Below the pieces are notes generated by a model, which saw nothing but the letters and a program-made list of their open reading frames with translations, was not told the DNA's origin and made no database searches. DNA of 64,000 nt from positions 88,201-152,200 of the forward strand of contig JBNJEV010000001.1 in the NCBI GenBank assembly GCA_051746185.1, in the 5' to 3' direction. The position numbers were made by a program, and so were the translations under genes. Every line of letters starts with the position of its first letter. Positions within the stretch are counted from its first letter, which is position 1. Origin of the DNA: Bacteroidota bacterium (GTDB lineage: Bacteria; Bacteroidota; Bacteroidia; Bacteroidales; GCA-2748055). Below, one piece after another: positions 1 to 64,000 of the stretch.

Positions 1-711
1 ATCGGAGGCAGTGGCCGAAACGATGACTGTGTATTCCATGGCACCCTCTTCTTCCAGTGTTTTCTGGATGTTCGCTACCGTTGAACCTTTCTGGCCGATC
101 GCCACATAGATGCAGTAAACAGGCTCACCTTTTTCGTAAAACTCCTTCTGGTTGATGATCGTGTCCACCGCGATGGCCGTTTTTCCTGTCTGCCTGTCAC
201 CTATGATCAGCTCGCGCTGTCCCCTTCCGATGGGGATCATCGCATCAATGGCTTTAATGCCAGTCTGGATGGGTTCATTTACCGGTTGCCGGAAGATCAC
301 CCCGGGCGCTTTCCTTTCCAGGGGCATTTCGATCATATCGTCCGTAAGGGGACCTTTGCCGTCCAGTGGTTTACCCAGGGTATTGATCACCCGCCCCAGC
401 AGGTTCTCGCCTACCATGATGGAAGCGATCCGTTTGGTCCGTTTCACTGTGTCACCTTCCCTGATCAATTCGTTTGAACCAAGGAGTACTGCTCCTACAT
501 TATCCTCCTCCAGGTTCAGCACGATCCCTTTCACCCCGCTGTCAAATTCTATCAGCTCGTTGGACTGTACCCTGTTCAGCCCGTAAATACGGGCAATACC
601 ATCACCCACCTGGAGGACCGTACCAACCTCTTCAAGTTCTATTTCACTTCGAACTCCCTCTATCTGTTTTCTTAATATCTCCGATACCTCGGAAGGTTTG
701 ATCTGGGTCAT
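1..711 (-). CDS. atpA: F0F1 ATP synthase subunit alpha, N-terminal part (C-terminus lies beyond the window edge)
   Basis: Reverse translation from the ATG at 711-709 gives [46 protein letters not shown], a typical AtpA N-terminus. It sits directly downstream of atpH. The plus-strand ORFs here are antisense artefacts. Confidence 0.9.
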
Positions 712-721
712 TTTGCTGCGT

Positions 722-1273
722 TTATTTATCTATACCTTTTTGTAGCATTTTCTTTCTGATGTTCTTTAAACTGCTGGAAACACTGGCATCATACTGGCGG
801 TCTTCGATGGTCAGTATGAATCCCCCGATGATCTTTTCATTAACCGCCGGTGAAAGCTCAACCTCCAGTTCATATGCATTTTCAATAAGGTCCTGTATCT
901 TTTTCATGACCGGTTCCCCTACGGGCTGTGCGGTTACCAGTTTGACAGAACGGATCCCTTTTGCTTTCCGGTAAAAATCCATGAAATTCCTGACGATCCC
1001 TGGCAGATATTTCTCCCGCTTATTTTTGATCACCAGGTTGATCATCGAAAGCGAAAGACCAGAGATATATTGTCGCAATACCGACTCAGCGATCCGCGCT
1101 TTCTGGCCGGGCTTCAGGGAAGGCAACAGCAATATATACCTGAAATCATCCAGTTTGTAGGTTTCCTCCAGTACCCCCATATCTTCATATACACTGTCCA
1201 GCAATCCCTTTTCCGCCGCACTCCGGAACAATGCTTTTGCATACCTTACAGAAATCTGGCTTTCATTCATCAC
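722..1273 (-). CDS. atpH: ATP synthase subunit delta (OSCP)
   Basis: 183 aa. N-terminus SVRYAKALF is typical of delta/OSCP. Located between atpF and atpA. Confidence 0.9.
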
Positions 1274-1276
1274 CTG

Positions 1277-1771
1277 TTAATTAAGGTCTGCCTCGCTGAT
1301 CAGCTTATTGATCAGCTTTTTCTGTTCTTTACCATCCTTCAGCTTTTCCCTTAGGATCTTTTCAGCGATCTCTACAGAAAGTTTTGCCATCTGGACTCTT
1401 ATTTCTCTGATCGCGGCAGACCTTTCGTCCCGGATGGTTTCCCTGGCGTTCTTGATAAGCCTTTTAGCCTCCTCTTCGGCTTTCTCGCGGGCATCCGCAA
1501 TAAACTGCTCTTTCACCTGCCTGGCTTCTTTGAGAAGGGCATCCCGCTCGATCCTGGCCTCTTCCAGCATCCGTTCGTTCTCAGCCTTGAGCTTTGCCAT
1601 CTCTTTTTTCGCCTTATCCGCCGCATTCAGCGCATTACGGATGCTCTCATTCCTAATCCTGATGGCTGTCAATATCGAGGGCCAGGCGAATTTGCCCAGG
1701 ATCAACAGCAGGACAAGGAAGAACAGGGTCGACCAGAAGATCAGACCGATGTCCGGTGTAATCAGATCCAT
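1277..1771 (-). CDS. atpF: ATP synthase subunit b
   Basis: 164 aa with one N-terminal TM helix followed by a long charged coiled coil. Operon position fits. Confidence 0.9.
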   Translation of the reverse strand: MDLITPDIGLIFWSTLFFLVLLLILGKFAWPSILTAIRIRNESIRNALNAADKAKKEMAKLKAENERMLEEARIERDALLKEARQVKEQFIADAREKAEEEAKRLIKNARETIRDERSAAIREIRVQMAKLSVEIAEKILREKLKDGKEQKKLINKLISEADLN

Positions 1772-1795
1772 TTGTACTTTTTTTATGTTAATGCA

Positions 1796-1999
1796 TCATA
1801 TACCCATCATGGCCACTACAACGGCAAATAATGAAACACCTTCAACAAGAGCTGCCGAAATGATCATTGCGGTCTGGATCCTTCCCCCGGCCTCGGGCTG
1901 ACGGGCGATGGCATCCATGGCGTGTGCCCCGATCCGTCCGATTCCCCATGCTGCTCCGATCACTGCAATTGCTGCTCCGATTGCTGATAAATTTTCCAT
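1796..1999 (-). CDS. atpE: ATP synthase subunit c
   Basis: 67-aa hairpin proteolipid with an ARQPE loop and the conserved Glu in helix 2 (ALVEG). Confidence 0.92.
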   Translation of the reverse strand: MENLSAIGAAIAVIGAAWGIGRIGAHAMDAIARQPEAGGRIQTAMIISAALVEGVSLFAVVVAMMGI

Positions 2000-2024
2000 A
2001 ATTAGATAATTTTTTTAATGAACA

Positions 2025-3143
2025 TTAATCATGGTGATGCTCCGGCATCGCCAATCCAACAAATAATGCTGTTAATACAGTGAAAATATATGCCTGTATA
2101 AATGCCACAAGTAATTCGATCATATCCATGAAAACAACCATGATCATGGAGGGCACGGAAATGATCAGGGATTTGAAAATAAAGATCATGGCGATCATGC
2201 TGAGGACAATGATGTGACCTGCGGTGATGTTGGCGAAAAGCCGGATCATCAGTGCAAAGGGCTTGGTGAAAATCCCGATGAGTTCAACCGGAAACATGAT
2301 CGGCGCAAGCCAGACAGGCACTCCGGGTGGTTTGAATAAATGCTGCCAGTAATCTTTGTTCCCGCTGAAAATTGTGATCAGTAAGGTAAACGCAGCCAGC
2401 ACCAGGGTCACGGCAATGTTCCCGGTCACATTGGCCCCGAAAGGAAAAAACGGGATGATTCCCATCAGGTTGTTTATCAGGATGAAAAAGAATACTGTCA
2501 GCAGATAGGGCATGTACCTGTGGTACTTCTCCTCACCGATGTTCGGGATGGCGATGTTCTCCTCAATGAAAACGATCACCGGCTCCAGAAATCCCTGGAG
2601 GCCTTTGGGCTCACTGATACCTTTCTTTTTATAGGACCTGGCCAGTCCAAGGAAGACCACGAGCAGGATGATCACCGACAACATCATCATGAACACATTC
2701 TTGGTAATGGAGAAATCCAGCGGCAGGCCTTCCTCGACCATTACCCCGTGTTCGTCCACCTCGATGATCTTTCCCTTCAGGTCTTTTCCATCCACTGTGC
2801 CGTGCCCCATCCTGAACCCTTTGTAGGTATGCCCGTGGGCAAGCTTTCCGGAAAAGAAACAGTGAAATCCTGAGTGCCTACTGTAAAGGATCACGGGTAA
2901 GTAAACACTCACATGCTTTCCTTCCTCCGTGGTAAGAATATGCCATTCATGGGAATCTTTGATGTGATCCATGATAAATTCATTGGCCTGAAATTCCTCA
3001 TCCTCAGTTTTTGAAATATCATGGATCTGCTGCGTCTCCTCCCCCTGCGGATGGTGGGTTTGTGCCTGTAAAACACCACCCGAGATTGATATGCCAGATA
3101 TGATAGAGATAATACCTGCGGCAGCAAAATTTCTTAAGGTCAC
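2025..3143 (-). CDS. atpB: ATP synthase subunit a
   Basis: 372-aa polytopic protein with the LFANITAGH-type motif (RLFANITAGHI). Operon position fits. Confidence 0.9.
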   Translation of the reverse strand: MTLRNFAAAGIISIISGISISGGVLQAQTHHPQGEETQQIHDISKTEDEEFQANEFIMDHIKDSHEWHILTTEEGKHVSVYLPVILYSRHSGFHCFFSGKLAHGHTYKGFRMGHGTVDGKDLKGKIIEVDEHGVMVEEGLPLDFSITKNVFMMMLSVIILLVVFLGLARSYKKKGISEPKGLQGFLEPVIVFIEENIAIPNIGEEKYHRYMPYLLTVFFFILINNLMGIIPFFPFGANVTGNIAVTLVLAAFTLLITIFSGNKDYWQHLFKPPGVPVWLAPIMFPVELIGIFTKPFALMIRLFANITAGHIIVLSMIAMIFIFKSLIISVPSMIMVVFMDMIELLVAFIQAYIFTVLTALFVGLAMPEHHHD

Positions 3144-3154
3144 AATCAGCGCAA

Positions 3155-3535
3155 TTATTTATTCCTAAATAACTTAAACAGGTGGCCTGCCAAGAATATG
3201 GTAAAGGCCAAATATAGTACAAAAAATGTAACGAAAAATGGAACGGTCAGATTTTTTATAACCAGCCAGTATACCAGTAAATATAACAGATACGAAAGGA
3301 ATTTAAACCCAACTCCCAGCATCATGAATACCATTTGACCTCCGCTGCTTTTTTCACTACCCAGGGACATAACATAATATGTAACCAGGTTGATAACCGT
3401 GACAACCGCAAGGGTAATGATAAAAGAATTAAAGGTTAATCCGGTACGTACCTGAGAAAGGAAGATAAGTCCCAGGATCATGAAAACCGAAGACAGGATG
3501 AGAAGTTGCCAGGTAAAGCGTATCCGGTTAATCAT
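3155..3535 (-). CDS. Small 4-TM membrane protein in the AtpI position of the atp operon
   Basis: 126 aa, hydrophobic, immediately upstream of atpB. No diagnostic motif was recognised. Confidence 0.5.
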   Translation of the reverse strand: MINRIRFTWQLLILSSVFMILGLIFLSQVRTGLTFNSFIITLAVVTVINLVTYYVMSLGSEKSSGGQMVFMMLGVGFKFLSYLLYLLVYWLVIKNLTVPFFVTFFVLYLAFTIFLAGHLFKLFRNK

Positions 3536-3794
3536 TGTTTTTTCCTATAAAATCCTTCAAAGCCAGGTAAAGACCTGCAAAAACTCCCAGCAGGGTGAGT
3601 ATGGCTGTGTAGACCGGTTTTTCTGTGGAAGCTCTCTCGTCAAGTTTTGAACCTGCCCAGTAAAAAAGCAGGATGACGGCCAGCATCTGGAAACCCATTC
3701 CGGAGTACCTGGCAAAAGTCTTCAGGCCGGAGGTGCCTTTTTTATCCTTCTTTAGGTTTTGCTCCTTGTTCTGAGATGACCTCTTTTTTTCCAC
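3528..3794 (-). CDS. AtpZ/AtpI-family small membrane protein (start uncertain)
   Basis: Contains FARYSGMGFQMLAVILLFYWAGSKLDE, typical of AtpZ. The listed ATG start (3926) would overlap the bactofilin gene by about 180 nt. In-frame GTG codons at 3794 and 3803 are more plausible starts. Confidence 0.6.
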   Translation of the reverse strand: MEKKRSSQNKEQNLKKDKKGTSGLKTFARYSGMGFQMLAVILLFYWAGSKLDERASTEKPVYTAILTLLGVFAGLYLALKDFIGKNND

Positions 3795-4149
3795 CCATAT
3801 CACATTTACCCGTAAAAATGGCTCCCGGTTCAATTGCCAGCTTGCCTGTTTTAATATCCCCGTACACTTTGGCCACCGAACGGAGGGACAGCAGCTCCTC
3901 CACCACCAGTCTCCCTTCCACCACACCTTCTATCTCGCAGTTCCTGCAATGTATCTCACCCGATACCTTTCCGCTCTGTCCCACGAAAACCTTACCCTTG
4001 GTGGACATATTGCCGTTCAGGATCCCGTCAAAACGGACATTTTCATTTGAAGTAAGATTTCCCTCAATGGTTGTTCCCACTCCGATCATGTTGATCTTGT
4101 TGGTGCTTTCAGCTTCGTCGCTCTTTGCCATAGCCTGTTTTGTTATCAA
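3742..4149 (-). CDS. Bactofilin (polymer-forming cytoskeletal protein, DUF583)
   Basis: 135 aa with a repetitive beta-helix pattern: IGxGTTIEGNL...VRFDGILNGNM...GKVSGEIHC...IEGVVEGRLVV...GDIKTGKLAIEPGAIFTG. Confidence 0.8.
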   Translation of the reverse strand: MITKQAMAKSDEAESTNKINMIGVGTTIEGNLTSNENVRFDGILNGNMSTKGKVFVGQSGKVSGEIHCRNCEIEGVVEGRLVVEELLSLRSVAKVYGDIKTGKLAIEPGAIFTGKCDMGGKKEVISEQGAKPKEG

Positions 4150-4161
4150 AAGTAATGATTA

Positions 4162-5157
4162 TTATTTTGCCCCGTCATATGCCCATTTGAGATAAATGGA
4201 TCCCCAGGTAAATCCTCCTCCGAAGGCTGTAAGGATCAGCTTATCCCCCTTTTTCAGCTTTGATTCCCACTCCCAGAGACATAACGGTATTGTGGCCGCA
4301 GTGGTATTTCCATACCTTTCTATGTTGATCATCACCCTCTCTTTGGGAATCCCCATCCGGCGTGCCACCGCCTCGATGATCCGCATATTTGCCTGATGCG
4401 GCACCAGCCAGTCCAGATCTTCCGGTTTGAGTTGATGTCTTTTCATGAGCTCAATGGAAACATCGGCCATTTTTGATACAGCCACCTTGAACACGGCCTG
4501 TCCTTCCTGGTAAACGAAATGCTCCCGGGCCTCAACGGTTTCATGGGACGGGGGACGGGCCGATCCTCCCGCTTTCATATGAAGATATTGTACTCCGCTG
4601 CCATCCACCTCCAGAATGGCATCCCGTATCCCCAGTTCTTCATCCACCGGTTCCAGCAGCACGGCCCCTGCTGCATCCCCGAAAAGCGGGCAGGTGGTCC
4701 TGTCCGTGTAGTCAGTAATGGCCGACATCATGTCGGTTCCAACCAAAATCACCTTTCGGTGGGTCCCCGACTGGACAAACTGAGCAGCGGTCTGCAAACC
4801 AAAGAGAAACCCCGAGCAGGCCGCTGAAAGATCAAAACTCCATGCATTTTTCATTCCCACTTTTTCGCTGATCAGGTTGGCAGTGGAAGGAAAATGATAA
4901 TCGGAAGTAACGGTGGCGCAGACAACCAGTTCAATCTCTTCCGGTTTGGTCCCGGTCTTTTTCAGCAGGCCGTTTACGGCAGCGGCTCCCATATCGGAGG
5001 TGGCACCTTCCTTCAGAATGCGTCTTTCCTTGATACCGATCCGCTGCATGATCCATTCGTCCGTTGTTTCGACCATGGTACTCAATTCCTCGTTATCGAG
5101 CCTGTATTCAGGTACCCAACCTTGAATTCCTGTAATTCCTGCGACAATCTTGTTCAT
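4162..5157 (-). CDS. fabH: 3-oxoacyl-ACP synthase III
   Basis: Shows the FabH pattern [11 protein letters not shown], active-site region AACSGF, HQAN and GNTTAATIP. The likely start is the internal [10 protein letters not shown] (5157) rather than 5208. Confidence 0.9.
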
Positions 5158-5394
5158 TGATCCGGTTCTTCTAGTTGCTTCTACAATTGATGAAGGTTCA
5201 AAATTCACAAAAATATATATGTCCGTTCATTTGCGAAAAAAGGTTTTGAATAATTGGGACCAAAAAGACCATACGGGTATAAAACAACCGGACGGGTATC
5301 CTTGTGTGATCCCACGTCCGGTAAGGGAATGAAAGATGACCATGAACCTTCATCTTTTCAGGCAAAGCTACAGTGGAAAGGAAAGATTCCCTTC

Positions 5395-5589
5395 CTATTC
5401 CATTTCCGCCCCGGTTTCGACAACCAGTTTGCCCTTGTAATAAAGGTTCCCGTCCACATAGTAGGCATGGTGCCTCTCATGCACGGTGCCCGTTGTTGCA
5501 CATGTGGACAATGTGGGCGCAGTTGCTTTATAATGGGTCCTTCTTTTATCTCTTCTGGTTTTCGAGGTTTTTCTTTTCGGATGTGCCAT
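5395..5589 (-). CDS. rpmF: 50S ribosomal protein L32
   Basis: The [20 protein letters not shown]-terminus is diagnostic for L32. It follows yceD as in many bacteria. Confidence 0.9.
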
Positions 5590-5591
5590 AA

Positions 5592-6131
5592 TCAATTATT
5601 ATTTTCAATGATCTCTTTCAGTGCATCCCACCTGGGATCGGTCCCTTCGTTCGGGGAATCTTCCCGATCCAGGTGGGCCTCCAGTTTCTCAATCATTTCC
5701 GGATTACAACCGGAAAAACCATTCTCGTCATCCGGGTGAACACGCCTGACCGGCAATGCCAGTATAAGGAACTCATACAGGTACTGCCTCACATCGATTT
5801 CGTGTTCTTCTATTCCTATCACCACAACATCATCTTCGATCTCTCCCGGTTTCTCACCCCTTTTCAGGATCAGCTGCTGATCGGACCGGATCGGTATCAT
5901 GAACCGATCCAGGCAACGGTCGCATACTACTTCCACATTCCCTTTCAGATGAAAACAGAGTACCATGGAACCTGCACTTTTTTCCAGGATTACTGCCGCA
6001 TGGACCTCACCGCTTTCAATTTCTGTCTGATCAAAAGAGGTAAAAAAATCACGATCGAGCTTAAATGAAAAATCGTGCTCCCCTTCACCCAATCCCGACA
6101 ATCTGACAATATATGAATCAACCTTTTTCAC
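5592..6131 (-). CDS. YceD/DUF177 family protein
   Basis: 179 aa, acidic, with a CDRCL...C pattern. Shows the conserved position directly upstream of rpmF. Confidence 0.75.
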
Positions 6132-6223
6132 AATTCCTCATTTTGGGTGTGCAAAAGTATAAATTTATCTCGTATAAAAAAACAAAATCTGTCCTTTCAT
6201 TCGTGACTGTTAGCGGATTAAAG

Positions 6224-6610
6224 TCAGGACTTCGGACCTACCATCTGTTGGATGGTCTCGATCAGGGAATCAATGAAAAAATCATCTTTGGTCAGGTACC
6301 TGTTGGCACCTTGTTCCATAAAATCGACCAGCAGTTCATCATCACCCTGACCGGTAAGAATAACCACCGGAACATCAGCATTGACCTTTCTGATCTCTAT
6401 TAATGTTTGTAACCCGTTCAACCGTTCTTCATCCGGGCCTCCCAGTACATGATCCAGTACGATCAGATCAGGTTGCCGGTGAAGGCTTTCAAGACACTGT
6501 TCACCTGTATAAAAGGTAATCACATGATAATCCTCCCTGCTTTGAAAGGTATACTCCAAAAGGTTAAGGATCATTTTGTCGTCGTCAACAAAGAAAATCA
6601 GTTTACCCAT
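6224..6610 (-). CDS. Single-domain response regulator (receiver only)
   Basis: KLIFFVDDD ... PDLIVLDHVL ... VPVVILTG are CheY-like receiver motifs. The likely start is MGKLIFF (6610). Confidence 0.8.
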   Translation of the reverse strand: MGKLIFFVDDDKMILNLLEYTFQSREDYHVITFYTGEQCLESLHRQPDLIVLDHVLGGPDEERLNGLQTLIEIRKVNADVPVVILTGQGDDELLVDFMEQGANRYLTKDDFFIDSLIETIQQMVGPKS

Positions 6611-6842
6611 ACACATAATTGCTGAGGAGAGAGGAGCACTGTAAAAGTAGCAAAATATTTTAAGAGGCATTCTTTAAAGTCCTGTACCTACATGATCGGA
6701 GTGGATGCTTTTGAAGTAACATTGACCGGAATCGTACACTGCTGAAACGAAAACGAACATTTTCAGGAATTTACAAAAATTATTACCCTCCTGATTTTAT
6801 GAAGTTTGAATCGTTTGGCATTACAATTGACTTACAAATTTC

Positions 6843-9281
6843 ATGTCACTGCTCAAAAATTACTTTTTGGCTCTCATTCGCTATGCGGTGAGGGATAAGT
6901 TTTTCTTTATTCTGAACCTGCTGGGCCTTGCGATTGGGATCACCGCATCAATTCTGATCTTTATTTACGTCAGGGATCAGCTCACCTATGACAGGCAAAA
7001 CGAGAATTTCGAGAGGATCTACCGGCTGGAAGGGGATTTTTTCATCAACGAAAAAAGAGATCTTACCGCCATTGTACAGATCCCCCTGGCCCCCACCCTT
7101 CATGATGAATATCCTGAGATTGAAGAATTTGCCCGGATCCTGCCCCAGCGTGACCTTTATTTCGAACAGGGCGAGGATACATTCAAGGAAGACAGCGTGA
7201 TGTGGGCCGATTCCACCATATTCAAGGTTTTTACGCTTCCTTTCATTACGGGAGATCCTGAAACAGCACTCAATGAACCATATACCATGGTCATGAGCGA
7301 GTCTATGGCCCGCAAATATTTCGGCACCCGGGATGTGGTGGGAAAGAGTATGAAAGCACTGGATGGCTCCAATTACACCATAACGGGAGTATTCAGAAAT
7401 CTTCCCCGGAATGTCCACCTGAGATTTAACGGACTGCTGTCTGCCGTCACCATTGAAGAACAGATCGGAAGTGAACGGTTCAATGACCGGAGCGCCGGTT
7501 CTTTCTGGAACGTGAGCACCTATGCCTATGTCCTGCTGGCTGAGAACACCACCCCTGAAATGATCCTAGCCAAGTTCCCGGATTTCTATGATAAATATAT
7601 GGCCGAACTGGGTGACCAGATCGATGCCTCTTTCGATCTGAGGATCACTCCGCTGTCCGATGTGCATTTCCAGAAAGATGAACTGACATGGGATCTTCCC
7701 AAAGGGAACATGAACTACATCGTCATCATGGGCATTATCGGGGTGCTTCTGATCATGATCGCCAGCATCAACTATACCAACCTGACCACGGCCAGGGCAG
7801 CCAACCGGGCCAAAGAGATCGGGATCAGAAAAGTCGGGGGTGCGGATAAAAAAGTACTCCGCTCCCAGTTCCTGGGCGAGTCATTGATCAATGCCCTTTT
7901 TGCAGGCATCCTGTCAGCCCTCCTGACCATCCTGGCACTTCCCCTTTTCAACAGCCTGGCCTCAATTCAGTATGACTGGCATATACTCCTGGATCCGGTC
8001 ATCCTGCTGTTCATTCTGGGGATCTCTATCCTGACCGGGGTCCTGTCGGGCATCTATCCTTCCACCTACCTGGCATCTTTCAATCCGGTGAGCGTTCTGA
8101 AGGGCAACGGATCCAGCCTGAAAGACCGGGGCTGGCTGAGAAGGGGCCTGGTCATCGCCCAGTTCCTGATCTCCTCTGTGATGATCATCGGTTCCATTAT
8201 CGTGGCCCTGCAAATGAGGTTCATCCAGCAAAAGGACCTGGGATTTGACAGGGAACAGATCCTGATGCTGTCGCTGAACGATACGGCTGTTGTCAGCAAT
8301 GTGCATGCGTTCATGGAGGAGATCGAAAGACATCCTGCAGTGGAGGAAACTGCACTTTCCACCACCGCTCCCGGCAGGTTCTACGGAAAACAGGTCATGA
8401 CCGCCGAAGACAACCAGGGTGAGCTGCAGGAAAAGGCATTCAACAGCTGCGTGGTCAATTACGAATACCTGGATGTGATGGGACTGACCCTGGAGAAGGG
8501 GAGATTTTACAACAGGGAATTCGGATCGGATGAGAACAGTTCCGTGGTGGTCAACGAAGCCCTGGTGCGGGAAATGCAGTGGGGGGAGGATGCCCTGGGC
8601 AAACAATTCATCATCGGCGTGAATATCGAAGGAGCCAATAATCCGGTGGGGGAAGTCATCGGTGTGGTCCGCGACTTCAATTACGGATCGCTGCACAATC
8701 CGGTCCAGTCCCTGGTCCTCATTTGCAGGGACAATCCCCAGTTCATGCGGACACTCTCGGTCAGGGTGAACGGGGAGAACATGCAGGAAGTCCTGGAGTG
8801 GATCGAAGAACAGCGGAACCGGTTCAATCCTGCCTATCCCATCCAGTACAGCTACCTGAGCGATGAACTGGATACCCTCTATGAAGAGGAAAAGATCATT
8901 TTCGCCCTGGTCATTTCCTTTACGATCCTGATCATTTTCATTGCGGCCCTGGGATTGCTCGGGCTGTCCGCATTCATGACCGCGAAGAGAACACGGGAGA
9001 CGGGCATCCGAAGGGTGATGGGTGCTTCCCAGAACCAGATCCTGGCCCTGTTCCTGGTGCAGTTCTCCAAATGGGTGATCCTTGCCAACGTGATCGCATG
9101 GCCGGTCTCCTATTTCATCCTGAAAAACTGGCTTCAAAATTTCAATTACCGGATTGAATTTCCATTCTGGACCTTTGTCCTATCTTTGTTGTTATCAATC
9201 ATCGTGGCCGTGATCACGGTAAGCTGGCAATCACTGAAAGCTTCCAGGATGAATCCGGCCGCTTCCATCAGGGTGGAATGA
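6843..9281 (+). CDS. ABC transporter permease, FtsX/MacB-like (two FtsX domains)
   Basis: 812 aa. Has an N-terminal TM helix, a large periplasmic domain, and repeated 4-TM FtsX blocks with KEIGIRKVGGA and RETGIRRVMGAS motifs. Confidence 0.85.
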   Translation: MSLLKNYFLALIRYAVRDKFFFILNLLGLAIGITASILIFIYVRDQLTYDRQNENFERIYRLEGDFFINEKRDLTAIVQIPLAPTLHDEYPEIEEFARILPQRDLYFEQGEDTFKEDSVMWADSTIFKVFTLPFITGDPETALNEPYTMVMSESMARKYFGTRDVVGKSMKALDGSNYTITGVFRNLPRNVHLRFNGLLSAVTIEEQIGSERFNDRSAGSFWNVSTYAYVLLAENTTPEMILAKFPDFYDKYMAELGDQIDASFDLRITPLSDVHFQKDELTWDLPKGNMNYIVIMGIIGVLLIMIASINYTNLTTARAANRAKEIGIRKVGGADKKVLRSQFLGESLINALFAGILSALLTILALPLFNSLASIQYDWHILLDPVILLFILGISILTGVLSGIYPSTYLASFNPVSVLKGNGSSLKDRGWLRRGLVIAQFLISSVMIIGSIIVALQMRFIQQKDLGFDREQILMLSLNDTAVVSNVHAFMEEIERHPAVEETALSTTAPGRFYGKQVMTAEDNQGELQEKAFNSCVVNYEYLDVMGLTLEKGRFYNREFGSDENSSVVVNEALVREMQWGEDALGKQFIIGVNIEGANNPVGEVIGVVRDFNYGSLHNPVQSLVLICRDNPQFMRTLSVRVNGENMQEVLEWIEEQRNRFNPAYPIQYSYLSDELDTLYEEEKIIFALVISFTILIIFIAALGLLGLSAFMTAKRTRETGIRRVMGASQNQILALFLVQFSKWVILANVIAWPVSYFILKNWLQNFNYRIEFPFWTFVLSLLLSIIVAVITVSWQSLKASRMNPAASIRVE

Positions 9282-10132
9282 CAGCATTGAAAGTACTGGG
9301 GAAGAAAATCATTGTTGACGGAAAAGTATCGGAGGCATCGGATTTTCATTCCGGTATGTCGGCCGATACCTATTATGAGGTGGTGCGCCTGATCGACGGG
9401 AAATTCCTGTTCCTGCAGGACCACCTGGACCGCCTGAAACATTCCCTCTCGGGATCGGACATCCCCTATCCGGGAGATGGAATCCTGCGCCGGTATTTGG
9501 GAATGCTTCTGGAGAACAATGAAATTCAGTCCGGGAATGTCAGGATCTGCATGCAGAAAAAGCCGGAGGACCGGGTCCGGACCTGCTGCTATTTCATCTC
9601 CTATTTCTACCCTTCTCCGCCCATGTATTCCGAAGGGGTGAAACTGCTCACCTTTCCCTATGTTCGTTCCAGTCCCGGGATCAAAAGATGGGACGGCATT
9701 TTCAGGGAATCGGTCGGCGGGTTCATCCGGGAGAACGGGATCTATGAAGCCGCACTGGTGAACAGCAAAAAGCAGGTGACCGAAGGGAGCCGGTCCAATA
9801 TTTTCTTCATAGACCGGGACAACCGGCTGGTTTCTGCTCCTGAAAACGAAATGCTCTCCGGGATCACCAGGAAATATGTGCTCCGCATCTGCAGGGAAGA
9901 AGGAATCCCGGTCATGGAAAGACCCGTCCACCTGAAGGAACTCGATAAAATGTCCGCCTGTTTTATCACGGGCACCTCCCCAAAAATCCTTCCCGTATGG
10001 CAACTGGATGGATTCCTGTTCGATGTGGCCCATCCCCTTTTATCTCTTCTGATGGAACGCTTTGATCAAATCCTTCAGGAAAACCTGGAACACCCCGGAT
10101 CATACTCGTCCGGAAAGAATCAGACAAAATGA
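9278..10132 (+). CDS. Class IV aminotransferase family protein (BCAT / aminodeoxychorismate lyase-like)
   Basis: 284 aa. Contains EGSRSNIFF ... LSGITR ... ITGTSPKILPV, typical of fold-type IV PLP enzymes. The ATGA overlaps the upstream gene. Confidence 0.75.
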   Translation: MTALKVLGKKIIVDGKVSEASDFHSGMSADTYYEVVRLIDGKFLFLQDHLDRLKHSLSGSDIPYPGDGILRRYLGMLLENNEIQSGNVRICMQKKPEDRVRTCCYFISYFYPSPPMYSEGVKLLTFPYVRSSPGIKRWDGIFRESVGGFIRENGIYEAALVNSKKQVTEGSRSNIFFIDRDNRLVSAPENEMLSGITRKYVLRICREEGIPVMERPVHLKELDKMSACFITGTSPKILPVWQLDGFLFDVAHPLLSLLMERFDQILQENLEHPGSYSSGKNQTK

Positions 10133-10209
10133 AATCCTCAGCTTGTGCCTGTAAACAAATATACATCCCGGGATGTTACTTCATCAGGAAAACCTTAAAA
10201 CCAGCCCCC

Positions 10210-10956
10210 ATGAAACACAAATTCTTTCCCGTGATCCTGTTCCTTGTTTTTCCCATTCTTCTCCCGGCCCAGGAAAAAAGGATCTACCATTCCAGCGGGG
10301 GTGAGATCATTTTTTCAGGGGCCGATGTGGAATATATCGGGCAAAGCATCAACACGAATGTCCGGTTCACCCTTTTCTTTCATACCCAGCATCATGTCAA
10401 CCTGGATCTGAACAACAACATCGGTTTGTTCACAGGATTCGGGATCAGGAATATCGGGCTGATCAAAGAAGATGAATACCAGAATATCGGATTTATGGGC
10501 GTAGACCTGGACCATCCGGATTACAACAAGAACGCCAAGATCAAGCGTCGAAGCTATTCCCTCGGATTTCCCGTGGCCCTGAAATTAGGCTCTTTCAGGG
10601 ATCACTTCTTTCTCTACGGGGGGTATGAATATGAATGGATGTTCCACTACAAGCAGAAGCTTTTCATTGACGGAGAAAAACACAAATTCAAGGAATGGAC
10701 CAGCGACCGGGTCAATTCCTGGATCCCGGCTGTTTTCGGAGGGATCCAGTTCCCGGGCGGACTGAACCTGAAATTCAAGTATTACCTGGAAGATTTCCTG
10801 AATCCCGGTTTCACAGGGACCGATTTCGACGAACCGGTGGACTATTCCAATTATACCAGCAGCCGGATCTGGTACATTTCCGTTTCCTTCATGATCAACA
10901 GAAAGCTTGTCAGAAAATGGATGGGCGGAAATGAAGAAACCGCCATGACTCTTTAG
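10210..10956 (+). CDS. Hypothetical secreted/outer-membrane beta-barrel-like protein
   Basis: Signal peptide MKHKFFPVILFLVFPILLPAQ, followed by alternating aromatic/glycine beta-strand patterns. No family was recognised. Confidence 0.5.
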   Translation: MKHKFFPVILFLVFPILLPAQEKRIYHSSGGEIIFSGADVEYIGQSINTNVRFTLFFHTQHHVNLDLNNNIGLFTGFGIRNIGLIKEDEYQNIGFMGVDLDHPDYNKNAKIKRRSYSLGFPVALKLGSFRDHFFLYGGYEYEWMFHYKQKLFIDGEKHKFKEWTSDRVNSWIPAVFGGIQFPGGLNLKFKYYLEDFLNPGFTGTDFDEPVDYSNYTSSRIWYISVSFMINRKLVRKWMGGNEETAMTL

Positions 10957-11621
10957 GCAATCTTCTGCACATTCTCGATCAGCCGCTGGAGAAAGCCTTC
11001 GGCAACGACGATATCGGTGATCCCGTCGATCAGGAACTGTATTCCCACACAGAGCAGCAGGAATCCCATGATCTTGGAAAGCGCATTGACCCCGGTTGCT
11101 CCGAAAAATTTCAGGATCTTGTCCGATGCCCGCAGGGTCAGGAATGCAGCCAGCACAGTCAGGACAATACCCAGAATGATCGCCGTAAAATCGGTCCAGC
11201 GATCGGTCCCTGCCGCCAGACCGATGGTTACGGCTATGGCACCCGGGCCGCTCAGGCTAGGCATGGCCAGCGGTGTGAAGGAAACATCACTTTTTTCAAT
11301 TGCTTCTTCCTTTGTTTCAGGTTTGATCTCTTCATTTTCAGCCTTCAGCATCGAATAGGCTACCCGGATTACCATGACACCCCCTGCAATTCGTAGTCCG
11401 GGTATGGAAATACCGAAGAACTCCATGATCAGGGTTCCGGTGATCAGAAAGACGATCAAAATCCCTATCGTGTAGACCGAAGCTTTAAAAGCCTGCTTTC
11501 TTCTTTCCTCGGGGGTCCTGTCCCCGGTGATGGACATGAAAAGCGCAGCGGTGCTTACCGGATTGGTAATGGGAAGCAGCGCAACAATAGTCGCGAGAAT
11601 CAAATTAAACCAGTTACTCAT
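10953..11621 (-). CDS. MarC family (UPF0056) integral membrane protein
   Basis: LLPITNPVSTAALF motif and six predicted TM segments. The likely start is MSNWFNL (11621); the upstream extension is non-hydrophobic junk. Confidence 0.75.
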   Translation of the reverse strand: MSNWFNLILATIVALLPITNPVSTAALFMSITGDRTPEERRKQAFKASVYTIGILIVFLITGTLIMEFFGISIPGLRIAGGVMVIRVAYSMLKAENEEIKPETKEEAIEKSDVSFTPLAMPSLSGPGAIAVTIGLAAGTDRWTDFTAIILGIVLTVLAAFLTLRASDKILKFFGATGVNALSKIMGFLLLCVGIQFLIDGITDIVVAEGFLQRLIENVQKIA

Positions 11622-11865
11622 AAGGAATGGATTTTTCAGAAGAGCGGAACAAATCATTTGCCAGAAGATCTTTCGGTACCTCTGAATTGGATCCGAACAA
11701 CATACAGGATCACCGGATACAGGGTATTCCGCGGGTTTACCGAAGACCGGCCGCCCGTCCATCCGCCGGTCCCTTGGGGAAAATCGGTCACGAACCTGTG
11801 GCGAAAAATGGACAGGGTGAATCGTGTTCTTCATTAAAGGATTTTTTCTAATTTTACACCGCAGA

Positions 11866-11940
11866 GGGGTGTTAGCTCAGTTGGTTCAGAGCGCATGCTT
11901 GACAGGCATGAGGTCACTGGTTCGATTCCAGTACATCCCA
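11866..11940 (+). tRNA. tRNA-Val (anticodon GAC)
   Basis: A cloverleaf can be drawn by hand. Acceptor GGGGTGT/ACATCCC (one G-U pair), D arm GCTC-AGTTGGTTCA-GAGC, anticodon stem CATGC/GCATG with loop TTGACAG, T arm ACTGG-TTCGATT-CCAGT, discriminator A. CCA is not encoded. Confidence 0.9.
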
Positions 11941-12116
11941 CGAGGGTTACGGAAGATTGAGAACACCTGCTCGCGTGTATTTTGCGTGCAGAATGAAAAA
12001 TGAGGGGTCGCGGAATTACCCAGCAACCCTCATCGGGATAGAGGAGGATAGCAAAATTTTATCCAGGCTTAAAAAAGCGGCGTCGGTCTCGTGAGGTCTT
12101 TCTTTAAATAATTGGA

Positions 12117-12845
12117 TCAGCTTCGAACTTCAGCCAGGGCTTCCTGGTACTTATAGTTCGCCACCTGGATATCTTCAAATCCAATGTACTCGTACCACTC
12201 GCGAACCACGTACCACACCATCACATTCTCGATAACTGGATCAAGCAGCTTGATGTAATTGGTGTCTGTGGAAAACTGCGTCATCAAAGATCGTTTCCTC
12301 GTCACCCGTCATCGCGATCCTGTCCATCTGCACATTGCCGTCCTGGACCAGAAATACATTCTTCTGCAGCTGGTACACGAACTGTTCGTATGAGCCGTTC
12401 CGGATAACCGCAATGGCTGGGATGTAATCCAGGTCATACGCCTCCAGCATCGGTTTGTACACGTTGTATGGAAGGTATGTGTACTCCTCCTCAGTGTCCA
12501 CCACAACGTCGAAGATGTAGAACCTACGCCAGGCAACATCCTTGTAGGTGCGCAGACTATGCGGCACCAGCCATTCCCCGAACAGCCTGTAATCCGAATG
12601 CCCGTCCAGGAATGCCCTGAACCTGCGATCAGACGTCACGTACTTATAGAACCCGGCATTGTCGCTCTCCGCCGACAGCTGCCTGCTCCGGGAGCCAGCC
12701 CGTACTTCTCCGTCACTGAACCAGACCGTCCCATTGGTCCAGTCGATCTTGGGGAACACATATGCTTCGCCCAGCTCGATGTTCTGCACGTCATCGGTGC
12801 CGAACCTTTCTCTATATGCTGGTGTTTTTTGAATTCTCTTTCCAT
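12117..12845 (-). pseudogene. Rnl2-like ATP-dependent RNA ligase family gene, split over three reading frames
   Basis: The ATG at 12845 is preceded by AGGAGGACTAATT. A conceptual -1 shift near 12806 gives MEREFKKHQHIEKRFGTDDVQNIELGEAYVFPKIDWTNG. This resembles FKKY..LE plus motif I K-I-D-G-T-N (here W replaces G). Further downstream are LFGEWLVP (motif III-like) and FYIFDVV (motif IIIa-like). A second frame change is needed between 12308 and 12241. Confidence 0.45.
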
Positions 12846-13314
12846 AATTAGTCCTCCTATATATAAGTAATTTATATATTCATTTCATATAAAAAAGCAC
12901 AGATTTTTTTCCGGACTGTGGTTATTTTTCAATTTTTTGATTTGTTCCAAATGATACTTGGGAACATCCGGAAATCCTTGTCAATCAACGATTTTCTAAA
13001 ATGGGATACTAAATATGATTGCTATGTTGATCTGAATATGCCCTACTCACAGATAAAATATAAATTTGGGGTAACAATTTCACTTCCAAACTGATTAAAC
13101 TATGACCAGTCATAGTTTAAAATCTTTCTAAATAACTTAATGTGGATTGATTCAAAATAAGGAGCAGACCAGGCTCTTGACTTGTAATTTATCTTGAAGT
13201 AACTTATTGATGAATTCAACTCAGGATATCCTGTATTCTTCTTATCACTGTATTACCGTACCCCGGGATTCAGGTATTTAATTTGATTTATCAATCACCT
13301 TAAAACTACTTACT

Positions 13315-14728
13315 ATGAAAAAATTATTCTTATAAATTGCTGCTGTATTCTTTACACATTTTAGTCATGCTTACGCAGATCATAATGTTAATGTTAATGG
13401 TGATACAAATGCTTGTGGTGGATCTAGAAGCGAATATACTATTTGGTATGATTTCGGTTTAGCAACAAGAATCTCTTGGCAAGTCACTGGAGGTACTTTC
13501 GATGATGGTTCGACTTATAAAGAGTTTAATAAAGTTGAAGAAGGTCTTGGTATTAACGTAAATTGGAATTACGATCAGACAGGTGTTCAAGCCATAATTA
13601 AAGGAAGGGTTTATTTTTTGTTAGAAGGTTGGGAACCGGATGAAATAGAAGTTGACGTAACTTCAAGAACTGCAATAGATAAATTCATTGGTGAAAAAGA
13701 GAATGGAGACCTCTATATTACTCCAGGGAATAAGACAGAAACAATTTATGCAGATGAACCAGGTGTATCCGACGAGTATAATTGGGAATATACTCCTTAT
13801 GGAGAGCCAACAGAATATACAACTACAAGCATTCCACAACTCGATATAGAACTATCAACTTATGAGGTTGGGTCCATATCAGTATCTGCAACGAATTATG
13901 GTCATTGTGATGGGGAATTAAGCGAAGCAACCGCAAATATGAAAAGGAAATTGGCTAATCCAGTATGGGATTCACCAGTCGATGAATTATGCAATAATAC
14001 TACTGAAATATACTCTTTGGTCTCTGCTATTCCTTATGCAACAATGTACGACTATGAAGCAACAAATGGTGTATTGATTTATGAGCCTAATTCTGGTATG
14101 TATTTCCCGTATATAAATAGCTCAAGTACAAGTATTAAAGTGAAAACTCCTACGGGTATAAATGGTGAAAGCTCAATCTCAGTTACTGCAACGAGATACT
14201 TATGAAATGGAGTTAGGGCAGAGAGAAGCCTTCTATGTAACTGATGGTCCTCAAGCTGATAGCTACTCATGGACTTCATACGGAAGTGTAACTATAACCT
14301 CTTATAATCCATATACTAATTTTGCAATGGTCGAGGCAACATCTACTGGATATGGTTACGTTTGGTGTAGATCAATAAACCAATGCGGAGAAAGCCAGAT
14401 TGCGGAAATCAACGTAAATGTTACACAATCAGGATACCTTGGATTTTTTAAGGTCTACCCAAATCCAGCAGATACTTATGTTGTTCTTGAAGCGGATGAA
14501 ACCAAAATGGATCTTTCCGAAGAATCGGTATCGCAAAAGTTAGCCGCAATGAGTAAAAGCTCAATTATTAGGATAGTTGACAAATTGGGAAATGTACGTC
14601 TATCTGAACCATATCAGGGATTAGTAAAAACTCAGATTGACGTTAGTAAGATTCCGTCGGATCTTTATACGATTCAACTAGTGACTTCGAAAGAGACTTT
14701 TAGCACTAAACTTTTGGTGAGCCATTAG
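13315..14728 (+). pseudogene. T9SS-sorted multi-domain surface protein, disrupted by an in-frame TAA and one frameshift
   Basis: ATG at 13315: MKKLFL-TAA(13333-13335)-IAAVFFTHFSHAYA looks like a signal peptide interrupted at codon 7. The frame stays open to 14205, then continues in the +1 frame (14162-14728). Has repeated Ig/PKD-like modules (..ISVSATN..C.GE.S; ..CRSINQCGESQ). The C-terminus FKVYPNPADTYVVLE...LYTIQLVTSKETFSTKLLVSH is a T9SS C-terminal domain. Confidence 0.6.
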
Positions 14729-14754
14729 TAACGTTTACTAAAGAAAGTGATATA

Positions 14755-14790
14755 AGCCAGCAACATTTTGTTTGTTGCTGGCTTTTTCTT
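14755..14790 (+). terminator. Rho-independent terminator
   Basis: Perfect 11-bp stem AGCCAGCAACA / TGTTGCTGGCT with a 7-nt loop, followed by TTTTTCTT. It lies 27 nt after the stop at 14728. Confidence 0.75.
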
Positions 14791-14901
14791 CTATAAACAA
14801 AGAATCTTCTACATCTATTTGTTTTAATTTTGTAGATATACTCTTTTATGTTAGTAATGGCGTTTTTGATATATTTGAACAATCCCATTTAAGCCTATAC
14901 C

Positions 14902-15552
14902 TTGAAAAAACTATTGATATCCAATATATTAATTGCAATCATAACTATTTCACCTTTCGTGGTTAGTGGTCAAGAACTAATTAATCCGGAAACAAATCTT
15001 GGAATTAATATGGGTGGAAATATTTCCAGAGTGAATTTTGATCCCTCTGTAGATCAAGATTTGAACTTTGGATTTCAGGGAGGAATTACATTCAAGTATG
15101 TCAACATAAAAAACCTAGGCATACAACTTGAAGCAAATTATCTACAGGTGGGATGGAAAGAAAGCCTAGATTCAACAAATCTATATCTTCGAAATCTCAA
15201 TTATCTACAAATTCCCTTCATGACTCATATACAAATTGGCGAAGGGAGAATACGATTTCATATGAATTTAGGATCTTTTGTTTCGTTCCTAATATCTGAT
15301 AGAGAAAGAATAAATTTGCTACCCGGTGTTCAAGAACAAAGTTACTATCGTTTGGGAAATTGGAATAGGGCAGAATATGGGTTTTGTCTCGGAGTAGGGC
15401 TATTAACAAACACATCAATCGGAATTTTTCAAATTGAAGGTAGAATCAACTATACTCTAACCAATGTTTTTAAAAAACCACCAGATTCACCATTTACTGT
15501 ATCACAAAACCAATCTTTTGCAGTGACCTTGTCTTATCTATTAGATTTATAG
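14902..15552 (+). CDS. Outer-membrane beta-barrel protein (PorT/OmpA-barrel-like family), TTG start
   Basis: Signal peptide MKKLLISNILIAIITISPFVVSGQ. Alternating beta-strand pattern with GGITFKY, LEANYLQVGW and a C-terminal aromatic-rich strand. AT-rich codon usage. Confidence 0.65.
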   Translation: MKKLLISNILIAIITISPFVVSGQELINPETNLGINMGGNISRVNFDPSVDQDLNFGFQGGITFKYVNIKNLGIQLEANYLQVGWKESLDSTNLYLRNLNYLQIPFMTHIQIGEGRIRFHMNLGSFVSFLISDRERINLLPGVQEQSYYRLGNWNRAEYGFCLGVGLLTNTSIGIFQIEGRINYTLTNVFKKPPDSPFTVSQNQSFAVTLSYLLDL

Positions 15553-15628
15553 ATGAAATAAACACAATGTTCAGAAGTAAGCGTTTGTTCTGTGGCAGGA
15601 TGAAGCCAGATACCTTATGTTTGTTTTT

Positions 15629-15838
15629 TTAAATTACCCTCCTTTCTGTACATAGTTCAAACCCACTGCATTTGACTGCATCGCCCTCGGGGTCAAATGT
15701 GACCTCATAGGATAGAATCCCGCTACTGAACTGGTATGTAATGTCAGTGATAATTCCCGGAGGGGACGCGGGTAACGCATGGAATACCCTGTCCCCTATT
15801 TGGAATATTGGCTTGACTGTAACCATCTCTGGATTCAT
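15629..15838 (-). CDS. Hypothetical 69-aa protein, translationally coupled to the upstream RHH gene
   Basis: ATGA overlap with the preceding ORF. Beta-rich small protein (IFQIGDRVFH...GIITDI...YEVTFDPEGD). No family assigned with confidence. Confidence 0.45.
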   Translation of the reverse strand: MNPEMVTVKPIFQIGDRVFHALPASPPGIITDITYQFSSGILSYEVTFDPEGDAVKCSGFELCTERRVI

Positions 15839-16227
15839 GACGATGTCTGCAATTTGTGACCGAACCGCATCCTGTACGCATAGCTGTCCATGATCAGCGT
15901 TTCGACCAGGTTATTCACACTCCTGTTCTGTCTCTGAGCTTCCGCCTCCAGAAATCCTCCCAGTTCGTCTTGGAACCTGAAGGTCTTCGTATAATGCCTC
16001 ATGTGTGCCATCTTCTGTCCCTCCTTACCATTTGTCCGAATGAAAGTTACCGCCCCCGCGTTGTACATGAATAATGCTGCAAAAAAGTCCGCATCTCCAG
16101 CTGTGAAGTGCTGGATCATCAGGATCACATCCTCTCCGGTACTCTCAAGCAGGTCCAGCCTTATGGTGCTGACCGTGACCTCCCCGGATCCCGGATCATC
16201 AAAAGCCTCCACCGTGGGATTGTACAC
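15835..16227 (-). CDS. Ribbon-helix-helix (CopG/Arc-like) DNA-binding protein; probable true start at 16011
   Basis: The C-terminal 58 aa, MAHMRHYTKTFRFQDELGGFLEAEAQRQNRSVNNLVETLIMDSY, form a beta-strand plus two helices typical of RHH. The ATG at 16011 is preceded by AAGGAGG with an 8-nt spacer. The longer ORF starts with GTG at 16227 and its N-terminal 72 aa are unrecognised. Confidence 0.6.
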   Translation of the reverse strand: MYNPTVEAFDDPGSGEVTVSTIRLDLLESTGEDVILMIQHFTAGDADFFAALFMYNAGAVTFIRTNGKEGQKMAHMRHYTKTFRFQDELGGFLEAEAQRQNRSVNNLVETLIMDSYAYRMRFGHKLQTSS

Positions 16228-16959
16228 TTCCTGGATAATGAATGTGCCCTCAAGGTCCCCGCCGCAAGCAGCGGGGAACCGAGCCTGCGAGCTCGGCCAA
16301 TTTGCTCGCTTAATTCAAAGAAATCCACCGCTATCAGTGATCATGAGAAGAAAAATTAAGGTACCCCGTTCCGTAAAAATCGGAACTAACAAATTCATTA
16401 CTTCTTAACAATTTAGTTAAGTTTCCTTTACTCGGACAATTTTTTCTTGCCGCTATATCTATCTTATTGATAGCAATTTACGAAACAAGGAAAAAGAAAG
16501 ACAGATATCTAAAAACTAACAATATTAAGAAGTCTCAACAGAATTGTTACGTGCAAAAATCACAAAATGACTATACCAGTTTTTTCGCCTGAGCGATTGG
16601 ATGCGATGTCCAACATTGCACAAAGGGTAATCGGAAGCGGAATAGACTCTCCTCGAAGCTTGCTTCGAGGAATCTTTAGCAGCCAATCATTGATCCCGTT
16701 AAGGTATATTATCCTTTATTTCTCGCTAACTCCGCAGCAAAGCTGTGGGGAACCGAAGCGGAGCTTGACAAAGTCAATGCCCTCGCCGGGATTCCGATTG
16801 TCGAGGCTTTTTTGATACCTTTGAATACCCTCATGACAAGGACGATGAAAAAAATTGCCGGAATCACATCACTGGTTGTGTTGTCCCTGGCAATCCTGAT
16901 CCTGATACACGTTGTTGAAGAACCTGAAAGATTTTGCAGTGAGTTGAAAAAATCCATCC

Positions 16960-19173
16960 ATGAAGATATACCTGGATCATAATGCCACCACGCCGGTGGA
17001 CGGGGAAGTGGCTGAGGCCATGCAACCCTATTTAAAGGAATACTTCGGGAACCCGTCCAGTTCCCACAGCTTCGGGTCGGAAGCAAAAAAAGCGGTCGAG
17101 CATGCCCGCAGGCAGGTTGCGGAATCCATCCATTGCCGGCCCGGGGAGATTATCTTTACCAGCGGGGGGACCGAATCGAACAATTATGCCATCAAGGGAT
17201 TCGCCTATGCGAATGAGCACAGTGGAAACCACCTGATCATCTCGGCCATTGAGCATCCATCGGTGACCGAAGTATGCCATTACCTGGAGAAAAAAGGGTT
17301 CCGCGTTTCCGTCATCCCTGTGGATGAGTCCGGTATCATCCGGCTGGAACAGCTGGAGGAAGCCATCACCCCGCAGACCATCCTGATCTCGGTCATGCAT
17401 GCCAACAATGAGATCGGGACCATCCAGCCCATCCGGGAGATCACCGAAATTGCCCGGAAACACCGGATCGCCGTTCACACCGACGCGGCCCAGTCGCCGG
17501 GAAAAATCCCTGTCAATGTAGAGGAACTTGGCGTGGACCTGCTCTCCATTGCCGGGCACAAACTGTATGCACCCAAAGGGATCGGGGCCCTGTATATCCG
17601 TGACGGAATGGAGCTCGAAAAACTCATTCACGGAGCCGACCATGAACAGAACAAGCGTGCGGGCACGGAAAATGTGCTGGAGATCGTCGGACTGGGGAAA
17701 GCCTGTGAGATCGCCCGCCGGGACCTGGACAGGCATATGGCGCACATGAAAAAGATGAGGGATTTGCTTCACGATCTTCTCCAGGAGAAGCTGCAGGGGA
17801 TCAAAATGAACGGCCATCCGAAGATGCGGCTTCCCAACACACTGAGCCTGAGTTTTCACAGAATCGAGGCCAATGTCCTGCTGAATGAACTAAAAATGAA
17901 GGGCATTGCCGCATCTGCCGGGGCTGCATGCCACACCGGTTCAGTGGATGTTTCTCCGGTACTGAGCGCGATCGGTCTGGAAGATGATTTTGCCATGGGG
18001 ACCATCCGCTTTTCAGCGGGCAGGTATACCACGGAAGAGGAAATAAACCGTGCTGCAGGGATCATCATAGATTCGGTGAACCGGTTAAGGCCCTCCGGAA
18101 AGGATCAACCCGGAGAGTCAATACAGTCCCCGGACAGCATCCAGCTCACAAAATACACAAAGGGACTTGGGTGTGCCTGTAAACTGCGACCCCAGGACCT
18201 GGAAAAGGTACTGAAGAAGATGCCGGTTTCCTCCGACCCCCGTGTTCTGATCGATGCCAGGCATTCAGACGATGCGGCGGTATACAGGATCAGTGAGACA
18301 ACAGCCCTTGTCCAGACAGTCGATTTCTTCACCCCTATTGTGGACAGTCCGTATGATTTCGGAGCCATCGCGGCGGCCAATGCCCTGAGCGATATCTATG
18401 CCATGGGGGCCAGACCTATTTTTGCGCTGAATATTGTTGGCTTTGCTCCGGGCAGACTTCCCATGAGCGTTCTGGAAGAAATACTCAGGGGAGCCAACGA
18501 CAAGGCAAAAGAAGCGGGGATCAGCATCCTGGGCGGACACACCATTGACGATCCCGAACCAAAATACGGGATGGTCGTGACCGGCACGGTCCACCCCGGT
18601 AAGATCCGGGCCAACTCAGCAGCCAGGGAAAATGAGGCGATCATCCTCACCAAGCCCATCGGGACCGGGATCATGACCACTGCCCTGAAACGCGGACTGA
18701 TCGATCATAAAACCAGCACTGAAGTGATCCGGTCCATGTCGGAATTAAATCAAAAGGCAGCAGAGATCATCGGAAAATATTCCCCGGGGGCCTGCACCGA
18801 TGTTACCGGCTTCGGACTGATCGGCCATATGAGCGAAATATCGGCTGCCAGCGGGGTGGATATGGAACTGTTTGCGGGACGGGTCCCTGTCTTTGAGGAG
18901 GTAATGGATTTTGCGGCAGCCGGTGTGATCCCCGGAGGATCCACCAACAATTTGGATTATTTTTCAAAATATGTTGACTGGGAATACGGAATATCCGCCC
19001 TTACCCGGATCGTTCTCAATGATGCACAGACCTCCGGAGGATTATTGTGTACGGTTCCTGAAAATGAAAAAGAAACCCTTCTGGAGGAACTACAATCTGC
19101 GGGTATCCGTTTTGCCACTCATATCGGCAATTGCCTGAAAAGAGGCGCGGGGAAGATCCAGGTAAAAAAATAG
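16960..19173 (+). CDS. selD: Bifunctional cysteine desulfurase/selenocysteine lyase-like (NifS) plus selenide, water dikinase (SelD) fusion
   Basis: 737 aa. The N-terminal approx. 385 aa carry class V aminotransferase motifs (LDHNATTP, SGGTESNN, SIAGHKLYAPKGIGALYIR, SAGAACHTGS). A linker follows, then SelD (KGLGCACKLRPQDL = GCxCK active site; DDAAVY; GGHTIDD; TKPIGTG). Confidence 0.85.
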   Translation: MKIYLDHNATTPVDGEVAEAMQPYLKEYFGNPSSSHSFGSEAKKAVEHARRQVAESIHCRPGEIIFTSGGTESNNYAIKGFAYANEHSGNHLIISAIEHPSVTEVCHYLEKKGFRVSVIPVDESGIIRLEQLEEAITPQTILISVMHANNEIGTIQPIREITEIARKHRIAVHTDAAQSPGKIPVNVEELGVDLLSIAGHKLYAPKGIGALYIRDGMELEKLIHGADHEQNKRAGTENVLEIVGLGKACEIARRDLDRHMAHMKKMRDLLHDLLQEKLQGIKMNGHPKMRLPNTLSLSFHRIEANVLLNELKMKGIAASAGAACHTGSVDVSPVLSAIGLEDDFAMGTIRFSAGRYTTEEEINRAAGIIIDSVNRLRPSGKDQPGESIQSPDSIQLTKYTKGLGCACKLRPQDLEKVLKKMPVSSDPRVLIDARHSDDAAVYRISETTALVQTVDFFTPIVDSPYDFGAIAAANALSDIYAMGARPIFALNIVGFAPGRLPMSVLEEILRGANDKAKEAGISILGGHTIDDPEPKYGMVVTGTVHPGKIRANSAARENEAIILTKPIGTGIMTTALKRGLIDHKTSTEVIRSMSELNQKAAEIIGKYSPGACTDVTGFGLIGHMSEISAASGVDMELFAGRVPVFEEVMDFAAAGVIPGGSTNNLDYFSKYVDWEYGISALTRIVLNDAQTSGGLLCTVPENEKETLLEELQSAGIRFATHIGNCLKRGAGKIQVKK

Positions 19174-19201
19174 ATCCTGTTGTCATGAAAGGTACACGGA
19201 T

Positions 19202-19694
19202 ATGAGCAATGAATATTTGTATACGATGAAAAAAAGAATGGAACCCGAATTACCTGAGGCAACAGAACAATGGGGGTGGAAATACCATCATCTGGGAATT
19301 CCCACAGATAAAGTGATGCCCGGTGAAAGGTATCTGCCGCAGTACAAATTCTATGTTTCAGGTTTTGAAACAAATCCCTTCGGGAGAACTGGAGAAAGAT
19401 TACGTACTGACGGATCACATATTCATGATGCATGAGGATTCTCCTGAGATGACCTGGGGCGAATCCTACAGCCGGATGGTCGCTCAGGTCCGGCCCGGGC
19501 TGAATGTGATGATCGTCCACCTTGCCTATGACAATGAGGAGATGCAGGCAGTGGCCATTAATCATCCCGATTTCGGATCAGCCTGGCGGCAGCGTGATCT
19601 TGATTTCGTCACCAGCGGGGAATTCAAAGATCTGCTGAAAAAGCACAACATTCACCTGGTCACCTGGAAAGAGATCAAGGATACCTGGTATTGA
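19202..19694 (+). pseudogene. Two juxtaposed gene fragments: VOC/glyoxalase-like N-terminus and ChbG/YdjC-type deacetylase-like C-terminus
   Basis: 19202-19385 encodes WKYHHLGIPTDKVMPGERYLPQYKFYVSGFETNPFG (VOC-like) and then loses similarity. A different frame (19323-19694) encodes only a C-terminal-looking segment, PGLNVMIVHLAYDNEEMQAV...AWRQRDLDFVTS...IHLVTWKEI. Confidence 0.35.
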
Positions 19695-19708
19695 TCCTGG
19701 TAAACCGG

Positions 19709-20572
19709 TTAAATCCCTTCCAGCCATCCGATCCACTCTTCGAAGCCTTCGCCTGTACGGGCCGAAAGCTCAAAGAACCTCAGATCCGGGTTCACCCGGA
19801 GTGCATATTCCCTGATCCTGCCCGGATCGGATTCCAGGTGCGGCAGCAGATCGATCTTATTGATGATGCAGATATCTGATGTCCTGAACATATCGGGATA
19901 TTTCAGGGGCTTGTCATCCCCTTCGGTCACACTCATGGTCACGATCCGGTATTCCTCCCCCAGGTCGAACAGGGCGGGGCAGACCAGGTTGCCCACATTT
20001 TCGATCATCAGAAAAGCTTTTTCTTCCACCTCCAGCTTTTTGACCGCCTCATGGACCATCCCTGCATCCAGGTGACAGCCGCTGCCGGTATTCACCTGTA
20101 TCACAGGCACTCCGGTTTTATCGATCCGCTCTGCATCCAGCATGGATTGCTGATCGCCAATAATGATATAGAACGAATTCTTCTCCCTGAGCCGGGTGAT
20201 GGTCTGATGCAAAAGGGTGGTCTTTCCCGAACCGGGAGAGCTCACCCAGTTAAAGGCCCTGATCCCGCGGGCTTCAAAATATCCCCTGTTCCTTTCCGCC
20301 ATCAGGTTGTTCTGTCCCAGAATGTCTTCCCCCACCTGTAATTCGGTGGTTTGATGACCGTGATTATGCGTAGGTCCGTGGGAATGGTCATGGCCGTGGG
20401 AATGTCTCTGGGTATGGGAATCTCCGTGGGTGTGGGGATGTTCATGGTCGTGACCGTGTCCGTGGGAATGTTCGTGAGGATGTCCGTGGTCATGGATATG
20501 GCCGTGCTCTTCTCCGGGAAATCGGATGAGATGTTTTTCACCCGGCTGTCCGCATCCGCATGTATCACACAT
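19709..20572 (-). CDS. hypB: Hydrogenase nickel-incorporation GTPase HypB with His-rich N-terminal region
   Basis: MCDTCGCG high-affinity metal motif, a long H-x-H-rich stretch, P-loop SSPGSGKTTLL, and ENVGNLVCPA. Confidence 0.92.
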   Translation of the reverse strand: MCDTCGCGQPGEKHLIRFPGEEHGHIHDHGHPHEHSHGHGHDHEHPHTHGDSHTQRHSHGHDHSHGPTHNHGHQTTELQVGEDILGQNNLMAERNRGYFEARGIRAFNWVSSPGSGKTTLLHQTITRLREKNSFYIIIGDQQSMLDAERIDKTGVPVIQVNTGSGCHLDAGMVHEAVKKLEVEEKAFLMIENVGNLVCPALFDLGEEYRIVTMSVTEGDDKPLKYPDMFRTSDICIINKIDLLPHLESDPGRIREYALRVNPDLRFFELSARTGEGFEEWIGWLEGI

Positions 20573-20583
20573 ATGATCAGTAT

Positions 20584-20928
20584 TTAAGATTCAACAATCA
20601 GTGATTTGATTCTCAGTTCCCTTCCGGATTTGAATTCAAAGCGGTAGGATCCGCACCCCGGACAGGGCGAAACGGGCCCTTCCAGCGGAAAAACCTTGCC
20701 GCAATCCAGACATTGCCCGCTCGCCTTCACATGCTCGATGTCAAATTCTGCTTTCTCCAGCAAGGTATTCTGTGTACAGGTCTCCAGCGCATAATTCATG
20801 GCATCCAGGATCACTCCCGACAACTCCCCGATCTCCAGGTTTACCCTGAGGACCCTGTGCTTTCGTTCCCTGCGGGCATAATCCTCAGCGATCGAAACAA
20901 TATTTTTTGCGATCGAAAATTCGTGCAT
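20584..20928 (-). CDS. hypA: Hydrogenase nickel insertion protein HypA
   Basis: MHEFSIA N-terminus and CLDCG...CPGCGS zinc motif, 114 aa. Confidence 0.92.
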   Translation of the reverse strand: MHEFSIAKNIVSIAEDYARRERKHRVLRVNLEIGELSGVILDAMNYALETCTQNTLLEKAEFDIEHVKASGQCLDCGKVFPLEGPVSPCPGCGSYRFEFKSGRELRIKSLIVES

Positions 20929-20934
20929 TTTTAT

Positions 20935-22020
20935 TCAACAAATTCTGGGGAGCTGCTCCCCGGTCAACATATGGACAATCCGACTGCCGCCTGTGGCAGT
21001 TTCCAGGATCACCCTGCCCCGGTCCGATCCTGTGATCTCCCCGATAATGGCCGCATGCTTACCCTCCGGGTGGTGATGCATGACCTCCAGCACATCACGG
21101 CTCACGGCGGGATCCACCACCAGGAGCACCTTCCCTTCATTGGGCACATAGAGCGGATCAAAACCGAACATCTCACACATTCCCAGTACTTCATCCCTCA
21201 ACGGCAGGTCCGGTTCACGTATATGTACCCCGAACGGACGCCCTTCCACCAATTCACAAAGTGTTGTTGCCACCCCTCCCCGGGTGGGATCACGCATGAA
21301 CCGGACCCGGCCGGACTGTTCAGGAACCCGGCCGGACTGTTCAGGAACCCGGTCGGACCGTTCAGGAACCCGGCCGGACCGTTCCAGGATCGTGGCGATC
21401 AATCCGTTCAAAGGAGCACAGTCACTCTTCAAGCCGGTTTTCATGGGAAAATCTTTTCGCTGGCTCAATATTGCCATTCCATGATCTCCGATATGCCCGC
21501 TGATAATGATATGATCCCCGACCTTCACCAGACCGGCTGAAGCAATATGGGCATATTTTTCGGATAATATCCCCAATCCTGCGGTATTGATGAATAACTT
21601 ATCGCATTTCCCCCTGTTCACAACTTTTGTATCACCGGTCACAATCTGAACCCCCGCCCGGCTGGCCGTTTCTGCCATGGAACGCACAACCGATCCAAGC
21701 ACATCTACCGGCAACCCCTCTTCAAGGATAAAACCCGCACTGATAAACCGGGGCAGGGCACCTGTGACTGCCAGGTCATTGACGGTCCCGCAGATGGCCA
21801 GTTTCCCTATATCGCCTCCCGGGAAGAAAAGGGGATCGACCACATAGGAATCCGTGGTAAAGGATACCCTGCCCTCTTTCATCTCCAATACGGCGGCATC
21901 TCCCATGGCTTCCAGCCACGGATTTCCCAGATGCTGAATGAATACCCGGCGGATCAGCTCATGCATTTTTTTTCCGCCGCTGCCATGGTCCAATGATATA
22001 TGATCATCCATCGTTTCCAT
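20935..22020 (-). CDS. hypE: Hydrogenase maturation protein HypE (carries an in-frame heptad-repeat insertion)
   Basis: AIR-synthase-like fold motifs, RDPTRGGVATTLCE, and a C-terminal ...LPRIC with the terminal Cys. Confidence 0.9.
   Translation of the reverse strand: METMDDHISLDHGSGGKKMHELIRRVFIQHLGNPWLEAMGDAAVLEMKEGRVSFTTDSYVVDPLFFPGGDIGKLAICGTVNDLAVTGALPRFISAGFILEEGLPVDVLGSVVRSMAETASRAGVQIVTGDTKVVNRGKCDKLFINTAGLGILSEKYAHIASAGLVKVGDHIIISGHIGDHGMAILSQRKDFPMKTGLKSDCAPLNGLIATILERSGRVPERSDRVPEQSGRVPEQSGRVRFMRDPTRGGVATTLCELVEGRPFGVHIREPDLPLRDEVLGMCEMFGFDPLYVPNEGKVLLVVDPAVSRDVLEVMHHHPEGKHAAIIGEITGSDRGRVILETATGGSRIVHMLTGEQLPRIC
21306..21389. repeat. Tandem 21-bp repeat, 4 copies, in frame inside hypE
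   Basis: cccggccggactgttcaggaa x2, then cccggtcggaccgttcaggaa, then cccggccggaccgttccagga. On the coding strand this gives SGRVPER/SDRVPEQ/SGRVPEQ/SGRV heptads. Confidence 0.9.
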
Positions 22021-23089
22021 ACCTGAATGCCGCCTGGCAACTTCCCTCTGCAGATACCATGCATGCCCCCACGGGCATCTCGGGTCTGCATACCTTTCTG
22101 AACAATTTGCAATCGGCCGGCTCTGAAATACCTCTCAAAATATCACCGCAGATGCACCCCGGGGGCTCCCGCGATGGTTCTATATCCACCCGGATCATCC
22201 CGGCTGCATCCAGGGAAGTGAATTCATCCCGCAACATCAACCCGCTCTTTTTCACCATTCCCAGACCCCGCCAGGAGGTATCTTCAGGCTGAAATACCCG
22301 GTTCATGATTTCCCGGGCCCTGGGATTACCATTCTTCTTTACCGCCCTTTTATAGGCATTCTCCACTCGGGGTTTGCGTTCGCGGACCTGCTTCAATAAC
22401 TGAAGGACCGCCAGCAGGATATCGGCCGGCTCGAATCCGGCGATCACGCAGCCTGTGTCATATCTCTCCGGGATGGACCGGTATATTTCTTCGCCGGTGA
22501 TCACACTCACATGCCCGGGACACAGGTACCCGTCAATGGAGAAGTCCTCACTGACCAGTAATTCCAGGGCAGGAGGCATCACTTTATGGGCTGAAAGGAT
22601 CAGGAAGTTCTGAAGCCGTTCCTGCACGGCCTGCAGAATGCCCGCTGCCGTTGAAGGTGCGGTTGTTTCAAATCCGATGGCCAGAAAAATGACCCTTTGC
22701 CCGGGATTCTGACGGGCAAGGGCAAGGGCTTCCGTAATGGAATATACCACCCGCACATCGGAGCCTGCCGCCCTGGCTTCCTGCAGGGTGGAAGTGGAAC
22801 CCGGCACGCGCAACAGGTCGCCGAAGGTGGTAATAATGATCTTTTCCAGGGAGGCCAGGGCAATGGCATGATCTATATAACCGACCGGTGTTACACAAAC
22901 CGGACATCCGGGACCGGAGATGAGCCTGACGCCCGGGGGCAGGACCGACCTGATATCATGCCGGTGTATGGCCATGGTATGCGTGCCGCACACTTCCATA
23001 AAGGTAACTTTCAGTTCGCCATATAAGGCGATCTCCCTCGCCAGACCATTGATCAGAGCCCTGTCCCGGTATTCACTGATATACTTCAT
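22004..23089 (-). CDS. hypD: Hydrogenase maturation protein HypD
   Basis: Motifs CGTHT-like (EVCGTHTMA), GPGCPVCVTP, FETTAP, and C-terminal Cys motifs. Confidence 0.92.
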   Translation of the reverse strand: MKYISEYRDRALINGLAREIALYGELKVTFMEVCGTHTMAIHRHDIRSVLPPGVRLISGPGCPVCVTPVGYIDHAIALASLEKIIITTFGDLLRVPGSTSTLQEARAAGSDVRVVYSITEALALARQNPGQRVIFLAIGFETTAPSTAAGILQAVQERLQNFLILSAHKVMPPALELLVSEDFSIDGYLCPGHVSVITGEEIYRSIPERYDTGCVIAGFEPADILLAVLQLLKQVRERKPRVENAYKRAVKKNGNPRAREIMNRVFQPEDTSWRGLGMVKKSGLMLRDEFTSLDAAGMIRVDIEPSREPPGCICGDILRGISEPADCKLFRKVCRPEMPVGACMVSAEGSCQAAFRYGNDG

Positions 23090-23310
23090 TTTTTTCCGGT
23101 CCGGTTCATTTCCCTGAGTAAACTGAGGGTTTCTTCTGCTTCTTCCGGATCGATGACCTGAATGGCAAACCCGGCATGCAGGAGCACATAATCGCCTTCC
23201 CGGACACCATCCAGTAACTGAATGCCTGCCTTATATGTGGTACCTGAAACAGATACAACCGCTGTATCGTTTTGTACCGAAATCACTTTTGCCGGAATAC
23301 TTAAACACAT
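23086..23310 (-). CDS. hypC: Hydrogenase assembly chaperone HypC
   Basis: MCLSIPAKV N-terminus (Cys2), 74 aa. ATGA overlap with hypD. Confidence 0.92.
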   Translation of the reverse strand: MCLSIPAKVISVQNDTAVVSVSGTTYKAGIQLLDGVREGDYVLLHAGFAIQVIDPEEAEETLSLLREMNRTGKK

Positions 23311-25625
23311 ATTTTATCTCTTTGGCTGGCTCCAATCATCAGTTGTCCCAGCGCAATCCCTCCGTCGTTCATCGGTACCTGCTCGTGGCTGAAGACCTGA
23401 AAACCCTTCCTTCGCAACAGATCTTCCGTGCGGCTCAGCAGGAATTTGTTCTGGAAAGTCCCTCCGGATAAAACCACCCGTCTGATGCCTGTTTTATCCC
23501 CCATCCTGAGGGCTATTTCGAGAAAGACCGCCACCAGGGTATAATGGAAACGCGCTGAGATCACCGAGGCAGCGGTTCCATTCTGTATGTCCGAGACGAT
23601 CTGTCGGATCATACCATTGAAATTCAAAGGATTGGATGCATTTATCACATACTTTTCACTGCATTGATGATCGATCAGCGATTCCAGCCTCATCGGTGCC
23701 TCCGCCTCGAACCGGTTCACAGAACAAATATTCAGCAAGGCACTGACCGCATCGAAAAGACGACCTGCACTGGAGGTCAGGCATGTATTGATTTGCTGAT
23801 CGATGGCATATAAAACGGCATCTGCCTTCTTTTTATCCAGTTGCTCTGTAAAGGGTATTTTAAGATCAAAGAGTTTCTTTCCGAATGTCCGGTACAGATA
23901 CACCAGTGCCATCCTCCAGGGTTCCTCAACGGCTTTGTCCATCCCCGGCAGGGGAATATAGTCAAAATGCGCATACCGTACAAAATTCTTCCGGTTGCAG
24001 ATCATAAACTCACCGCCCCATATCTGATGATCCGGACCGTAGCCTGTTCCGTCCATGCTGATCCCGATCACTTCCCCTTTAAGACCATGTTCGGCCATGC
24101 AGGAGACAATATGTGCATGATGATGCTGGGTCCGGATGACAGGAAGTCTCAATTCACGGGCCACGCGGGTGGAGAAATAATCCGGATGCAGGTCACAAAC
24201 CACCATCTCCGGTGTAAAACGGTACAATTCCCGGAAAACTGACAGTGCTTCGCGGTAAAAACGTTCTGTTTCCGGGTTTCTCAGATCTCCGATATGCTGG
24301 CTCATGATCGCCTGGTGATCCTTCCCGATACAGAAACAATTTTTCAGTTCCCCACCGGTCGCCAGAATTCCTTCCACATCCACATCCAGATAAACGGGCT
24401 GTGGAACATAGCCCCGGGACCTCCTGAGGGGTCTTTCCTTCCGGTTCACCACAGCCACCACCGAATCATCGATCCGGTTGCTTATCTCCCTGTCATACGA
24501 TAAGATGCCGTCAGCAACGCAGTCCAGTTTCTGCTTTGCCTGCAAATCATCCCTGATGATGGGCTCTTCTGAAAGATTCCCGCTGGTTACAACCAGTGCC
24601 GGTGTCCGGATCTGGTCAAAAAGCATATAATGCACCGGCATATAAGGAAGAAAAGCACCCACGGTGTTCAATCCGCTGTTGACCGGCCGGGGAAACCCTT
24701 TCTTGAGATGCAGCAATACAATGGGCCTTCTCCAGCTCCGAACGGCATTCTCCTCTTCTTCCGTGCAAAACGCATACTCCCTGAGCTGTTCCAGGTCCCT
24801 GAACATCACTGCAAATGGTTTGGCATCACGTCCTTTTCTCGTCCGTAATCGCTGAACCGCCGCATCATCCAGGGCATCACAGGCCAGGAAATATCCCCCG
24901 ATACCCTTCACGGCAAGTATTTTTCCCTGATCGATCAGGTCTGCAGCATTTTCGATGATGGCTTTGATCTTCTTGATTTCCTTCCCGCCCGGGATCCGCA
25001 GACGGTACTGGGGTCCGCATGAGTTACATGCCACAGGCTGAGCATGGAAACGCCTGCTTGCGGGATCATTGTATTCCTGCAGGCAGGTATCGCACATGTC
25101 GTAAGCCGACATGGTGGTATTTTTCCTGTCATAGGGGATGGAACGGATGATCGAGAACCGGGGGCCACAATGGGTGCAATTGATCAATGGATAGTCATGG
25201 CGGTGCTCCTGGTTGCGCATATCCGTAAGACACTCTTCGCAAACAGCGATATCGGGCCCGACCTCGGTAATGCCCCCGGATAGATCCCGGCTCTCCCTGA
25301 TGGTGAATGAATCGAATCTTTCGGGATTCACCTGCTCACTGGATATGGATTCTATGGATGCCGCCCAGGGTTTCCGGCGGCTGATCTCCCGGATAAAATT
25401 TTTCAGCTGCCGCCCGGTGCCGGAGGCTTTGATCAAAACACCCCGGTTATTGTTTTCAACCCACCCCGTTATTGCGTATTCACGGGCAATCCTGTAGATG
25501 AAAGGACGGAAACCCACGCCCTGCACCCGGCCCCTGATATGAATCACGCAGACCTGATCCTCGCCGGCCAGGGAGGTGGGTCTGAGTTTCAAACCCGTAT
25601 CATATTCCGATGAATGGTTATTCAT
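23301..25625 (-). CDS. hypF: Carbamoyltransferase HypF
   Basis: 774 aa. Has an acylphosphatase-like N-terminus (GRVQGVGFRPF), two CxxC...CxxC zinc-finger pairs, and YrdC-like and Kae1-like domains. Confidence 0.92.
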   Translation of the reverse strand: MNNHSSEYDTGLKLRPTSLAGEDQVCVIHIRGRVQGVGFRPFIYRIAREYAITGWVENNNRGVLIKASGTGRQLKNFIREISRRKPWAASIESISSEQVNPERFDSFTIRESRDLSGGITEVGPDIAVCEECLTDMRNQEHRHDYPLINCTHCGPRFSIIRSIPYDRKNTTMSAYDMCDTCLQEYNDPASRRFHAQPVACNSCGPQYRLRIPGGKEIKKIKAIIENAADLIDQGKILAVKGIGGYFLACDALDDAAVQRLRTRKGRDAKPFAVMFRDLEQLREYAFCTEEEENAVRSWRRPIVLLHLKKGFPRPVNSGLNTVGAFLPYMPVHYMLFDQIRTPALVVTSGNLSEEPIIRDDLQAKQKLDCVADGILSYDREISNRIDDSVVAVVNRKERPLRRSRGYVPQPVYLDVDVEGILATGGELKNCFCIGKDHQAIMSQHIGDLRNPETERFYREALSVFRELYRFTPEMVVCDLHPDYFSTRVARELRLPVIRTQHHHAHIVSCMAEHGLKGEVIGISMDGTGYGPDHQIWGGEFMICNRKNFVRYAHFDYIPLPGMDKAVEEPWRMALVYLYRTFGKKLFDLKIPFTEQLDKKKADAVLYAIDQQINTCLTSSAGRLFDAVSALLNICSVNRFEAEAPMRLESLIDHQCSEKYVINASNPLNFNGMIRQIVSDIQNGTAASVISARFHYTLVAVFLEIALRMGDKTGIRRVVLSGGTFQNKFLLSRTEDLLRRKGFQVFSHEQVPMNDGGIALGQLMIGASQRDKICV

Positions 25626-26260
25626 CCGCTTGTCTCCAAAACAATATTTTCAATATTGGCATAATGGATCACTCCCTCGAGCACATTACAAAGATTAATA
25701 TTATCGATCACAATTTCCGTGGGAGCCTTCAGAATGATCGGGGCAAAGTTCATGATCCCTTTAATGCCACACTCTATCAACTGATTGCATACATCCTGCG
25801 CGGAAATTGCGGGAACTGCGATAATGGCCACCTTGATCCCGTTTTCGTTAATGAAACGGGGCATCATTTCCATGGGAAGAACCAGCACATCACCACTCTT
25901 CTTGTATTTTGACGGATCGATGTCAAAGGCAGCTACAATATACTTTCTTTTTTCCATAAATCCGCATTCATACAGAGCCAGCGCCGTTCCGATGTTTCCC
26001 ATGCCAATGAGGATCACGTTTTCCTTCTCATTTTTTATAAAAATCCGGTTCAGATCCTCCAGTAATTCTTCTACAGAATATCCCCCTTTCTTCTTTCCCC
26101 GGATCTGAAACTTTGAGAAATCCTTCCGGACCTGCTCTGGGGTCACGCCGGCCTCCTTTCCCAGGTTATAAGAATATATTTTCTCAAATCCCATTTCCCT
26201 GAGGCGCACCAGGCACATCCTGTACTGGAGCAACCGTTTAATGCTGTTTTCAACTATCAT
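25622..26260 (-). CDS. rex: Redox-sensing transcriptional repressor Rex
   Basis: 212 aa. Winged-helix N-terminus (IKRLLQYRMCL), Rossmann motif ILIGMGNIGTAL, and C-terminal swap helix. The stop overlaps the hypF ATG (ATGA). Confidence 0.88.
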   Translation of the reverse strand: MIVENSIKRLLQYRMCLVRLREMGFEKIYSYNLGKEAGVTPEQVRKDFSKFQIRGKKKGGYSVEELLEDLNRIFIKNEKENVILIGMGNIGTALALYECGFMEKRKYIVAAFDIDPSKYKKSGDVLVLPMEMMPRFINENGIKVAIIAVPAISAQDVCNQLIECGIKGIMNFAPIILKAPTEIVIDNINLCNVLEGVIHYANIENIVLETSG

Positions 26261-26490
26261 TTATTGTACTTTTTTTCCCATTTTTTGCCGGAAGGCTCAA
26301 AGTATTTTTATGTTCTCAAACATGTTATCGTGATTTCAGAATTATAATAAAAATATATAACGCTCTAAAATACCAGTCATTACAGGTGTTTTATAAGGAC
26401 AGATATATTTTTCCGCTTTTTTTTATATGGCTAATTTATTATAATACTTGACACGTGTAAAGTTGAATCATACTTTTATTTTGCATTTAA

Positions 26491-26506
26491 TGTGAAAATG
26501 ATAACA
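26491..26506. promoter_or_regulatory. Candidate Rex operator (TGTGAA-N4-ATAACA) abutting the start codon at 26509
   Basis: TGTGAAAATGATAACA. One half-site equals the Rex consensus half TGTGAA; the other, TGTTAT, resembles the TTGTTAA variant. The same 16-bp pattern recurs twice at 44244-44303. Confidence 0.45.
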
Positions 26507-26508
26507 TA

Positions 26509-27516
26509 ATGCATCCGGACAGCTTTCTTATTTCCAAACAGAACTGGGATAGATTCCTGAAAGAAATCATCAATGAAAATGATTTGTGCGCACCTCTGGA
26601 ATCAGAAGGAAATAATGAGTACCAGCTCATACAGGAGGAAAAAGATATATCCCGCATTGTTTACAACCATCCCAAACCCACCTCACCATTAAAAACATTT
26701 TTTCTTCCTGTCAAGGAGAATGTAACCATCGATCACAGCAACCAGAAATTACGGATCATCCTGGGAGTGCCATCCTGTGATCTGGCCGGCCTTGGTTTGC
26801 TGGATGAAATGTATCTGCAGGAACCCCTTGTGGATCCTTATTATCAATCCAGGAGGGAAAACACATTGCTGATCGGAACGGATTGTCATTCCACACTGGA
26901 GCACTGTCACTGCACCTCTTACGGGATCAATCCTTTCCCTGAAGTAAATTTCGATCTGGGACTGGTCCGGTTGGACGATCAATTCTATGTGTATACCGGT
27001 TCGGAGAAAGGAAAAGCATTCATTAACCGGTACCGTGATGCAGGTTTTTTCTCACCTGTAAACGGGGAGGCGGAGAAAAAAGCAGATGCCTATCGTGAAC
27101 GGACCATAGAGGAACTGAAAGAAAAGAACAGCGGGTTGCCGGGATATGAGAAAACCGGCGAACTGATCAGGGAATCGGGCGAAGAGATCTGGAAGAAGTA
27201 TTCACGAACCTGTGTATCCTGCGGTGCCTGTGCCACCATATGCCCGACCTGTACCTGTTTTCTGCTCATTGACAGGACCGGATTTGAAAAGGTCAGGAAT
27301 CTGGATGCCTGTCAGTACCCTGGTTTTGAACGGGTAGCTGCCGGTGAGGACCCTCTTGGGGAACGGCATATTCGTTTCCGGAACCGCTACCTGTGCAAAT
27401 ATGTATGGAAACCTCAGGGCTTTGAATCCATTGCATGCACAGGTTGTGGCAGATGCATTGAGGCCTGTATAGGAAAGATCAACAAAAACGAGTTATTTGA
27501 AGAGTTATCTGCTTAA
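26509..27516 (+). CDS. Fe-S subunit resembling sulfhydrogenase beta (HydB) / anaerobic sulfite reductase AsrA
   Basis: 335 aa with CVSCGACATICPTCTCF and CTGCGRCIEAC cluster motifs. First gene of the hydrogenase operon. Confidence 0.7.
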   Translation: MHPDSFLISKQNWDRFLKEIINENDLCAPLESEGNNEYQLIQEEKDISRIVYNHPKPTSPLKTFFLPVKENVTIDHSNQKLRIILGVPSCDLAGLGLLDEMYLQEPLVDPYYQSRRENTLLIGTDCHSTLEHCHCTSYGINPFPEVNFDLGLVRLDDQFYVYTGSEKGKAFINRYRDAGFFSPVNGEAEKKADAYRERTIEELKEKNSGLPGYEKTGELIRESGEEIWKKYSRTCVSCGACATICPTCTCFLLIDRTGFEKVRNLDACQYPGFERVAAGEDPLGERHIRFRNRYLCKYVWKPQGFESIACTGCGRCIEACIGKINKNELFEELSA

Positions 27517-27527
27517 TCTTTAATGTG

Positions 27528-28376
27528 ATGCAGGAAGCTGAAACCATTACCAGACCGGCCCATGAAAATATCTACAAACCGATCCCGGCAACAGTGGACC
27601 GTGTGATCCAGGAATCGCCCACCATCAAGACTGTGGGGATGATACCGGAGCAGGAATTTCCCTTCCGCACAGGTGAATTCATAGAGGTTACCCTGCCCGG
27701 GATCGGCGAAGCACCCTTCACTCCCTCATCTTCGCCCCTGGAGACAAAACGCCTTGAGATCACCGTGATGAAAGCCGGTTATGTGACCAGCAGGATCCAT
27801 CAGCTGGAAAAAGGCGATGTGGTCGGGATCCGGGGGCCCTTCGGAAGGGGTTATCCGATGGACAAAATGTACGGTAAAGAGATCATCATTCTGGGAGGAG
27901 GTTGCGGATTCGCTCCCATCCGGTCTTTGCTCTACAACCTGATGGCCGAGAAAGATAAATTCAGGAAGGTCACTCTCTGTTACGGCTCCAAAACACCTGA
28001 AGAGTGTATTTACAAACCCTTTGTGGATGAACTCAGGGGCATCGACAAGTTCGATGTTTTCCGGAGCGTGGATAAACCTGACCAGTCATGGAATGAGGCT
28101 GTGGGAGTGGTCACCACCCTTCTGGATGACCTGAAGATGGATATACCCAATTCCATCGCCGTGATTGTAGGGCCACCCATCATGATGAAATTCGGAACCC
28201 AAAAAATACAGGAAATGGGGTTTCCTGATACGGAAATATACCTCTCGATGGAAAAAAACATGTCCTGCGGCCTGGGCAAATGCGGGCACTGCATGATGGG
28301 GAAATATTTTGTGTGTAAGGACGGACCCGTTTTTTCATACGAGGAAATCAAAGACCAGCCCGATATCTGGAAATAA
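27528..28376 (+). CDS. FAD/NAD(P)-binding oxidoreductase with C-terminal [2Fe-2S], resembling sulfhydrogenase gamma (HydG) / AsrB
   Basis: FNR-like fold: RTGEFIEV...PFTPSS (flavin site), IIILGGGCGFAP (nucleotide site), C-terminal CGLGKCGHCMMGKYFVCKDGPVF. Confidence 0.75.
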   Translation: MQEAETITRPAHENIYKPIPATVDRVIQESPTIKTVGMIPEQEFPFRTGEFIEVTLPGIGEAPFTPSSSPLETKRLEITVMKAGYVTSRIHQLEKGDVVGIRGPFGRGYPMDKMYGKEIIILGGGCGFAPIRSLLYNLMAEKDKFRKVTLCYGSKTPEECIYKPFVDELRGIDKFDVFRSVDKPDQSWNEAVGVVTTLLDDLKMDIPNSIAVIVGPPIMMKFGTQKIQEMGFPDTEIYLSMEKNMSCGLGKCGHCMMGKYFVCKDGPVFSYEEIKDQPDIWK

Positions 28377-28394
28377 CAATAACCGGTGTATGCC

Positions 28395-28865
28395 ATGAGT
28401 AAAAAAATTCTGGTCGATATGATCAAATTACGCGATTATGAGGATTTGCCCGTGGATGCCGTTTTTCGCTCGGGTCCTGTGAAGAACGGTCTGAAAACCA
28501 TCCGTGAAGAAGCCTCCTTCGAGTTTACCTGCCGCCGTTGCGAGGATGCTCCCTGCATCTCGGTCTGCCCGGCCGAAGCGCTGGAAAAAGATGACACCGG
28601 AAGGGTGATCCGGAACCTCAATCTGTGTATACGCTGTAAATCATGTATCATGATCTGTCCCTTCGGCACCCTGATGGATGATCTGTTTGAACTGAAGCCC
28701 AGGGAAAGGATCTTTGACCTGGATGATGAAAAGGACCTGGAAGTATTTATCAGTGCATGTCCCGAAGATACCGTAACTCTCTATGATGGCGAGGAAGATC
28801 CTGAAAAGAACATTTTCAGGCTGAACGACAGGGTCTGGGTGAAGGAACGCGTCTGGAATCAATAA
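28395..28865 (+). CDS. 2x[4Fe-4S] ferredoxin-domain protein
   Basis: CRRCEDAPCISVCP and CIRCKSCIMICP motifs. Confidence 0.75.
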   Translation: MSKKILVDMIKLRDYEDLPVDAVFRSGPVKNGLKTIREEASFEFTCRRCEDAPCISVCPAEALEKDDTGRVIRNLNLCIRCKSCIMICPFGTLMDDLFELKPRERIFDLDDEKDLEVFISACPEDTVTLYDGEEDPEKNIFRLNDRVWVKERVWNQ

Positions 28866-28878
28866 AATAAACAGATAC

Positions 28879-29811
28879 ATGCTCAAGGAACTGTTTTATT
28901 TTCTGGTGTATCCCGGCCTCCTCTTTGTAGGAGTTGCAGGGGGCCTGCTGTCGTGGTTTGACAGGAAGGTCACCGCCATGGTCCAATTCCGGAAGGGGCC
29001 TCCCCTGCTTCAGCCATTTTATGATTTTCTGAAACTGCTGCTGGTCAAAGAAACCATCCTTCCCGCCAGGGGATCGAAGATCACTTTTCTCCTGGCGCCT
29101 GTCTTCGGTCTGTTCGGAGCACTGATTGCCAGTGTGTTCATTCTTTTACCCCTGCTGGGGATACAGACCGGCTTCCAGGGAGATATCATCGTGATCTTCT
29201 ATTTGCTGACCATTCCTCCAATCTCCTATATGATCGGGGCGATGGCTTCGGGAAATCCCATGGCTTCTGTGGGTGCCTCACGTGAGATGAAACTGATCCT
29301 CAGCTACGAGCTTACCTTCATCCTGGTGCTCATGGCCGTGATCTTCAAGTCAGGCTACACCCTGAACCTATATGAGATCCTCGAACAGCAGGCCCGCCAG
29401 GGAGCATTTATCGGAAATATATCCGGGGTGATCCTGTTCGTTGTATCGATTTTCGTCATCCAGGCAAAACTGGGTCTGGTACCTTTTGATGTGGCTGAAG
29501 CTGAAGCCGAGATCAACCATGGTCCGTTTATTGAATATTCCGGCACGGCGTATGCCATCATCAAGCTTACCAAGTATATCATGCTGTTTACCCTTCCTGC
29601 CTTCGTGATCGCACTGTTCATGAAGGGTCTGGGCTGGAACGGGATAGAGATCCTGTGGTCGGTGCTGAAAATCCTCGGGGTGGTTCTTTTGCTCACGCTG
29701 ATCAGAAATACCAATCCGCGCCTGAAAATAAACCAGGCCATGAGGTTCTTCTTTATCTGGATGAATCTTCTGGTCATTGTAGCATTCGTATTGATCTTAA
29801 TCGGACTGTAA
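28879..29811 (+). CDS. Membrane-bound hydrogenase subunit, NuoH/MbhM/EchB-like
   Basis: 310-aa polytopic protein. DRKVTAMVQFRKGPPLLQPFYDFLKLL is the NuoH-family signature region. Confidence 0.88.
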   Translation: MLKELFYFLVYPGLLFVGVAGGLLSWFDRKVTAMVQFRKGPPLLQPFYDFLKLLLVKETILPARGSKITFLLAPVFGLFGALIASVFILLPLLGIQTGFQGDIIVIFYLLTIPPISYMIGAMASGNPMASVGASREMKLILSYELTFILVLMAVIFKSGYTLNLYEILEQQARQGAFIGNISGVILFVVSIFVIQAKLGLVPFDVAEAEAEINHGPFIEYSGTAYAIIKLTKYIMLFTLPAFVIALFMKGLGWNGIEILWSVLKILGVVLLLTLIRNTNPRLKINQAMRFFFIWMNLLVIVAFVLILIGL

Positions 29812-29825
29812 AAAATTATAGAATC

Positions 29826-30239
29826 TTGGCTTTCAAAGATTTCATATTCAAAAAATCTCTCTGGCTTTTCCATTTCGGGGGTGCATCCTGCAACAACTGC
29901 GACATAGAGATCCTGGATTGCCTGACCCCCCGTTATGATGTGGAACGTTTCGGTATGGTGCTGGTGGGAAGCATCCGGCATGCGGATGTCCTGCTGGTAA
30001 ACGGCTCCATCAACCAGAAGGACAAACCGCGGCTGCTGGAACTTTACAACCAGGCACCCAAACCCATTCTGGTGGTGGCCATCGGGGCCTGTGGCTGTAC
30101 CGGTGGGATTTTTGCCCAGGGGAATACGTTCGCCGGACCGGTGGACAAGATCATCCCGGTGGATGCATACATTCCGGGATGTCCTCCCAAGCCTGAAGCC
30201 ATTCTGGCCGGAATTGTCAAGTTGTTGAACAAAAAATAA
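29826..30239 (+). CDS. [NiFe]-hydrogenase small subunit, NuoB/MbhJ-like (probable TTG start)
   Basis: FHFGGASCNNCDIE, VVAIGACGCTGG and YIPGCPPKPEA are the NuoB-type proximal-cluster motifs. The long ORF start (29655) overlaps the previous gene; a TTG at 29826 follows its stop. Confidence 0.88.
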   Translation: MAFKDFIFKKSLWLFHFGGASCNNCDIEILDCLTPRYDVERFGMVLVGSIRHADVLLVNGSINQKDKPRLLELYNQAPKPILVVAIGACGCTGGIFAQGNTFAGPVDKIIPVDAYIPGCPPKPEAILAGIVKLLNKK

Positions 30240-30245
30240 ACGCTC

Positions 30246-30689
30246 ATGACTGATAGCCTTACCATTTTAGAAAGTGCCCGGAAAAAATACAGTGCCGATA
30301 TTCTGGAAACAGAAACAAAAAGTGGTAAAAGGGCAACGGTCACCATCAAACCCTCATCGCTGGTCAACATGGCCGGTTATTTGTTCCGGGATTTGAATTT
30401 ACGGTTTATTATCGCAACGGCTCTGCATACAAAACAGGGGATGGAGATCTATTATCATTTCTCGCATGATCCTTCCGGGCTGATCCTCAACCTGCATGTG
30501 ATCCTGCCCGAGGAAAAGCCGGAAATTGAATCACTAACCTGCATGTTCGAGGCGGCCAACTGGATCGAGCGAGAAATGCATGAGATCCTGGGTATCAACT
30601 TCCTGAACCATCCCAACCTGGAGAAACTGATATCTGAAGGCAACTGGGCAGAAGGTGTATATCCGTACAGAAAAGAATTCAATCATTAA
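30246..30689 (+). CDS. NuoC/MbhK-like hydrogenase subunit
   Basis: 147 aa. FEAANWIEREMHEILGINFLNHPN is typical of the NuoC/30-kDa family. Confidence 0.85.
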   Translation: MTDSLTILESARKKYSADILETETKSGKRATVTIKPSSLVNMAGYLFRDLNLRFIIATALHTKQGMEIYYHFSHDPSGLILNLHVILPEEKPEIESLTCMFEAANWIEREMHEILGINFLNHPNLEKLISEGNWAEGVYPYRKEFNH

Positions 30690-30695
30690 GAGAAC

Positions 30696-31889
30696 ATGGC
30701 AAGTCAAACCATCATACCGGTCGGTCCCTATCATCCACTGCAGGAGGAACCCGAACTTTTCAAGCTGTTCTGCGACGGGGAGATCGTAAAGGACATCAAG
30801 TGGGAGACCGGATACAACCACCGCGGCATTGAGAAGTTGAGCGAATCGAAGACCTTTGACCAGGTGTTTTTCCTTGTGGAGCGCATCTGCGGGATCTGCT
30901 CCACCTCGCATCCTTTTGCATTCGCCAATGCCATGGAAGAGATCTGTGAACTGGAGATCCCCAACCGGGTCAAATATATCCGTTCCATCATCGGAGAACT
31001 GGAAAGGCTCCACAGCCATCTTCTGTGGGTCGGACTGGCCGGGCATTTCCTGGGATACAACACCGTCTTCATGTGGGCCTGGAAATACCGGGAACCGATC
31101 CTCGATTTGTTTGAAATGATCTCGGGAAACCGGAACAGTTATGCCATGTTCAAGATCGGGGGGGTGCGCCGGGACATCCCCATGGATATGATCCCCGAGG
31201 TCGGGCGGAAGATGGACGAATTCAGGCCCAAGCTCGACCTGTTGACGGGCGCCGTCACCGATGACCCGGTAATCCATGCCCGTACCAAGGGAGTGGGCGT
31301 GCTTACCCGGCAGGATTGCATCGACTTTGCAGCGGTAGGACCTACCAGCAGGGCTTCGGGTATTATGCACGATGTGCGTTATGATGATCCTTACGCAGCC
31401 TATGACATGGTCGACTGGAAAGTGATTACCTCCAACGACGGGGATGTCTATGCCAAGGCTGAAGTGCGCCTGCTTGAAATGTATGAATCCATCTCCATCA
31501 TCATGCAGTGCCTGGAAGGCTTGAAAAAAGAACCTGAGGGCGATACCGGCATTCAGGTTAAAAACGTGCCCGAAGGAATGGGGAACGGGCGCGCAGAAGC
31601 ACCCCGGGGAGAGGTGTTTCACTGCGTATTCACCGACGGGGGTATTACCCCGGTACGTCATAAAATACGGGCACCCAGCTATGTCAACATTGCCACATTT
31701 AAAAAATCATGTGTGGGGCAAACCATCTCCGATGCCACCATTTCACTGGCAGCCGTGGATCCCTGCTATTGTTGTACCGAACGCATGTCCATGGCCTATG
31801 ATTACCATAATGGAAAGAAGATCCTGTCGGGCGAAGATCTGATCCGTTTATCACAGCAAAGGACCGAAGAGATAAGAAAGAAATTATAA
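30696..31889 (+). CDS. Group-4 [NiFe]-hydrogenase large subunit (NuoD/MbhL-like)
   Basis: 397 aa. The N-terminal Ni-Fe motif RICGICSTSH and the C-terminal DPCYCCTER are both intact. Confidence 0.9.
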   Translation: MASQTIIPVGPYHPLQEEPELFKLFCDGEIVKDIKWETGYNHRGIEKLSESKTFDQVFFLVERICGICSTSHPFAFANAMEEICELEIPNRVKYIRSIIGELERLHSHLLWVGLAGHFLGYNTVFMWAWKYREPILDLFEMISGNRNSYAMFKIGGVRRDIPMDMIPEVGRKMDEFRPKLDLLTGAVTDDPVIHARTKGVGVLTRQDCIDFAAVGPTSRASGIMHDVRYDDPYAAYDMVDWKVITSNDGDVYAKAEVRLLEMYESISIIMQCLEGLKKEPEGDTGIQVKNVPEGMGNGRAEAPRGEVFHCVFTDGGITPVRHKIRAPSYVNIATFKKSCVGQTISDATISLAAVDPCYCCTERMSMAYDYHNGKKILSGEDLIRLSQQRTEEIRKKL

Positions 31890-31899
31890 AGCTTCTGTT

Positions 31900-33729
31900 A
31901 TGGACGAACTTTATTATATCATTTTCCTTCCCATTGTGGCAGGGATCCTTTTGTTCCTGATCCCTGAAAAAGTCAAGTGGATCAAAGGAACTTTCACATT
32001 GCTCGTCTCTGCCATATCCCTGCTGTTCGCCATCCGGCTGTATCAGCAACCAAACGGGATCTTCACCCTGAACCTGTTTTCTGTGAACCAGGAAGTCAAT
32101 GCCTTCTCCACATATCATATCGACAATCTCAGCAGGTTTATTACTCTGTCCATATGTGCCTTTGGTGTACTCATATCACTATACTCGCTTCTCTATGTGA
32201 CCCGGCAAATGAAGATCCGGAATTACTATGCCTATTTCCTGCTTACCGTAGGTTTATCAGCCGGAGCTGCGCTGACTGATAATCTGTTGTTGTTCCTGTT
32301 TTTCTGGGGAATCCTGGCAATCACCCTCTACAAGCTCATCAGGGGGTATGACCAGGAAAGTTCAGATGCAGCAAAAAAGAGCCTGGTCATGATCGGATCC
32401 TCCGACGGCATGATGATCCTGGGTATTGGTATCATCTGGAAAACATACGGAACCCTGTCCATTTCGGAACTGCATATACCAACCAATACCCCGATCCTGG
32501 TGCTCGCCTTCGTTTCCCTGTTGATCGGCAGTTTTACAAAAGCCGGCGCTTTCCCTTTTCATACCTGGATCCCTGATTACGTCAAAAAAGCTCCCGCATC
32601 ATCATCCGCCTACCTCCCGGCATCCCTTGACAAGCTACTGGGGATTTACTTTTTGGCCCGGATCTGCATAGACATGTTCACCCTGAACCAGTGGCTTACC
32701 TTTACCATGTTGCTTCTGGGTGTGATGACCATCATTTTTGCAGTAATGATGGCATTGATCCAGCATAACTATAAGCGTCTTCTGGGATATCATGCCGTAT
32801 CCCAGGTTGGATATATGGTGGTGGGACTCGGTTTGGGAACACCCATTGGCATTGCAGGAGGATTGTTTCACATGATCAACCACGCGATCTATAAATCCGG
32901 CTTATTTCTTGCCGCAGGAAATGTGGAAAAGGCTACGGAAAAAGAAGAACTGGATGATCTGGGTGGACTGGCAAAGGCCATGCCTGTCACATTTATAACC
33001 GCGCTGATATTTGCACTCTCCATCTCGGGTGTTCCTCCGTTTAATGGTTTTGCCTCAAAATGGATCATTTACCAGGGTATTATCGATTTTGGAAAAGAAC
33101 CGGGCATAGCCTCTCAATTATGGTACGTTTGGCTTGGACTGGCAGTACTGGGTTCAGCGCTGACCCTGGCATCCTTTCTCAAATTCATTGCAGGGATATT
33201 TTTGGGACGCAAGAAAAAAGAGCTTGAAAAAACCAGGGAAGTAAGTCCCCTGATGTGGATACCCAATCTGATCCTGGCATTGTTCTGTGTTGGTTTTGGG
33301 GTTTTTGCCGCCACATGGGTTGTTCCGAGAATCATCATGCCGCTTCATGTGGAATTTGAATATGTGGGTATCTGGCAGTCAACCACTGTCTCCGTACTTA
33401 TCCTGGTATCAATTGTGCTGGGTGTGATCTTTTACCTGATCGGGAACATAAAAAGGTTCCGGGTTGATGAGAGTTTTATCGGCGGGGAGACCAACCGGGA
33501 TGAAGTCAGCTATCCGGTAGTGGATTTTTACAAAACCATCAGCGAATCCGGATTCTTCTCGGCCATTTACCGACGTGCTGAAAGAAAATGGTTCGATATT
33601 TATGATCTCGGCCGGTGGTTTGTACTGTACCTCGGAAATTGGTTCAGCCGGGCACATACGGGCATACTGACCGCCTATGCCATCTGGCTGTTCGCCGGGC
33701 TGGTAATTTTAATGTTACTGCTGTTCTGA
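31900..33729 (+). CDS. Large antiporter-like subunit (NuoL/MrpA/MbhH-like)
   Basis: 609 aa, approx. 16 TM segments. Carries proton-conducting membrane transporter motifs (HAVSQVGYMV, LFHMINHAIYKSGLFL). Confidence 0.85.
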   Translation: MDELYYIIFLPIVAGILLFLIPEKVKWIKGTFTLLVSAISLLFAIRLYQQPNGIFTLNLFSVNQEVNAFSTYHIDNLSRFITLSICAFGVLISLYSLLYVTRQMKIRNYYAYFLLTVGLSAGAALTDNLLLFLFFWGILAITLYKLIRGYDQESSDAAKKSLVMIGSSDGMMILGIGIIWKTYGTLSISELHIPTNTPILVLAFVSLLIGSFTKAGAFPFHTWIPDYVKKAPASSSAYLPASLDKLLGIYFLARICIDMFTLNQWLTFTMLLLGVMTIIFAVMMALIQHNYKRLLGYHAVSQVGYMVVGLGLGTPIGIAGGLFHMINHAIYKSGLFLAAGNVEKATEKEELDDLGGLAKAMPVTFITALIFALSISGVPPFNGFASKWIIYQGIIDFGKEPGIASQLWYVWLGLAVLGSALTLASFLKFIAGIFLGRKKKELEKTREVSPLMWIPNLILALFCVGFGVFAATWVVPRIIMPLHVEFEYVGIWQSTTVSVLILVSIVLGVIFYLIGNIKRFRVDESFIGGETNRDEVSYPVVDFYKTISESGFFSAIYRRAERKWFDIYDLGRWFVLYLGNWFSRAHTGILTAYAIWLFAGLVILMLLLF

Positions 33730-33748
33730 ATAAAAAAATACCTGTACC

Positions 33749-34306
33749 ATGGAAGCGATCCTTACCGTTGTTCTGATTTTTATGATTCTGGGTGCGATAT
33801 ACTCCCTGCATGCAAAGGATCTGCTGTCGGCCCTGATCTCTATGGGGATTGTGGGATACGGACTGGTGATATGTTTTCTTTTGCTCAAGGCACCTGACCT
33901 GGCCATTGTCCAGATCCTGGTGGAGACCATTACCCTGGTGATCATGGTGTCGGTAGTGCTCGACAGCACGAGACATGAATTGAAAGAAAAAGCTGCCATC
34001 AAACATGAGGGGGAGCCTTTCATCAATTCCAGGTTTGTTGGAAACATTTTCATCGGTGTACTGATCTCCCTGGTACTGTTTTACACTTATCATTTCGCCA
34101 TTGAGAACCTGACCCCTTTCGGCGAGCATGTCATGCGTATGTCAGGGGCCTATCTGGAAGATCCGGCTAACCAAACCGGAAGCGCCAACATGGTCACCGG
34201 GGTGCTGTTCGATTACAGGGGCTATGATACGCTCGGGGAGGCGACCATACTGGTGACAGCGGTGGTGGGTGTACTGACGGTATTAAGATTGAAAGGGAGA
34301 AAATAA
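33749..34306 (+). CDS. Fused MbhD-like (DUF4040) and MbhE/MnhB-N-like membrane subunit
   Basis: The N-terminal half has [12 protein letters not shown]. The C-terminal half has [22 protein letters not shown], typical of the MrpA-C/MrpB region. Confidence 0.7.
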
Positions 34307-34319
34307 AAATAGTTATGTC

Positions 34320-34757
34320 ATGAAAGGAATGTCGATCATCGTAAAAAAAGTTGCTCAGTTTTTATCCGGACTGATCTTCATGTACGGGATCTATATTATC
34401 ACCCATGGTCATCTCACACCGGGGGGCGGCTTTGCCGGTGGAGCCATCCTGGCAGGCTCAATGATCCTCCTGGTACTGGCGTTTGGCAGTGATGTCATGG
34501 GATTGAAAAAAAGGGAAACGGGTTCATCCATCATTGAGAACTCGGCCATTCTGGCTTTCCTTGTTTTTGCCGTTGGTGCCATGCTCATCGGCACCCATGT
34601 TTTCTTCCATAATTTTCTGCCCCGGGGTAACCTGGGCGATCTTATCAGTGCAGGGGTCATTCCGCTTTATAACATTTTCGTGGGTATTGAAGTGGGTGCC
34701 GCCCTGTTTACCATATTCCTGGCATTGGTTATTTATAAAGAAGAGGTTTTAAAATGA
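34320..34757 (+). CDS. MnhB/MrpB (MbhF-like) subunit
   Basis: HGHLTPGGGFAGGAILAG motif, 145 aa, 4 TM segments. Confidence 0.75.
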   Translation: MKGMSIIVKKVAQFLSGLIFMYGIYIITHGHLTPGGGFAGGAILAGSMILLVLAFGSDVMGLKKRETGSSIIENSAILAFLVFAVGAMLIGTHVFFHNFLPRGNLGDLISAGVIPLYNIFVGIEVGAALFTIFLALVIYKEEVLK

Positions 34758-35092
34758 TACTGTATCTGCTTTGTTTTCTGTTGTTTCTGATCGGCCTTTA
34801 CGGAGTAGTGACCCGGAGGAATGTAATTAAGATCGTGATCGGACTGGTTTTCATGGAATTCAGTGTTTTCCTGATGCTGGTATTGATCGGCTATGTGGAA
34901 AAGGGCCATGCTCCCATTGTCGATGAAGCGGTGGCCACCGGTCCCTTTGTTGATCCGTTGCCGCAGGCCATGGTACTTACGGCGATCGTGATCGGACTGG
35001 CAGCCAACGCCATGTTGCTGGCAATCGCCATCAGGCTGTATAAGAAATATGGAACGTTTGATATCCGGAAAATCAATCAACTTAAAGGATAA
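34754..35092 (+). CDS. MrpC/NuoK (MbhG-like) subunit
   Basis: 112 aa, 3 TM segments. GLYGVVTRRNVIKIVIGL.ME is the NuoK-family pattern. Confidence 0.8.
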   Translation: MILYLLCFLLFLIGLYGVVTRRNVIKIVIGLVFMEFSVFLMLVLIGYVEKGHAPIVDEAVATGPFVDPLPQAMVLTAIVIGLAANAMLLAIAIRLYKKYGTFDIRKINQLKG

Positions 35093-35096
35093 TCAC

Positions 35097-36635
35097 ATGA
35101 GTCAGCTCATTCCACTTTTTGTCATTTTACCCCTGGCTGCCGCTTTCCTGATCCCAATTATCGGGAAATTCCTGGAAGGATTCCAGAAGGCTGTTTCTTC
35201 GCTGGTCTTTCTTTTTCTGAGTGTGCTGGCCTTATATTTCATTTGTTCCGGACTCACCACGCCCATTACATACGCAGTAGGGGGTTGGAAACCTGTGGAA
35301 GGGATCCCCATAGCCATTTACCTGGTGGCCGATGGGCTGAGTGTTGTTATGCTCATCATTATCAATGTGATGGGATTCCTTTCCGGCTTTTATGCCATTT
35401 CCTATTTAAAGAGATTTACGGCACAGAACAATTTTTATGCACTCTTTTGCCTGATGATAGCGGGGATGAACGGTGTGGTGCTGACCGGAGATCTGTTTAA
35501 CCTTTATGTTTTCATGGAAATAGCCGTGATCGCTTCTTACGCACTTGTGGCTTTCGGAATTGAAAAAAATGAGCTTGAGGCTTCCTTTAAATACCAGGTT
35601 CTGGGCGGCATTGCTTCCGTGCTAATTCTTTTCGGAGTGGCTTTGCTTTACTGGAAAACCAAAACACTAAATATTGCCGATGCCGGTCATATGCTGAAGA
35701 AGACTCCAGACCGATCGTTCATCATCTTTACCCAGTTATTCCTGATCGCCGGTTTTGGACTCAAGGCAGCCCTGATCCCGTTCCACGCATGGCTGCCTGA
35801 TGCACATTCGTCAGCCCCATCGCCCATTTCAGCTATGCTTTCCGGAGTTCTGATCAAAGCAGTAGGGATCTATTGCATTATCAGGCTATTTTTCAATATG
35901 TTCGAGATCTCTTACGAATTGCCGGTAACGATCGCTGCACTCGGGGCACTGTCCATGGTCATTGGTGTTTTTCTTGCGATCATCCAGTGGGATCTTAAAA
36001 GGTTATTTGCCTACCACAGCATCAGTCAGATGGGGTATGTCATGACAGGTATTGGAATGGGGATGATCATCATGTCCAGGGGAGGCGATCCCAAAGTTGC
36101 TGCGCTGGCACTGGCCGGGGGTTTATTTCATCTGATCAACCATGCGGTATTCAAAGGATTGCTGTTTCTCAACGCCGGCGCTCTTGAATTTAAATGTCAT
36201 ACACGCAACCTGCTTAAAATGGGAGGCATGTGGAAACAAATGCCGGTTACCTACTCGACTTCCCTGAGTGCATCCATGGCCATATCGGGGATACCTCCTT
36301 TTAACGGTTTCTTCAGCAAACTGATGATCATTATTGCAGCGATCCAGGGGAATTTTTACCTGCTGGCAATCCTGGCCATACTGGTCAGCATATTGACCCT
36401 CGGCTCATTTCTGAAGTTTCAGAAATATGCATTCTTTAACAAACCCGGGAACCCCGATAGACAAAATATCAGCGAGGTTCCTTTTACCATGTGTTTTTCT
36501 ATGATTGTCCTGGCACTGTTATGCCTGGGACTGAGCCTGCTCATCTTCCCGGGGATCAGGGAGATCATACTGGACCCGGCGGTCAATGTCATCATGAATT
36601 CAACAGAATACGCATTATCCATAACAAGCATATAA
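35097..36635 (+). CDS. Second large antiporter-like subunit (MrpD/NuoN/NuoM-like)
   Basis: About 512 aa from MSQLIPLF. Contains AALIPFHAWLPDAH and LFHLINHAVFKGLLFL. Confidence 0.85.
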   Translation: MSQLIPLFVILPLAAAFLIPIIGKFLEGFQKAVSSLVFLFLSVLALYFICSGLTTPITYAVGGWKPVEGIPIAIYLVADGLSVVMLIIINVMGFLSGFYAISYLKRFTAQNNFYALFCLMIAGMNGVVLTGDLFNLYVFMEIAVIASYALVAFGIEKNELEASFKYQVLGGIASVLILFGVALLYWKTKTLNIADAGHMLKKTPDRSFIIFTQLFLIAGFGLKAALIPFHAWLPDAHSSAPSPISAMLSGVLIKAVGIYCIIRLFFNMFEISYELPVTIAALGALSMVIGVFLAIIQWDLKRLFAYHSISQMGYVMTGIGMGMIIMSRGGDPKVAALALAGGLFHLINHAVFKGLLFLNAGALEFKCHTRNLLKMGGMWKQMPVTYSTSLSASMAISGIPPFNGFFSKLMIIIAAIQGNFYLLAILAILVSILTLGSFLKFQKYAFFNKPGNPDRQNISEVPFTMCFSMIVLALLCLGLSLLIFPGIREIILDPAVNVIMNSTEYALSITSI

Positions 36636-36636
36636 T

Positions 36637-37122
36637 ATGAGATACGTAGGACTTTCTATCATCCTGTTCGGGTTCTGGTTGCTGCTCACCTTTGATCTCT
36701 CCGCAAACAATCTGATCGTGGGAGGGATTGCAGCATTGCTGGTCTCTTCCTACTTCGGCCGTTTTTTCATTCGGAGATACCGGAAGATGGCCGATCCGCG
36801 CCGGTATTTCTGGTTCATCGTCTATATTGTGGTCTTTGTGTGGGAATGCCTGAAGGCCAATTTTGACGTAGCTTACCGGGTGCTGCATCCCGCCATGCCC
36901 ATTAAACCGGGCATCGTGAAGGTCCGACTGGCGCTGAAAACGAATATTGCACGCACCATTTTGGCCAGCTCCATTACCATGACACCCGGCACCATTACCG
37001 TGGATATTATCGATGATTTTATTTACATACACTGGATCTATGTAAGCAGCACCGAGGCTGCAGTGTACGGTGAAAAAGTATCCGGCAGATTTGAAAAATA
37101 CCTAAAACGCATATTCGAATGA
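36637..37122 (+). CDS. MrpE/MnhE-like subunit
   Basis: 161 aa. Two N-terminal TM segments followed by NFDVAYRVLHPAMPIKPGIV...TLASSITMTPGT, typical of MnhE. Confidence 0.75.
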   Translation: MRYVGLSIILFGFWLLLTFDLSANNLIVGGIAALLVSSYFGRFFIRRYRKMADPRRYFWFIVYIVVFVWECLKANFDVAYRVLHPAMPIKPGIVKVRLALKTNIARTILASSITMTPGTITVDIIDDFIYIHWIYVSSTEAAVYGEKVSGRFEKYLKRIFE

Positions 37123-37385
37123 ACACCTTTCTGCATATTATCCTTTATGCGCAGATCCTCCTGTGTTTTTTTTGCCTGTACCGTGTGGTAAGAGGTCCGA
37201 CCATCCCAGACCGGATGGTGGGCATTGATATTTTCGGGATCCTGGTTGTGGGGATCTGCGCCATTCTGACCATTATGACCGGCAGGACTTTTATCATTGA
37301 TATCGGGATTGCCTGGATCATCCTGAGCTTTATCGGAACACTGACACTGGCAAAATACTTAAGTAAACAGAAGTTAAATGAGTAG
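37119..37385 (+). CDS. MrpF/MnhF-like subunit
   Basis: 88 aa, 3 TM segments. RVVRGPTIPDRMVGID is the MnhF pattern. Confidence 0.75.
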   Translation: MNTFLHIILYAQILLCFFCLYRVVRGPTIPDRMVGIDIFGILVVGICAILTIMTGRTFIIDIGIAWIILSFIGTLTLAKYLSKQKLNE

Positions 37386-37746
37386 TACAGACATTATCAG
37401 CCTTGTTTTACTGGTCATCGGGATCCTGTTCAACCTGTTCGGGTGCATCGGCCTGATCCGACTGCCCGATGTTTATAACCGGCTGCAATCGGCCACCAAA
37501 TGTGTTACCCTGGGTACCTGCAGCATCCTCCTGAGCCTGATCTTTTATTTCGGCTTTAATGTAACCGGCGTGAAAGGCCTGGTCGCTATCCCCCTGCTGT
37601 TCTTCGGGGCCACTGTGGCCGCTCACGCGCTGGCCCGGGGATCCTATCTATTCGGGATAAAACTGGGAGGAGGAAGCATCAAGGACGATTTCAGGGAAAA
37701 GGCTGAAGCGGAAGCAAAAAAGCAGAAAGATCATGAAATATCCTAA
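37378..37746 (+). CDS. MrpG/MnhG-like subunit
   Basis: 122 aa. GCIGLIRLPDVYNRLQSATK is the MnhG signature. Confidence 0.78.
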   Translation: MSSTDIISLVLLVIGILFNLFGCIGLIRLPDVYNRLQSATKCVTLGTCSILLSLIFYFGFNVTGVKGLVAIPLLFFGATVAAHALARGSYLFGIKLGGGSIKDDFREKAEAEAKKQKDHEIS

Positions 37747-38344
37747 ACTGAGAGAACTGAAAGAGGCCATACATTCCCTGGTTTCACCGGCGTACACCAC
37801 CGGGTTCCCGGCAGAATCCCACCGGCCTGCAAAAAATTACCGGGGAAAGCCTGTGGTGGACGATGCCAACTGCGTGGGCTGCGAGACATGTACCAATGTA
37901 TGCCCCAGCGGGGTGATCACCTTTGAGGACGACCGGGAAAACAGGAAGCGGATCATTGTACGGGACTATGGCCTCTGCATTTTCTGCGGGCAATGTGAAG
38001 AGCACTGCATTACCGGAAAAGGCATCAGGCTTTCCGATGAGATCTATGACATGGCCAATTTTGACCGGAAAGAGCTGGTCGAAACACAGGAAAAAGAGCT
38101 GCTGGTCTGTGAGAGCTGCGGTGCGGTGATCACTACCCGCGAGCACATGGAATTCATGCATAAAAAGCTTGGTCCCAGAGCATATTCTTCCATTCTCGAT
38201 CTCAACATGCTGAATGAAAAACTCCGGCTGGCCTCCCGGGAAGATACCGGCACAGAGGTTAAAGACGGGTTGAAGCGAAAAGACATGTTCAACATCATCT
38301 GTCCCAATTGCCTGAGAAAAATTCTCATCACCCTCAGCTATTGA
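37733..38344 (+). CDS. 2x[4Fe-4S] subunit, NuoI/MbhN-like
   Basis: CVGCETCTNVCP and CIFCGQCEEHC motifs, plus a C-terminal extension with further Cys pairs (CESCG, CPNC). Confidence 0.8.
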   Translation: MKYPKLRELKEAIHSLVSPAYTTGFPAESHRPAKNYRGKPVVDDANCVGCETCTNVCPSGVITFEDDRENRKRIIVRDYGLCIFCGQCEEHCITGKGIRLSDEIYDMANFDRKELVETQEKELLVCESCGAVITTREHMEFMHKKLGPRAYSSILDLNMLNEKLRLASREDTGTEVKDGLKRKDMFNIICPNCLRKILITLSY

Positions 38345-38802
38345 TGCATGGACTAAAAAATCTGCCCGATCCCGCTGCAAACCGCCTGCTTTTCGTTGGA
38401 ATCGGAAATCTCCTGAAAAAGGATGACGGGGTGGGGGTTTATATTTCCGAAAGGATCAGGGAAACAAAAAATATCATTAAACTTACGGTAGAAGTAAGCA
38501 TTGAGAACTATATCGGAAAGATCAACCGGATCAATCCCGATCATTTGATCCTGATCGACTGCATGAATTTTAACAAGCAGCCCGGTTACTTCAGACTTCT
38601 CCCCGTTGAGCAGGTACGGTCCCATGCCGTAAGCACCCACCATATTTCCCTGAAACAGGTGTCCGAATTGTTCAGGATGCCGGTCTGGGTGCTGGGAATC
38701 CAACCCCGGGACACCTCATTCGGAGAGAACCTGAGCCCGGAGGTCAAACGTTCGGCCGACCTGATCATTCACGAACTGGGAAGGGCGCTCCCTGAGACCT
38801 GA
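38344..38802 (+). CDS. Hydrogenase maturation endopeptidase (HycI/HyaD family)
   Basis: LLFVGIGNLLKKDDGVGV, LILIDC and STHHISL are protease metal-ligand motifs. The ATG overlaps the preceding TGA. Confidence 0.85.
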   Translation: MHGLKNLPDPAANRLLFVGIGNLLKKDDGVGVYISERIRETKNIIKLTVEVSIENYIGKINRINPDHLILIDCMNFNKQPGYFRLLPVEQVRSHAVSTHHISLKQVSELFRMPVWVLGIQPRDTSFGENLSPEVKRSADLIIHELGRALPET

Positions 38803-38974
38803 TTTACTCTTTCTGCTGCTCCCCGGTATAAGGATATCCTGGGATACCGTTCTGGAGTACCACCGAATAATAGATGGAAGCAAAGGCTAAAGGACCATAC
38901 CCATCATATTTTTGTGAAAACCGGGGTCAGGAACCGGGTACAGCTTGCGAACCTGATCCGGTCAGATTGAGTGT

Positions 38975-39475
38975 ATGCAGACAAATAAGGAAAAAGTACT
39001 GAGGCTGCTTGAGGAGCTGCAGATCCCTTATGAGCTCCATGAACATCCTCCTGTCGCCACGGTGGAGGAAGCTCTTCCCTACTGGAAGAAGATCGACGCC
39101 ACCCACTGCAAAAATCTCTTTTTCAGGAACCACAAGGGCAACCGGCATTACCTGGTGATTCTGAAACATGACCGTCAGCTGAACATCCGTGACCTGGAAA
39201 AAAGGCTGAAACAGGGAAAGATCACATTTGCCTCACCCCGAAGGATGGAACGCTATCTGGGGGTACCAGGAGGTTCCGTTTCCCTGTTCGGACTGGTCAA
39301 CGATAAAGAGAACCACGTGCACCTGTTCCTTGATGCCGGATTAAAGCCTGCTTCCAGGATCAGTTTCCATCCCAATGACAATACGGCCACCGTGGTCATT
39401 TCTTATTCTTCCTTCATGAAGTTCCTTGAATGGAGCGGCAATACATACGAATTCATTGATCTCTATCAAGGATAA
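38975..39475 (+). CDS. YbaK/ProX-type aminoacyl-tRNA editing domain protein
   Basis: 166 aa. Contains HCKNLFFRN.KGNRHYLVIL ... LGVPGGSVSLFGL ... FHPNDNTATV. Confidence 0.75.
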   Translation: MQTNKEKVLRLLEELQIPYELHEHPPVATVEEALPYWKKIDATHCKNLFFRNHKGNRHYLVILKHDRQLNIRDLEKRLKQGKITFASPRRMERYLGVPGGSVSLFGLVNDKENHVHLFLDAGLKPASRISFHPNDNTATVVISYSSFMKFLEWSGNTYEFIDLYQG

Positions 39476-39527
39476 TTCAGCACATGTTCACGCAATTTTT
39501 TTAAATTGCATCGAAATATCATTCACG

Positions 39528-40265
39528 GTGAAACATATCATTCCCATAAAAAGGCTTTTCCTGCTGCCGGTCCTGCTGTCTTTCTTCAACGCCTGCAGCC
39601 TGGATGATCCCGGACCCGAGATGCCGGATCCCATCCGATCCTATTTTATCCTCTATAACTATTACACGGTACCATTTGACCTGGAATGGGAATTCGAGGG
39701 ATATACACTATCCAAGCTGCACACCTACGGAGAAACCATCATTGGATATGTCAACCAGGATTCGGCCATGCAGGAGATCACGTTCGCAATAAAAAATCCT
39801 AACAGTGACACATTGATCCAGAGCGGCTATTTTGCAGTAAAAGAGAATAATTACTATATGGTCACGGTCATGGGAAGAGAAACAGAACCATATGTTCTGT
39901 TCGAACCCATGGACCTGAATCCTCCCGCCTTTGGAAAGATCAAGCTGCGGTTCGTCCACACTTCCGCCGATCTTGGTCCGGTAGATATTTATATCGGGGG
40001 TTCCACTGAAGAGTACAGGGTCGCTTCCGGGCTTTCCTACCAGGGGGTTTCTTCCTATTCAGAAACCACGCTGAACGAAATCAGCGATACCCTGGTGGTA
40101 ATGCCGCAAAATTCCATCCCCGAAACCGATACGGCCCTGATCACCTATAACAGCATCAGTATTTTTCATCCGGACCGGGTCTATCTCGGGGTGATCGGAC
40201 ATCCTGATCCATCTGACACTTCCACGGTAGATCTGATCTTCTATAATCAGCCTCTGGAAAACTGA
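39528..40265 (+). CDS. DUF4397-like lipoprotein (GTG start proposed)
   Basis: Lipobox LLSFFNAC. IKLRFVHTSADLGPVDIYIGG is typical of DUF4397 repeats. Confidence 0.6.
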   Translation: MKHIIPIKRLFLLPVLLSFFNACSLDDPGPEMPDPIRSYFILYNYYTVPFDLEWEFEGYTLSKLHTYGETIIGYVNQDSAMQEITFAIKNPNSDTLIQSGYFAVKENNYYMVTVMGRETEPYVLFEPMDLNPPAFGKIKLRFVHTSADLGPVDIYIGGSTEEYRVASGLSYQGVSSYSETTLNEISDTLVVMPQNSIPETDTALITYNSISIFHPDRVYLGVIGHPDPSDTSTVDLIFYNQPLEN

Positions 40266-40305
40266 TCGGTCCCTTACACATGATCAAACCAAAACAAATC
40301 AAACC

Positions 40306-40698
40306 ATGGAAAAGAGAAGGAATATGAGACAGCATGTATCCCTGGTGGCAGCATTGCATATAGGATTCGGGATCCTGGGACTGCTGGGAGCACTGGCATT
40401 TCTGATGGTATTCCGTTTCGCCCTTGGGTATATAGAATATGATCCCATTGCCAGCGAACTCATTCCCATCATCGGTAACACCATTATGCTGATCGTCGTC
40501 CTGTTCAGCAGCCTGGGGATTATTGGCGGGATCGGCCTTTTCTCATACAGACCCTGGGCACGGATCCTGGTGATGATCGTTTCAGCGATCAATTGCATCA
40601 ATGTTCCCATCGGAACCATCAAAGGGATCTATTCCATCTGGGTACTGATGCAGCCGGATACCATCGATCTGTTTGAAAACTTTGAGTCTTCTTCCTGA
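40306..40698 (+). CDS. Hypothetical 4-TM membrane protein
   Basis: 130 aa, hydrophobic. No family recognised. Confidence 0.5.
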   Translation: MEKRRNMRQHVSLVAALHIGFGILGLLGALAFLMVFRFALGYIEYDPIASELIPIIGNTIMLIVVLFSSLGIIGGIGLFSYRPWARILVMIVSAINCINVPIGTIKGIYSIWVLMQPDTIDLFENFESSS

Positions 40699-40723
40699 GA
40701 TCCTTTAAGCCGTTCCTCCACCT

Positions 40724-42523
40724 CTAATACCGTTCCCTCCCGGTATAATGGGTGTGCAACAGTTCGTGGGATTTATGGCCAAGCGGCTCACCCAGGAAAT
40801 CTTTGTAAATGGCAATGATCTCAGGATTTTCATGAGATTTCCGGTACTCCAGCGACATATCCTCTTCATAGATGGCCTCGGCCCGTTTCCGGCGAATCTC
40901 GTCATTGGTGGGAATGGGCTGACCGCCCCCGCCCAGGCATCCGCCCGGACAGGCCATGATCTCGATGAAATGTACATCCATCTCACCGTTCTTCACACTG
41001 TTCATCAGTGTTCTGGCATTCACCAGGCCATGGGCCACCGCACATTTCAGTTCCACGCCTTCCAGGAAATTCCACTCTTCCTTGCAGTCTTCGATCTTCA
41101 CCGAGGCAAGTCTCACTCCCTCCATCCCCCGGACCGGCATAATGTTCAGATCTTCGAAGGGGACTTCCCTGCCGGTAACAATTTCGTAGGCCGTCCTCAG
41201 GGCTGCTTCCATTACGCCTCCGGTGGCTCCGAAAATGACCGCCGCACCCGAGGAAACCCCCATGATGCTGTCGTAGGTATCATCCTTTAATTTGTTGAAA
41301 TCCACACCGGCCTGCCTGATCATTCTGGCCAGCTCCCTGGTGGTCAGCACGATATCAACATCCTTGTAGCCGCTTGAACGCATCTCCGGACGGTTGGCCT
41401 CATACTTTTTGGCAGTACAGGGCATGATGGAAACGCTTACCACATTCTTCGGATCCAGATCCCGTACCTTGGAGTAATAGGTTTTGGCCAGCGCCCCGAA
41501 CATCTGCTGGGGTGATTTGCAGGTGGAGACATTGTCCAGATATTCGGGGAAAGTATGTTCTATGAATTTAACCCAGCCCGGCGAACAGGAAGTGGTCATG
41601 GGCAGCTTAACCGAAGGATCTTTTTCCACAAGGGTTTTTTTCAGCCGGGTGAGCAATTCGGTCCCTTCTTCCATAATGGTTAAATCGGCTGTGAAATCCG
41701 TATCCAGTACGGAATCAAATCCGAGCCGTTTCAGGGCCGCCACCATCTTGCCGGTGACCCGGTCCCCTGCATCCAGCCCCAGCTCTTCTCCCAGTCCGAC
41801 CCTCACTGCAGGAGCGGTCTGAACCACCACGTGTTTTTCAGGATCCAGAACGGCATCCCATACCTCATCTATGTAAGTCCGTTCCACCAGTGCACCGGTG
41901 GGACATCGGTTCACACACTGTCCGCAGTTGGTGCAGATCACCTCTGCCATGGACAAATTCTCGAAGGTGCTGATCTTCTGTTCATCTCCTTTAAAGGCAA
42001 CGGTAAGCGCATTTACACCCTGCAATTGTTCACAGGTCCGCACACACCTCTGGCAACGGATGCATTTGCTGTCATCCTTCTGGATGGAAGGAGAAAACAT
42101 GTCGATCGTGTAGTCTTTGGGATCTACCAGATCCAGCAGGATATGATCTCCCACACAGAATTCATTCGACAGGTCCTGCAATTCACACTTTCCGTTCTTG
42201 TAACACTTGGTACAATCGGCCCTGTGTTCGGAAAGAAGCAGCTCGATCACATGTTTCCTGGCCGCCCTTACTTTCAGTGAATTGGTCAGGATCTGCATCC
42301 CTTCACTGACAGGGGCGGCGCAGGCTGCAACAAGTGACTTTCCTCCCAGCTGCTCAACCACACAGACCCTGCAATTTCCTGCCACACACAGGTCATCATG
42401 GTGACACAGCGTTGGAATTCGGAAATTCAAATTTTTCGCGGCCTCCAGGATGGTTGTTCCTTCCGGGACCTTGGTCAGAAGACCATTGATCGACAGATTT
42501 ACCATATGATTATTTTCCTTCAT
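40724..42523 (-). CDS. hydA: [FeFe]-hydrogenase catalytic subunit (HydA/HndD-like)
   Basis: N-terminal 2Fe-2S ferredoxin fold, a His-ligated cluster region (HRADCTKC), and two CxxCxxCxxxCP motifs. H-cluster motifs are TSCSPGW, MPCTAKKYEA and EIMACPGGCLGGGGQP. Confidence 0.9.
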   Translation of the reverse strand: MKENNHMVNLSINGLLTKVPEGTTILEAAKNLNFRIPTLCHHDDLCVAGNCRVCVVEQLGGKSLVAACAAPVSEGMQILTNSLKVRAARKHVIELLLSEHRADCTKCYKNGKCELQDLSNEFCVGDHILLDLVDPKDYTIDMFSPSIQKDDSKCIRCQRCVRTCEQLQGVNALTVAFKGDEQKISTFENLSMAEVICTNCGQCVNRCPTGALVERTYIDEVWDAVLDPEKHVVVQTAPAVRVGLGEELGLDAGDRVTGKMVAALKRLGFDSVLDTDFTADLTIMEEGTELLTRLKKTLVEKDPSVKLPMTTSCSPGWVKFIEHTFPEYLDNVSTCKSPQQMFGALAKTYYSKVRDLDPKNVVSVSIMPCTAKKYEANRPEMRSSGYKDVDIVLTTRELARMIRQAGVDFNKLKDDTYDSIMGVSSGAAVIFGATGGVMEAALRTAYEIVTGREVPFEDLNIMPVRGMEGVRLASVKIEDCKEEWNFLEGVELKCAVAHGLVNARTLMNSVKNGEMDVHFIEIMACPGGCLGGGGQPIPTNDEIRRKRAEAIYEEDMSLEYRKSHENPEIIAIYKDFLGEPLGHKSHELLHTHYTGRERY

Positions 42524-42538
42524 TTATGCAACCTTTCA

Positions 42539-43699
42539 TTAATAGATGATCTCTTCTTTGAAATTTTCCACAATGGAGCCAAAAGCATTTCCCACCGACT
42601 GACCGAGTCCGCATTTGGCTGCGATTTTCATAGTCCCGGCCAGTTTCACCAGTTCATCCAGATACTTTGAATTCTTTTCTCCACGCTTGACCGCTTCAAC
42701 CCCTTTCAGAAGCTGCTGACAACCCACCCGGCAGGGTGTGCACTGTCCGCAGGATTCCTCGGTAAAGAAATCAAGATAGTTATGCAGTACATTATACATC
42801 GAACGGGTGCTGTTGAATAATTTCATAGACCCTCCGGTGGGAACACCTTCAAATCCTATGATGGTTTCTTCAAATTTCTTCCTGGGAACGCAGAAACCGG
42901 CGGCACCCCCCACCTGGACAGACTTGGTATCACCGTCACCAAACTCCTCCACGAATTCATGCACCGACATTCCCAGTTCCAGTTCATAGATCCCGGCCTT
43001 GGGGGTATCCCCTGAAATGGAGAAAACCTTGGATCCCCTGGAATCCTTGGTACCCAGCTCCTTGAAACGTTCGGCCCCGTATTTCATGATCATGACCGCA
43101 TGCACAAGGGTTTCCACATTGTTGATAGCCGTGGGTTTGTTGAACAATCCTTCGGCTGTGGGATAGGGAGGCTTGTTTCTGGGTTCTCCCCTTTTACCCT
43201 CAATGGACTCGAACAGGGCACTCTCTTCACCGCAGATGTATGCGCCACTTCCCAGACGGATCTGGATCCTGAAATTCAGGTTGAATTCATCTGCCAGGCG
43301 ATGGAATTCATCCAGTGCCGTTCTCAGTTTAGGGATCAAAAATTTGTACTCTGCCCGTAAATAGACATAACCGGTTTTGGCACCCACCGCCCTGGCTGCG
43401 ATGGCCATCCCGCAGAATACCTTCCCCGGGACTTCATCCAGGATCTGACGGTCCTTGAACGTACCCGGTTCTCCTTCATCCGCATTGCAGACGATATATT
43501 TGACAGAATCCTTTTCCATGGCCGCGAACCTCCACTTCATTCCCGTAGGGAAACCTGCCCCGCCTCGTCCTTTCAGGTCAGAATCGAGTACTTCCTGGCA
43601 GATCGCATCGGGCTCCATGGCCATAATCTTTTCCATGATCTCCCGGCAAGCGACCTTTTCGAAAATGAGTTCAACCCGTTTGATATATTGTTCCTTCAT
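42539..43699 (-). CDS. NuoF-like flavoprotein subunit (HydB/HndC core only)
   Basis: GRGGAGFPTGMKW, NADEGEPGTFKDR and the ESCGQCTPCR...C (N3 cluster) motifs. At 386 aa it ends just after the fourth N3 Cys. Confidence 0.88.
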   Translation of the reverse strand: MKEQYIKRVELIFEKVACREIMEKIMAMEPDAICQEVLDSDLKGRGGAGFPTGMKWRFAAMEKDSVKYIVCNADEGEPGTFKDRQILDEVPGKVFCGMAIAARAVGAKTGYVYLRAEYKFLIPKLRTALDEFHRLADEFNLNFRIQIRLGSGAYICGEESALFESIEGKRGEPRNKPPYPTAEGLFNKPTAINNVETLVHAVMIMKYGAERFKELGTKDSRGSKVFSISGDTPKAGIYELELGMSVHEFVEEFGDGDTKSVQVGGAAGFCVPRKKFEETIIGFEGVPTGGSMKLFNSTRSMYNVLHNYLDFFTEESCGQCTPCRVGCQQLLKGVEAVKRGEKNSKYLDELVKLAGTMKIAAKCGLGQSVGNAFGSIVENFKEEIIY

Positions 43700-43719
43700 C
43701 AGTTCCTTTTTTGATGCTT

Positions 43720-44190
43720 TTACTTCTTGATGTATTCACGTAGTATTTCGGTTACCTTTTCCGATGTTAATTCAGTGTAAGGTGTATCATTGATAAGCAT
43801 TGCCGGTGCTTTGTGGCACCATCCGATGCAATTGGTCTCAAGAAGACTGAATTTCTTATCCGGCGAAGTTTCTCCGACCTGTATTTTCAACGTATCTTCA
43901 ATGGTGGTAAGCACGTCATTCTTACCCTTCATGGCACAGGAAATGGTCTTACAGATCCGGATCACATATTTTCCCCTCACCTCGGTATCAAGGAAGGAAT
44001 AGAATGTCGCGGTGCCAAATACATCTGCAGCCGATATGTCCAGTTCTCTCGCCACATCCACCATGTCCTGCTTGCTCAGATAGCGGTTGTGAACGACAAG
44101 GTCCTGCAATATGGGCAGCAGGCTTTCCCTGGTCCTGCCATGTTTGTTGGCAAGCTCTCTGACTAGTTCGTTTTCAATCATGGTCTCCAT
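43720..44190 (-). CDS. NuoE-like [2Fe-2S] thioredoxin-fold subunit (HydC/HndA)
   Basis: 156 aa. The spacing ICKTISCAMKG ... CIGWCHKAP fits the NuoE 2Fe-2S motif. Confidence 0.88.
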   Translation of the reverse strand: METMIENELVRELANKHGRTRESLLPILQDLVVHNRYLSKQDMVDVARELDISAADVFGTATFYSFLDTEVRGKYVIRICKTISCAMKGKNDVLTTIEDTLKIQVGETSPDKKFSLLETNCIGWCHKAPAMLINDTPYTELTSEKVTEILREYIKK

Positions 44191-44243
44191 GAATACTCAA
44201 ATTTTTTATATGTGATTGAAATAATGCTAGTTATATTTCTTTC

Positions 44244-44303
44244 TGTTATTTCTTTCACAAAATGAAGCGGTAAAAATAGCTTTTTGATGTGAACCATATA
44301 ACA
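44244..44303. promoter_or_regulatory. Two candidate Rex operators upstream of the [FeFe]-hydrogenase operon
   Basis: TGTTATTTCTTTCACA (44244-44259) and TGTGAACCATATAACA (44288-44303). Both fit TGTGAA-N4-ATAACA, the same pattern as 26491-26506. Confidence 0.45.
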
Positions 44304-44419
44304 ACAAAACTCATAATTTTTCAAGTTGCCCAAAATACAGATTCGTTCTAAATAAGACGCCGTGCTGAACCTCCTGAAAACAAGCGTTCCGGAGCTTTTT
44401 GGATATAAATAGCAAAATT

Positions 44420-44455
44420 AACTAACAATTTAGTTGCATAACTAAGTTTTTAGTT
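44420..44455. promoter_or_regulatory. Twin palindromic operators upstream of blaI-family repressor
   Basis: AACTAACAATTTAGTT (44420-44435) and AACTAAGTTTTTAGTT (44440-44455). Arms are AACTAA/TTAGTT, the sites are 20 bp apart centre to centre, and they end 19 nt before the ATG at 44475. Confidence 0.55.
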
Positions 44456-44474
44456 ATATATTTGTGGTAAGATC

Positions 44475-44870
44475 ATGAAAAAAGAATCCACCACACCACT
44501 GACCAAAGCAGAAGAACAGGTGATGCAAATCCTCTGGAAGGAGAAAAAAGGATTTGTCCGGGACCTGCTGCAGCATTTCCCCGATCCAAAACCTGCTTAT
44601 AATACGGTATCCACCATTATTCGTATCCTGGAAAAGAAAGGTTTCGTGAACCATCGAACATTCGGAAAATCACATCAGTATTACCCTGTTGTCAGCCTGG
44701 ACCAGTATCGCAATGAGCGTTTCACCAGCCTGATGAAAAATTACTTCAATAACTCCATGAAACAGGTGCTGTCCCATTTCGGGGAAAGTGGATCCATGGA
44801 TATCAGGGAAGTGGATGAGATCATCCGGATCATGGAAGAGTTAAAACATAAAGCCGAAAGTAATGAATAA
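44475..44870 (+). CDS. BlaI/MecI/CopY family transcriptional repressor
   Basis: 131 aa. The winged-helix N-terminus LTKAEEQVMQILW ... YNTVSTIIRILEKKGFV is characteristic. Confidence 0.85.
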   Translation: MKKESTTPLTKAEEQVMQILWKEKKGFVRDLLQHFPDPKPAYNTVSTIIRILEKKGFVNHRTFGKSHQYYPVVSLDQYRNERFTSLMKNYFNNSMKQVLSHFGESGSMDIREVDEIIRIMEELKHKAESNE

Positions 44871-46089
44871 CTTTTTCCAATACCTGCTCGAGCTGAACAT
44901 CGCAATGGTAGTCCTTTACCTGGGTTATCGCCTTTTCTTCGAAAAAGATAAAAATTTTACGGTGCGCAGGATCTACCTGATCGCCACCATGGTACTGCCC
45001 GTGCTGCTGCTCTTTCTTCCCGAATCGGCCAGCAATATGGCGGGCAGGATGGCACCGGTGAGCTTCCGTCTTGAGCAGATCACGGTGCTGGGAAAGGCTT
45101 CCGGACAGGAATCAGTTGTTAACGTTTCACCGTTGAAACTGGTCCTGTTCGTCTACCTGTTTATAGCCACGCTCGGACTGATCAAATTCCTGGTTGATCT
45201 GACCAAGATCCTGCTGACCGTAAAAAACTCCTCCCGGCTGGAGATAAACGGACTAACCCTGTATATTCATCCTGAACTGCATGCCAGTTCCTTTTTCGGA
45301 TATATTTTTATTGATCCCGCCAGGGTGCATGAGGATTCTTTCCATCACATCCTCGAACATGAACAGGTCCACAGACACGAGTGGCATTCCGTCGACCGGA
45401 TCCTGGCAGAACTCATCGTCCTTGTCAACTGGTTCAACCCGGTGGTGTGGATGATCCGGAGATCGGTGATCCAGAATCTCGAGTACCTGACCGATTCCAT
45501 TGTAGTCAACAAGGGGACCAATAAACACAAATACCAGTTATCCATATTGAATCAATATATAGGAAGCGTTTCTATAACCAATCAATTCAACAGTCAAATC
45601 AAAAACCGAATCAAGATGCTAAACAGAAGTGATAGAATGGGAAGCGCATGGAAACTTGCCATGATCTTTCCGATGGTATTCGTTACACTGTTCTTCTTTT
45701 CATGTACCGACAGAGAAAATATGATCCCTGCCGGGGATGAAAACCAGGAACAGTCCGAACCTGAAAGCGATATATTTTATATTGTGGAAGAAATGCCTTT
45801 GTTCCAGAATGAAGATCCCGCCCAGAGCTTCAGGAAATATATTGTGCAAAACCTGGAGTATCCGGAGAATGCAGCCGAAAACGGGATCAGCGGCCGCGTA
45901 ATCGTTCAGTTTACCGTAAACAGGACCGGCCAGGTGGTGGATGCGGTTGTGGTCAATAGCGTGGATCCCGCCCTGGAGAAGGAAGCCATCAGGGTCGTGA
46001 TGTCATCCCCCAAATGGACTCCGGGAAGGCAGAGGGGTCAGGCGGTCAATGTTTTATATACATTCCCCGTCAATTTTGCATTGCAGTAG
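44863..46089 (+). CDS. BlaR1/M56 peptidase-family sensor with C-terminal TonB-like domain
   Basis: 408 aa. TM N-terminus, HEXXH motif (EHEQVHRHEWH), and a C-terminal TonB-C fold (GISGRVIVQFTVNRTGQV...PGRQRGQAVNVLYTFPVNF). Overlaps the blaI stop (ATGAATAA). Confidence 0.8.
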   Translation: MNNFFQYLLELNIAMVVLYLGYRLFFEKDKNFTVRRIYLIATMVLPVLLLFLPESASNMAGRMAPVSFRLEQITVLGKASGQESVVNVSPLKLVLFVYLFIATLGLIKFLVDLTKILLTVKNSSRLEINGLTLYIHPELHASSFFGYIFIDPARVHEDSFHHILEHEQVHRHEWHSVDRILAELIVLVNWFNPVVWMIRRSVIQNLEYLTDSIVVNKGTNKHKYQLSILNQYIGSVSITNQFNSQIKNRIKMLNRSDRMGSAWKLAMIFPMVFVTLFFFSCTDRENMIPAGDENQEQSEPESDIFYIVEEMPLFQNEDPAQSFRKYIVQNLEYPENAAENGISGRVIVQFTVNRTGQVVDAVVVNSVDPALEKEAIRVVMSSPKWTPGRQRGQAVNVLYTFPVNFALQ

Positions 46090-46102
46090 AAACCAGAAAC
46101 AT

Positions 46103-46206
46103 GTGCTTTCTCATTTCGGAAAACCGGCTCACTTGATATCAAAGAGACCGATGAGATCATCCGCATGATGGAAGAACTGAAAGAAAAGGCAGGACACAAT
46201 GAATAA
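46103..46206 (+). pseudogene. 3'-terminal relic (approx. 34 codons) of a second blaI paralog
   Basis: Translates to AFSFRKTGSLDIKETDEIIRMMEELKEKAGHNE-stop. This parallels the C-terminus of the intact BlaI (SHFGESGSMDIREVDEIIRIMEELKHKAESNE) and has the same ATGAATAA overlap with the next gene. Confidence 0.7.
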
Positions 46207-47515
46207 CCTTTTTACATATCTGCTGGAGCTGAACATGGCCATGGTGATCTTTTTTGCCGGGTACAAGCTTTTCTTTGAAAGAGACAGGAATTTCCTGGTG
46301 CGCAGAATCTATCTGCTTGCCACCATCATCATCCCGGTGTTGATGATCCTATTGCCCGACATCCCACGAAGCATTACCGGCAGAATGATCCCGATGGTTA
46401 TCCACCTGGATCAGATCACGGTGACGGCACACGGTCAGGCACACGGTGCCGGTGGTTTGCTTTCACCCTGGTCCTGGCTGATGATCCTTTATCTGTCGGT
46501 GGCCGCACTGTGCATGACCCGGATGATAATCCATCTGATCAGAATCAGACGGGCGGTAAAACACTCAGCGCGACTGGAGCTTGACGGGATAACGCTGTAT
46601 GCAAACCCCGGCCTGCATGCCAGTTCATTTTTCGGGTATATTTTCGTGGATCCTGCCCGGATCGGACAGGAATCCTTCAGCCATATACTGGGACATGAAC
46701 AGATCCACAGGCGTGAATGGCACTCGGTGGACCGGATCCTGACAGAATTGTTCGTGATCGTTAACTGGTTCAATCCCGTAGCCTGGTTGCTCCGGAGCTC
46801 GGTGATCGAGAACCTGGAGTACCATACCGACTCGGTGATGGTGAAACAGGGGACCGACCCACGGCATTATCAGTTGTCCATATTAAACCAATATATAGGA
46901 AGCGCTTCCATTACCAATCAATTCAACAGTCAAATCAAAAACCGAATCAACATGTTAAACAGAAATGATAGAATGGGAAGCTCATGGAAACTTGCCATGA
47001 TCTTCCCGATCGTACTGATCACATTCATTCTTGCTTCCTGTACAGAAAAGGATGTGAATTCTGAACTTGAAAACGAAACTGTGAAAAAATCCACCATTAC
47101 CGAGAGTAAAATCTACCAGCAGGTGGATGAAATGCCCACATTTCAGGGTGGCGAACTTATCGAATTCAGGAAATTCATAGCAAAGAATATCATCTATCCC
47201 CGTGAAGCCAAGGAAAACAATGTGACCGGAAAGATCTTTGTGGTCTTTGTGGTCCGGGATGATGGAAAAGTAGTCATCCCCGATCCAGAAGAACTTCCAC
47301 CACCTCCGGAAAAAAATAATATTGATGAAGTGGTGGTGGCAGCTTACAGGCCCCTGGATAAGGAAGCCCCCATGCCGGATGAAAAATACATAGAACTTCT
47401 GAAAAATGAAGCGGTAAGGGTGGTCACCTCCTCTCCCAACTGGGAACCAGGAAAAATAAAGGGTAAACCGGTGAATGTGATGTTCACTTTCCCCATCAAT
47501 TTTGTCCTCCAATAA
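46199..47515 (+). CDS. Second BlaR1/M56-TonB family sensor (paralog of 44863-46089)
   Basis: 438 aa with the same architecture: GHEQIHRREWH and the C-terminal NVTGKIFVVF...PGKIKGKPVNVMFTFPINF. Confidence 0.8.
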   Translation: MNNLFTYLLELNMAMVIFFAGYKLFFERDRNFLVRRIYLLATIIIPVLMILLPDIPRSITGRMIPMVIHLDQITVTAHGQAHGAGGLLSPWSWLMILYLSVAALCMTRMIIHLIRIRRAVKHSARLELDGITLYANPGLHASSFFGYIFVDPARIGQESFSHILGHEQIHRREWHSVDRILTELFVIVNWFNPVAWLLRSSVIENLEYHTDSVMVKQGTDPRHYQLSILNQYIGSASITNQFNSQIKNRINMLNRNDRMGSSWKLAMIFPIVLITFILASCTEKDVNSELENETVKKSTITESKIYQQVDEMPTFQGGELIEFRKFIAKNIIYPREAKENNVTGKIFVVFVVRDDGKVVIPDPEELPPPPEKNNIDEVVVAAYRPLDKEAPMPDEKYIELLKNEAVRVVTSSPNWEPGKIKGKPVNVMFTFPINFVLQ

Positions 47516-47564
47516 TTATCATCATCGGTGGCCGCCGGAAATCCGGTGGCCACCTACCAACACG

Positions 47565-48881
47565 ATGCATATCCATAATGCTGCGCACCTGACACTGTTG
47601 ATCTTGCTGATTACCGGAACATTGGCAGCAGCCCAGGAGCCGCTTGAATTCCGGGAACCTCTTCAAGATCATTACCATACGGGCGATTATCTGACGGTGA
47701 TCCGGCAGACTTCCGGAGCCATCGCGCAGGGGGATACCTCTTTCAACACCCTGAACCTGAAGGCCCTGTCTGAGATCCGGCTGGGGAGGACCGACAGTGC
47801 CATTCTGACCCTGCAAAGAATGCAGGAAATTTTTCCTGAGAACGAAACCGTCCGAAGGTTGCTTGCCGGACAGCTGTTTGAAGCCGGAGCATTCCATCGC
47901 GCTGAGGATTACTATCAGACCTTTGCCCGCGCCGACAGCGGGGATCTGGAAGCATGGCTCAGGCTGGCCCGGATCGCATCGCACAGGCAGCAATATGACA
48001 GAACCATCGGTTTGCTTCATCATGTGCTGTCCGTTGATCCGGCCAATTTCAGCAGCCTTGTCCTGCTGGGGGAGATCCTGACCAGGAGGAACGATACAGC
48101 GGCCATTGGTATATATGAGAGGGCATATACTCTCTATCCCGCCAATCAGCAGGTAGCCTATTCCCTGGGCAACTGGTATATCCAGGCGGGGAGCCCCGCG
48201 GATGCGGTTCCTCTCTGCGAACAAGTCCTGGAAACCGATTCAACCAACATCAGGTTCCTGAAATTACTCGGGTTTGCAGCCTACCGGATGGACCAGCCCT
48301 CCCGGGCGGCCGGGTTTTTCCGGAGAGCTATTGAACAGGGGGATTCCACCGCCTTCACCTTCAAGTTTGCAGGCATCGCACACCATCTGATGGCATCATT
48401 CCCTCAAGCCATCAACCTGCTGACCGTTGCGGCACAACTGGACAGCACGGATGCGGAAGTGCATTTTTTCCTGGGTGCAAGCCTGGCCGGCACTACAAAA
48501 AAACAGGAAGCCATGTTACACCTGGACAAATCCCTGGAACTCATACAGCCCGATCCGGCAGTGATTGCCAGGATCTACTCGGAACAAGGGAACATCATGC
48601 GCCTGGAAATGGAATATGAAAAGGCATATGCCCTTTACCGGAATGCCTGGGAGGCGGACACCACGAATCCCATGGCCCTCTATTACATGGCTTCCATTTT
48701 GGACAACAGCCTGCACCGGTCCGGGGAAGCCCTGGCCGATTACCGGTTATTCCTGGAGAAGCTTGACCGGATGTCCGGAAAACGGTACAACCAAAACAGC
48801 CAGCTTCCCACCATCCGTGAGATCGTGGAAGACCGCATTGAATTGCTGAACGAAGAGCTGTTTTTCCTGGATCAGCACTAA
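47565..48881 (+). CDS. Tetratricopeptide-repeat protein with signal peptide
   Basis: Probable start MHIHNAAHLTLLILLITGTLAAAQ. Multiple TPR-like A/Y/L helical repeats. Confidence 0.65.
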   Translation: MHIHNAAHLTLLILLITGTLAAAQEPLEFREPLQDHYHTGDYLTVIRQTSGAIAQGDTSFNTLNLKALSEIRLGRTDSAILTLQRMQEIFPENETVRRLLAGQLFEAGAFHRAEDYYQTFARADSGDLEAWLRLARIASHRQQYDRTIGLLHHVLSVDPANFSSLVLLGEILTRRNDTAAIGIYERAYTLYPANQQVAYSLGNWYIQAGSPADAVPLCEQVLETDSTNIRFLKLLGFAAYRMDQPSRAAGFFRRAIEQGDSTAFTFKFAGIAHHLMASFPQAINLLTVAAQLDSTDAEVHFFLGASLAGTTKKQEAMLHLDKSLELIQPDPAVIARIYSEQGNIMRLEMEYEKAYALYRNAWEADTTNPMALYYMASILDNSLHRSGEALADYRLFLEKLDRMSGKRYNQNSQLPTIREIVEDRIELLNEELFFLDQH

Positions 48882-49011
48882 CGGGTCCCGCTCCTCCCGA
48901 ATCCCGGTGAATAGTTTATCCCGCATGGGATGTTCCTGTCCCGAATTCACAGACTGTTTTTGTAAAACCCGCTTTATTCATCACATTTGCAGCAACCAAA
49001 AGCTGCTGAAT

Positions 49012-49488
49012 ATGCAAGTGCCCATTGTCCAGCTGATCCAGGGAATGCTGGCCCCCGGACTGATGATCTCCGCCTGCGGATTGCTTCTGCTGGGAATGAA
49101 CAACAAATACAGCCTGGTGGTCAACCGCATCAGGCTGTTGAACGAGGAGAAAAGAAACCTCTTCCATCAGGAGGGAATGGATGAATCCGACAGCAACAGA
49201 CTAAACAATATTGAATTGCAGATCAGCCATCTGATAGGACGTATTTCCCTGGTGCGCAATGCAGTGTTCAGTTATTCCATGGCGGTAGCCCTGTTTATCG
49301 TAAGCTCGGTGCTGATCGGGATCACCATCAATATCCGTACTCCCGGTTTTGACTGGCTGATCGTTTCCTTTTTTTACGCCGGGATGCTCGCGGTTTTTGT
49401 GGGGATCATCTTTGCTGCCATCGAAGTATGGAAAGGATACAGGATCGTCAAGATCGAGATCTCAGAGGTATTCAAAAATTTGGATTGA
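49012..49488 (+). CDS. DUF2721-like membrane protein
   Basis: MQVPIVQLIQGMLAPGLMISACGLLLLGMNNKYSLVVNRIRLL matches my memory of DUF2721 N-termini. 3 TM segments. Confidence 0.55.
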   Translation: MQVPIVQLIQGMLAPGLMISACGLLLLGMNNKYSLVVNRIRLLNEEKRNLFHQEGMDESDSNRLNNIELQISHLIGRISLVRNAVFSYSMAVALFIVSSVLIGITINIRTPGFDWLIVSFFYAGMLAVFVGIIFAAIEVWKGYRIVKIEISEVFKNLD

Positions 49489-49491
49489 GGG

Positions 49492-52074
49492 CTACCGGAC
49501 CATCATCTGCCTGACCATCATCTGGTCTCCCACCCGGACCCTGAGCAGGTAAAGGCCCTGCTGCCATCCTTTCACCGGCAGGGAAATGTCATGCTCTGCA
49601 GGATTGAGTACCGGATGCCATTCTGTATGGATCTTCCTGCCGGAAATGTCAAATACTTCCACTTCCAGGCTGCTTTCCCTGTTCAGCATGAATCGAAGGT
49701 GGGCCTCCTCTGAGACCGGGTTGGGGAACAGGATGAGATAATCAACCCTCTGTTGTTCTGTCCCCGGCAAAGTCCCGGTACCTTTATAGACCGATCCTTC
49801 CAGCTCCCTGCCACCGGGACGGGCACCCCCCGATTTGTCGGCAAGATAGGAGGCCACCCAGTCCGGTCTTTCAGGAAAAGGTTCCAGCCCTTCCCAAAAA
49901 TACTTTTCCCAGTCCTGGTCGGTGAGGCGTTCGAAATCGAGGGTTTCTTTCGTATGAAAAGAGGAGACAGGTCCCGCGAAAGCTATGATGCTTCCGGGAT
50001 TACACGGATTCGGAGCCAGAAATACGCCCATATTGATCAGACCGTTGCCCACATGAAGGACCTTTCCTATGACAGCTCCTTCATAGGTAGTGGGCTGGGT
50101 ATGTACATCGGCCACAGTGAAATCAGGATTGAGTCCTTTCTGCAGGTCGAAGAAGAGGTCGGCATACCAGCCGCTGATCGAGGGTCCCGATGCCATGTAG
50201 GAATTGATCATGGTCTTCAGGAAAGTCACTTCCGTCTCAGAGAGCCTTTGCCGGTCCAGCTCTTTCTCCGAGATGACCCTCAGCTGATCCATGATCAATG
50301 CATACCTCTCATAATAGCTGATGATTTTGCTTTTCAGGGAGAGCTGCTCATCCGGGAGAACCTCGCTGAAGAAACCGGATGCTTTCTGCGCGAAAAGCTT
50401 TAACCTTTTATAGAGTTCAGGACAGGGTTCCACATAGGTGTAAGGATAGGAGCAACCCGTTCCCCCGGTATAGGACTGCTTGCCGTAGAGGATGTTGTCA
50501 TGCCTCAGCTGGGCCCAGGAAGTCAGCTGAGTATTCAGCTTCTCATGATGCCAGGCGGTGGTCTGCATGAAATAGGGCAGGTGATCGGCGGAGGATGGGG
50601 GATTGAGACTGCGAAGGGCCCCGAGCCAGGTATTGTAGAGTGATTGTTCCCAGAATTCGTTGTCATAACTTTCGATCAGGTATTTCAACCCTGCCATGTT
50701 CCCGGCATACCGATAGCTCTCCAGTTCTTCTTCCAGCAAGGCCAGAGCATCCTCGCTGCCCAGTGCCGCCATTGCATCCAGAGGATCCGGCATGGGCCTC
50801 CAGATCTTTTCCCCGTTGTAAACGATCCTGTCGAAGACCACCTCTGAAAAAATATAGGAATCGATCAGGAATTTCTGCCCCAGTACCTTATAGGATACCG
50901 GCAGCTTCCCGGGATCGCTGGTAAACGGATCCACCAGCAGAAAATGGGACATGATCTTCTGTCCATAATCATCCGATGCATTCAGCTGTTCCTTGAAAAG
51001 GGTGAAAGTTTCCGGATCAAACAGATCCGAAGGACCCGACAGCATGCTTTCACTGAGCGAATTCAACTCTCCCGGGGTCAGATTATCATCCGGACCCACC
51101 AGGAAAGAAATAATCTCCTCATGCCTGACCAGGTTGTCCATTTTCCCGCAACCGTAAAGCACCTCATTGAGCACCAGCGCGTCCAGCTGCATCCTTCTCA
51201 GCTCATCATCGGTCCAGTCAGGTTCCCAGGGATTCCCGGGAGGAGCGGTGAGCAGAAAATCGATCCTGCCCAGCCACATCATGGCCCTGAAATAATTCTC
51301 CAGGGTGATCCTTCCGCCCGGGGTATATATTTCCCTGTTATAATGCCCCCTGGGAGTGAACTGGCTGAAATCGATCCTGCGGATACGGTCTGAGGTAAAC
51401 AATGTCATAAACGCCAGCTCTTCTGCTTCTGCAGCAGCCATGACCCGGTCATATTTTTCCCGTGTGCCGTACTGTGGAATATACTCATCCTCCCCGGCCA
51501 GGGACAGTGCGACCGAAATGTACAGGTCTACATCTTTCAGGACCTCCGCATACCGCTGGTCACCGGAATATTTCGCGACCACCCGGGGAAAATGGGAATA
51601 CATGGCATGGAGCAATTCCTGCAAATTGGGTTCCAGGAACTGCCATTCAAGGGTCTGCAGGATCGCATCGTAAGAGTTATGCAGCGTACTGAGGATGAAA
51701 TCGGAGCTGAGGAACAGGGGCACATCACTGCTGTAAAGGTTAATGAAGGCGCCCGCCCAGTCCATGGAAGCAAGCCGTTCGGAGACCATGAAGAAATTCT
51801 GCTCCAGCAACCTTTTCTCCTCTGCGGTGAACTGAAAATGATCATTCAGTGTATCATACCAGGGGATTGCGGAGAGGTCGGCCGGGAATTGCCGGCTGGC
51901 ATAATAAACGGTTTTTGGCGGATAATCATTCAGAAGCGCCCCTGCCGGATAATCCTGATGCGCTTCCAGAAACTGCATGTATTCTTCCGAAGAAAAAGTA
52001 CTTTGTCCGTTCATCCGGCCCCCTGATGCAATAAAAAGGGAAAACAGAATGATACATGGACAGATGGTTTTCAT
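49492..52074 (-). CDS. DUF3160-like secreted protein with T9SS C-terminal sorting domain
   Basis: 860 aa, signal peptide, FTPRGHY motif. The C-terminus LILFPNPVSEEAHLRF...VEVFDISGRKI...GLYLLRVRVGDQ is a T9SS C-terminal domain. Confidence 0.65.
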   Translation of the reverse strand: MKTICPCIILFSLFIASGGRMNGQSTFSSEEYMQFLEAHQDYPAGALLNDYPPKTVYYASRQFPADLSAIPWYDTLNDHFQFTAEEKRLLEQNFFMVSERLASMDWAGAFINLYSSDVPLFLSSDFILSTLHNSYDAILQTLEWQFLEPNLQELLHAMYSHFPRVVAKYSGDQRYAEVLKDVDLYISVALSLAGEDEYIPQYGTREKYDRVMAAAEAEELAFMTLFTSDRIRRIDFSQFTPRGHYNREIYTPGGRITLENYFRAMMWLGRIDFLLTAPPGNPWEPDWTDDELRRMQLDALVLNEVLYGCGKMDNLVRHEEIISFLVGPDDNLTPGELNSLSESMLSGPSDLFDPETFTLFKEQLNASDDYGQKIMSHFLLVDPFTSDPGKLPVSYKVLGQKFLIDSYIFSEVVFDRIVYNGEKIWRPMPDPLDAMAALGSEDALALLEEELESYRYAGNMAGLKYLIESYDNEFWEQSLYNTWLGALRSLNPPSSADHLPYFMQTTAWHHEKLNTQLTSWAQLRHDNILYGKQSYTGGTGCSYPYTYVEPCPELYKRLKLFAQKASGFFSEVLPDEQLSLKSKIISYYERYALIMDQLRVISEKELDRQRLSETEVTFLKTMINSYMASGPSISGWYADLFFDLQKGLNPDFTVADVHTQPTTYEGAVIGKVLHVGNGLINMGVFLAPNPCNPGSIIAFAGPVSSFHTKETLDFERLTDQDWEKYFWEGLEPFPERPDWVASYLADKSGGARPGGRELEGSVYKGTGTLPGTEQQRVDYLILFPNPVSEEAHLRFMLNRESSLEVEVFDISGRKIHTEWHPVLNPAEHDISLPVKGWQQGLYLLRVRVGDQMMVRQMMVR

Positions 52075-52172
52075 GATGTGAGCTATTTAAGTAGCAAGTT
52101 ATCTATATATGTATTGATTATCAACAAATAGATGCGAATGCCAGGAAAATGGTTGCGTGAAATGGCCATTTC

Positions 52173-52586
52173 ATGAATTGCCTGAATTTTAGTAATATTG
52201 ATTCCGTGAAGCATCTGCACAAATATTACAGGATCAAGGGATCTCCCTCAGAAATCTATGCTGCCCTCACCAATCCCTTTTCCATTGCCCTGTGGACAGG
52301 ATATGATGCAGTGATGAAGGAGGAACCCGACACAGAATTTTCACTTTTCGACGGAGACATTACGGGCAGGAACCTGGCCTTTGAAAGGGATCACAAGATC
52401 GTTCAGGAATGGTATTTCGGGGAACAGGAGGATCAATCCATCGTCACCATCACCCTGAAACCCGACAGGTATTTTACCAGGATCGAACTCCAGCACACCA
52501 ACATACCTGATGAAGCATACGAGGACATTCAGTATGGCTGGGACCATTACTATTTCGGGGGATTGAAAGAGTTTTTCGAAAAATAA
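52173..52586 (+). CDS. SRPBCC/AHSA1 (START-like) domain protein
   Basis: 137 aa. The pattern SPSEIYAALTNP ... WTG ... EFSLFDGDITG ... QEWYF ... L.HTNIP fits. Confidence 0.7.
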   Translation: MNCLNFSNIDSVKHLHKYYRIKGSPSEIYAALTNPFSIALWTGYDAVMKEEPDTEFSLFDGDITGRNLAFERDHKIVQEWYFGEQEDQSIVTITLKPDRYFTRIELQHTNIPDEAYEDIQYGWDHYYFGGLKEFFEK

Positions 52587-52658
52587 GATCCTGTTCCGCT
52601 GCTGTAACTTTTACCGCCCCCGCCCGTCCTACAGGTGAATCAAACAAAATCAAAAGTC

Positions 52659-53699
52659 ATGAAAAGAGCTATTGCAATCCTGATAGCCGGTTTGCTGATC
52701 GTCCCGCTTTTTGCCCAGGAGGTTGAACCGGCTGAAGAGCCTGAAGCACGAGCCGAGGCCCCTGTTCTGCCGGATACAGAAAAGCCCCCGGAAGTTGAAG
52801 TGGAAGAGGAAACGATAAAAGAGCCCGACACTGTGAAGATCACCAAAAAAATGGAGGTGGTGGAAGCCCCCGAGGGAACAAAGGTCACTCTGGGAGAAAA
52901 TGAAGTGCTGATCATCGAGGAAAACGGAGACACGATCCGGGTAAAACTTGGTTCCAAAGGCATCAGTATCGTGGAAGGTGAGGATGGGACGGCCATCAAT
53001 ATCATCGAGATGGAAGAAGAGGAAAACGATGAGAAGGGAACCGTTTCCACCAGGAAAAGGAGCAAAAAGTTCAAGCCTCATTTTGCAGGGTTCGAAATAG
53101 GCCTGAACAATTACCTGACTCCCGATTTCAGCATAAAACTTCCACAAGATCAGCGTTTTATGGATCTGAATACCGGAAGATCCTGGAATTTCAACCTGAA
53201 TATCCTGGAATACGGGATCGGTCTGGGAACCGACAAGGCGGGTGTCGTGACCGGACTGGGTTTTGAATGGACCAATTACATGTTTGACAACCAGAACAGC
53301 ATCCGGAAGGATGAGAACGGTGCGATTGCGGAGTACGTTCCCGAACAAGCGGGAAACATCATCAAGTCCAAATTCAACATGACCTACATTACCGCACCCC
53401 TTCTTCTGGAATTCCAGATCCCGGCGGGAAAAAAGAGGATCCATCTTTCGGGTGGACTGATCGGAGGGGTGAAGATCGCCTCCAACACCAAGATCAAGTA
53501 TGAAATCAGCGGAGAGAAATCCAAGGAGAAGGCCAAAGGGGATTATAACCTGGCACCCCTGCGGTACGGGGTGACTGCCCGCCTGGGGTACCGTGCCATC
53601 AATTTATATGCAAATTATTATCTGACACCGCTTTTCAGTGAAAACGACGGACCCGAACTTTATCCGTTCAGCATAGGGCTCTGCCTGATCCCATTCTGA
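52659..53699 (+). CDS. Outer-membrane beta-barrel (porin-family) protein with acidic N-terminal region
   Basis: Signal peptide MKRAIAILIAGLLIVPLFAQ, an E/P/V-rich low-complexity segment, then barrel strands ending ...YPFSIGLCLIPF. Confidence 0.65.
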   Translation: MKRAIAILIAGLLIVPLFAQEVEPAEEPEARAEAPVLPDTEKPPEVEVEEETIKEPDTVKITKKMEVVEAPEGTKVTLGENEVLIIEENGDTIRVKLGSKGISIVEGEDGTAINIIEMEEEENDEKGTVSTRKRSKKFKPHFAGFEIGLNNYLTPDFSIKLPQDQRFMDLNTGRSWNFNLNILEYGIGLGTDKAGVVTGLGFEWTNYMFDNQNSIRKDENGAIAEYVPEQAGNIIKSKFNMTYITAPLLLEFQIPAGKKRIHLSGGLIGGVKIASNTKIKYEISGEKSKEKAKGDYNLAPLRYGVTARLGYRAINLYANYYLTPLFSENDGPELYPFSIGLCLIPF

Positions 53700-53723
53700 C
53701 AAATGTAGTCCCGCTACCGTCAG

Positions 53724-53762
53724 GAGGCCGTCTCATATGTTACCTGAGGCGGCCTCTTTTTA
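53724..53762 (+). terminator. Rho-independent terminator
   Basis: 12-bp stem GAGGCCGTCTCA / TGAGGCGGCCTC (one G-U pair), 9-nt loop, then TTTTTAT. Confidence 0.7.
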
Positions 53763-53831
53763 TGGTAACGTTAAAGCCAGTGGCGTTCCGCTAAAATATT
53801 AACTTTGTGGGGACATTAAAAACCTTGTGAA

Positions 53832-54539
53832 ATGAGATTATTGCTGATCAGTAATTCGACCAATCCGGGTGAACCGTACCTTGATTATCCCAAAACCCAT
53901 ATCCGGGACTTTCTCGGTGAAATCCCTCAGCACTGCTTGTTCATTCCCTATGCCGGGGTTACCATCAGCTTCGACGATTATGAAGCACGGGTAAAAGAGC
54001 GTTTTTCTGAAGTGGGACATACCGTATCCTCCATCCATCATTCTCCGGATCCGGTGAAATCTGTCCGGGAGGCCGCCGTCATTGTGGTGGGCGGAGGAAA
54101 CACATTCCAGCTGATCAAGCTGGTCCGGGAATACGGGCTCCTCGGTCCCATCAGGGAAAAAGTGCTGGCAGGCACCCCCTACCTGGGTTGGAGTGCCGGC
54201 AGCAATCTTGCCTGTCCCACCATCCGGACCACCAATGACATGCCCATCGTCGAACCGGATGGTTTTCAGGCCCTGAACCTGGTCCCTTTCCAGATCAATC
54301 CCCACTACACGGATCTGCATCCCGAAGGTCATGGCGGAGAAACCAGGGAGGACCGGATCATGGAGTACCTTGTTGCCAATCCGGGAGATACCGTCCTCGG
54401 GCTCAGGGAAGGATGTATATTCAAGGTGGAAGGAGAGCAGATGAAACTGATCGGAGAGCGCAGCGTCAGGGTGTTCCGTTTCAATGAAGACCCGCAGGAG
54501 ATGGACAATAAATCTGATTTCAGTCAGTTTCTCACTTAA
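53832..54539 (+). CDS. pepE: Dipeptidase E (peptidase S51)
   Basis: MRLLLISNSTNPG, GGGNTFQLIKL and GWSAGSNLACPTIRTTNDMPIVEP closely follow E. coli PepE motifs. Confidence 0.88.
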   Translation: MRLLLISNSTNPGEPYLDYPKTHIRDFLGEIPQHCLFIPYAGVTISFDDYEARVKERFSEVGHTVSSIHHSPDPVKSVREAAVIVVGGGNTFQLIKLVREYGLLGPIREKVLAGTPYLGWSAGSNLACPTIRTTNDMPIVEPDGFQALNLVPFQINPHYTDLHPEGHGGETREDRIMEYLVANPGDTVLGLREGCIFKVEGEQMKLIGERSVRVFRFNEDPQEMDNKSDFSQFLT

Positions 54540-54543
54540 TACT

Positions 54544-57219
54544 ATGGTGCGGTCGATCAGGATCATATTTGAGTATGTGCTCGGCATTGTGCTGATCACC
54601 CTGCTTCTCTTCTCCATTACCAGCGTTGTTGTTGTCAAATTCTATGGAGAGGACCTGCAGTCGCAGGTGATCCGCGAGATCAACGACAGACTGGACACCA
54701 AGTTCCAGGTAGACGAGGTTGCAGTCAGGGTTTTCCGGAAGTTTCCCAATATTTCCATCGAGCTCAGTGACATGACCGTGTGGTCAAGTCATCATTTCAA
54801 TCCAAGGGAATTTGACGGCCCCGGCCCCGATACCCTGCTCTTCGCAGAAACGGTCAGTTTGAGCTTTAATCCCATCAGCCTGATCCGGAAAACCTACAAT
54901 ATTAAACAGCTTGAGATCAAGAACGGAGTACTCCATCTCTATACGGATCCTTCCGGGAAAGCCAATTACAGATTACGGTCCCCTTCTGCGGAGAAGAAGG
55001 CATCCGGGCAACGGATCGATATCGGACAGCTGAAGGCAAGTAATTTCAGCATCGCTATAAATAACCAGACCAAACAGCTTGTCTCTTCAGGTTTTCTGGA
55101 AGAGCTTCAACTCAATGGGAGACTCTCAAAGGGGAACACACAGATCAAAGGCGAACTGAAAGGTATGCTGGATGTGGTCTCAAACAAAGGGATCGTTTAT
55201 GCCACGGAAAGAGAGGTCAGTGCCAAAATCAACCTGGAAGTGAGCGACTCGTTGTATATCCTCAATGCGGGTCAGCTGCAGATTGACCGGATCGTTGCCG
55301 ACACCGATGGCAGATTCACCGTGAATCCCGGTGGCGGGGTCAGTATGGATCTCTATGCAGCCGCAAGGGATTTGAGCATTCACGAAGTGCTGGACCTGTT
55401 GCCTGCCAGGTTGAGCAATCCCCTGAGCGGATTACGGGGAAACGGCATTATTCAGCTGTATACCAGGGTGACCGGAATTGCCAGTTCCACACTCACTCCC
55501 CGGATCGAAGCAAACTTTCAGACCTCCAATGCCAATCTGCGGTGGGAGCGGGTCCCGTTTCCGGTGAGAAATCTGAACCTGACCGGGAGCTATTCCAACG
55601 GGGACCAGGCAAATCCGGTGACGACTTCCCTCCGGATTGAGAACATCAGTGCGGTCATTGGTGATGATCATATTTCCGGAAAGGGAAATATCAGAAATTT
55701 TTATGAGCCTGATTTTTCATTCGAACTGAAAGGGGACCTTCATCCCCGTCAATGGATCAAATGGTACGGGACAATTCCCCTGCAGCAGGCCGATGGCATT
55801 ATTTACAGCGACCTCAGGGTGAAAGGGTCATACGACCGGCTGAAACCACGGGGAGACAGATTTATTACTTTCGATATGGCCGGGGATATCCGTCTGGAAG
55901 ATCTGATGGTCCGGTTCCCAAATCATCCCACTCCTTTTTCGAATGTGAATGGTTCGGTCCGGATCGAAAATGATTTCTGGGAACCTTCATTCTCAGGAAG
56001 TATTGGCAGAAGCGATTTTACCATGAACGGTACAGGGCTGAACCTGATCTCCTTTTTGATCAACAGGGAAGAGGAGCTGATAGCCTCGGTTACCTTCCGT
56101 TCCGAGCGGCTTGACCTCCAGGAGATCCTTGATCTTTTTCCGGGATCTTCCTCCCGGAAGGACGAACCTGTTCAGTTTCCCGGAAACCTGAACCTGCGGC
56201 TTGGTTTTGTCATCAACGAATTTTCGAAAGGAAGACTGCAGGCGTTCAATGTCCGGGGGACTGCCATCTATCATGCACCTTTTTTGCGCATAGATTCACT
56301 GGAGATGCAAACCATGGGAGGAAAACTGGGAGGCAGGTTCGGAATGATCCAGGACCATGAGGGGATCATTCACACCAACGTCACGGCCAGCCTGAATCAG
56401 CTGGACATCCATGAACTTTTTCTCGCATTCAATGATTTCGGGCAATCGCATATTACCCATGAACATCTGAAAGGGAACATTTCCGGTACTTCTGCTTTTT
56501 CGGCAAAATTTACGGATGATTTTTCCATCCGGACAGAAACCATTCTCAGCGAAAATGATCTGACCATCCGGAATGGGGAACTGAACGGGTTTACCCCCGT
56601 CATGGCCCTTTCCAGGTTCATAGAAGTGGAGGAACTCCGGAATATCAGGTTTGAAACCCTGGAAAATAACATCATCATTAAAGACAACAGCGTGGTGATC
56701 CCGGCGATGGCTATCCATTCCAATGCATTGAACCTCTCTGCTTCAGGATCCCACGGTTTCGATAAAAATTATGATTACAGGCTGAAGCTGCTGCTATCGG
56801 AACTTCTGTATAACAAGGCAAAAAAATCGGGAAATGCCGAATTCATTATTGCAGCAGATGCATCGGATACCCGTACCCTCTTTTTGAAAATCTATGACAG
56901 GGGTTCCGGTGCGACCGTTGAACTGGACCGGGAGAGGACTGCTGAAAAAATCCGGAGCGATCTGAAGGCAGAGAAAACGGAGCTTAAAGCGATCCTGAAC
57001 CAGGAGCTGGGGCTGTTTAGAAATGATGCGGAAGTGAAAGAAACGGAGGGTCAGCAGGACGGAAAACAGGAGCTTTTCAGGTTTGAATTTTCCGAGCAGC
57101 AGGAGGATTCAACCCGGGCTGAGGGCACCACCGGGAATAAGGAACGCTGGTGGAAAAGGAAGAACAGAACGGATACCGCTGAGAATAACCCGGCAGGAAG
57201 ATTCGTTATTGATGAATGA
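54544..57219 (+). CDS. AsmA-family / large envelope-assembly protein
   Basis: About 891 aa from MVRSIRII. One N-terminal TM segment, then a long beta-rich repetitive region with an AsmA-like N-terminal pattern and a basic tail. Confidence 0.55.
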   Translation: MVRSIRIIFEYVLGIVLITLLLFSITSVVVVKFYGEDLQSQVIREINDRLDTKFQVDEVAVRVFRKFPNISIELSDMTVWSSHHFNPREFDGPGPDTLLFAETVSLSFNPISLIRKTYNIKQLEIKNGVLHLYTDPSGKANYRLRSPSAEKKASGQRIDIGQLKASNFSIAINNQTKQLVSSGFLEELQLNGRLSKGNTQIKGELKGMLDVVSNKGIVYATEREVSAKINLEVSDSLYILNAGQLQIDRIVADTDGRFTVNPGGGVSMDLYAAARDLSIHEVLDLLPARLSNPLSGLRGNGIIQLYTRVTGIASSTLTPRIEANFQTSNANLRWERVPFPVRNLNLTGSYSNGDQANPVTTSLRIENISAVIGDDHISGKGNIRNFYEPDFSFELKGDLHPRQWIKWYGTIPLQQADGIIYSDLRVKGSYDRLKPRGDRFITFDMAGDIRLEDLMVRFPNHPTPFSNVNGSVRIENDFWEPSFSGSIGRSDFTMNGTGLNLISFLINREEELIASVTFRSERLDLQEILDLFPGSSSRKDEPVQFPGNLNLRLGFVINEFSKGRLQAFNVRGTAIYHAPFLRIDSLEMQTMGGKLGGRFGMIQDHEGIIHTNVTASLNQLDIHELFLAFNDFGQSHITHEHLKGNISGTSAFSAKFTDDFSIRTETILSENDLTIRNGELNGFTPVMALSRFIEVEELRNIRFETLENNIIIKDNSVVIPAMAIHSNALNLSASGSHGFDKNYDYRLKLLLSELLYNKAKKSGNAEFIIAADASDTRTLFLKIYDRGSGATVELDRERTAEKIRSDLKAEKTELKAILNQELGLFRNDAEVKETEGQQDGKQELFRFEFSEQQEDSTRAEGTTGNKERWWKRKNRTDTAENNPAGRFVIDE

Positions 57220-57245
57220 GACCATATCCCTAATACTTTTTAACC

Positions 57246-58391
57246 TTGGACATCTATAGAAAAAAACAACGCTGGAAGCAGATCCTGCTCCTGGCTGCCA
57301 TCCTGATCGGGGTGGGATCGCTCTGGTACACCAACCTTCTGGTGGATGAAATTCAGGAAACCGAACGGCAGAAAGTTGAACTGTGGGCGGAGGCCATTCG
57401 CATCCTGAACTCTGCTGACTTTGAAACGGATCTTGCCTTTCCTTTCTTTGTGATTGAGCGCAATACCCATATCCCTGTCATTCTTACCGACTCGGAAGGG
57501 AATATTCTGAACCATAAAAACCTGGACTCTACCAGGGTACAGGATCCGTCCTACCTGCAGCGGCAACTTGAGCATGCCAGGGTCGAGAACGATTCCCTTG
57601 CCATCAATCTGGGGAATGATGAATACCAGTATATTTTTTACAGGGACTCGATCGTACTCAGAAAGCTGATCTTCTTCCCCTATGTCCAGCTCGGGGTGAT
57701 CATGTTGTTCATCCTGGTCTCCTACATCGCATTCAGTGTTTCCCGGAAGGCGGAACAGAATGAGGTGTGGACAGGCATGTCCAAGGAAACTGCCCATCAG
57801 CTAGGCACACCTATCTCATCCTTAATGGGTTGGATGGAATTACTTGAAGAATCAAAGCTGGAACCCTCCACCGTGAGGGAAATGAAGAAGGATGCCTCCA
57901 GGCTGGAAAAGATCACTGACAGATTTTCCAAGATCGGATCCAACCCCACCCTGAAGGAGTCTGATCTGAACCGCATTCTCTCCAGCAGCCTGGAGTATAT
58001 CAAAAGCAGGGGATCAGACCGTATCGAATACCTGCTGGATATTCCGCAAAAACCCATCATGGCCAGGATCAATGAAACACTTTTCGAATGGGTGATCGAG
58101 AATTTATGCAAAAATGCAGTGGACGCCATTCAGGGGGATGGGAAGGTGATCCTCCATGCGGTTGAGACCGAGAAGAACGTAATTATCGATGTGGAAGATA
58201 CCGGTAAAGGCATTCCCAAGTCGCGGTTCCGTACCATCTTCAAACCCGGATATACTACCAAAAGAAGAGGGTGGGGACTGGGCCTGTCGCTTTCAAAAAG
58301 GATCATCGAATCCTATCATCACGGGAAGATCTTCGTTCTGTCCTCCGATCCGTTCAAATCGACCGTGATCCGGATCAGTCTGAAGAAATAG
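57246..58391 (+). CDS. Sensor histidine kinase (TTG start in the track)
   Basis: Two TM segments, H-box AHQLGTPISSLMGW, N-box NLCKNAVDA, G-boxes DTGKGI and GWGLGLS. Confidence 0.85.
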   Translation: MDIYRKKQRWKQILLLAAILIGVGSLWYTNLLVDEIQETERQKVELWAEAIRILNSADFETDLAFPFFVIERNTHIPVILTDSEGNILNHKNLDSTRVQDPSYLQRQLEHARVENDSLAINLGNDEYQYIFYRDSIVLRKLIFFPYVQLGVIMLFILVSYIAFSVSRKAEQNEVWTGMSKETAHQLGTPISSLMGWMELLEESKLEPSTVREMKKDASRLEKITDRFSKIGSNPTLKESDLNRILSSSLEYIKSRGSDRIEYLLDIPQKPIMARINETLFEWVIENLCKNAVDAIQGDGKVILHAVETEKNVIIDVEDTGKGIPKSRFRTIFKPGYTTKRRGWGLGLSLSKRIIESYHHGKIFVLSSDPFKSTVIRISLKK

Positions 58392-58410
58392 CCGCCTGAT
58401 CTGAACCACA

Positions 58411-59664
58411 TCAGGACCGGATCCGGGGAACGAGCCTGTAGATTTTATCAGATCTTCTGACCACCTGATCCACCGGAAATGAGCATTTTTCACCTTTACT
58501 TGCGGTAAGAGACTCTATATCATTTACTCTTAACTGTTTAACGGTTGTTTCTATGACGCCGGTGGTGGGACCTGTAATGAGGATCTCATCCCCCACATCC
58601 AGCTGACCCGACTCCACCAGGATCTCCGCCACTCCGATACGGTCGTAATAGTTGGTCCCCCTGCCCACATATATTTTTTTTACCGTTGCCCTTGAGCCAT
58701 GTTCACTGCTCCAGTCCCCCAGCCTCCGGCCCAGGTAATAACCATCCCAGAATCCGCGATTGAAAACCCTGCTCAGACGTTCATCCCACTCTTTGATCTT
58801 TTCCTCTGTATAGGTCCCCTCCGCAAGGGCAACAAGTGCTTCGTGATAGCAGGATGTCACTGTTCTTACATATTCCGGAGGTCTGGCCCTGCCTTCTATC
58901 TTCATGATCCCGGCCCCTGCTTCCACGATCCTGTCCAGAAAATGTATGGTCTTCAGATCTTTGGGAGACATGATATACTCATGATCGATATCCAGTTCAA
59001 TCTCCCGGTCTCTGTCCATCACCGTATAAGCCCGCCGGCAGACCTGGAAGCAATCACCCCGGTTCGCTGAATGGTTGTGTTCATGCAGACTCAGATAACA
59101 CTTCCCCGAAATGGCCATGCAAAGCGCTCCATGAACGAACATTTCAATTCTGATCGGTTCTCCGGATGGACCTGTCACGCCACGGGATTGAATGGCATCT
59201 GCCATCTGCTTTACCTGTTCCAGGTTCAGCTCTCTGGCCAGGACTACTGCATCGGCAAACTCAGCATAGAATTCCAGTGATTCAATATTGCTGATGTTCA
59301 GCTGAGTGGACAGATGAACTCCGGCCCCGGTACTCCTGCAGTACTGAAGCACCGACGGATCTGAAGCCACAACCCCGGTTACGCCATGGCGCAAGGCAAG
59401 GTCGATGATCTCCTTCATTTGATCGAGCTCACTGTCATACACAACCGTATTCAGGGTCAGATATGTCTTCAGACCATTTTCTCCGGCAAAAGAAACGATC
59501 CCGGGCAGGTCCTCCGTGGAAAAATTCGCGGAAGACCTTGCACGCATATTCAACTGATCCACTCCAAAATAGACCGCATCGGCTCCCCCCTGAACAGCAG
59601 CCTTCAGGGACGCATGGCTTCCTGCAGGAGCCAGCAATTCAAATTCATTTCTTTCATGCTTCAT
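58411..59664 (-). CDS. Peptidase U32 family protein
   Basis: 417 aa. ELLAPAGS...AVQGGADAVYFG, the E..VHGALCMAISGKCYLS motif, and a C-terminal U32 beta-barrel extension. Confidence 0.8.
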   Translation of the reverse strand: MKHERNEFELLAPAGSHASLKAAVQGGADAVYFGVDQLNMRARSSANFSTEDLPGIVSFAGENGLKTYLTLNTVVYDSELDQMKEIIDLALRHGVTGVVASDPSVLQYCRSTGAGVHLSTQLNISNIESLEFYAEFADAVVLARELNLEQVKQMADAIQSRGVTGPSGEPIRIEMFVHGALCMAISGKCYLSLHEHNHSANRGDCFQVCRRAYTVMDRDREIELDIDHEYIMSPKDLKTIHFLDRIVEAGAGIMKIEGRARPPEYVRTVTSCYHEALVALAEGTYTEEKIKEWDERLSRVFNRGFWDGYYLGRRLGDWSSEHGSRATVKKIYVGRGTNYYDRIGVAEILVESGQLDVGDEILITGPTTGVIETTVKQLRVNDIESLTASKGEKCSFPVDQVVRRSDKIYRLVPRIRS

Positions 59665-60688
59665 ATCCGGTTTGAATATGCCTTCGAAGCAGTTGTGCGT
59701 TCTTTACCGCATCCACCGTATCAGAAGGGATGACCCTGTATTGTGGATGGTTCTTCTCCAGCGAATACATGTAGGACTTATCATAATAATGCAGGGTGAT
59801 CATCACCGCATTGTAAAAATCTCCCCTGTCCACCGATTCCAGTGCTTCCGTGGTCCGGTCTCCCCCCAGTCGCTTCCGGATCTTTAAAATACACTTTTTC
59901 AGTTCCTGTGGATCATATGATGCATAGTGCTTCACCAGATACCGGACCCTGCTTTCACGCGGAATGTCCAAAAAGAGAGCCTCATTTTCCAGCATCTGCT
60001 GAAAGAACACATACGGGATCACGCACCTGCCCACATTCCTGCTTTCATCCTCGATCCAGGTTACCCTTTCCGGATCCAGCCGGATGACCTGTTTGTGCAG
60101 ATCGTTCTCAAATTGTTCGGTGGTGGGCTGTGTGGCTTCTCCCAGGGATCCGAATGCAGACCCTTTGTGGTTGGCAAGGCCTTCCAGATCAATGATCTGT
60201 TCTCCCTCCTTTTTCAAATGGTGCAGGATTTCGGTCTTGCCGCTGCCCGTTCTTCCCCCGATCACATGGAGGTTGCGGGGTATACCCAGTGTTTCCCGCA
60301 CATACCTCCTGTATGCCTTATAGCCGCCTTCCAGCAGATAGCATGTCAAATCAAGGGTCTCGAAAAGCCAGGTCATACTTTTGCTGCGCATCCCGCCTCT
60401 CCAGCAATGGACCAGCAACTCTCGTTTCCCTCCTGCTTTTTTCATCCCTTCCCTGGCCAGGTCTGCCATTTTTTTTCCGGTAAAGTCAAGTGCAGCCAGT
60501 GTGGCTGCTTCCCTGTTGATCTGCTTATATTTGGTGCCCACAATCTTTCTTTCCCGGTCATCGAACAATGGAATGCTGAACGCACCGGGTATATGTCCCT
60601 TTTCATATTCAGACGGGGCCCGGACATCAATGACCGGTATTGTTGCCGCCCGTACAAGGAATTGCTCTGCAGAGATTAGTTCAGCCAT
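59654..60688 (-). CDS. selU: tRNA 2-selenouridine synthase
   Basis: Rhodanese domain (IDVRAPSEYEKGHIPGA ... HCWRGGMRS) followed by the P-loop GGRTGSGKT. Length of 344 aa is typical of the SelU/MnmH/YbbB family. Confidence 0.85.
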   Translation of the reverse strand: MAELISAEQFLVRAATIPVIDVRAPSEYEKGHIPGAFSIPLFDDRERKIVGTKYKQINREAATLAALDFTGKKMADLAREGMKKAGGKRELLVHCWRGGMRSKSMTWLFETLDLTCYLLEGGYKAYRRYVRETLGIPRNLHVIGGRTGSGKTEILHHLKKEGEQIIDLEGLANHKGSAFGSLGEATQPTTEQFENDLHKQVIRLDPERVTWIEDESRNVGRCVIPYVFFQQMLENEALFLDIPRESRVRYLVKHYASYDPQELKKCILKIRKRLGGDRTTEALESVDRGDFYNAVMITLHYYDKSYMYSLEKNHPQYRVIPSDTVDAVKNAQLLRRHIQTGYEA

Positions 60689-60709
60689 GGGCGATGGTTT
60701 CTGTAAAGA

Positions 60710-61477
60710 TCACCGCTCCAGAAAATCACCCAAAATGGAGCGGCCCTCCTTCCGTACATTCTTTCCATAGGGTGAAATGGCCTGGATCAGCTTACGGATA
60801 GGCATGGATTGCAGCCAGATGGTTCCGGTTCCCCGCAGGGTTGCCAGGAAAATACCTTCCCCGCCGAAGATCATGGAGCGAAGGCTTCCGACAGTCTCGA
60901 TATTGAAATCGATCCCCGGGGTGAAGGCCACAACGCATCCGGTATCAATTTTCAGGACCTCATTTTCCAGTCTTCTTTCGATCACCGCACCACCTGCATG
61001 TATAAATGCTTTCCCGTCTCCATCAAGCTTCTGAAGGATAAAGCCTTCCCCTCCCACCAGACCGCTTCCGATCCGGCGGTTGAGGGTAATGGAAATCCGG
61101 GTCCCTTTGGCTGCACAGAGAAAACCATCTTTCTGAACGATCAGGGAACCTCCCATGTGATGAAGGTCCACGGGTATGATCTTTCCCGGATAGGGTGCGG
61201 CAAAGCCAATGCGCTGCTTACCGGCTCCCCGGTTGGTAAAATGCGTGACAAAAAGGGATTCCCCTGTCAGTACCCTGCTCCCGGCAGATATCAGTTTCCC
61301 CAGGAGGCCCTGATTGGGATCCGATCCGTCGCCCATCTTTGTTTCAAAGCTGATCGCAGGGTCCATATACATCATCGACCCCGCTTCTGCAATAACGGTC
61401 TCCATGGGATCCAGCTCAATTTCTACCAGCTGGATATCATCCCCCATGATCCTGTAATCCAAATCGTGTGATCGCAT
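60710..61477 (-). CDS. TIGR00266/AIM24 (DUF124) family protein
   Basis: 255 aa. [30 protein letters not shown] is the typical start of this family. Confidence 0.7.
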
Positions 61478-61478
61478 A

Positions 61479-64000
61479 TCAAACGGTTGTTGAAAATAGT
61501 TTGATCAATAATTGTTTGATATTTTCCACCCTGGCCGGTTTCATGACATATTCATTCATCCCGGCCCGGAAAGCGGCTGCCCTGGTATCGTCATCCTCGT
61601 CAGCAGACATGGCAACGATGGGCAGGGTTTGACCAGCCTTCCGGATCTCTTCTGCCGCCTGGTAACCATCCATCTCCGGCATCAGCAGATCCATAAAGAC
61701 CACATCATATTCTTTTTTTTCCAGCAGCTCCACCGCTTCCCTTCCGTTCTTGGCAATATCGATCTCATAGCCGATGTTCTTGAATATGGACTGGGCCACT
61801 TTCTGATTGATCAGGTTATCCTCGGCCAGCAGGATCGCCAGTTCGGAAGGCAGCGCATTGAGCATGGGCTCCAGGCTTTTACGGTCTTCGATACCGGGAA
61901 AATTTTCCGACAGGATGTCAAAAACCTCTTTGGTTTCAAACGGTTCAATGAGGTAGTAATCGATCCCCAGTTTCCTGCAGGTCTTGTAATTGCCCGTTTT
62001 GTCATTGGAACTGACCAGTGCAATGGGATAGTGATCGGTAAGGTTGTTGTTTTTCAATTCTTTGGCCAGGGCAAAGCCATCGAGCTGGTTTTTATCCACC
62101 AGGATGATCAGGTGGTAATTGTCCCTTTTCACCTGCAGGTGATGTACCACACTGTCCACCGTACTGTCCTGGTAGATCTTGGTGACCACATTCACTCCGA
62201 ATCTTCCCAGCATTCTGGCCATGGTATTTTTGGAAGGATCGGATTCTTTGGTCAGGATCAGGGCATTGATTTCGCTCAGCCTGGTGATATGGGAGTAATT
62301 GAATTTCTTGGGGATCCTTTCGTTGGAATATGCTTCGATGGTAAAGCTGAATTTGGACCCTGGAAATTCGTCTTCAGTGGAAATAGTGGATGGGCTTTCC
62401 ACCCAGATCTCTCCGTGCATGAGTTCAACCAGTTGTTTGGCGATGGTGGTACCCAGGCCGGTTCCCCCGAATCTGCGTGTCACCGATCCCCTGGCCTGAG
62501 TATAACTCCCGAAGATCTCCTTGATCCTGTCCCTGGGAATGCCGATACCTGTATCCTCCACGGTAAACAGGATATTCACCTGGGTCCTGAAAGATTCCAT
62601 CAGCTGGACCGTGATGACTATCTTTCCCCTTTCGGTAAATTTTACCGCATTGCTTACCAGGTTGGAGATTACCTGCCGCAGGCGGAAGGGATCCCCGATC
62701 AATTTATTGGGTACATCCTGTTTCTGATCAATCTGAAGCTCCAGGCCTTTATCCCGCGCCAGTGGTCCGAACAATTCTTTCACCAAATCCAGCTCATCCG
62801 AAAGTACGAAGGGGATTTCTTCAAGCATCATCCTGCCCGCTTCGATCTTGGAAAAGTCAAGGATATCGTTGATGATATTCATCAACAGGTCGGCGGAACG
62901 CTTGATGACCTTGATCTTGGGCTTCAGCTCCATGCTGGTCTTCTGTTCGAGCAGGTCATTGACCATTCCCAGGATTCCGTTCATGGGTGTCCGGATCTCA
63001 TGACTCATGGCTGCCAGGAAATCAGATTTTGCTTTGTTGGCGGCCACTTCAACTTTTCTTGATTTTTCAATGGAGGAAACATCGATCAGGGCGATCAGTT
63101 TCAGTTCCTCTCCACCAATGGAGGTTACTTTTTCCGTACGATAGATGACCGTCTCCATCCCGTCTTTTTCATAATAGAGGTAATGGGAATCGTCCCTGAA
63201 CGGACTGGGGCCGTCACTGAGAAGATACCTGTTGGAGATCACAAACTGTTTGCTGAAGTCTTTTCCTACCAGGTTTTCCGTTTTCCCCATGAACAGCATT
63301 TTCTGTGCTGCACTGTTGATGTTGCGGATGATGTTCATTTCATCAATGATCATGATCCCCACCGGAAAATATTCTATGATCTGCCTGAAGATGATCTCTG
63401 ACAGTTTCAGTCGTTTTTCTCTCTTTCTATGCCTGCCAAGGGTTACCAGAAGATAGATCACCAGTCCCAGCGTTGCCAGGAAGGAGAATACCACCGCCTG
63501 AAGGTTCCGGTTAATGAAAAAATTAAAAAAGCCGCTTTTGCTGACCGAAAACATCACCCCCATTTTCCTGGCATAAATACTCAGCGGATAACAGGCAGTA
63601 TATACCTTTTCCCTTTGCCCTGAAGCATTGAATATTTGATGCTGCCAGATCCCTGATTTCTCTGTAAGAATACTGTCCTGAAGCATCTCAATTCCTTCGA
63701 TCCGGAATGAATCTGATGGAAAATTATCCATGACCACATTCCCATCTGCTCCCAACACCCATTGCCAGTTCAGGGTGATGCCCCGGGGATAGAGATCAAA
63801 AATCTTCCCTGCAAAACGTTCCATATCCACTGCCACCATGACATTCCCATTGACCACGTCCCGAGCAAAATAAGGATAGTAATATTTCAGCACGCTTTCT
63901 GTCTGCTCCACCCTGTCCCTGGGATACAACCTTTCCTGCTTTTTGCGGGGAAAGCTGTCCACCACAAACCGGTCGGATTTGGTAAAATTATTATTGGCCT
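61479..64000 (-). CDS. Hybrid sensor histidine kinase/response regulator (N-terminus continues beyond the window)
   Basis: The reading frame stays open to position 64000. Has TM and PAS-like segments, H-box [14 protein letters not shown], HATPase G-boxes, a degenerate receiver and a C-terminal receiver ([11 protein letters not shown]...[12 protein letters not shown]). Confidence 0.85.

Follow-up and report, generated by a model that had tools for sequence, protein, structure and literature searches.

A small strain-variable islet of mostly broken, imported genes 3' of tRNA-Val in an uncultured Bacteroidales genome

INTRODUCTION

Additive flexible genomic islands at tRNA genes have been described for Alteromonas (PMC3698932; see also PMC10872708). 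The locus described here shares with those islands (PMC3698932) a fixed tRNA-adjacent site at which cassettes vary in number and kind among close strains, the conservation of part of the island, and the presence of IS elements nearby. The sequence studied was a 64,000-nt window of a MAG contig from an uncultured Bacteroidales genome, and all coordinates given below are positions in that window. The stretch of about 4.3 kb that lies 3' of tRNA-Val is a strain-variable islet made up mostly of broken imported genes. Islets of this type are an ordinary genome feature; the documentation in the present case is unusually good. No genome closer than about 70 to 74% amino-acid identity was found in two large contig collections, and therefore all of the comparative evidence comes from short metagenome contigs.

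RESULTS

Borders and alleles of the islet

The islet is anchored on both sides by conserved host sequence, as follows.

11866-11941, plus strand: tRNA-Val(GAC), the left anchor (ARAGORN; Rfam RF00005 at 68.5 bits)
11958-16255, no strand: islet proper, absent from allele C (contig L122), which has 30 nt of filler instead
16256-16300, plus strand: right border of the islet, a GC-rich hairpin (CCCCGC...GCGGGG, then AACCGAGCC)
16731-16771, plus strand: second copy of the hairpin motif (fold z of -3.7)
16960-19173, plus strand: nifS-selD fusion gene, the right-hand host anchor (Aminotran_5, AIRS and AIRS_C matches)

The tRNA-Val gene was conserved in contigs L116, L121 and L122, and the host flanks are under purifying selection (pN/pS of 0.06 to 0.23); the nifS-selD gene was 91.9% identical in L116, with a pN/pS of 0.23. 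Contig L122 matched the host flank (window 9141-11957) at 99.93% and then carried 30 unique nt, after which another 30 nt were identical to window 16256-16285, leaving 46 nt between tRNA-Val and the hairpin. Because this islet-free contig joins tRNA-Val to the hairpin at 16256, the borders were set at 11958 and 16255, with the islet starting 17 nt 3' of tRNA-Val, and the end at 16560 proposed in a preliminary description of this DNA was placed too far to the right. That tRNA-Val would be followed directly by nifS-selD in relatives was borne out as far as the junction of tRNA and hairpin in L122; the contig ends 30 nt into the hairpin, and we infer its continuation into nifS-selD. The islet-free allele and the islet were both present in one sequencing run.

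In a sister lineage (L116 and L121, allele B), the same site held a 161-nt ligase stub that keeps the KIDG motif, together with different AT-rich genes. This shows that decay in the sister lineage was independent, with different cargo at the same site. A further variant carried a Peptidase_S74 tail-fibre-type gene. Alleles A, B, B' and C differed in content, with an intergenic region and a 130-aa open reading frame (ORF) in common, and the A/B allele breakpoint on the right fell at 15858/15859. In other samples, the homologous regions contain or adjoin IS110 and IS200/605 insertions.

Base composition and integrity of the assembly

An AT-rich block of about 2.8 kb (approximately 12850-15625) had a GC content of 0.30 to 0.39, whereas 229 outside 1-kb windows gave 0.493 ± 0.031; the z value was -4 to -5 for GC, and for tetranucleotide distance it was +8 to +10.6. 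The AT-rich block set between flanks of normal GC, as first judged by eye, was thus confirmed by windowed GC and k-mer analysis. GC at third codon positions (GC3) was 0.22 to 0.32 in the block, compared to 0.61 ± 0.045 in host genes, and that of the ligase (0.75) was above the host range.

Low-GC reads might have been joined chimerically, during assembly or binning, into a 49%-GC contig. The window is indeed from a MAG contig, and in other assemblies contigs end at the tRNA. However, Logan contigs from SRR31818008, SRR14492187 and SRR14492185 crossed the left (12027-13124) and right (13924-15856) junctions at 100% identity, both frameshifts likewise recurred at 100% identity in three independent runs, a second MAG contig (201.7 kb) is recorded with the same islet proteins, and the junction between the ligase and the AT-rich block was also found in L116 and L118 at 80 to 92% identity. 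An artefact of this kind is therefore considered extremely improbable, and an assembly chimera is refuted unless all of the assemblies share one physical sample together with a systematic error.

The ligase and cargo genes

The left two thirds of the islet contains the following features.

11996-12334, minus strand: replacement segment of unknown origin, which stands in for the 3' part of the ligase gene
12335-12845, minus strand: RNA-ligase pseudogene with three lesions (PF09414 at 9e-13; phrog_548 at 2e-23)
12846-13314, no strand: AT-rich intergenic region between the divergent ligase and cargo genes
13315-14728, plus strand: T9SS cargo pseudogene (PF18962 and PKD_6 matches)
14754-14784, plus strand: terminator-like hairpin 3' of the cargo gene (12-bp stem, then a T run)
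14902-15552, plus strand: outer-membrane beta-barrel gene, an intact ORF with a TTG start (PF13568 at 3.5e-19)

Seven lesions were identified in the islet, each defined against intact relatives. The ligase gene was aligned to Cellulophaga phage phi19:3 gp003 and to the intact copy in L118. It shares with gp003 53% identity over residues 2 to 177 and the N-terminal EFKK-QH-ERFGT signature, and it differs from gp003 by a frame break at codon 12 (a +2-nt frameshift), by a glycine-to-tryptophan change in motif I (KIDG to KIDW, reading KIDWTN in the window, whereas L116, L118 and the phage ligases keep KIDGTN), and by the loss of a 3' portion of about 130 codons that includes the motif IV-V region. 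Homology stops at profile position 134 of 171, which is residue 177 of 308, and is spread over several frames, in line with the split RNA-ligase-like gene reported earlier. Two properties of a functional PF09414 enzyme, the KxDG of motif I and a single open frame over the domain, are thus missing from the window copy. The pN/pS of the ligase fragment compared to L116 was 0.35, a value that is based on only 11 changes; it is below the figure of about 1 expected for a gene that is long dead and to that extent counts against long-standing decay. The replacement segment contains a 62-aa ORF at 12117-12305; it was not found in L116 or L118, and searches gave no family or phage match beyond a weak one to DUF7314 (E of 0.03).

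The cargo gene resembles T9SS type A cargo with PKD-like repeats in its PF18962 sorting domain (33.9 bits; cutoff, 27) and PKD_6 repeats, but it differs in carrying a stop within the signal peptide (TTA to TAA at 13333-13335, codon 7) and a 95-nt frameshifting deletion near 14196/14197 in which, compared to the intact orthologue P0051, 31 codons are lost. A 3-nt deletion also lies within the signal peptide. The orthologue P0051 (503 aa, in L118) is 86 to 91% identical at the nucleotide level, and P0011, a cargo homologue of 43% identity, covers the gap; compared to P0051, no N-terminal Sec signal peptide is in frame with the sorting domain. The in-frame TAA and the change of frame near 14197 uphold the earlier reading of this gene as a disrupted T9SS cargo gene, and as a consequence of the stop and the deletion, no exportable cargo product is expected.

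We considered the possibility that these genes are still functional, either through programmed frameshifting or readthrough that bypasses the lesions or because the pieces act as split genes. Identical lesions in several samples, and a C-terminal cargo fragment whose sorting domain is intact, would agree with this. The altered KxDG glycine and the missing C-terminal codons of the ligase argue against it, as do the deletion and stop in the cargo gene, which leave a sorting-domain fragment without an export signal, and the deletion of nearly the whole ligase in the sister lineage. Function of the broken genes is thus highly improbable.

In L118, an unrelated contig, ligase, intergenic region and cargo gene follow one another as in the window, all of them intact. 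Since the genes are intact there in the same order, the copy in the window is a decayed remnant. L118 is colinear with window 12335-14840 at 86 to 92% identity and has the same GC contrast, and for this reason the left junction is taken to be ancestral to a single module; the previously suggested insertion of an AT-rich core between two unrelated ends is thus not supported at this junction. The intergenic region, which includes a perfect palindrome at 13095-13120, is common to alleles A and B and to L118 (89 to 92% identity to L116 and 80 to 86% to L118), and the region of the hairpin at 14754-14784 is conserved in L118. That contig ends before the barrel gene. In L115, a barrel gene also adjoins a cargo homologue. 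The closest relatives of the barrel protein are 46 to 53% identical, and the TTG at 14902 aligns with the methionine of the homologues, in agreement with the start first assigned to this gene. Together, the islet-free allele, the intact copies elsewhere and the decay in the sister lineage support the original proposal that foreign, decayed genes directly follow tRNA-Val.

The right third and its overlapping ORFs

15629-15838, minus strand: 69-aa ORF, intact; member of a small family associated with phages and predicted to fold as an SH3/Tudor-like beta-barrel
15835-16227, minus strand: 130-aa ORF, ribbon-helix-helix (RHH)-like in its C-terminal 58 aa, which begin with the ATG at 16011

The 69-aa ORF has 25 relatives at an E value of 1e-3 or lower, 17 of which are 49 to 121 aa long (most of those 61 to 67 aa), and a Parabacteroides phage protein matches it at 40% identity. 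The AF2 model (pLDDT of 89) had a Tudor domain as its best Foldseek match (TM of 0.64). Among 5.8 billion proteins, only its own cluster was found for the 130-aa ORF, with no relatives outside the locus. AF2 predicted a strand-helix-helix at residues 79 to 122 with moderate confidence (pLDDT of 67 to 82), and the nearest solved structure was pArc (E of 0.45).

Such an arrangement could be a toxin-antitoxin addiction pair that retains the remnant in the genome. The two ORFs do overlap by four bases (ATGA; the ATG of the 69-aa ORF and the stop of the 130-aa ORF), and the first of them is RHH-like. However, the RHH matches are below the Pfam thresholds (E of 0.009 to 0.09; HicB, 0.009; RHH_5, 0.024), which is a weaker point of the RHH and small-ORF pair initially described. 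The 69-aa protein, predicted to be SH3/Tudor-like, matched no toxin family in Pfam, NCBIfam or PHROGs. It was not found in allele B, which keeps the RHH ORF, so the two are not conserved as a pair, and all five changes in the RHH ORF compared to L116 are nonsynonymous (no synonymous changes), including a leucine-to-proline change in a predicted helix. An addiction pair is accordingly considered very unlikely. The breakpoint at 15858/15859 places the 69-aa ORF in the variable segment rather than in a fixed RHH end.

Shine-Dalgarno sites

AGGAGG lies 7 nt 5' of the ligase ATG (12853-12858, minus strand; anti-Shine-Dalgarno duplex of -10.2 kcal/mol), with AGGAAG in its place in the L118 copy, and AAGGAGG lies at 16020-16026, before the ATG at 16011 in the 130-aa ORF (-11.6 kcal/mol). 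The 28 called host genes, by comparison, had a mean duplex energy of -1.9 kcal/mol, the strongest being -6.5 kcal/mol, which bears out the contrast first noticed between the islet ends and host genes without such sites. The sites are unusual even by the standard of two cultured Bacteroidota phages, in which 0 of 12 and 1 of 16 genes have one, and this anomaly and the GC3 of the ligase would favor the proposed non-Bacteroidota origin of the ends. Against such an origin, the nearest named homologues are from a Cellulophaga phage (53% identity) and from Parabacteroides phages (40%), and the ligase family occurs in viral contigs that use such sites and in others free of them. The evidence on whether the ends would have come from outside the Bacteroidota points both ways.

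The border hairpin

The hairpin at 16256-16300 forms the junction in L122 and is repeated in direct orientation farther to the right (score of 16.5, compared to a null of 7.8 ± 1.3). The second copy lies within about 140 nt of sequence missing from L116. These observations bear on whether alternative AT-rich surface-protein gene sets are actively swapped in the Bacteroidales population without an integrase; the anchors, or a recombination site of the hairpin type, would be provided by the almost unchanged right end with its 130-aa ORF and hairpin and by the AT-rich promoter region that the alleles share. At least three cargo contents occur within the same two borders, the left homology stops exactly at the cargo start codon, divergence from L116 rises from 1.15% across 15859-16292 to 11% from 16293, right after the hairpin, and the two hairpin copies differ by changes that keep pairing. 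On the other hand, no recombinase lies close by, every cargo set begins with a broken gene, and no meaningful copy of the hairpin motif was found in viral contigs or elsewhere in the window. Moreover, the pattern needs nothing beyond ordinary homologous recombination within conserved flanks, and a reading of the hairpin as a terminator-like structure 3' of the tRNA is just as good. Active cassette exchange therefore seems very unlikely.

DISCUSSION

Origin and reshaping of the islet

The segment at 11958-16255 is likely a small flexible islet between tRNA-Val and the hairpin, with no mobility genes of its own. Its left two thirds are best read as a degenerate copy of one preassembled, compositionally mosaic module, in which the gene for a phage-type RNA ligase diverges from that for a T9SS-secreted, PKD-like surface protein across a shared AT-rich intergenic region and which probably continues with the outer-membrane barrel gene. 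The right third contains the small phage-family ORF and the RHH-like ORF. Most of the islet is nonworking, the ligase having lost its frame, the catalytic-motif glycine and its 3' portion, and the cargo gene its signal peptide and frame. The barrel gene and the 69-aa ORF alone are intact and could still be expressed. A larger phage or integrative element at the tRNA site may have brought the islet in. Deletions, one of which is flanked by short TAC repeats, and homologous recombination within the conserved flanks may then have reshaped it, and such events would explain the present, absent and replaced alleles in close populations.

Comparison with known systems

An integron or attC array is unlikely, as there is no integrase, the genes face both ways and have an intergenic region and a terminator of their own, and the hairpin is confined to the right border. 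The position 3' of a tRNA, the atypical composition and the presence/absence polymorphism are those of tRNA-targeting elements and classical islands. Two other features of such elements were absent. Neither the ORFs of 11942-16959 nor the genes called in window 953-29173 include an integrase or recombinase, and the best local match to the tRNA 3' end (9 to 10) was below the background from other 5.5-kb segments (11 to 11.5), in agreement with the lack of both noted previously. No terminal repeats were found for the islet either. As integrase, att duplication and terminal repeats were all looked for and not found, entry by site-specific integration is at most putative. Like a cryptic prophage or integrative remnant, the islet abuts a tRNA 3' end, has atypical composition and decaying genes, and contains a phage-type RNA ligase (phrog_548) and an ORF of a small Parabacteroides-phage family. 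It differs from such remnants in that it has no integrase, att direct repeat, or structural or lysis genes and in that most of its length is made up of cell-surface genes (T9SS cargo and barrel). Compared to the Alteromonas additive islands, the islet is very small (4.3 kb), almost wholly pseudogenized, and without integrase, integron or mobilizable-island machinery, and the evidence comes from metagenome contigs rather than isolates. As in additive flexible islands, different cassettes occupy one site in relatives, and part of the content is conserved.

RESULTS AND DISCUSSION

Setting, composition and reality of the islet

Downstream of tRNA-Val, the GC content fell from ~0.50 to 0.30-0.39 between ~12850 and 15625, and the scans assigned the following features.

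11866-11941: tRNA-Val(GAC)
12241-12789, minus strand: RNA ligase (PF09414 and phrog_548 family scans)
14162-14728: T9SS sorting domain and PKD_6 of the cargo gene (family scans)
14902-15552: outer-membrane barrel gene, OMP_b-brl_2 (family scans)
130-aa ORF, C-terminal part: HicB and RHH_5 matches, both sub-threshold

The tRNA, the GC drop and the ligase, T9SS and barrel assignments were all as the preliminary description of a mosaic islet 3' of tRNA-Val had them. The AT-rich block that it had judged by eye also proved to be a statistical outlier: relative to 229 windows of 1 kb drawn from outside it (GC, 0.493 +/- 0.031), its GC z-score was -4 to -5 and its z-score for tetranucleotide distance was +8 to +10.6, and no comparable composition outlier was present elsewhere in the 64 kb. 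GC3 was 0.61 +/- 0.045 in host genes, 0.22 to 0.32 in the cargo and barrel genes, 0.49 in the 69-aa ORF, 0.64 in the 130-aa ORF and 0.75, above the host range, in the ligase fragment.

This mosaic is not an assembly artefact, because three independent Logan assemblies, each at 100% identity, together cross the two GC junctions and the sites of the two frameshifts (SRR31818008, covering 12027-13124; SRR14492187, covering 13924-15856; SRR14492185, covering 14197-15856) and because the same islet proteins are on record for a second, 201.7-kb MAG contig. The latter two contigs come from different runs and stop at the same position, 15856, no more than 3 nt from the breakpoint of homology with the sister-lineage allele, which points to a mixture of several alleles in those samples. 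Likewise, a third MAG (GCA_964453695.1, 99.85% identical) and another Logan contig end inside or at tRNA-Val (11900-11917), as fits an assembly-graph branch at a variable site.

An Rfam scan of 11000-17500 (E <= 1) matched the tRNA alone. The called genes neighbouring the islet included no integrase, and nothing near the islet resembled the tRNA 3' end above background, both as originally reported; an 18-nt tRNA match at 16860-16877, considered as an att candidate, was at chance level.

An intact copy of the ligase-cargo module

Window positions 12335-14840 were colinear, at 86-92% identity, with an unrelated contig (L118, from SRR13394437; GC, 0.39). Its RNA ligase is intact (300 aa in one frame, with KIDGTN and the full PF09414 domain) and 58% identical to gp003 of Cellulophaga phage phi19:3, and its cargo gene encodes an intact 503-aa T9SS protein (P0051). 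Since L118 is colinear and shows the same contrast between a GC-rich ligase and an AT-rich cargo gene, the ligase, the intergenic region and the cargo gene form one module, which was already mosaic in composition when it arrived. Hence, no later insertion left the left GC junction as its scar. Of the initial view that the islet is a foreign, decayed remnant of successive insertions, the foreign and decayed parts stood, and successive insertion at the left junction was contradicted by this colinearity.

The surroundings of the L118 copy differ: in the region at L118 490-5472, a tRNA-Gln lies ~1 kb from the ligase, a trypsin-like protease and a CyanoTRADDas_TM membrane protein are encoded nearby, and an IS200/605 Y1 transposase gene adjoins the cargo gene. 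Trypsin-like proteases and CyanoTRADDas_TM proteins are gene types found in conflict and defence islands. The ligase adjoins a tRNA gene in both the window and L118, a recurrence that could be meaningful or fortuitous.

Alignment of the ligase fragment to relatives located a +2-nt insertion at codon 12, in GAGAAAGG; a frameshift in the A6 run was thereby ruled out. Moreover, motif I carries GGG -> TGG, and homology stops at 12335 (residue 177 of 308), with unrelated sequence beyond. Neither the segment at 11990-12340 nor its 62-aa ORF had a phage match. Because the ligase remnant in the sister-lineage contig L116, only 161 nt long, reads FPKIDGTNGTVW, the KIDW of the window is a derived change. 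In the cargo gene, codon 7 has changed from TTA to TAA, the signal peptide has a 3-nt deletion, and 95 nt were deleted at ~14196 between short TAC repeats, with the loss of 31 codons and a shift of frame. The 95-nt gap is also spanned by a more distant homologue (P0011, 43% identity), which adjoins a barrel gene and an IS110 fragment on a contig of 37.6% GC (L115). The barrel gene of the window is unbroken; in the alignment, homologues have their Met where it has its TTG start. Four gene calls in the public annotation of the MAG (an RNA ligase family protein, two hypothetical proteins and a T9SS sorting-domain protein) are fragments of the two pseudogenes. Separately, the AT-rich intergenic region contains a perfect 12-nt palindrome (13095-13120; TTAAACTATGAC ca GTCATAGTTTAA) that is missing from L116, and one Logan contig ends just past it.

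Shine-Dalgarno sites and the donor

Bacteroidota ribosomes sequester the anti-Shine-Dalgarno (anti-SD) sequence, and their mRNAs are without SD sites (PMC7797042, PMC6847099). The two islet SD sites had been singled out at the outset, and their duplex energies of -10.2 and -11.6 kcal/mol do stand apart from those of 28 called host genes (mean, -1.9 kcal/mol; strongest, -6.5 kcal/mol). The L118 ligase orthologue has a weaker AGGAAG at the SD position. Together, the SD sites and the high GC3 mark the ligase as imported. The named homologues of the islet ends occur in Bacteroidota phages, in which SD sites precede 0 of 12 and 1 of 16 genes, and the host likewise has almost none; several uncultured viral contigs with this ligase family do use SD sites. 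Strong SD sites in a phylum that sequesters the anti-SD are a useful import marker, and SD sites alone do not reveal the donor. These observations point both ways on the non-Bacteroidota origin first suggested for the ends.

Alleles at the tRNA-Val site

Informative relatives came only from 90%-identity protein clusters followed by exact look-ups. A NifS-SelD scan of the genome collection yielded relatives at <=74% amino-acid identity, without shared neighbours and without tRNA-Val, and a MarC scan of the metagenome collection yielded relatives at <=74% identity, without synteny. The right-hand neighbour itself (16960-19173) encodes a protein of 737 aa in which a NifS-like class V aminotransferase is fused to the selenophosphate synthetase SelD; the fusion is kept in several Bacteroidales MAGs at 56-74% identity in differing neighbourhoods, and in the window it adjoins a hyp hydrogenase-maturation cluster.

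An islet-free allele was found on a contig (L122) from SRR14492187, a run in which the islet itself is present too. This contig matched window 9141-11957 at 99.93% identity; past 11957 it has 30 nt of unique sequence and then 30 nt identical to 16256-16285. Therefore, the islet is bounded at 11958-16255. Because the contig ends 30 nt into the hairpin sequence, its continuation into nifS-selD is one that we infer. The suggested check of whether tRNA-Val is directly followed by nifS-selD in relatives turned up this one islet-free allele, with the onward link presumed; L116 holds instead a ligase stub and different AT-rich genes.

The sister-lineage allele was seen in L116, together with L121 and L117 (ENA assemblies). 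The host flanks of L116 are 92-97% identical to those of the window, and it keeps tRNA-Val and the next 54 nt. The AT-rich intergenic region is common to both, at 89-92% identity, through ATGAAAAAATT at the start of the cargo gene. Beyond ATGAAAAAATT, L116 has ~2 kb of different AT-rich sequence (GC, 0.32-0.40), in which the first gene is frameshifted and three other ORFs (187, 112 and 236 aa) had no family match; in L121, the first gene extends into a Peptidase_S74 tail-fibre-type domain. Homology between the window and L116 restarts at 15859, within the last codons of the 130-aa ORF, and the 69-aa ORF is therefore part of the variable segment. In L117, an IS110-family transposase gene (441 aa; L117 297-1622) is inserted at the equivalent of window ~16477, between the RHH-like ORF and nifS-selD. 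L116 also has an additional TTHB210-like gene at window 10153/10154 and, after nifS-selD (~19205-19385), a Na+/H+ exchanger gene and a 123-aa ORF, so the host flanks too differ by whole-gene insertions or deletions.

The right end

The 69-aa ORF (15629-15838) belongs at full length to a small family, with 25 relatives (E <= 1e-3), one of them from a Parabacteroides phage. It is modelled with confidence (pLDDT 89) as an SH3/Tudor-like barrel. The family matched no Pfam, NCBIfam or PHROG family. Its members are mostly 61-67 aa, with the consensus PKFxIGDxVYHxLPxSxxGIVTDIxY...ELSxEK, and the motif is repeated within proteins of 900-2800 aa. A HicB-like reading of the 130-aa ORF was set aside, as the N terminus of the ORF was modelled with low confidence (pLDDT 27-68) and the ORF had no relatives beyond its own cluster. 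The RHH region had no match, either as DNA against phages or as protein against phage records and viral contigs, nor did a 26-mer from the conserved right end match viral contigs.

Compared with L116, the 130-aa ORF has five non-synonymous and no synonymous changes, whereas host genes have pS of 0.09-0.19 and pN/pS of 0.06-0.23. Mismatches number 5 in 15859-16292 and 36 in 16293-16618, an abrupt switch just past the hairpin. We take this pattern to mean that the right end recombined recently between lineages and that the 130-aa ORF is probably under relaxed selection.

The hairpin belongs to an imperfect direct repeat of ~43 nt (16256-16300 and 16731-16771), each copy being a GC-rich hairpin followed by AACCGA. 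Differences between the copies keep the pairing; the left copy forms the right border of the islet, and the right copy lies within a ~140-nt segment missing from L116. In the empty allele, the hairpin may serve as a terminator-like structure that follows tRNA-Val; a recombination site is conceivable, with no other support. Two viral-contig matches to the hairpin core, AAGCWGYGGGGAACCGA, were dismissed as chance, being without hairpin context or flanking homology.

Comparison with known islands

The islet is small, decayed and strain variable, and it has no mobility machinery itself. Alleles of three types (empty, occupied and replaced) were observed, plus an intact imported module elsewhere, and each inactivating mutation can therefore be named. 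It provides a clean, small example of turnover at a tRNA-adjacent hotspot in an uncultured Bacteroidales population, of the same kind as the additive flexible genomic islands described at tRNA genes (PMC3698932).

Follow-up and report, generated by a model that had tools for sequence, protein, structure and literature searches.

According to our analysis, the 18-mer ATGTGAAAATGATAACAT at positions 26490-26507 is very probably an operator for the repressor Rex, which is encoded divergently from it at 25622-26260. This predicted operator scores 16.5 bits, and a single base separates it from the ATG at 26509, the first codon of an operon for an NAD(P)-linked, Mbh-type membrane [NiFe]-hydrogenase. 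Rex bound to this box would cover the short leader in its entirety as well as the predicted transcription start, and would thereby prevent initiation by RNA polymerase; a rise in NADH would take Rex off the DNA and allow the operon to be expressed. Two further boxes, 18 kb away, may exert a similar control over an NADH-dependent [FeFe]-hydrogenase, which would place both H2-evolving enzymes under one redox signal. In the ancestral arrangement, a mirror-image box at the start codon of rex would have served autoregulation and the control of the hyp maturation genes; in the present genome this box has decayed. By analogy with characterized Rex systems we infer that Rex binds here and responds to NADH, where transcription starts, and in which direction the operon is regulated. 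Throughout the text, the window is the whole 64-kb stretch of DNA that was analysed.

Genomic Context of the Predicted Operator

The spacer between rex on the minus strand and the hydrogenase operon on the plus strand occupies positions 26261-26508. Its description in the earlier note as a 248-bp AT-rich region was exact in its coordinates, and the GC content is 25.8%, compared to 48.6% for the whole window. The rex gene (25622-26260, minus strand, 212 aa; Pfam PF06971 Put_DNA-bind_N and PF02629 CoA_binding) heads a rex-hypFCDEAB operon. The genes for [NiFe]-hydrogenase maturation, hypF, hypC, hypD, hypE, hypA and hypB, lie 3' of rex on the same strand (19709-25625), with a 4-nt overlap between the end of rex and hypF; they were assigned on the basis of the Pfam families HypF domains, HupF_HypC, HypD, AIRS/AIRS_C, HypA and cobW/HypB. 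Just past the end of the hyp operon, the plus strand encodes a 737-aa fusion (16960-19173) of a class-V aminotransferase (NifS-like) with AIRS/AIRS_C domains (SelD/HypE-like). A T9SS sorting domain is encoded elsewhere in the window, and the host is a member of the Bacteroidales, represented by a MAG.

The predicted Rex-regulated membrane hydrogenase operon extends on the plus strand from 26509 to approximately 38802, as judged from Pfam. Its first products are an AsrA-like Fe-S protein, an AsrB-like FAD/NAD-binding protein and a ferredoxin; it also encodes NuoH-, NuoB- and NuoC-like subunits, the [NiFe] large subunit, Mrp/Mnh-type antiporter subunits and a HycI-like protease. The nearest solved structure to the large subunit is the Mbh alpha subunit of P. 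furiosus (6cfw_L, 4e-79), and both CxxC Ni-Fe motifs are intact; the enzyme is of the Mbh type within group 4. The operon thus joins AsrA/AsrB-like subunits (sulfhydrogenase beta/gamma-like) and a ferredoxin to an Mbh-type hydrogenase with a full Mrp-like antiporter set; a comparable AsrAB-Mbh-Mrp-type cluster in Saganbacteria has been termed enigmatic (PMC6349859).

The ATG at 26509 opens an ORF of 335 aa. More than 100 homologues of its product have lengths of 328-362 aa, mostly 332-340 aa, homologues of 333-337 aa among them, and Met1 is invariant among 27 aligned sequences; because of this agreement in length and the invariance of the first residue, we regard the start codon as credible. 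No Shine-Dalgarno sequence was found before this ATG or before the neighbouring genes.

The Rex Protein

All eight matches of the 25622-26260 product among the solved structures are Rex proteins, the best being that of T. maritima (5zz5, 5.5e-34), and 3wg9, 3ikt, 2vt2 and 3keo are further examples. The residues of T. maritima Rex that contact DNA and NAD+ have been listed (PMC8836258), and an alignment allowed them to be traced in the present protein. The base-reading Arg48 and Lys49 are kept as R45 and K46, and the other DNA contacts Arg12, Ser33, Gln46, Ser52, Gly58 and Tyr64 are kept as R9, S30, Q43, S49, G55 and Y61, whereas Thr replaces Lys43 and Lys replaces Gly61. The NAD(H) pocket, including the acidic residue for recognition of the adenine ribose and the Tyr for stacking against nicotinamide, is also kept, with GMGNIG as the GxGxxG motif and with N89, I90, A93, Y97, D113 and K118 aligning with Asn92, Ile93, Ala96, Tyr100, Asp115 and Lys120 of T. 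maritima Rex. Judged by its sequence, the Rex protein is intact and comprises the N-terminal winged helix and the C-terminal Rossmann NAD(H) domain.

The Box and Its Significance in the Window

The 16-mer TGTGAAAATGATAACA, reported in the earlier note at 26491-26506 ahead of the ATG at 26509, is present exactly at these positions, within the 18-mer ATGTGAAAATGATAACAT. When compared to the published Rex consensus TTGTGAANNNNTTCACAA (PMC5317091; PMC2883068), the 18-mer agrees at 11 of the 14 specified positions; from the strict consensus it departs at positions 1, 12, 14 and 18. Both TGTnA cores are intact, and the A at position 14 corresponds to the known TTGTTAA-type variant. Strict consensus searches of the 64-kb window, with three mismatches allowed, gave no enrichment over shuffled sequences and missed the 26490 site, because it has four mismatches to TTGTGAANNNNTTCACAA. 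The core TGTKA-N6-TMACA matched three times in the 64 kb (0.26 expected), a number reached in none of 100 shuffles. The three matches start at 26491, 44244 and 44288, each has the form TGTGAA-N4-ATAACA, and all of them are intergenic and located within the promoters of the two hydrogenase operons of the window.

We also scanned the window with a weight matrix; the 47 unique sites behind it came from other genomes, and those of the window itself were excluded. The three highest scores fell at 44287 (16.8 bits), 26490 (16.5 bits) and 44243 (15.8 bits), and the next best match had 11.3 bits. Shuffled windows yield 0.085 matches of at least 16.5 bits each, and their best scores reach 17.1 bits at the 95th percentile; by itself, the 26490 site is therefore marginal on a window-wide scale. 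We judge it to be beyond chance because the three top matches sit in two hydrogenase promoters and because its position is conserved across dozens of genomes. Matches of about 11 bits at 36425, 13140 and 16606 lie in a gene or in a low-GC stretch, without obvious redox genes, and were treated as chance occurrences. The stretch with the latter two, at about 12000-16700, has a GC content of 0.37-0.41 (about 0.49 otherwise) and few long ORFs.

Paired Boxes at the [FeFe]-Hydrogenase Promoter

The second predicted Rex target, hydC-hydB-hydA (40724-44190, minus strand), encodes NuoE-like, NuoF-like and [FeFe]-hydrogenase subunits, with the Pfam domains 2Fe-2S_thioredx, Complex1_51K and NADH_4Fe-4S, and Fe_hyd_lg_C and Fe_hyd_SSU, respectively. 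A trimeric [FeFe]-hydrogenase of this NuoE/NuoF type is a classical Rex target. Two boxes on the minus strand sit in the 284-bp spacer (44191-44474) upstream of the operon: the proximal one, TTGTGAAAGAAATAACAG (44243-44260; 15.8-16.3 bits), starts 70 nt before the ATG of hydC, and the distal one, TTGTTATATGGTTCACAT (44287-44304; 16.8 bits, the best in the window), lies 44 bp upstream of the proximal one.

An independent set of promoters was obtained by aligning 14 HydC homologues and scanning metagenome contigs, which yielded 75 non-redundant upstream regions. With the matrix from the [NiFe] loci, boxes of at least 12 bits were found in 74 of these 75 regions. The typical metagenomic hydC promoter carries two boxes 44 bp apart, TTGTTATnnnnTTCACAT and then TTGTGAAnnnnATAACAA, starting at about -116 and -72; the pair in the window, at -114 and -70, matches this geometry. 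The TGTGAA-N4-ATAACA form of the 26490 site also recurs at the metagenomic hydC promoters. The reading of TGTTAT as a Rex half-site, put forward in the earlier note, is thus borne out, as ATAACA/TGTTAT proved to be recurrent and conserved in the Rex boxes of Bacteroidales (74/75 in the hydC set), and the doubt over the second half-site of TGTGAAAATGATAACA is therefore resolved.

Some other features of this spacer were observed. At 44243-44304, TTGTTAT forms the outer half-sites and TTGTGAA the inner ones, which makes the 62-bp unit itself a larger palindrome; this geometry is found in most of the 75 loci. Between the two boxes there is a -7-like element, TAttTTTA. At 44420-44455, four alternating hexamers are arranged with a 10-bp pitch (AACTAA-caat-TTAGTT-gcat-AACTAA-gttt-TTAGTT), directly upstream of a gene for a BlaI-type repressor (44475-44870), and a -7 box, TAtaTTTG, follows the array. 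The gene for the repressor is followed by two genes for BlaR1(M56)-TonB_C fusions (44863-46089 and 46199-47515). The hexamer array is probably the operator of the BlaI-type repressor.

Conservation Across Related [NiFe]-Hydrogenase Loci

Related loci were collected by alignment of the 335-aa protein, with one genome per species scanned, which gave 80 loci; their spacers were delimited by the boundaries of the alignments. With the Rex of the window as a tblastn query, a divergent rex was found 160-270 bp upstream of the hydrogenase operon in 50 of the 72 assessable loci. In nearly all of these, a Rex-type palindrome (e.g., tatATGTGAATCTTCTCACATaa) is present within the 75 nt before the start codon and ends 2-10 nt from the ATG. 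A Gibbs sampler run without a prior motif on 47 non-redundant rex/hydrogenase spacers returned (T/A)TGTGAA-N4-TTCACA(A/T), the same motif as the published consensus TTGTGAANNNNTTCACAA for Rex. It occupied two fixed places: on the hydrogenase side the 18-mer stops 2-3 nt short of the ATG, and on the rex side a mirror-image 18-mer lies 2 nt before the ATG. The claim of the earlier note that a divergent rex/hydrogenase region carries a Rex-like operator at the hydrogenase start codon has, as a prediction, strong comparative support.

In the contigs of the closest relatives, which encode proteins of 79% and 76% identity, the middle of the spacer could not be aligned, and the putative promoter together with the box is almost invariant, AATACTTGAC...GTAAAG.TG.AT..TA.TTTTATTT..GCATTTAATGTGAAAAT..TAACAT. 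In these two relatives the hydrogenase-side box scores 20.5 and 21.7 bits, respectively. Across 634 kb of related loci, 91 of the 104 matches of at least 15 bits fall in upstream regions, which make up 2.5% of the sequence; this count is circular, because the matrix was derived from those sites, but it still bounds the background rate. More generally, the matrix and some of the counts draw on shared data.

The motif alone cannot name the protein that binds it, since the core is common to CRP-type sites. The consensus core of the latter, TGTGA-N6-TCACA, has an identical dyad and identical spacing; the information of our motif is concentrated in TGTGA and TCACA, and the Rex-specific positions A7/T12 contribute only about 0.4 bits. 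Bacteroidota encode many Crp/Fnr-type proteins. A regulator of the CRP/FNR family in place of Rex is nevertheless an unlikely explanation of the palindrome, as its occurrence follows that of rex. With a threshold of 12 bits and a distance of up to 60 nt from the hydrogenase ATG, 46 of 51 rex-adjacent loci have a box vs 3 of 16 loci in which rex is not adjacent (Fisher p = 1.4e-7, a statistic that ignores phylogeny, many of the loci being closely related). The box also precedes rex itself in about 40 genomes, which is the classic autoregulatory layout, and in L075 (unclassified bacterium) and L077 (Latescibacterota), which belong to other lineages, it stands between the hydrogenase operon and a rex gene located upstream in tandem. 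The association is with rex and NADH-linked hydrogenases, not with crp or catabolic operons, and both targets in the window are typical members of Rex regulons (PMC5317091, PMC8836258). All these observations argue for Rex as the cognate protein.

Promoter, Leader and Mode of Repression

The primary sigma factor of Bacteroidota recognizes TTTG near -33 and TAnnTTTG near -7, some 19-21 nt apart (PMC7366714). Upstream of the box, the plus strand carries a -33-like element, CTTGACA (26447-26453, with TTG at 26448-26450), which is invariant in the closest relatives, and a -7-like element of the TAnnTTTG type, TACTTTTA (26471-26478), located 20 nt past the TTG; the box begins 11 nt further on. In this putative promoter, TTG-N20-TACTTTTA (26448-26478), the last base of the -7 element is A rather than G and the -33 element reads TTG(AC). 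Of 44 unique orthologous regions, 42 have the composite TTG-N19-21-TAnnTTT directly ahead of the box, vs 7.8% of shuffled sequences; the spacing between its two parts is 20 nt in 35 regions, and the box follows after 0-2 nt in 34 and after 9-13 nt in 8. A sigma-70 promoter scan gave consensus matches on the minus strand only; such a scan is not relevant to Bacteroidota.

These elements would place the transcription start at approximately 26482-26489, with a leader of about 21-26 nt and the box at about +3 to +24. Such a leader agrees with data on B. thetaiotaomicron, in which the commonest 5' UTR has 23 nt and no Shine-Dalgarno sequence (PMC7366714). The contact between the box and the start codon may be explained in the same way: because leaders in Bacteroidota are short and lack a Shine-Dalgarno sequence, an operator in the start region must reach the ATG. 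The earlier note had considered that an operator so close to the start codon would act as a roadblock or occlude the 5' UTR. The putative conserved promoter, however, lies 0-13 nt upstream of the box. As the box extends over the predicted transcription start and the initial transcribed region, classical occlusion of the promoter is favoured over a distant, downstream roadblock.

The location of the block also suggests explanations at the RNA level. The sequence might be conserved as an initial transcribed region and an A-rich, Shine-Dalgarno-free translation start, with no repressor involved: there are A residues at -3, -6 and -11 to -14, positions reportedly enriched in mRNAs of Bacteroidota (PMC7366714), and the region as RNA is unusually unstructured. 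We consider this very improbable, given that the inverted repeat is likewise conserved ahead of hydC, where about 50 and 95 nt keep it clear of the start codon, and in mirror orientation before rex; selection for A-richness would not preserve dyad symmetry or the match to the Rex consensus. An inverted repeat directly before an ATG could likewise form a leader hairpin that masks the start codon, but the RNA of 26484-26540 has a minimum free energy of -1.7 kcal/mol, 199 of 200 shuffles fold more strongly (z = +1.6), and no credible Rfam match was obtained for the leader, the only one being to a miRNA with an E-value of 0.79. The probability of such a hairpin is, in our opinion, negligible.

Decay of the Rex-Side Box

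At the other end of the spacer, 3 nt from the start codon of rex, lies a decayed Rex box, TTGTACTTTTTTTCCCAT (26264-26281; reverse complement ATGGGAAAAAAAGTACAA), with a score of 6.6 bits. In most relatives the corresponding position, 2 nt from the ATG of rex, is occupied by a box of 20-25 bits. On the rex strand, both cores are substituted (TGTGA to TGGGA and TCACA to GTACA). The 79%-identity relative (L163) keeps TTGTGTATTTTTTCACAT at the rex-side position, with 20.5 bits, and in another locus (L161) the box has gone by deletion. The autoregulation of rex-hyp has therefore probably been weakened or lost in this sub-lineage, with control of the structural operon kept. The earlier note had pointed to a weaker relative of the operator on this side, at 26322-26340; the sequence ATGTTATCGTGATTTCAGA is indeed present there, but its likeness to a Rex site is no greater than chance, as it scores -4 bits, is either wrongly spaced or poor in its second half, and is unconserved in the closest relatives.

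The decay of the rex-side box shows that operators of this lineage can be lost, and the hydrogenase-side box could accordingly be a former operator that now binds Rex poorly, leaving the operon effectively constitutive. Its 16.5 bits are below the values of most orthologues (about 20-25 bits), and its neighbour is down to 6.6 bits. However, both TGTnA cores of the hydrogenase-side box are intact, the [FeFe] promoters normally have TGTGAA-N4-ATAACA as their conserved form, and the three closest lineages hold the box nearly constant within a spacer that has diverged around it. We therefore rate the loss of function as improbable, slightly more so than the binding of a CRP/FNR-family regulator, and retain ATGTGAAAATGATAACAT as a predicted working operator.

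Comparison With Known Rex Systems and Implications

Repression of hydrogenase and maturation genes by Rex is established in Firmicutes and Thermotoga and predicted in Caldithrix (PMC5317091, PMC8836258). No description of a Rex regulon in Bacteroidota (including Bacteroides, Porphyromonas and Prevotella) was found in the literature searched, and an earlier prediction is possible. The Rex operators of Firmicutes, Actinobacteria and Thermotogae, such as TTGTGAAW4TTCACAA in S. aureus and that of TM0201 in T. maritima, resemble the one predicted here in the 18-bp dyad, the TGTGA/TCACA cores and the 4-nt centre. They also share a cognate Rex in which a winged helix is combined with a Rossmann NAD(H) domain, the NADH-reoxidising targets, including hydrogenases, and rex autoregulation (ancestral in our case). 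The differences are that the host is a member of the Bacteroidales, that one half-site has the variant form TGTTAT/ATAACA, and that the box lies on a predicted promoter of the sigma-ABfr type (-33/-7), fills most of a very short leader and abuts the start codon.

Caldithrix abyssi, which also belongs to the FCB superphylum, has rex linked to an NADH-dependent [FeFe]-hydrogenase (rex-hydABC) with a candidate box, cTGTGAATCAATTCACAt, upstream (PMC5317091). In that organism rex is co-oriented with the hydrogenase genes and there is one box, 38 bp upstream (PMC5317091), whereas here rex heads the hyp operon and diverges from a membrane [NiFe] operon, and the [FeFe] operon is 18 kb off and has two boxes. 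In Caldicellulosiruptor bescii and Thermoanaerobacterium, Rex likewise ties hydrogenase and maturation genes to the NADH/NAD+ ratio (PMC6391272, PMC5886521). Those cases are supported by gel shifts and deletions, in Firmicutes with sigma-70 promoters, whereas the system described here is known from sequence alone.

Taken further, the data could point to a Bacteroidales Rex regulon of its own design, with ancestral mirror operators next to both start codons, that of rex-hyp and that of the hydrogenase operon, with a pair of boxes 44 bp apart on the [FeFe] promoter, and with the AsrAB-Mbh-Mrp complex as an NADH-oxidising, ion-gradient-coupled, H2-evolving enzyme. We put forward this combined reading tentatively, as one that is somewhat more likely to prove incorrect in part than to hold as a whole. 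If it is true, Rex control and the FAD/NAD-binding subunit would mark the AsrAB-Mbh-Mrp complex as a biochemically uncharacterised route of NADH-to-H2 disposal.

Rex has so far been studied mainly in Gram-positive bacteria and Thermotoga. Should Rex bind to the predicted sites, the NADH/NAD+ ratio would directly switch H2 production in a widespread group of anaerobic Bacteroidales. Binding would also give a functional hint to the electron donor of the membrane hydrogenase, as Rex-controlled operons are typically NADH-consuming and the FAD/NAD-binding module comes first in this one. The by-products of the analysis may be of more interest, namely the conserved mirror-operator layout, the 44-bp paired [FeFe] boxes and the predicted Rex control of the AsrAB-Mbh-Mrp hydrogenase.

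The matrix and the conserved promoter layout may serve for the prediction of Rex regulons across Bacteroidota metagenomes. Two of the related loci carry extra Rex-like boxes of 15-18 bits in the same place (L034:3003-3020 and L060:3001-3018), outside the rex/hydrogenase spacer and within the rex-matching region, about 165 nt in from its far end; these may represent a further target or an internal site.

Follow-up and report, generated by a model that had tools for sequence, protein, structure and literature searches.

An intact Hun-type [NiFe] hydrogenase-antiporter operon with a flavin/NAD(P)H-type input module and predicted Rex operators in a Bacteroidales genome

Gene content and organization of the hun operon

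In the window, i.e., the whole 64,000-nucleotide stretch of Bacteroidales DNA that was analysed, an ORF check located 17 intact ORFs on the plus strand from 26509 to 38802, exactly where the original prediction had placed them (Table 1). Neighbouring genes are separated by at most 19 nt or overlap, which bears out the compact arrangement proposed earlier: junctions 1 to 8 measure +8, +9, +13, +14, +6, +6, +10 and +19, and junctions 9 to 16 measure +13, -4, +1 (or an overlap), +1, -4, -8, -14 and an overlap. The figures around the NuoB-like gene hunE presuppose a TTG start at 29826, the probable start judging from the sequence; the gene has no ATG, and the reading frame is open from 29655. The Pfam, NCBIfam and PDB matches agreed with the family assignments made before (AsrA/HydB, AsrB/HydG, ferredoxin, NuoH/B/C/D, Mrp set, NuoI and HycI), and the motifs read earlier in the 27525-28376 protein (GGGCGFAP, CGLGKCGHC..C) and in the 30696-31889 protein (RICGICSTSH, DPCYCCTER) are indeed there.

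Table 1. Features of the hun locus (window coordinates)
Feature	Coordinates	Strand	Assignment	Pfam match or remark
hypF-hypC-hypD-hypE-hypA-hypB	19709..25625	-	[NiFe] maturation genes	same strand as rex, downstream of it
rex	25622..26260	-	redox-sensing repressor	divergent from hunA; first of the rex-hypFCDEAB string
Rex operator-like palindrome ATGTGAAAATGATAACAT	26490..26507	.		ends 2 nt ahead of hunA start codon
hunA	26509..27516	+	Fe-S subunit, sulfhydrogenase beta (HydB/ShyB)/AsrA-like	Fer4_22
hunB	27525..28376	+	FAD/NAD(P) flavoprotein, C-terminal [2Fe-2S]	FAD_binding_6, NAD_binding_1, DHODB_Fe-S_bind
hunC	28386..28865	+	small 2x[4Fe-4S] HycB/HydN/CooF-type connector ferredoxin	Fer4 families
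hunD	28879..29811	+	NuoH/MbhM-like membrane anchor	NADHdh 6e-63
hunE	29826..30239	+	NuoB/MbhJ-like small subunit	Oxidored_q6 3.7e-32
hunF	30246..30689	+	NuoC/MbhK-like subunit	Complex1_30kDa 5e-22
hunG	30696..31889	+	[NiFe] large subunit	Complex1_49kDa, NiFeSe_Hases
hunH	31900..33729	+	MrpA-N-terminal/NuoL-like antiporter subunit	Proton_antipo_M 1.6e-57
hunI	33749..34306	+	fused MbhD+MbhE-like, corresponding to MrpA C-terminal part	MbhD 3e-17, MbhE 2e-8
hunJ	34320..34757	+	MrpB/MnhB-like subunit	MnhB 2.9e-22
hunK	34754..35092	+	MrpC/NuoK-like subunit	Oxidored_q2 2.3e-29
hunL	35049..36635	+	MrpD-like antiporter subunit	Proton_antipo_M 1.5e-62; alternative ATG 35094
hunM	36637..37122	+	MrpE-like subunit	MNHE 2.8e-42
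hunN	37119..37385	+	MrpF-like subunit	MrpF_PhaF 3.5e-14
hunO	37378..37746	+	MrpG-like subunit	PhaG_MnhG_YufB 1e-21
hunP	37733..38344	+	NuoI/HycF-like 2x[4Fe-4S] subunit	Fer4_7 and related families
HycI-type maturation endopeptidase	38308..38802	+		HycI 9e-11; alternative ATG 38344

The large subunit HunG carries RICGIC and DPCYCCTER, the latter present in 63 of 64 orthologues and followed by a C-terminal extension of 33 residues that aligns with the tail of HycE (7z0s_E). Against the PDB, HunG matched MbhL (6cfw_L, 4e-79) and HycE (7z0s_E, 1.3e-75), and the four cysteines for the proximal cluster are present in HunE. The HycI-type protein scored 87.6 bits against TIGR00072 (cut-off 47.45). In the hyp string, HypF (TIGR00143, 772 bits) and HypD (TIGR00075, 449 bits) were assigned by NCBIfam and the other products by Pfam: HupF_HypC, AIRS/AIRS_C (HypE-like), HypA and a cobW/HypB domain. 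Since both NiFe motifs and a HycE-like tail are accompanied by a following HycI gene and a full adjoining hyp set, HunG should be a true hydrogenase. In the Mrp-like part, HunH matched the antiporter subunit A/D and NuoL families and HunL the antiporter subunit D family (3e-120) of NCBIfam; the letters H to O were given by gene order and are provisional.

The input module

The hunA product matched ShyB (5e-50), HydB (7e-36) and AsrA (4e-34) of NCBIfam, all far below the family cut-offs. Against the PDB it aligned over residues 8-324 with the beta subunit of sulfhydrogenase 1 (9nez_B, E = 7e-32), including the conserved cysteines, and 16 cysteines are invariant among 18 orthologues. HunB, which resembles HydG/ShyC, AsrB, PyrK and NfnA, aligned over residues 43-280 with the gamma subunit of the same enzyme (9nez_C, E = 1.3e-45), whereby both proteins are full-length homologues of the solved beta and gamma subunits of Pyrococcus furiosus sulfhydrogenase I. 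The other HunB matches were pyridine-nucleotide flavoproteins as well: NfnA (4ylf_A, 2.5e-18), PyrK, NqrF, cytochrome b5 reductase and FNR. In phyla with an overall identity of about 50%, the motifs GEAPFTPSS, GxVT, RGPxG, GGGxGxAPxR, GPPxMMKF and CGxGxCxxC..C are retained. Conservation of the FAD, NAD(P) and 2Fe-2S motifs reaches at least 95% in 78 sequences from every phylum sampled, a level attained by just 80 of 283 columns of the whole alignment. This pattern points to selection on the flavoprotein fold and is silent on the nucleotide bound and on its role as donor or acceptor.

HunC matched HycB4 (7qv7_B, 1.8e-12) and Escherichia coli HycB (7z0s_B, 4.6e-10), and the top NCBIfam match of HunP was the 'formate hydrogenlyase complex iron-sulfur subunit' (4.5e-28). 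The two thus correspond to HycB and HycF, the connectors between FdhF and the hydrogenase of formate hydrogenlyase (FHL). Both could also dock ferredoxin directly.

Identity with the Hun supercomplex

The gene order implied to be new in the original prediction had already been described and named: "Hun", a 16-subunit hydrogenase-Na+/H+ antiporter supercomplex found in Bacteroidetes MAGs and the cultured Kosmotoga, among others, with a large subunit of HydDB group 4g and a CGIC...CYCC signature (Glass et al., 2021, bioRxiv 10.1101/536078). The window operon shows the same order, the same count of 16 subunits and the same signature, and it ends with an additional gene for a HycI protease. The proximity of AsrAB-like genes to such hydrogenases was not new either, as asrA/asrB/cooF-like genes beside them were reported and compared with nuoE/nuoF-like genes by Matheus Carnevali et al. 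(2019; PMC6349859, Supplementary Note 5). Moreover, the window HunG shares 71% identity with its counterpart in the MAG of Ca. Tenebribacter mawsonii, whose Mrp-linked hydrogenase was classed as group 4g. By these comparisons, the Bacteroidales locus encodes a group-4g-type Hun supercomplex, a further member of a known, functionally uncharacterised arrangement.

The survey proposed earlier, for AsrA/AsrB-like genes upstream of a nuoH-like gene, recovered 80 loci from other genomes. All 80 show the hunA-B-C-D... order over the part that their contigs cover; they are labelled Bacteroidota, Cloacimonadota, Actinomycetota, Latescibacterota, Aerophobetes, Omnitrophota and Neomarinimicrobiota. The hunC-hunD spacing had a median of 10 nt and did not exceed 30 nt in 68 of 75 loci, so the arrangement is not due to chance. 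A sigma-70 and intrinsic-terminator consensus scan, which is weak evidence in Bacteroidota, found no terminator-like site at the 28865/28879 junction, where a split of the operon had been envisaged. The conserved order, the short junction and this absence support a functional link of hunABC to the hydrogenase, and the reading as a single transcription unit is strongly reinforced by the synteny and spacing. Overall, the locus holds a genuine and intact operon for a predicted membrane-bound, ion-pumping [NiFe] hydrogenase with an input module of flavin/NAD(P)H type.

Rex and its operators

The neighbouring gene is rex, as predicted, its product exceeding the NCBIfam Rex cut-offs (equivalog NF003996, 207 bits versus 138). 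The predicted Rex-like operators fared less uniformly. Scored with a matrix derived from 95 sites in relatives, the 26490-26507 palindrome reached 15.4 bits and ranked second among 63,983 window positions (the fourth scored 9.0), and the three top-scoring sites lie before hunA and before hydCBA, the [FeFe] hydrogenase operon. A strict Rex consensus search of the rex-hunA spacer with three mismatches allowed was empty, since the palindrome matches just 10 of 14 consensus positions. Relatives carry Rex sites at the equivalent position; indeed, operators occur at two fixed positions in 64 of 77 hunA upstream regions versus 11% of shuffles, with near-perfect sites in the non-Bacteroidota loci L075 to L078. 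In most Bacteroidota loci, the rex homologue upstream of hunA is divergent, whereas in L075 and L077 it shares the strand of hunA. In the cultured Marinilabiliaceae strain JC017, the operon is present with wide intergenic gaps and no adjacent rex. Judging from these sites, Rex and its operators accompany the hun operon across phyla. Because ferredoxin-dependent enzymes likewise belong to Rex regulons, control by Rex does not single out a donor. The hydrogenase encoded by hydCBA, 2 kb away, is an NADH/ferredoxin HydABC enzyme.

Electron donor of the Hun complex

The published Hun models assume reduced ferredoxin as the donor, which is a prediction and not a measurement; the literature searched held no biochemistry on any Hun complex, and hence no characterization of this gene order as ferredoxin-only. 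According to them, Hun would be an Mbh-like pump in which PFOR-reduced ferredoxin feeds HunC, HunP or HunA, HunAB serves only as an extended Fe-S/flavin wire or docking platform, and Na+/H+ export is powered by H2 evolution. Being exergonic, H2 evolution from ferredoxin suits an ion pump more naturally than that from NAD(P)H, which would yield hardly any energy, if any, for moving ions. The ferredoxin model was put forward by Glass et al. (bioRxiv 10.1101/536078), is assumed in MAG papers and is reflected in the HydDB label 'ferredoxin-coupled (putative)' for group 4g; furthermore, the nearest solved relatives of the catalytic core, Mbh and FHL, are ferredoxin-dependent. However, ferredoxin oxidation requires no FNR-type flavoprotein, the GGGxGxAP loop and NAD(P)-domain motifs are among the best-conserved parts of HunB in all phyla sampled, its remaining NCBIfam and PDB matches are to pyridine-nucleotide flavoproteins, and the premise that AsrAB draws on ferredoxin is an annotation rather than a measurement. 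We regard a pure ferredoxin pump as unlikely. Similarly doubtful is a branched complex combining Mbh with sulfhydrogenase I beta-gamma, in which ion-pumping H2 evolution draws mainly on ferredoxin and HunAB is a side exit where NAD(P)+ receives electrons from H2 or from that Fe-S chain, so that reduced nucleotide would be supplied by a built-in ferredoxin/H2:NAD(P)+ oxidoreductase. The homology of HunAB to the P. furiosus subunits, the role usually assigned to that enzyme (recycling of H2 into NADPH) and the ferredoxin-type subunits HunC and HunP are in its favour, but derepression by Rex at high NADH would then generate more reduced nucleotide, which is awkward for NAD+ and neutral for NADP+, the HunB sequence being silent on NADH versus NADPH, and electrons that exit via HunAB would not pass the coupling site.

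The relatives of HunAB in sulfhydrogenase and AsrAB belong to soluble enzymes, one of them with sulfur-reductase activity, and HunA might bind an acceptor, the hydrogenase being the sole visible catalytic partner. Nevertheless, it is highly improbable that hunABC encodes a co-transcribed but undocked soluble oxidoreductase, e.g., an NAD(P)H-dependent reductase of sulfur/polysulfide or another acceptor: in every one of the 80 loci, whatever the phylum, the genes directly precede hunD at a distance of about 10 nt, HunABC contains no catalytic subunit recognisable by Pfam or NCBIfam (neither AsrC nor a group-3 large/small subunit), and HunC is of the HycB type, which in FHL makes the connection to a subunit of the HycF kind, to which HunP belongs. 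The homology of HunA and HunB, the HunB motifs and the Rex sites favour NAD(P)H, as suggested in the original prediction, over the published ferredoxin guess, making NAD(P)H coupling of the putative Hun complex plausible. An NAD(P)H-fed Hun under Rex control, venting surplus NADH as H2, is in our estimation the best explanation (probability of roughly 55%). Counted against it were the degenerate window operator and JC017 without an adjacent rex; a second NADH-venting route would also be partly redundant, given the nearby HydABC.

Proposed mechanism and physiological role

In the NAD(P)H-fed model that we infer for subunit contacts, donor, direction and translocated ion, the hydrogenase module (HunD, E, F, G and P) would be joined to a complete Mrp-like module (HunH to HunO), with HunA, HunB and HunC on the cytoplasmic tip. 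HunA would hold several [4Fe-4S] clusters and HunB FAD, a pyridine-nucleotide site and a [2Fe-2S] cluster, while HunC would act as the HycB-type connector ferredoxin. Electrons from NAD(P)H, be it NADH or NADPH, would enter at the FAD of HunB and pass from its [2Fe-2S] cluster through the HunA clusters, HunC, HunP and HunE to the NiFe site of HunG, where H2 would form from protons; Na+/H+ movement via the Mrp-like subunits may be coupled to this reaction near the interface of HunG and HunD.

At the H2 levels of sediments, H2 formation from NADH is near equilibrium, so the complex is expected to be reversible. For standard conditions, a passage of PMC7064455 gives about +18 kJ/mol. When H2 is high, transfer of electrons from NADH to protons would be driven by the ion gradient; when it is very low, or when the enzyme works in uptake mode (H2 to NAD(P)+), Hun would conserve energy. 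Rex would repress the hun operon at low NADH/NAD+ and release it upon NADH accumulation; hence, the role of Hun in this fermenter is most likely the venting of surplus NADH as H2, which it would perform alongside the neighbouring Rex-controlled HydABC [FeFe] hydrogenase.

Gene content and assignment to Hun

All seventeen successive plus-strand genes claimed for 26509-38802 are present in the ORF list, and the widest gap between neighbors, taken from the ORF coordinates, is 19 nt (33729/33749), the other junctions ranging down to short overlaps. The reading frame of the NuoB-like hunE is open from 29655 with no in-frame ATG ahead of its conserved part; its start is probably the TTG at 29826, 14 nt past the preceding stop, which would yield a protein of normal length. 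The quoted motifs were recovered in the translations, GGGCGFAP and CGLGKCGHC..C in the second protein and RICGICSTSH and DPCYCCTER in the seventh, and every subunit assignment of the original prediction is backed by both Pfam and NCBIfam. The divergent gene upstream of hunA indeed encodes Rex, with an NCBIfam score above the cut-offs.

Features of the hun operon and the neighboring hydrogenase genes
Feature	Position	Strand	Assignment
hunA	26509-27516	+	AsrA/HydB-like Fe-S protein, Pfam Fer4_22
hunB	27525-28376	+	FNR-type flavoprotein: FAD_binding_6, NAD_binding_1, DHODB-type 2Fe-2S domain
hunC	28386-28865	+	HycB-type 2x[4Fe-4S] protein, between hunB and the NuoH-like gene
hunD-hunG		+	NuoH, NuoB, NuoC, NuoD-like subunits (Pfam/NCBIfam)
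hunH-hunO		+	NuoL/MrpA-like, fused MbhD+MbhE, MnhB, NuoK/MrpC, MrpD, MrpE, MrpF, MrpG
hunP, then protease gene at operon end		+	NuoI/HycF-like subunit; HycI-type protease
hydC	43720-44190	-	NuoE-like 2Fe-2S protein; lead gene of the operon for a trimeric HydABC-type [FeFe] hydrogenase
hydB	42539-43699	-	NuoF-like
hydA	40724-42523	-	NCBIfam 'NADH-dependent [FeFe] hydrogenase, group A6', 867 bits (cut-off 765)
rex, then hypF-hypC-hypD-hypE-hypA-hypB	19709-26260	-	Rex; full [NiFe] maturation set, same strand

The novelty implied for this arrangement did not hold, as it had already been described and named Hun, a putative 16-subunit operon, by Glass et al. 2021 (bioRxiv 10.1101/536078); the original prediction arrived at it independently. 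In their account, HunAB resemble AsrA and AsrB, HunC is a ferredoxin, the hydrogenase is made up of HunEFGP and the rest is Mrp-like; HunG was placed in group 4g by HydDB and has an unusual CGIC...CYCC signature. The carriers were Atribacteria, Firmicutes, Omnitrophica, Elusimicrobia, Bacteroidetes and the cultured Kosmotoga, and H2 evolution with H+/Na+ translocation was predicted, with ferredoxin as the donor; the word Rex is absent from that paper. Its gene-neighborhood figure includes Bacteroidetes MAGs and White Oak estuary ('SM') samples, and one of our retrieved loci (L001, Bacteroides sp. SM23_62_1) likewise comes from the White Oak estuary. Moreover, Matheus Carnevali et al. 2019 (PMC6349859) noted genes resembling cooF, asrA and asrB next to those of a group-4 hydrogenase with Mrp subunits in Saganbacteria, while Williams et al. 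2021 reported a Ca. Tenebribacter mawsonii MAG with a "Group 4g" hydrogenase "linked to Mrp", for which ferredoxin was assumed as the donor.

The window operon contains the same 16 genes as Hun in the same order (AsrA-like, AsrB-like, ferredoxin, NuoH/B/C/D-like, Mrp-like and NuoI-like) and the same CGIC...CYCC large-subunit signature, here within RICGICSTSH and DPCYCCTER, the latter being present in 63 of 64 HunG orthologues. There was no structural difference between the two; in the window, the last gene of the operon encodes HycI, and rex-hyp genes flank the operon. We are highly confident that the locus encodes a Hun-type complex. The HunG of Ca. Tenebribacter mawsonii (L062) is 71% identical to that of the window and has the same synteny, and, by this orthology and the 4g placement of Glass et al., the window HunG would belong to HydDB class 4g. 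A literature search for the biochemistry of Hun, or of an NAD(P)H-linked Mrp-Mbh, returned genomic predictions only. New here are the homology to the solved beta-gamma pair of the P. furiosus soluble sulfhydrogenase I (SHI), the cross-phylum conservation of the nucleotide motifs and the cross-phylum linkage to Rex.

Conserved linkage of hunABC to the hydrogenase genes

The GTDB collection was scanned, at one genome per species, with conserved HunA peptides, which gave at least 515 HunA relatives among the matches listed; the best 80 loci were kept and their gene order was compared by tblastn of all window proteins. The order hunA-B-C-D-E-F-G-H and onward was found in all of these best 80 loci, to the contig limits, with the AsrA/AsrB-like genes placed upstream of a nuoH-like gene. 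The loci were mostly from Bacteroidales; the other MAG labels were Cloacimonadota, Actinomycetota, Latescibacterota, Aerophobetes, Omnitrophota and Neomarinimicrobiota, with a HunA identity of 37-48%. The hunC-hunD junction had a median length of 10 nt and did not exceed 30 nt in 68 of 75 loci. Of the single transcription unit originally proposed, the tight linkage is thus kept across phyla, but linkage, not co-transcription, is what these data show. A consensus scan for sigma-70 promoters and intrinsic terminators, which is weak in Bacteroidota, gave no terminator-like site at 28865/28879. In the whole window, promoter-like matches numbered 21 against 21.1 in shuffles, the sigma-70 consensus being uninformative for Bacteroidota promoters, and terminator-like matches 25 against 15.3, only a modest excess; because of that uninformativeness, the scan was counted only as no contrary evidence.

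Several loci deviated in spacing. An extra gap of ~480-550 nt lies between hunB and hunC in L025 and in some 13 to 15 further loci of Bacteroidota (e.g., L021, L023, L043, L048, L051-L054, L057, L059 and L061). In L025, the only such gap inspected, it holds a gene (11864-12319) for a 151-aa protein with a Pfam cNMP_binding domain (1.2e-8), which could be a sensor or regulatory subunit; the window is without this gene. In one Bacteroidales MAG (L022), a 5.3 kb insert (13322-18647) between hunD and hunE carries two genes whose products have type IX secretion C-terminal sorting domains, one of them also Peptidase_M43, and it is either a real disruption of the operon or an artefact of MAG assembly. 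The cultured Marinilabiliaceae bacterium JC017 (L081, GCA_004296775.1) has the same gene order with no adjacent rex and with unusually wide gaps of 420, 243 and 489 nt after hunA, hunB and hunF, which hints at a different regulation there. This cultured carrier came from the HunA search; a large-subunit search gave no cultured-organism name in its top 120 matches, the named ones all being MAGs.

Comparison with solved and known systems

HunB matched the gamma subunit of SHI (PDB 9NEZ chain C) over residues 43-280 with E=1.3e-45, followed by NfnA, PyrK, NqrF and other pyridine-nucleotide flavoproteins; since a full-length match of E=1e-45 to a solved homologue is at hand, the fold of HunB can be considered fixed. 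HunA matched SHI beta (9NEZ chain B) over residues 8-324 with E=7e-32 and with the conserved cysteines aligned, 16 cysteines being invariant among 18 HunA orthologues. HunC was closest to the HycB-type connectors, namely HycB4 and HycB3 of the hydrogen-dependent CO2 reductase and E. coli HycB, and the best NCBIfam family of HunP was the HycF-type subunit of formate hydrogenlyase (FHL). For HunG, the closest proteins were MbhL (6CFW, 4e-79) and HycE (7Z0S, 1.3e-75). The 33-residue tail of HunG past DPCYCCTER aligned with the C-terminal tail of HycE. The latter is cleaved by HycI, and such a cleavage fits the HycI gene at the operon end. Overall, the architecture reads as a full Mrp-like membrane arm bearing a peripheral arm of the FHL/Mbh type, in which the position of FdhF in FHL is taken by the sulfhydrogenase beta-gamma pair.

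Mbh is encoded by 14 genes, mbhA-N, of which the Mrp-like ones come first, and has only one antiporter-like subunit. The Mbh of P. furiosus (group 4d, 6CFW), a ferredoxin-to-H2 ion pump, is the closest solved relative of HunG and shares with Hun the NuoB, C, D, H and I-like peripheral arm and the Mrp-derived membrane subunits. However, the hun operon has its hydrogenase genes ahead of the Mrp genes, two Proton_antipo_M subunits (Pfam), CYCC instead of CxxC and three extra cytoplasmic genes, one of them for a flavoprotein, and an assignment to Mbh was rejected on the antiporter-like pair, the gene order and the flavoprotein gene. As for SHI (group 3b; 9NEZ/9NF0), HunA and HunB are full-length homologues of beta and gamma that retain the Cys ligands as well as the FAD and NAD(P) motifs, whereas the group-3 alpha (large) and delta (small) subunits are lacking and the module sits on a membrane complex. 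The NCBIfam scores fall well short of the equivalog cut-offs; the ShyB model, for instance, gave HunA a score of 170 against 690. A soluble group 3b sulfhydrogenase was likewise rejected: besides the lack of alpha and delta, the large subunit matches MbhL/HycE, with ShyA (3.7e-9) and HydA (1e-4) far under the cut-offs.

With the FHL of E. coli (group 4a; 7Z0S), Hun shares an FHL-type connector chain made of the HycB-like HunC and the HycF-like HunP, and differs by its full Mrp-like membrane arm. Although some Hun loci elsewhere have an FdhF/molybdopterin gene between hunB and hunC (10.1101/536078; PMC6349859), the window operon has no FdhF or molybdopterin gene and was not taken for a formate hydrogenlyase. 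In AsrABC, the AsrA-like and AsrB-like proteins stand in the same order as in Hun; this system was dismissed, as the seventeen genes include no AsrC siroheme gene, and TIGR02910 and TIGR02911 scored 118 and 198 against cut-offs of 323 and 289. Mbx/Mbs, which have no NiFe site, do not fit either, as both NiFe Cys pairs are kept and HycI and hyp genes are present. Respiratory complex I was rejected because the operon lacks NuoE, NuoF and NuoG and retains the NiFe ligands; the NuoE-like and NuoF-like genes of the window are part of the hydCBA operon. Nfn-type flavin-based bifurcation was rejected too: there is no NfnB/GltD-like subunit, and the counterpart of HunB is NfnA, the non-bifurcating subunit.

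Predicted Rex control and the neighborhood

The operator TTGTGAAnnnnTTCACAA (18-bp, at least 11 of 14 positions) was found in 64 of 77 regions upstream of hunA, compared with 11% of shuffled controls. It occupies two fixed positions, one abutting the hunA start and the other beside the divergent rex. In the non-Bacteroidota loci L075-L078, the sites are perfect or nearly so, and in L075 and L077 rex lies on the same strand just upstream of hunA. Within the window, a strict Rex consensus search tolerating 3 mismatches at most had no match in the rex-hunA spacer and 6 matches overall against 3.7 expected, so that the strict search alone would have led us to reject the proposed operators. A matrix built from the sites of the relatives gave only three positions above 9.0 bits over the 64 kb. 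The second best of the window, 26490-26507 (15.4 bits), ends 2 nt before the hunA ATG. The claim of Rex-like operators next to hunA is thus upheld in part, the site being degenerate but positionally conserved. A weak Rex-like site of 5.1 bits (26264-26281) lies beside the rex start, where the relatives have a strong one. As judged from the Rex protein and the predicted operator, the hun operon is a predicted member of the Rex regulon.

The other two top matrix sites, 44287-44304 and 44243-44260, lie 53-114 nt upstream of hydC, at the head of the hydCBA operon (40724-44190, minus strand) 2 kb downstream of hun. As two of the three best Rex sites are found there, both hydrogenases are probably controlled by one Rex. 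The rex and hyp genes may form one divergent unit facing hun.

Divergent from hydC, and beginning 171 nt beyond the second Rex-like site, is a pair of plus-strand genes (44475-46089) for a BlaI-type repressor (Penicillinase_R) and then a BlaR1-like Peptidase_M56 protein with a TonB C-terminal domain. The stretch 12001-16000 has a G+C content of 0.37-0.41 compared with ~0.48-0.52 elsewhere in the window and may be foreign or otherwise atypical DNA.

Pyridine nucleotide or ferredoxin as the electron donor

The published Hun model has ferredoxin as the donor, whereas the present evidence favors NAD(P)(H) at HunB. The NAD(P)H reading of the original prediction thereby departs from that model and is in line with what Matheus Carnevali et al. 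(PMC6349859) hinted at; their Supplementary Note 5 states that the asr-like and cooF-like genes "may play similar roles" to nuoE-/nuoF-like genes. A pyridine nucleotide is favored because of the homologues of HunB, the conservation of its motifs and the link to Rex. The remaining proteins that HunB matched in NCBIfam and PDB are pyridine-nucleotide flavoproteins as well. NAD(P)(H) binding at the flavin is common to HydG, AsrB, PyrK and NfnA. In an alignment of the window HunB with 77 orthologues (78 sequences), the FAD motifs GEAPFTPSS, GxVT and RGPxG, the GGGxGxAPxR nucleotide loop, GPPxMMKF and the 2Fe-2S cysteines were at least 95% conserved, a level reached by only 80 of 283 columns, and all these motifs were kept in the most distant loci at ~50% identity. 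The end of beta-strand 2 in the NAD(P) domain, the region of NADH/NADPH specificity, reads G-[AS]-[KR]-T-P-x-[DE] and is ambiguous.

In the mechanism that we propose, with a probability of roughly 55%, Hun would couple reversible NAD(P)H:H+ oxidoreduction to Na+/H+ movement and serve the Rex-derepressed venting of NADH. Electrons would pass from NAD(P)H to the FAD and then the 2Fe-2S cluster of HunB, and on through the HunA clusters, HunC, HunP and HunE to the NiFe site of HunG; near thermodynamic equilibrium, the direction would be set by the ion gradient. High NADH would cause Rex derepression, and such derepression in a fermenter with a Rex-flanked HydABC suggests that the physiological role is the venting of NADH as H2. 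However, motif conservation names neither the nucleotide nor its role as donor or acceptor, Rex regulons extend beyond NADH-dependent enzymes, and the uphill reaction from NADH to H2 (~18 kJ/mol under standard conditions, according to PMC7064455) would provide no energy for pumping except at very low H2.

Of the competing explanations, ferredoxin as the only donor, the published model, avoids the uphill step from NADH and has HunC as a ferredoxin, but it stands against the HunB homologues and the conserved nucleotide loop, and we consider it unlikely. A branched complex passing electrons from ferredoxin/H2 to NAD(P)+, in effect an Mbh fused to the SHI beta-gamma pair, has the homology of HunAB to that pair in its favor; derepression by Rex at high NADH, awkward if NAD+ is the acceptor and neutral for NADP+, counts against it, and the branched scheme seems improbable to us. 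Finally, HunABC might be a separate soluble enzyme, like the one from which the solved homologues of HunA and HunB come, but with HunC resembling the HycB-type connectors and with hunC kept close to hunD across phyla, this is very doubtful.

Implications

The donor question is real, widespread and testable, and the present evidence is not decisive. Cultured carriers exist in Kosmotoga (per Glass et al., 10.1101/536078) and Marinilabiliaceae JC017, and the homologous beta-gamma structure has been solved. Hun-type operons are very common, with at least 515 HunA-relative matches among species-representative genomes; their carriers are Bacteroidales from sediments, lakes and digesters as well as candidate phyla, Cloacimonadota and Omnitrophota among them. 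Among the large classes of energy-converting hydrogenases, group 4g is the only one whose role is given as undetermined in HydDB, and current metabolic reconstructions book Hun as a ferredoxin-dependent H2 producer.

The full claim, that Hun is a reversible Na+/H+-translocating NAD(P)H:proton oxidoreductase and the first pyridine-nucleotide-linked group-4 hydrogenase, widespread and Rex-switched, has in our estimate a little less than an even chance; if true, the published ferredoxin model would be wrong or incomplete. Hun would then be, in effect, a complex I with protons replacing quinone, its NAD(P)H-oxidizing head recruited independently from the FNR/sulfhydrogenase beta-gamma module rather than from NuoEFG, and a second, independent way to attach a pyridine-nucleotide module to an Mbh/complex-I-type pump. 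An NAD(P)H:proton pump, turned on when NADH accumulates, would be widespread among the Bacteroidota of sediments and digesters and in several candidate phyla; the H2 yields and redox balancing of these communities, as well as the energetics of their fermentation and syntrophy, would have to be revised.

Follow-up and report, generated by a model that had tools for sequence, protein, structure and literature searches.

The question raised by this locus is whether a single regulator controls two hydrogenases of different types. The window, by which we mean the whole 64-kb stretch of Bacteroidales DNA that was analysed, carries one operon for a membrane-bound [NiFe] enzyme and one for an [FeFe] enzyme. 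The original prediction held that a 16-bp motif, TGTGAA-N4-ATAACA, recurs three times in the leaders of these operons, that three copies can hardly be coincidental, and that Rex, which is encoded in the same window, co-controls both enzymes. The features that bear on these claims are collected in Table 1.

The [NiFe] operon is composed, in order, of a sulfhydrogenase beta/gamma-like (ShyB/ShyC-like) NAD(P)H module, NuoH/B/C/D-like and Mrp-type antiporter subunits and, as its last gene, a HycI protease, and its large subunit has kept the nickel-binding cysteine pairs CGIC and CYCC. The [FeFe] enzyme is encoded by a trimeric hydCBA operon (40724-44190), whose HydA subunit belongs to the NCBIfam family described as 'NADH-dependent [FeFe] hydrogenase, group A6'. 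The two boxes of this operon sit in an intergenic region that hydC has in common with a divergent blaI-blaR pair, with the blaI start at 44475.

Table 1. Position, strand and identity of the features considered in the 64-kb window.
Feature	Position	Strand	Details
hypF, hypD, hypE, hypA, hypB	19709-25625	-	[NiFe] maturation; downstream of rex, same strand
rex	25622-26260	-	212 aa redox-sensing transcriptional repressor; first gene of rex-hyp operon
rex-proximal box remnant	26265-26280		TGTACTTTTTTTCCCA; starts 4 nt upstream of rex ATG
Tentative -7-like box of [NiFe] operon	26476-26483	+	TTATTTTG; 7 nt upstream of [NiFe] box
[NiFe] box	26491-26506	+	TGTGAAAATGATAACA; ends 2 nt before ATG at 26509
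Group-4 membrane-bound [NiFe] hydrogenase operon	26509-38802	+	about 15 genes, divergent from rex
hydA	40724-42523	-	NCBIfam NF040763, 867 bits against cutoff 765
hydB (NuoF-like)	42539-43699	-	Pfam
hydC (NuoE-like)	43720-44190	-	Pfam
Proximal [FeFe] box	44244-44259	-	TGTGAAAGAAATAACA on operon strand; 53 nt 5' of hydC ATG
Putative -7 box of [FeFe] operon	44271-44278	-	TATTTTTA on operon strand; between both [FeFe] boxes
Distal [FeFe] box	44288-44303	pattern on +	TGTGAACCATATAACA; exact match

The letters and coordinates of the three predicted copies proved to be exact. Using the literal pattern TGTGAANNNNATAACA, a scan of the 64-kb window found three exact matches, all of them at hydrogenase promoters, whereas the expectation from 100 dinucleotide-preserving shuffles was 0.00. 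When up to two mismatches were allowed, three extra matches appeared, each with two mismatches, and the resulting total of six is at chance level (5.2 expected). Each box has exactly TGTGAA as its left half; its right half, ATAACA, differs from the canonical TTCACA at two of six positions. The boxes can be described as hybrids of a GTGAA and a GTTA(T/A) half-site type. On the operon (-) strand the distal [FeFe] box reads TGTTATATGGTTCACA and lies 97 nt 5' of the hydC ATG, at a centre-to-centre distance of 44 bp from the proximal box.

The ORF annotated as rex scored 207 bits against the NCBIfam equivalog NF003996 (cutoff 138), contains the Pfam domains Put_DNA-bind_N and CoA_binding, and matched the Rex structures 5zz5, 3wg9 and 3ikt in the PDB with E values from 5e-34 to 7e-30, the best solved-structure match being 5zz5 (E = 5.5e-34). 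In the structure alignments QVRKD of the recognition helix and the GxGxxG loop are conserved, and so are NFAP and the acidic residue of fD.DP. Judged by these intact DNA-binding and dinucleotide-binding motifs, the ORF is a bona fide Rex. The maturation genes that follow it were recognized by matches to the Pfam HypF, HypD, AIRS, HypA and CobW/HypB domains, and since the rex stop codon is overlapped by the hypF start, with hypD, hypE, hypA and hypB on the same strand, rex heads the [NiFe] maturation operon.

The canonical Rex operator (ROP), generalised over several phyla by Ravcheev et al. 2012, is TTGTGAANNNNTTCACAA in the form quoted in PMC5317091. Measured against that quoted form, the three window boxes agree at 10 of the 12 positions that it specifies, and their N4 spacing is correct; they have the same length, the same N4 spacer, the TGTGAA half-site and the 5'-flanking T, and they differ from it in that every box of the window lineage has one GTTAT (ATAACA) half, a hybrid that is strictly conserved in ~55 loci.

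Conservation of the [FeFe] boxes was assessed in 80 related loci (70-94% identity) that were retrieved by a metagenome-contig search with HydC, the box counts covering the 75 loci in which 125 nt or more lie upstream of hydC. Two boxes were found in 68 of the 75 loci and one in the remaining seven, and not a single locus was without a box. The inter-box spacing in the 68 two-box loci is 44 bp in 58 cases, 45 bp in eight and 43 bp in two. In ~55 orthologous loci the proximal box stands at -50 to -57 and has the same half-sites with variable spacers. An alignment of 50 non-identical upstream regions gave a column conservation of 0.988 for the 24 half-site columns, 0.752 for the eight spacer columns and 0.714 for the other 168 intergenic columns, with a mean pairwise identity of 0.61 outside the boxes. 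The boxes are non-random and under purifying selection, and we hold it to be nearly certain that the three copies in the window are selected regulatory operators. At the distal position, TGTTAT and TGTGAT swap between loci (for example L094, L095, L103 and L104), which indicates that the two half-site types are functionally equivalent.

Relatives of the [NiFe] operon were collected by a genome-contig search with a mid-operon antiporter subunit, which returned 80 loci, nearly all from uncultured Bacteroidales MAGs at 60-76% identity. In 50 of these loci rex and the first [NiFe] gene point away from each other, the same arrangement as in the window. The matrix used to score the rex-[NiFe] intergenic regions (~210 bp) was derived exclusively from sites upstream of [FeFe] operons in other samples, and at a threshold of 12 bits at least one box was present in all 50 loci and two in 44. 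The box at the [NiFe] start codon occurs in 52 related loci, most commonly as TGTGAATCTTCTCACA-TAA-ATG, and the box at the rex start codon is TTTTGTGATTTGTTTCACA in 48 relatives. At the [NiFe] position the relatives use the canonical TCACA half, and their orthologous boxes match the Rex consensus, as quoted above, at 11-12 of 12 positions. The closest relative, L001, has TGTGAAAATTTTAACA abutting the start codon just as the [NiFe] box of the window does; this orthologous position ties the ATAACA variant to the canonical TCACA boxes. In position, the boxes of the window are orthologues of the canonical TGTGA-N6-TCACA boxes found alongside rex in 50 genomes.

This co-occurrence of box and rex extends in the relatives to the promoter of rex itself, where the copy in the window has decayed: with the matrix of rex-[NiFe] sites the remnant scored 5.8 bits and matched 9 of 12 positions. 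The rex-proximal box of L001 is similarly decayed, and autoregulation may therefore have been lost in the window lineage. Among the loci that extend 900 nt or more upstream of the operon, four have no adjacent rex; of these, L068 and L078 are boxless while L077 and L079 each have one moderate box; in the latter two, rex could lie elsewhere in the genome.

The specificity of the motif was examined in the 64-kb window plus 1.9 Mb of DNA from relatives. An independent matrix, for which the rex-[NiFe] intergenic boxes of loci L001-L080 were the sole source, ranked the three predicted boxes as the top three of the window (19.9 bits for the [NiFe] box, 16.5 for the proximal and 15.3 for the distal [FeFe] box), with the fourth match at 9.5 bits, and three matches of at least 15.3 bits were obtained in 0 of 300 shuffles. 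Together with the literal scan, this upholds the claim that the three copies are not coincidental. The 468 kb of [FeFe] loci contained 143 matches to this rex-derived matrix at -30 to -110 of hydC and three elsewhere, and the literal pattern is confined to the hydC promoter in these loci. With the reciprocal, [FeFe]-derived matrix, 1.43 Mb yielded 105 matches within rex-[NiFe] intergenic regions and 27 outside them; among the latter, boxes of 25 bits stand upstream of an additional NuoE/NuoF-like operon, in L045 as well as in L079. Within the DNA scanned, that is the window and the relatives, the motif is rare and specific.

Several individual matches were set aside. The match at 13141-13156 was rejected as an operator, its 9.5 bits being below the mean shuffle maximum of 11.8 and thus attributable to chance, and an 'elsewhere' match in L031 lies within a coding region and is likewise probably due to chance. 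A TGTTAATTnnTTAACA palindrome, located 4 nt before a CzcA-like pump in L075, L008 and L009, possibly belongs to another regulator and was not counted as Rex. The reciprocal matrix also found a box before hypA in L017, and internal matches precede an MbhD-like gene in L018 and L025. The difference between TCACA and TAACA half-sites has no counterpart in the recognition helix, as QVRKDFS is invariant in 47 Bacteroidales Rex proteins; the residue beside this helix, 'LG' or 'LA', correlates with half-site type.

Bacteroidetes promoters are of the -33/-7 type and, as expected from this, a scan for sigma-70 promoters and terminators in positions 44100-44500 found nothing. An Rfam scan of the window returned only a tRNA, and the conserved intergenic blocks are therefore not a known RNA. 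Between the hydC boxes lies a conserved TAnTTTTA, 9 nt after the distal and ~11 nt before the proximal box, which resembles the Bacteroides -7 consensus TANNTTTGY (PMC12632263). Its columns are 0.84-1.0 conserved in 50 loci except for one variable column, which corresponds to an N of the consensus, and more distant loci have an exact TAnnTTTG at the same place. At the [NiFe] operon, TTATTTTG agrees with TAnnTTTG at five of six specified positions, and in the [NiFe] promoters of relatives TATTTTTA is conserved at a distance of 2 nt upstream from the box. We infer from these patterns that the -7-like boxes probably act as promoters for both operons, and their geometry relative to the operators would favour repression.

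The boxes are very probably operators for a dimer of the window's Rex, with NADH-relieved repression of both operons, where binding as well as sign are deduced from sequence. The predicted co-control of the two hydrogenases by Rex thus finds support in the rex equivalog match, the fit to the consensus, the conserved boxes linked to rex and the reciprocal matrices. When NADH is scarce relative to NAD+, Rex would bind the three operators. At the [NiFe] operon it would sit just 3' of the probable -7 box and abut the start codon, and at hydCBA the -7 box would be flanked by operators, the distal one covering the -33 region (approximately -36 to -21) and the proximal one lying just past the expected transcription start, over approximately the first 20 transcribed bases. 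Rex on the DNA would then block RNA polymerase by promoter occlusion. NADH is the established signal for the release of Rex: as it accumulates, it would fill the Rossmann domain, Rex would leave the DNA, both hydrogenases would be expressed and surplus reducing equivalents would be converted to H2. Each of the two target enzymes has an NAD(P)H module, ShyB/ShyC-like in the [NiFe] enzyme and NuoE/NuoF-like together with the group A6 HydA, so relief of repression under high NADH would discharge reducing power in the form of H2.

A first alternative keeps Rex as the binding protein and changes the sign, such that Rex would activate, or act dually, at one or both operons, possibly regulating the two hydrogenases in opposite directions. 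Its precedent is C. bescii, where a Rex box lies upstream of the transcription start of the membrane-bound hydrogenase (MBH) and MBH expression is lower in a rex mutant (PMC8579813). Activation of MBH by Rex has been proposed on that basis, and the sign of regulation is therefore not guaranteed. In the window, 53 and 97 nt separate the hydC boxes from the ATG downstream of them, and some loci have a weaker second TAnnTTTG-like box near the hydC ATG that would place both boxes upstream of the promoter; however, conservation there is ~0.5-0.7, as against 0.84-1.0 for the -7-like box between the operators. The [NiFe] box immediately follows a conserved -7-like box and adjoins the start codon, which fits occlusion rather than activation. 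Box position here hence suggests repression of both operons, unlike the activation of MBH proposed for Caldicellulosiruptor, and we regard an activating or dual Rex as improbable.

A second alternative retains the operators and replaces the protein: another winged-helix regulator of TGTGA-N6-TCACA-like palindromes, for instance of the CRP/FNR family, would bind, and the adjacency of rex would be coincidental or reflect rex being one of its targets. The box core does fit TGTGA-N6-T(C/A)ACA and is compatible with CRP/FNR-type sites, which means that the motif by itself does not identify Rex, and the flanks are only partly Rex-like, T often standing in place of A on the 3' side. At positions 6 and 11, however, the box keeps A or T, which is also the case in Rex boxes. 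No match to the CRP/FNR-type family was found among the 70 window ORFs that were scanned with Pfam (most of the gene-like ORFs), and the DNA-binding regulators found in the window are Rex and BlaI only. Moreover, rex is accompanied by boxes in 50 of 50 loci, one of them normally abutting its own start codon, and the NAD(P)H-linked targets are the classic content of a Rex regulon (PMC8579813). We thus give a regulator of this kind very little chance of being the one that acts here. That the boxes are instead BlaI operators, or a non-regulatory chance match or repeat remnant, is hardly credible: the hydC boxes do share one intergenic region with blaI, but blaI has candidate operators of its own by its promoter (a tandem AACTAA/TTAGTT dyad pair, 44419-44458), the boxes persist in three loci without a detectable blaI within 6 kb (L133, L134 and L147), the identical box type stands at the [NiFe] operon 18 kb away, and the shuffles and footprint conservation exclude the chance reading.

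Returning to Rex as the probable repressor, the two hydC boxes are mirror images of each other, each with a strong GTGAA half-site on the inside and a weaker one, GTTAT, on the outside. Their 44±1 bp spacing corresponds to approximately four helical turns around the -7 box, and the arrangement is invariant in ~55 lineages while the spacers drift. It is conceivable, though we consider it doubtful, that the hydC promoter is a fixed 'clamp', in which two Rex dimers would bind cooperatively, or a tetramer or loop would form, and the weak outer half-sites would set a sharp NADH threshold. To our knowledge, such a clamp-like mode of Rex across a promoter has not been described.

Rex control of hydrogenases is predicted in Thermoanaerobacterium (PMC5886521) and Caldithrix (PMC5317091), and in Caldicellulosiruptor Rex has been found experimentally to control a membrane-bound [NiFe] and a cytosolic, bifurcating, NADH-dependent [FeFe] hydrogenase (PMC8579813). 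C. bescii and C. saccharolyticus (Firmicutes) resemble the window in having one NADH-sensing Rex, both hydrogenase types and 18-20-bp palindromic promoter boxes (PMC8579813). The present system differs in its phylum, Bacteroidota, and in that rex heads a hyp operon and is divergent from the [NiFe] operon. In addition, the MBH of Caldicellulosiruptor is described as ferredoxin-dependent and NADH-independent (PMC8579813), whereas the [NiFe] enzyme here has an NAD(P)H module. The Rex boxes of Clostridial and Thermoanaerobacterales species are TTGTTAANNNNTTAACAA, of the GTTA/GTTA type (PMC5886521); GTTA-type half-sites are thus common to both, but here GTGAA is paired with GTTAT in each box. The predicted Rex sites of T. 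saccharolyticum include TTGTTAAATGAATAACAA, with an ATAACA half, and TAGTTAAATTTATAACAA, and its predicted Rex targets include the ech-hyp, hfs and hydG hydrogenase genes (PMC5886521). In Caldithrix abyssi, as in the window, rex is linked to a hydrogenase cluster; an upstream Rex box, cTGTGAATCAATTCACAt, has been read as NADH-responsive control of H2, but rex is co-oriented within an [FeFe] cluster (PMC5317091), whereas here it diverges from the [NiFe] operon, with the two-operator [FeFe] operon 18 kb off.

Rex control of both hydrogenase types is thus already known, and no new mechanism is revealed. Unusual are the 44-bp mirror-image pair of hybrid boxes around a -7 box, the operators abutting start codons, the hyp operon led by rex and the group-4 hydrogenase with an NAD(P)H module. 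In a full-text literature search no account of a Rex regulon in Bacteroidota turned up, and our analysis extends the predicted Rex regulon to this phylum. The Bacteroidales Rex matrix, with ~130 unique sites, is usable for regulon annotation in MAGs, and the invariant Rex recognition helix appears to tolerate both GTGAA and GTTAT half-site variants. If the clamp were true, it would define a Bacteroidales-specific, Rex-governed 'NADH-to-H2' module, combined with a rex-hyp operon and a group-4 [NiFe] hydrogenase that has an NAD(P)H module, in many MAGs from anoxic sediments and digesters. For H2 production in uncultured environmental Bacteroidales, the locus offers a testable model, in which a single sensor of NADH/NAD+ would turn on both of the NAD(P)H-linked hydrogenases.

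The redox sensor Rex is encoded at the head of the hyp operon, where the start of hypF overlaps the rex stop codon, and we therefore consider the sensor to be co-transcribed with the [NiFe] maturation machinery. The neighbouring [NiFe] hydrogenase is encoded in an operon that opens with an NAD(P)H module resembling the sulfhydrogenase beta and gamma subunits (ShyB/ShyC, AsrA/AsrB-like). Because this module and Mrp-type antiporter subunits occur in one operon, the gene content suggests that the group-4 enzyme is an ion-translocating NAD(P)H:H+ oxidoreductase. Among the 80 related loci returned, the [NiFe] operon was kept in about 60 Bacteroidales MAGs. It was also present, with no adjacent rex, in loci L077 and L078 of Kiritimatiellae and Verrucomicrobiota, and a further related locus (L080) had a Cloacimonadota source.

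Features of the window and of related loci (positions for L-numbered loci are those of the locus).
Feature	Location	Strand	Description
tRNA gene	11866-11940	+	Sole Rfam match in the window
737-aa ORF	16960-19173	+	Class-V aminotransferase (cysteine desulfurase-like) domain fused to an AIRS/SelD-like domain
rex-hypF-hypD-hypE-hypA-hypB operon	19709-26260	-	rex is the first gene
rex-proximal Rex box	26265-26280		Degenerate
Group-4 membrane-bound [NiFe] hydrogenase operon	26509-38802	+	NAD(P)H module first; includes Mrp-type antiporter subunits
Two strongly conserved blocks	44306-44365		Consensus TCTTATTTAGATCGAATATGTATTT and TTGAnAAAATATGA; upstream of the distal Rex box
Tandem 20-nt repeat pair	44419-44458		TAACTAACAATTTAGTTGCA and TAACTAAGTTTTTAGTTATA; each copy an AACTAA/TTAGTT inverted repeat
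Two tandem paralogous fusions, BlaR1-like M56 peptidase to TonB C-terminal domain	44863-46089, 46199-47515	+	Downstream of blaI
Near-perfect Rex boxes	L045 21462-21481; L079 14459-14478		TTTGTGAATTGATTCACAAC and GTTGTGAAATAATTAACAAT; about 25 bits
Palindrome TGTTAATTnnTTAACA	L075 19045; L008 18700; L009 18884		Rex-matrix score 18-23 bits

The recognition helix QVRKDFS was identical in the 47 Bacteroidales Rex proteins compared, and one residue just ahead of it varied, at about residues 33-36, where the window protein reads LGKE versus LANE in the main clade. This residue appears to track the half-site type, being a glycine in clades whose [NiFe] boxes carry GTTAT or TAACA half-sites and an alanine in the clade whose boxes use GTGA/TCACA. 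In L045 and L079, a second NuoE/NuoF-like operon, distantly related, shares the locus with the [NiFe] operon and has the near-perfect Rex box upstream. The palindrome detected in three further loci lies ~18 kb downstream of the [NiFe] operon start and 4 nt ahead of the ATG that starts the gene for a CzcA-like RND efflux pump, and may belong to a regulator other than Rex.

Upstream of the distal of the two predicted Rex boxes that precede the [FeFe] operon hydCBA, many columns of the two conserved blocks reached a conservation of at least 0.9 in the alignment of 50 loci. The blocks showed no resemblance to the Rex box and no match in the Rfam scan, and could represent the site of a second regulator or an upstream promoter element. 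In the same intergenic region, the tandem repeat pair is directly followed by an exact TAnnTTTG box (TATATTTG) and then by the ATG of the divergent blaI gene (44475), and probably constitutes BlaI operators over the blaI-blaR promoter. The M56 peptidase/TonB fusion architecture at 44863-47515 is typical of Bacteroidetes.

The box next to rex itself retains 9 of the 12 specified positions and scores 5.8 bits with the Rex matrix, a weight matrix built from boxes of other genomes. Its counterpart is intact in 48 relatives and degenerate in the window lineage and its closest relative (L001). The site is a decayed remnant of a Rex box, and in the window lineage Rex may no longer control its own gene, or may do so less strongly.
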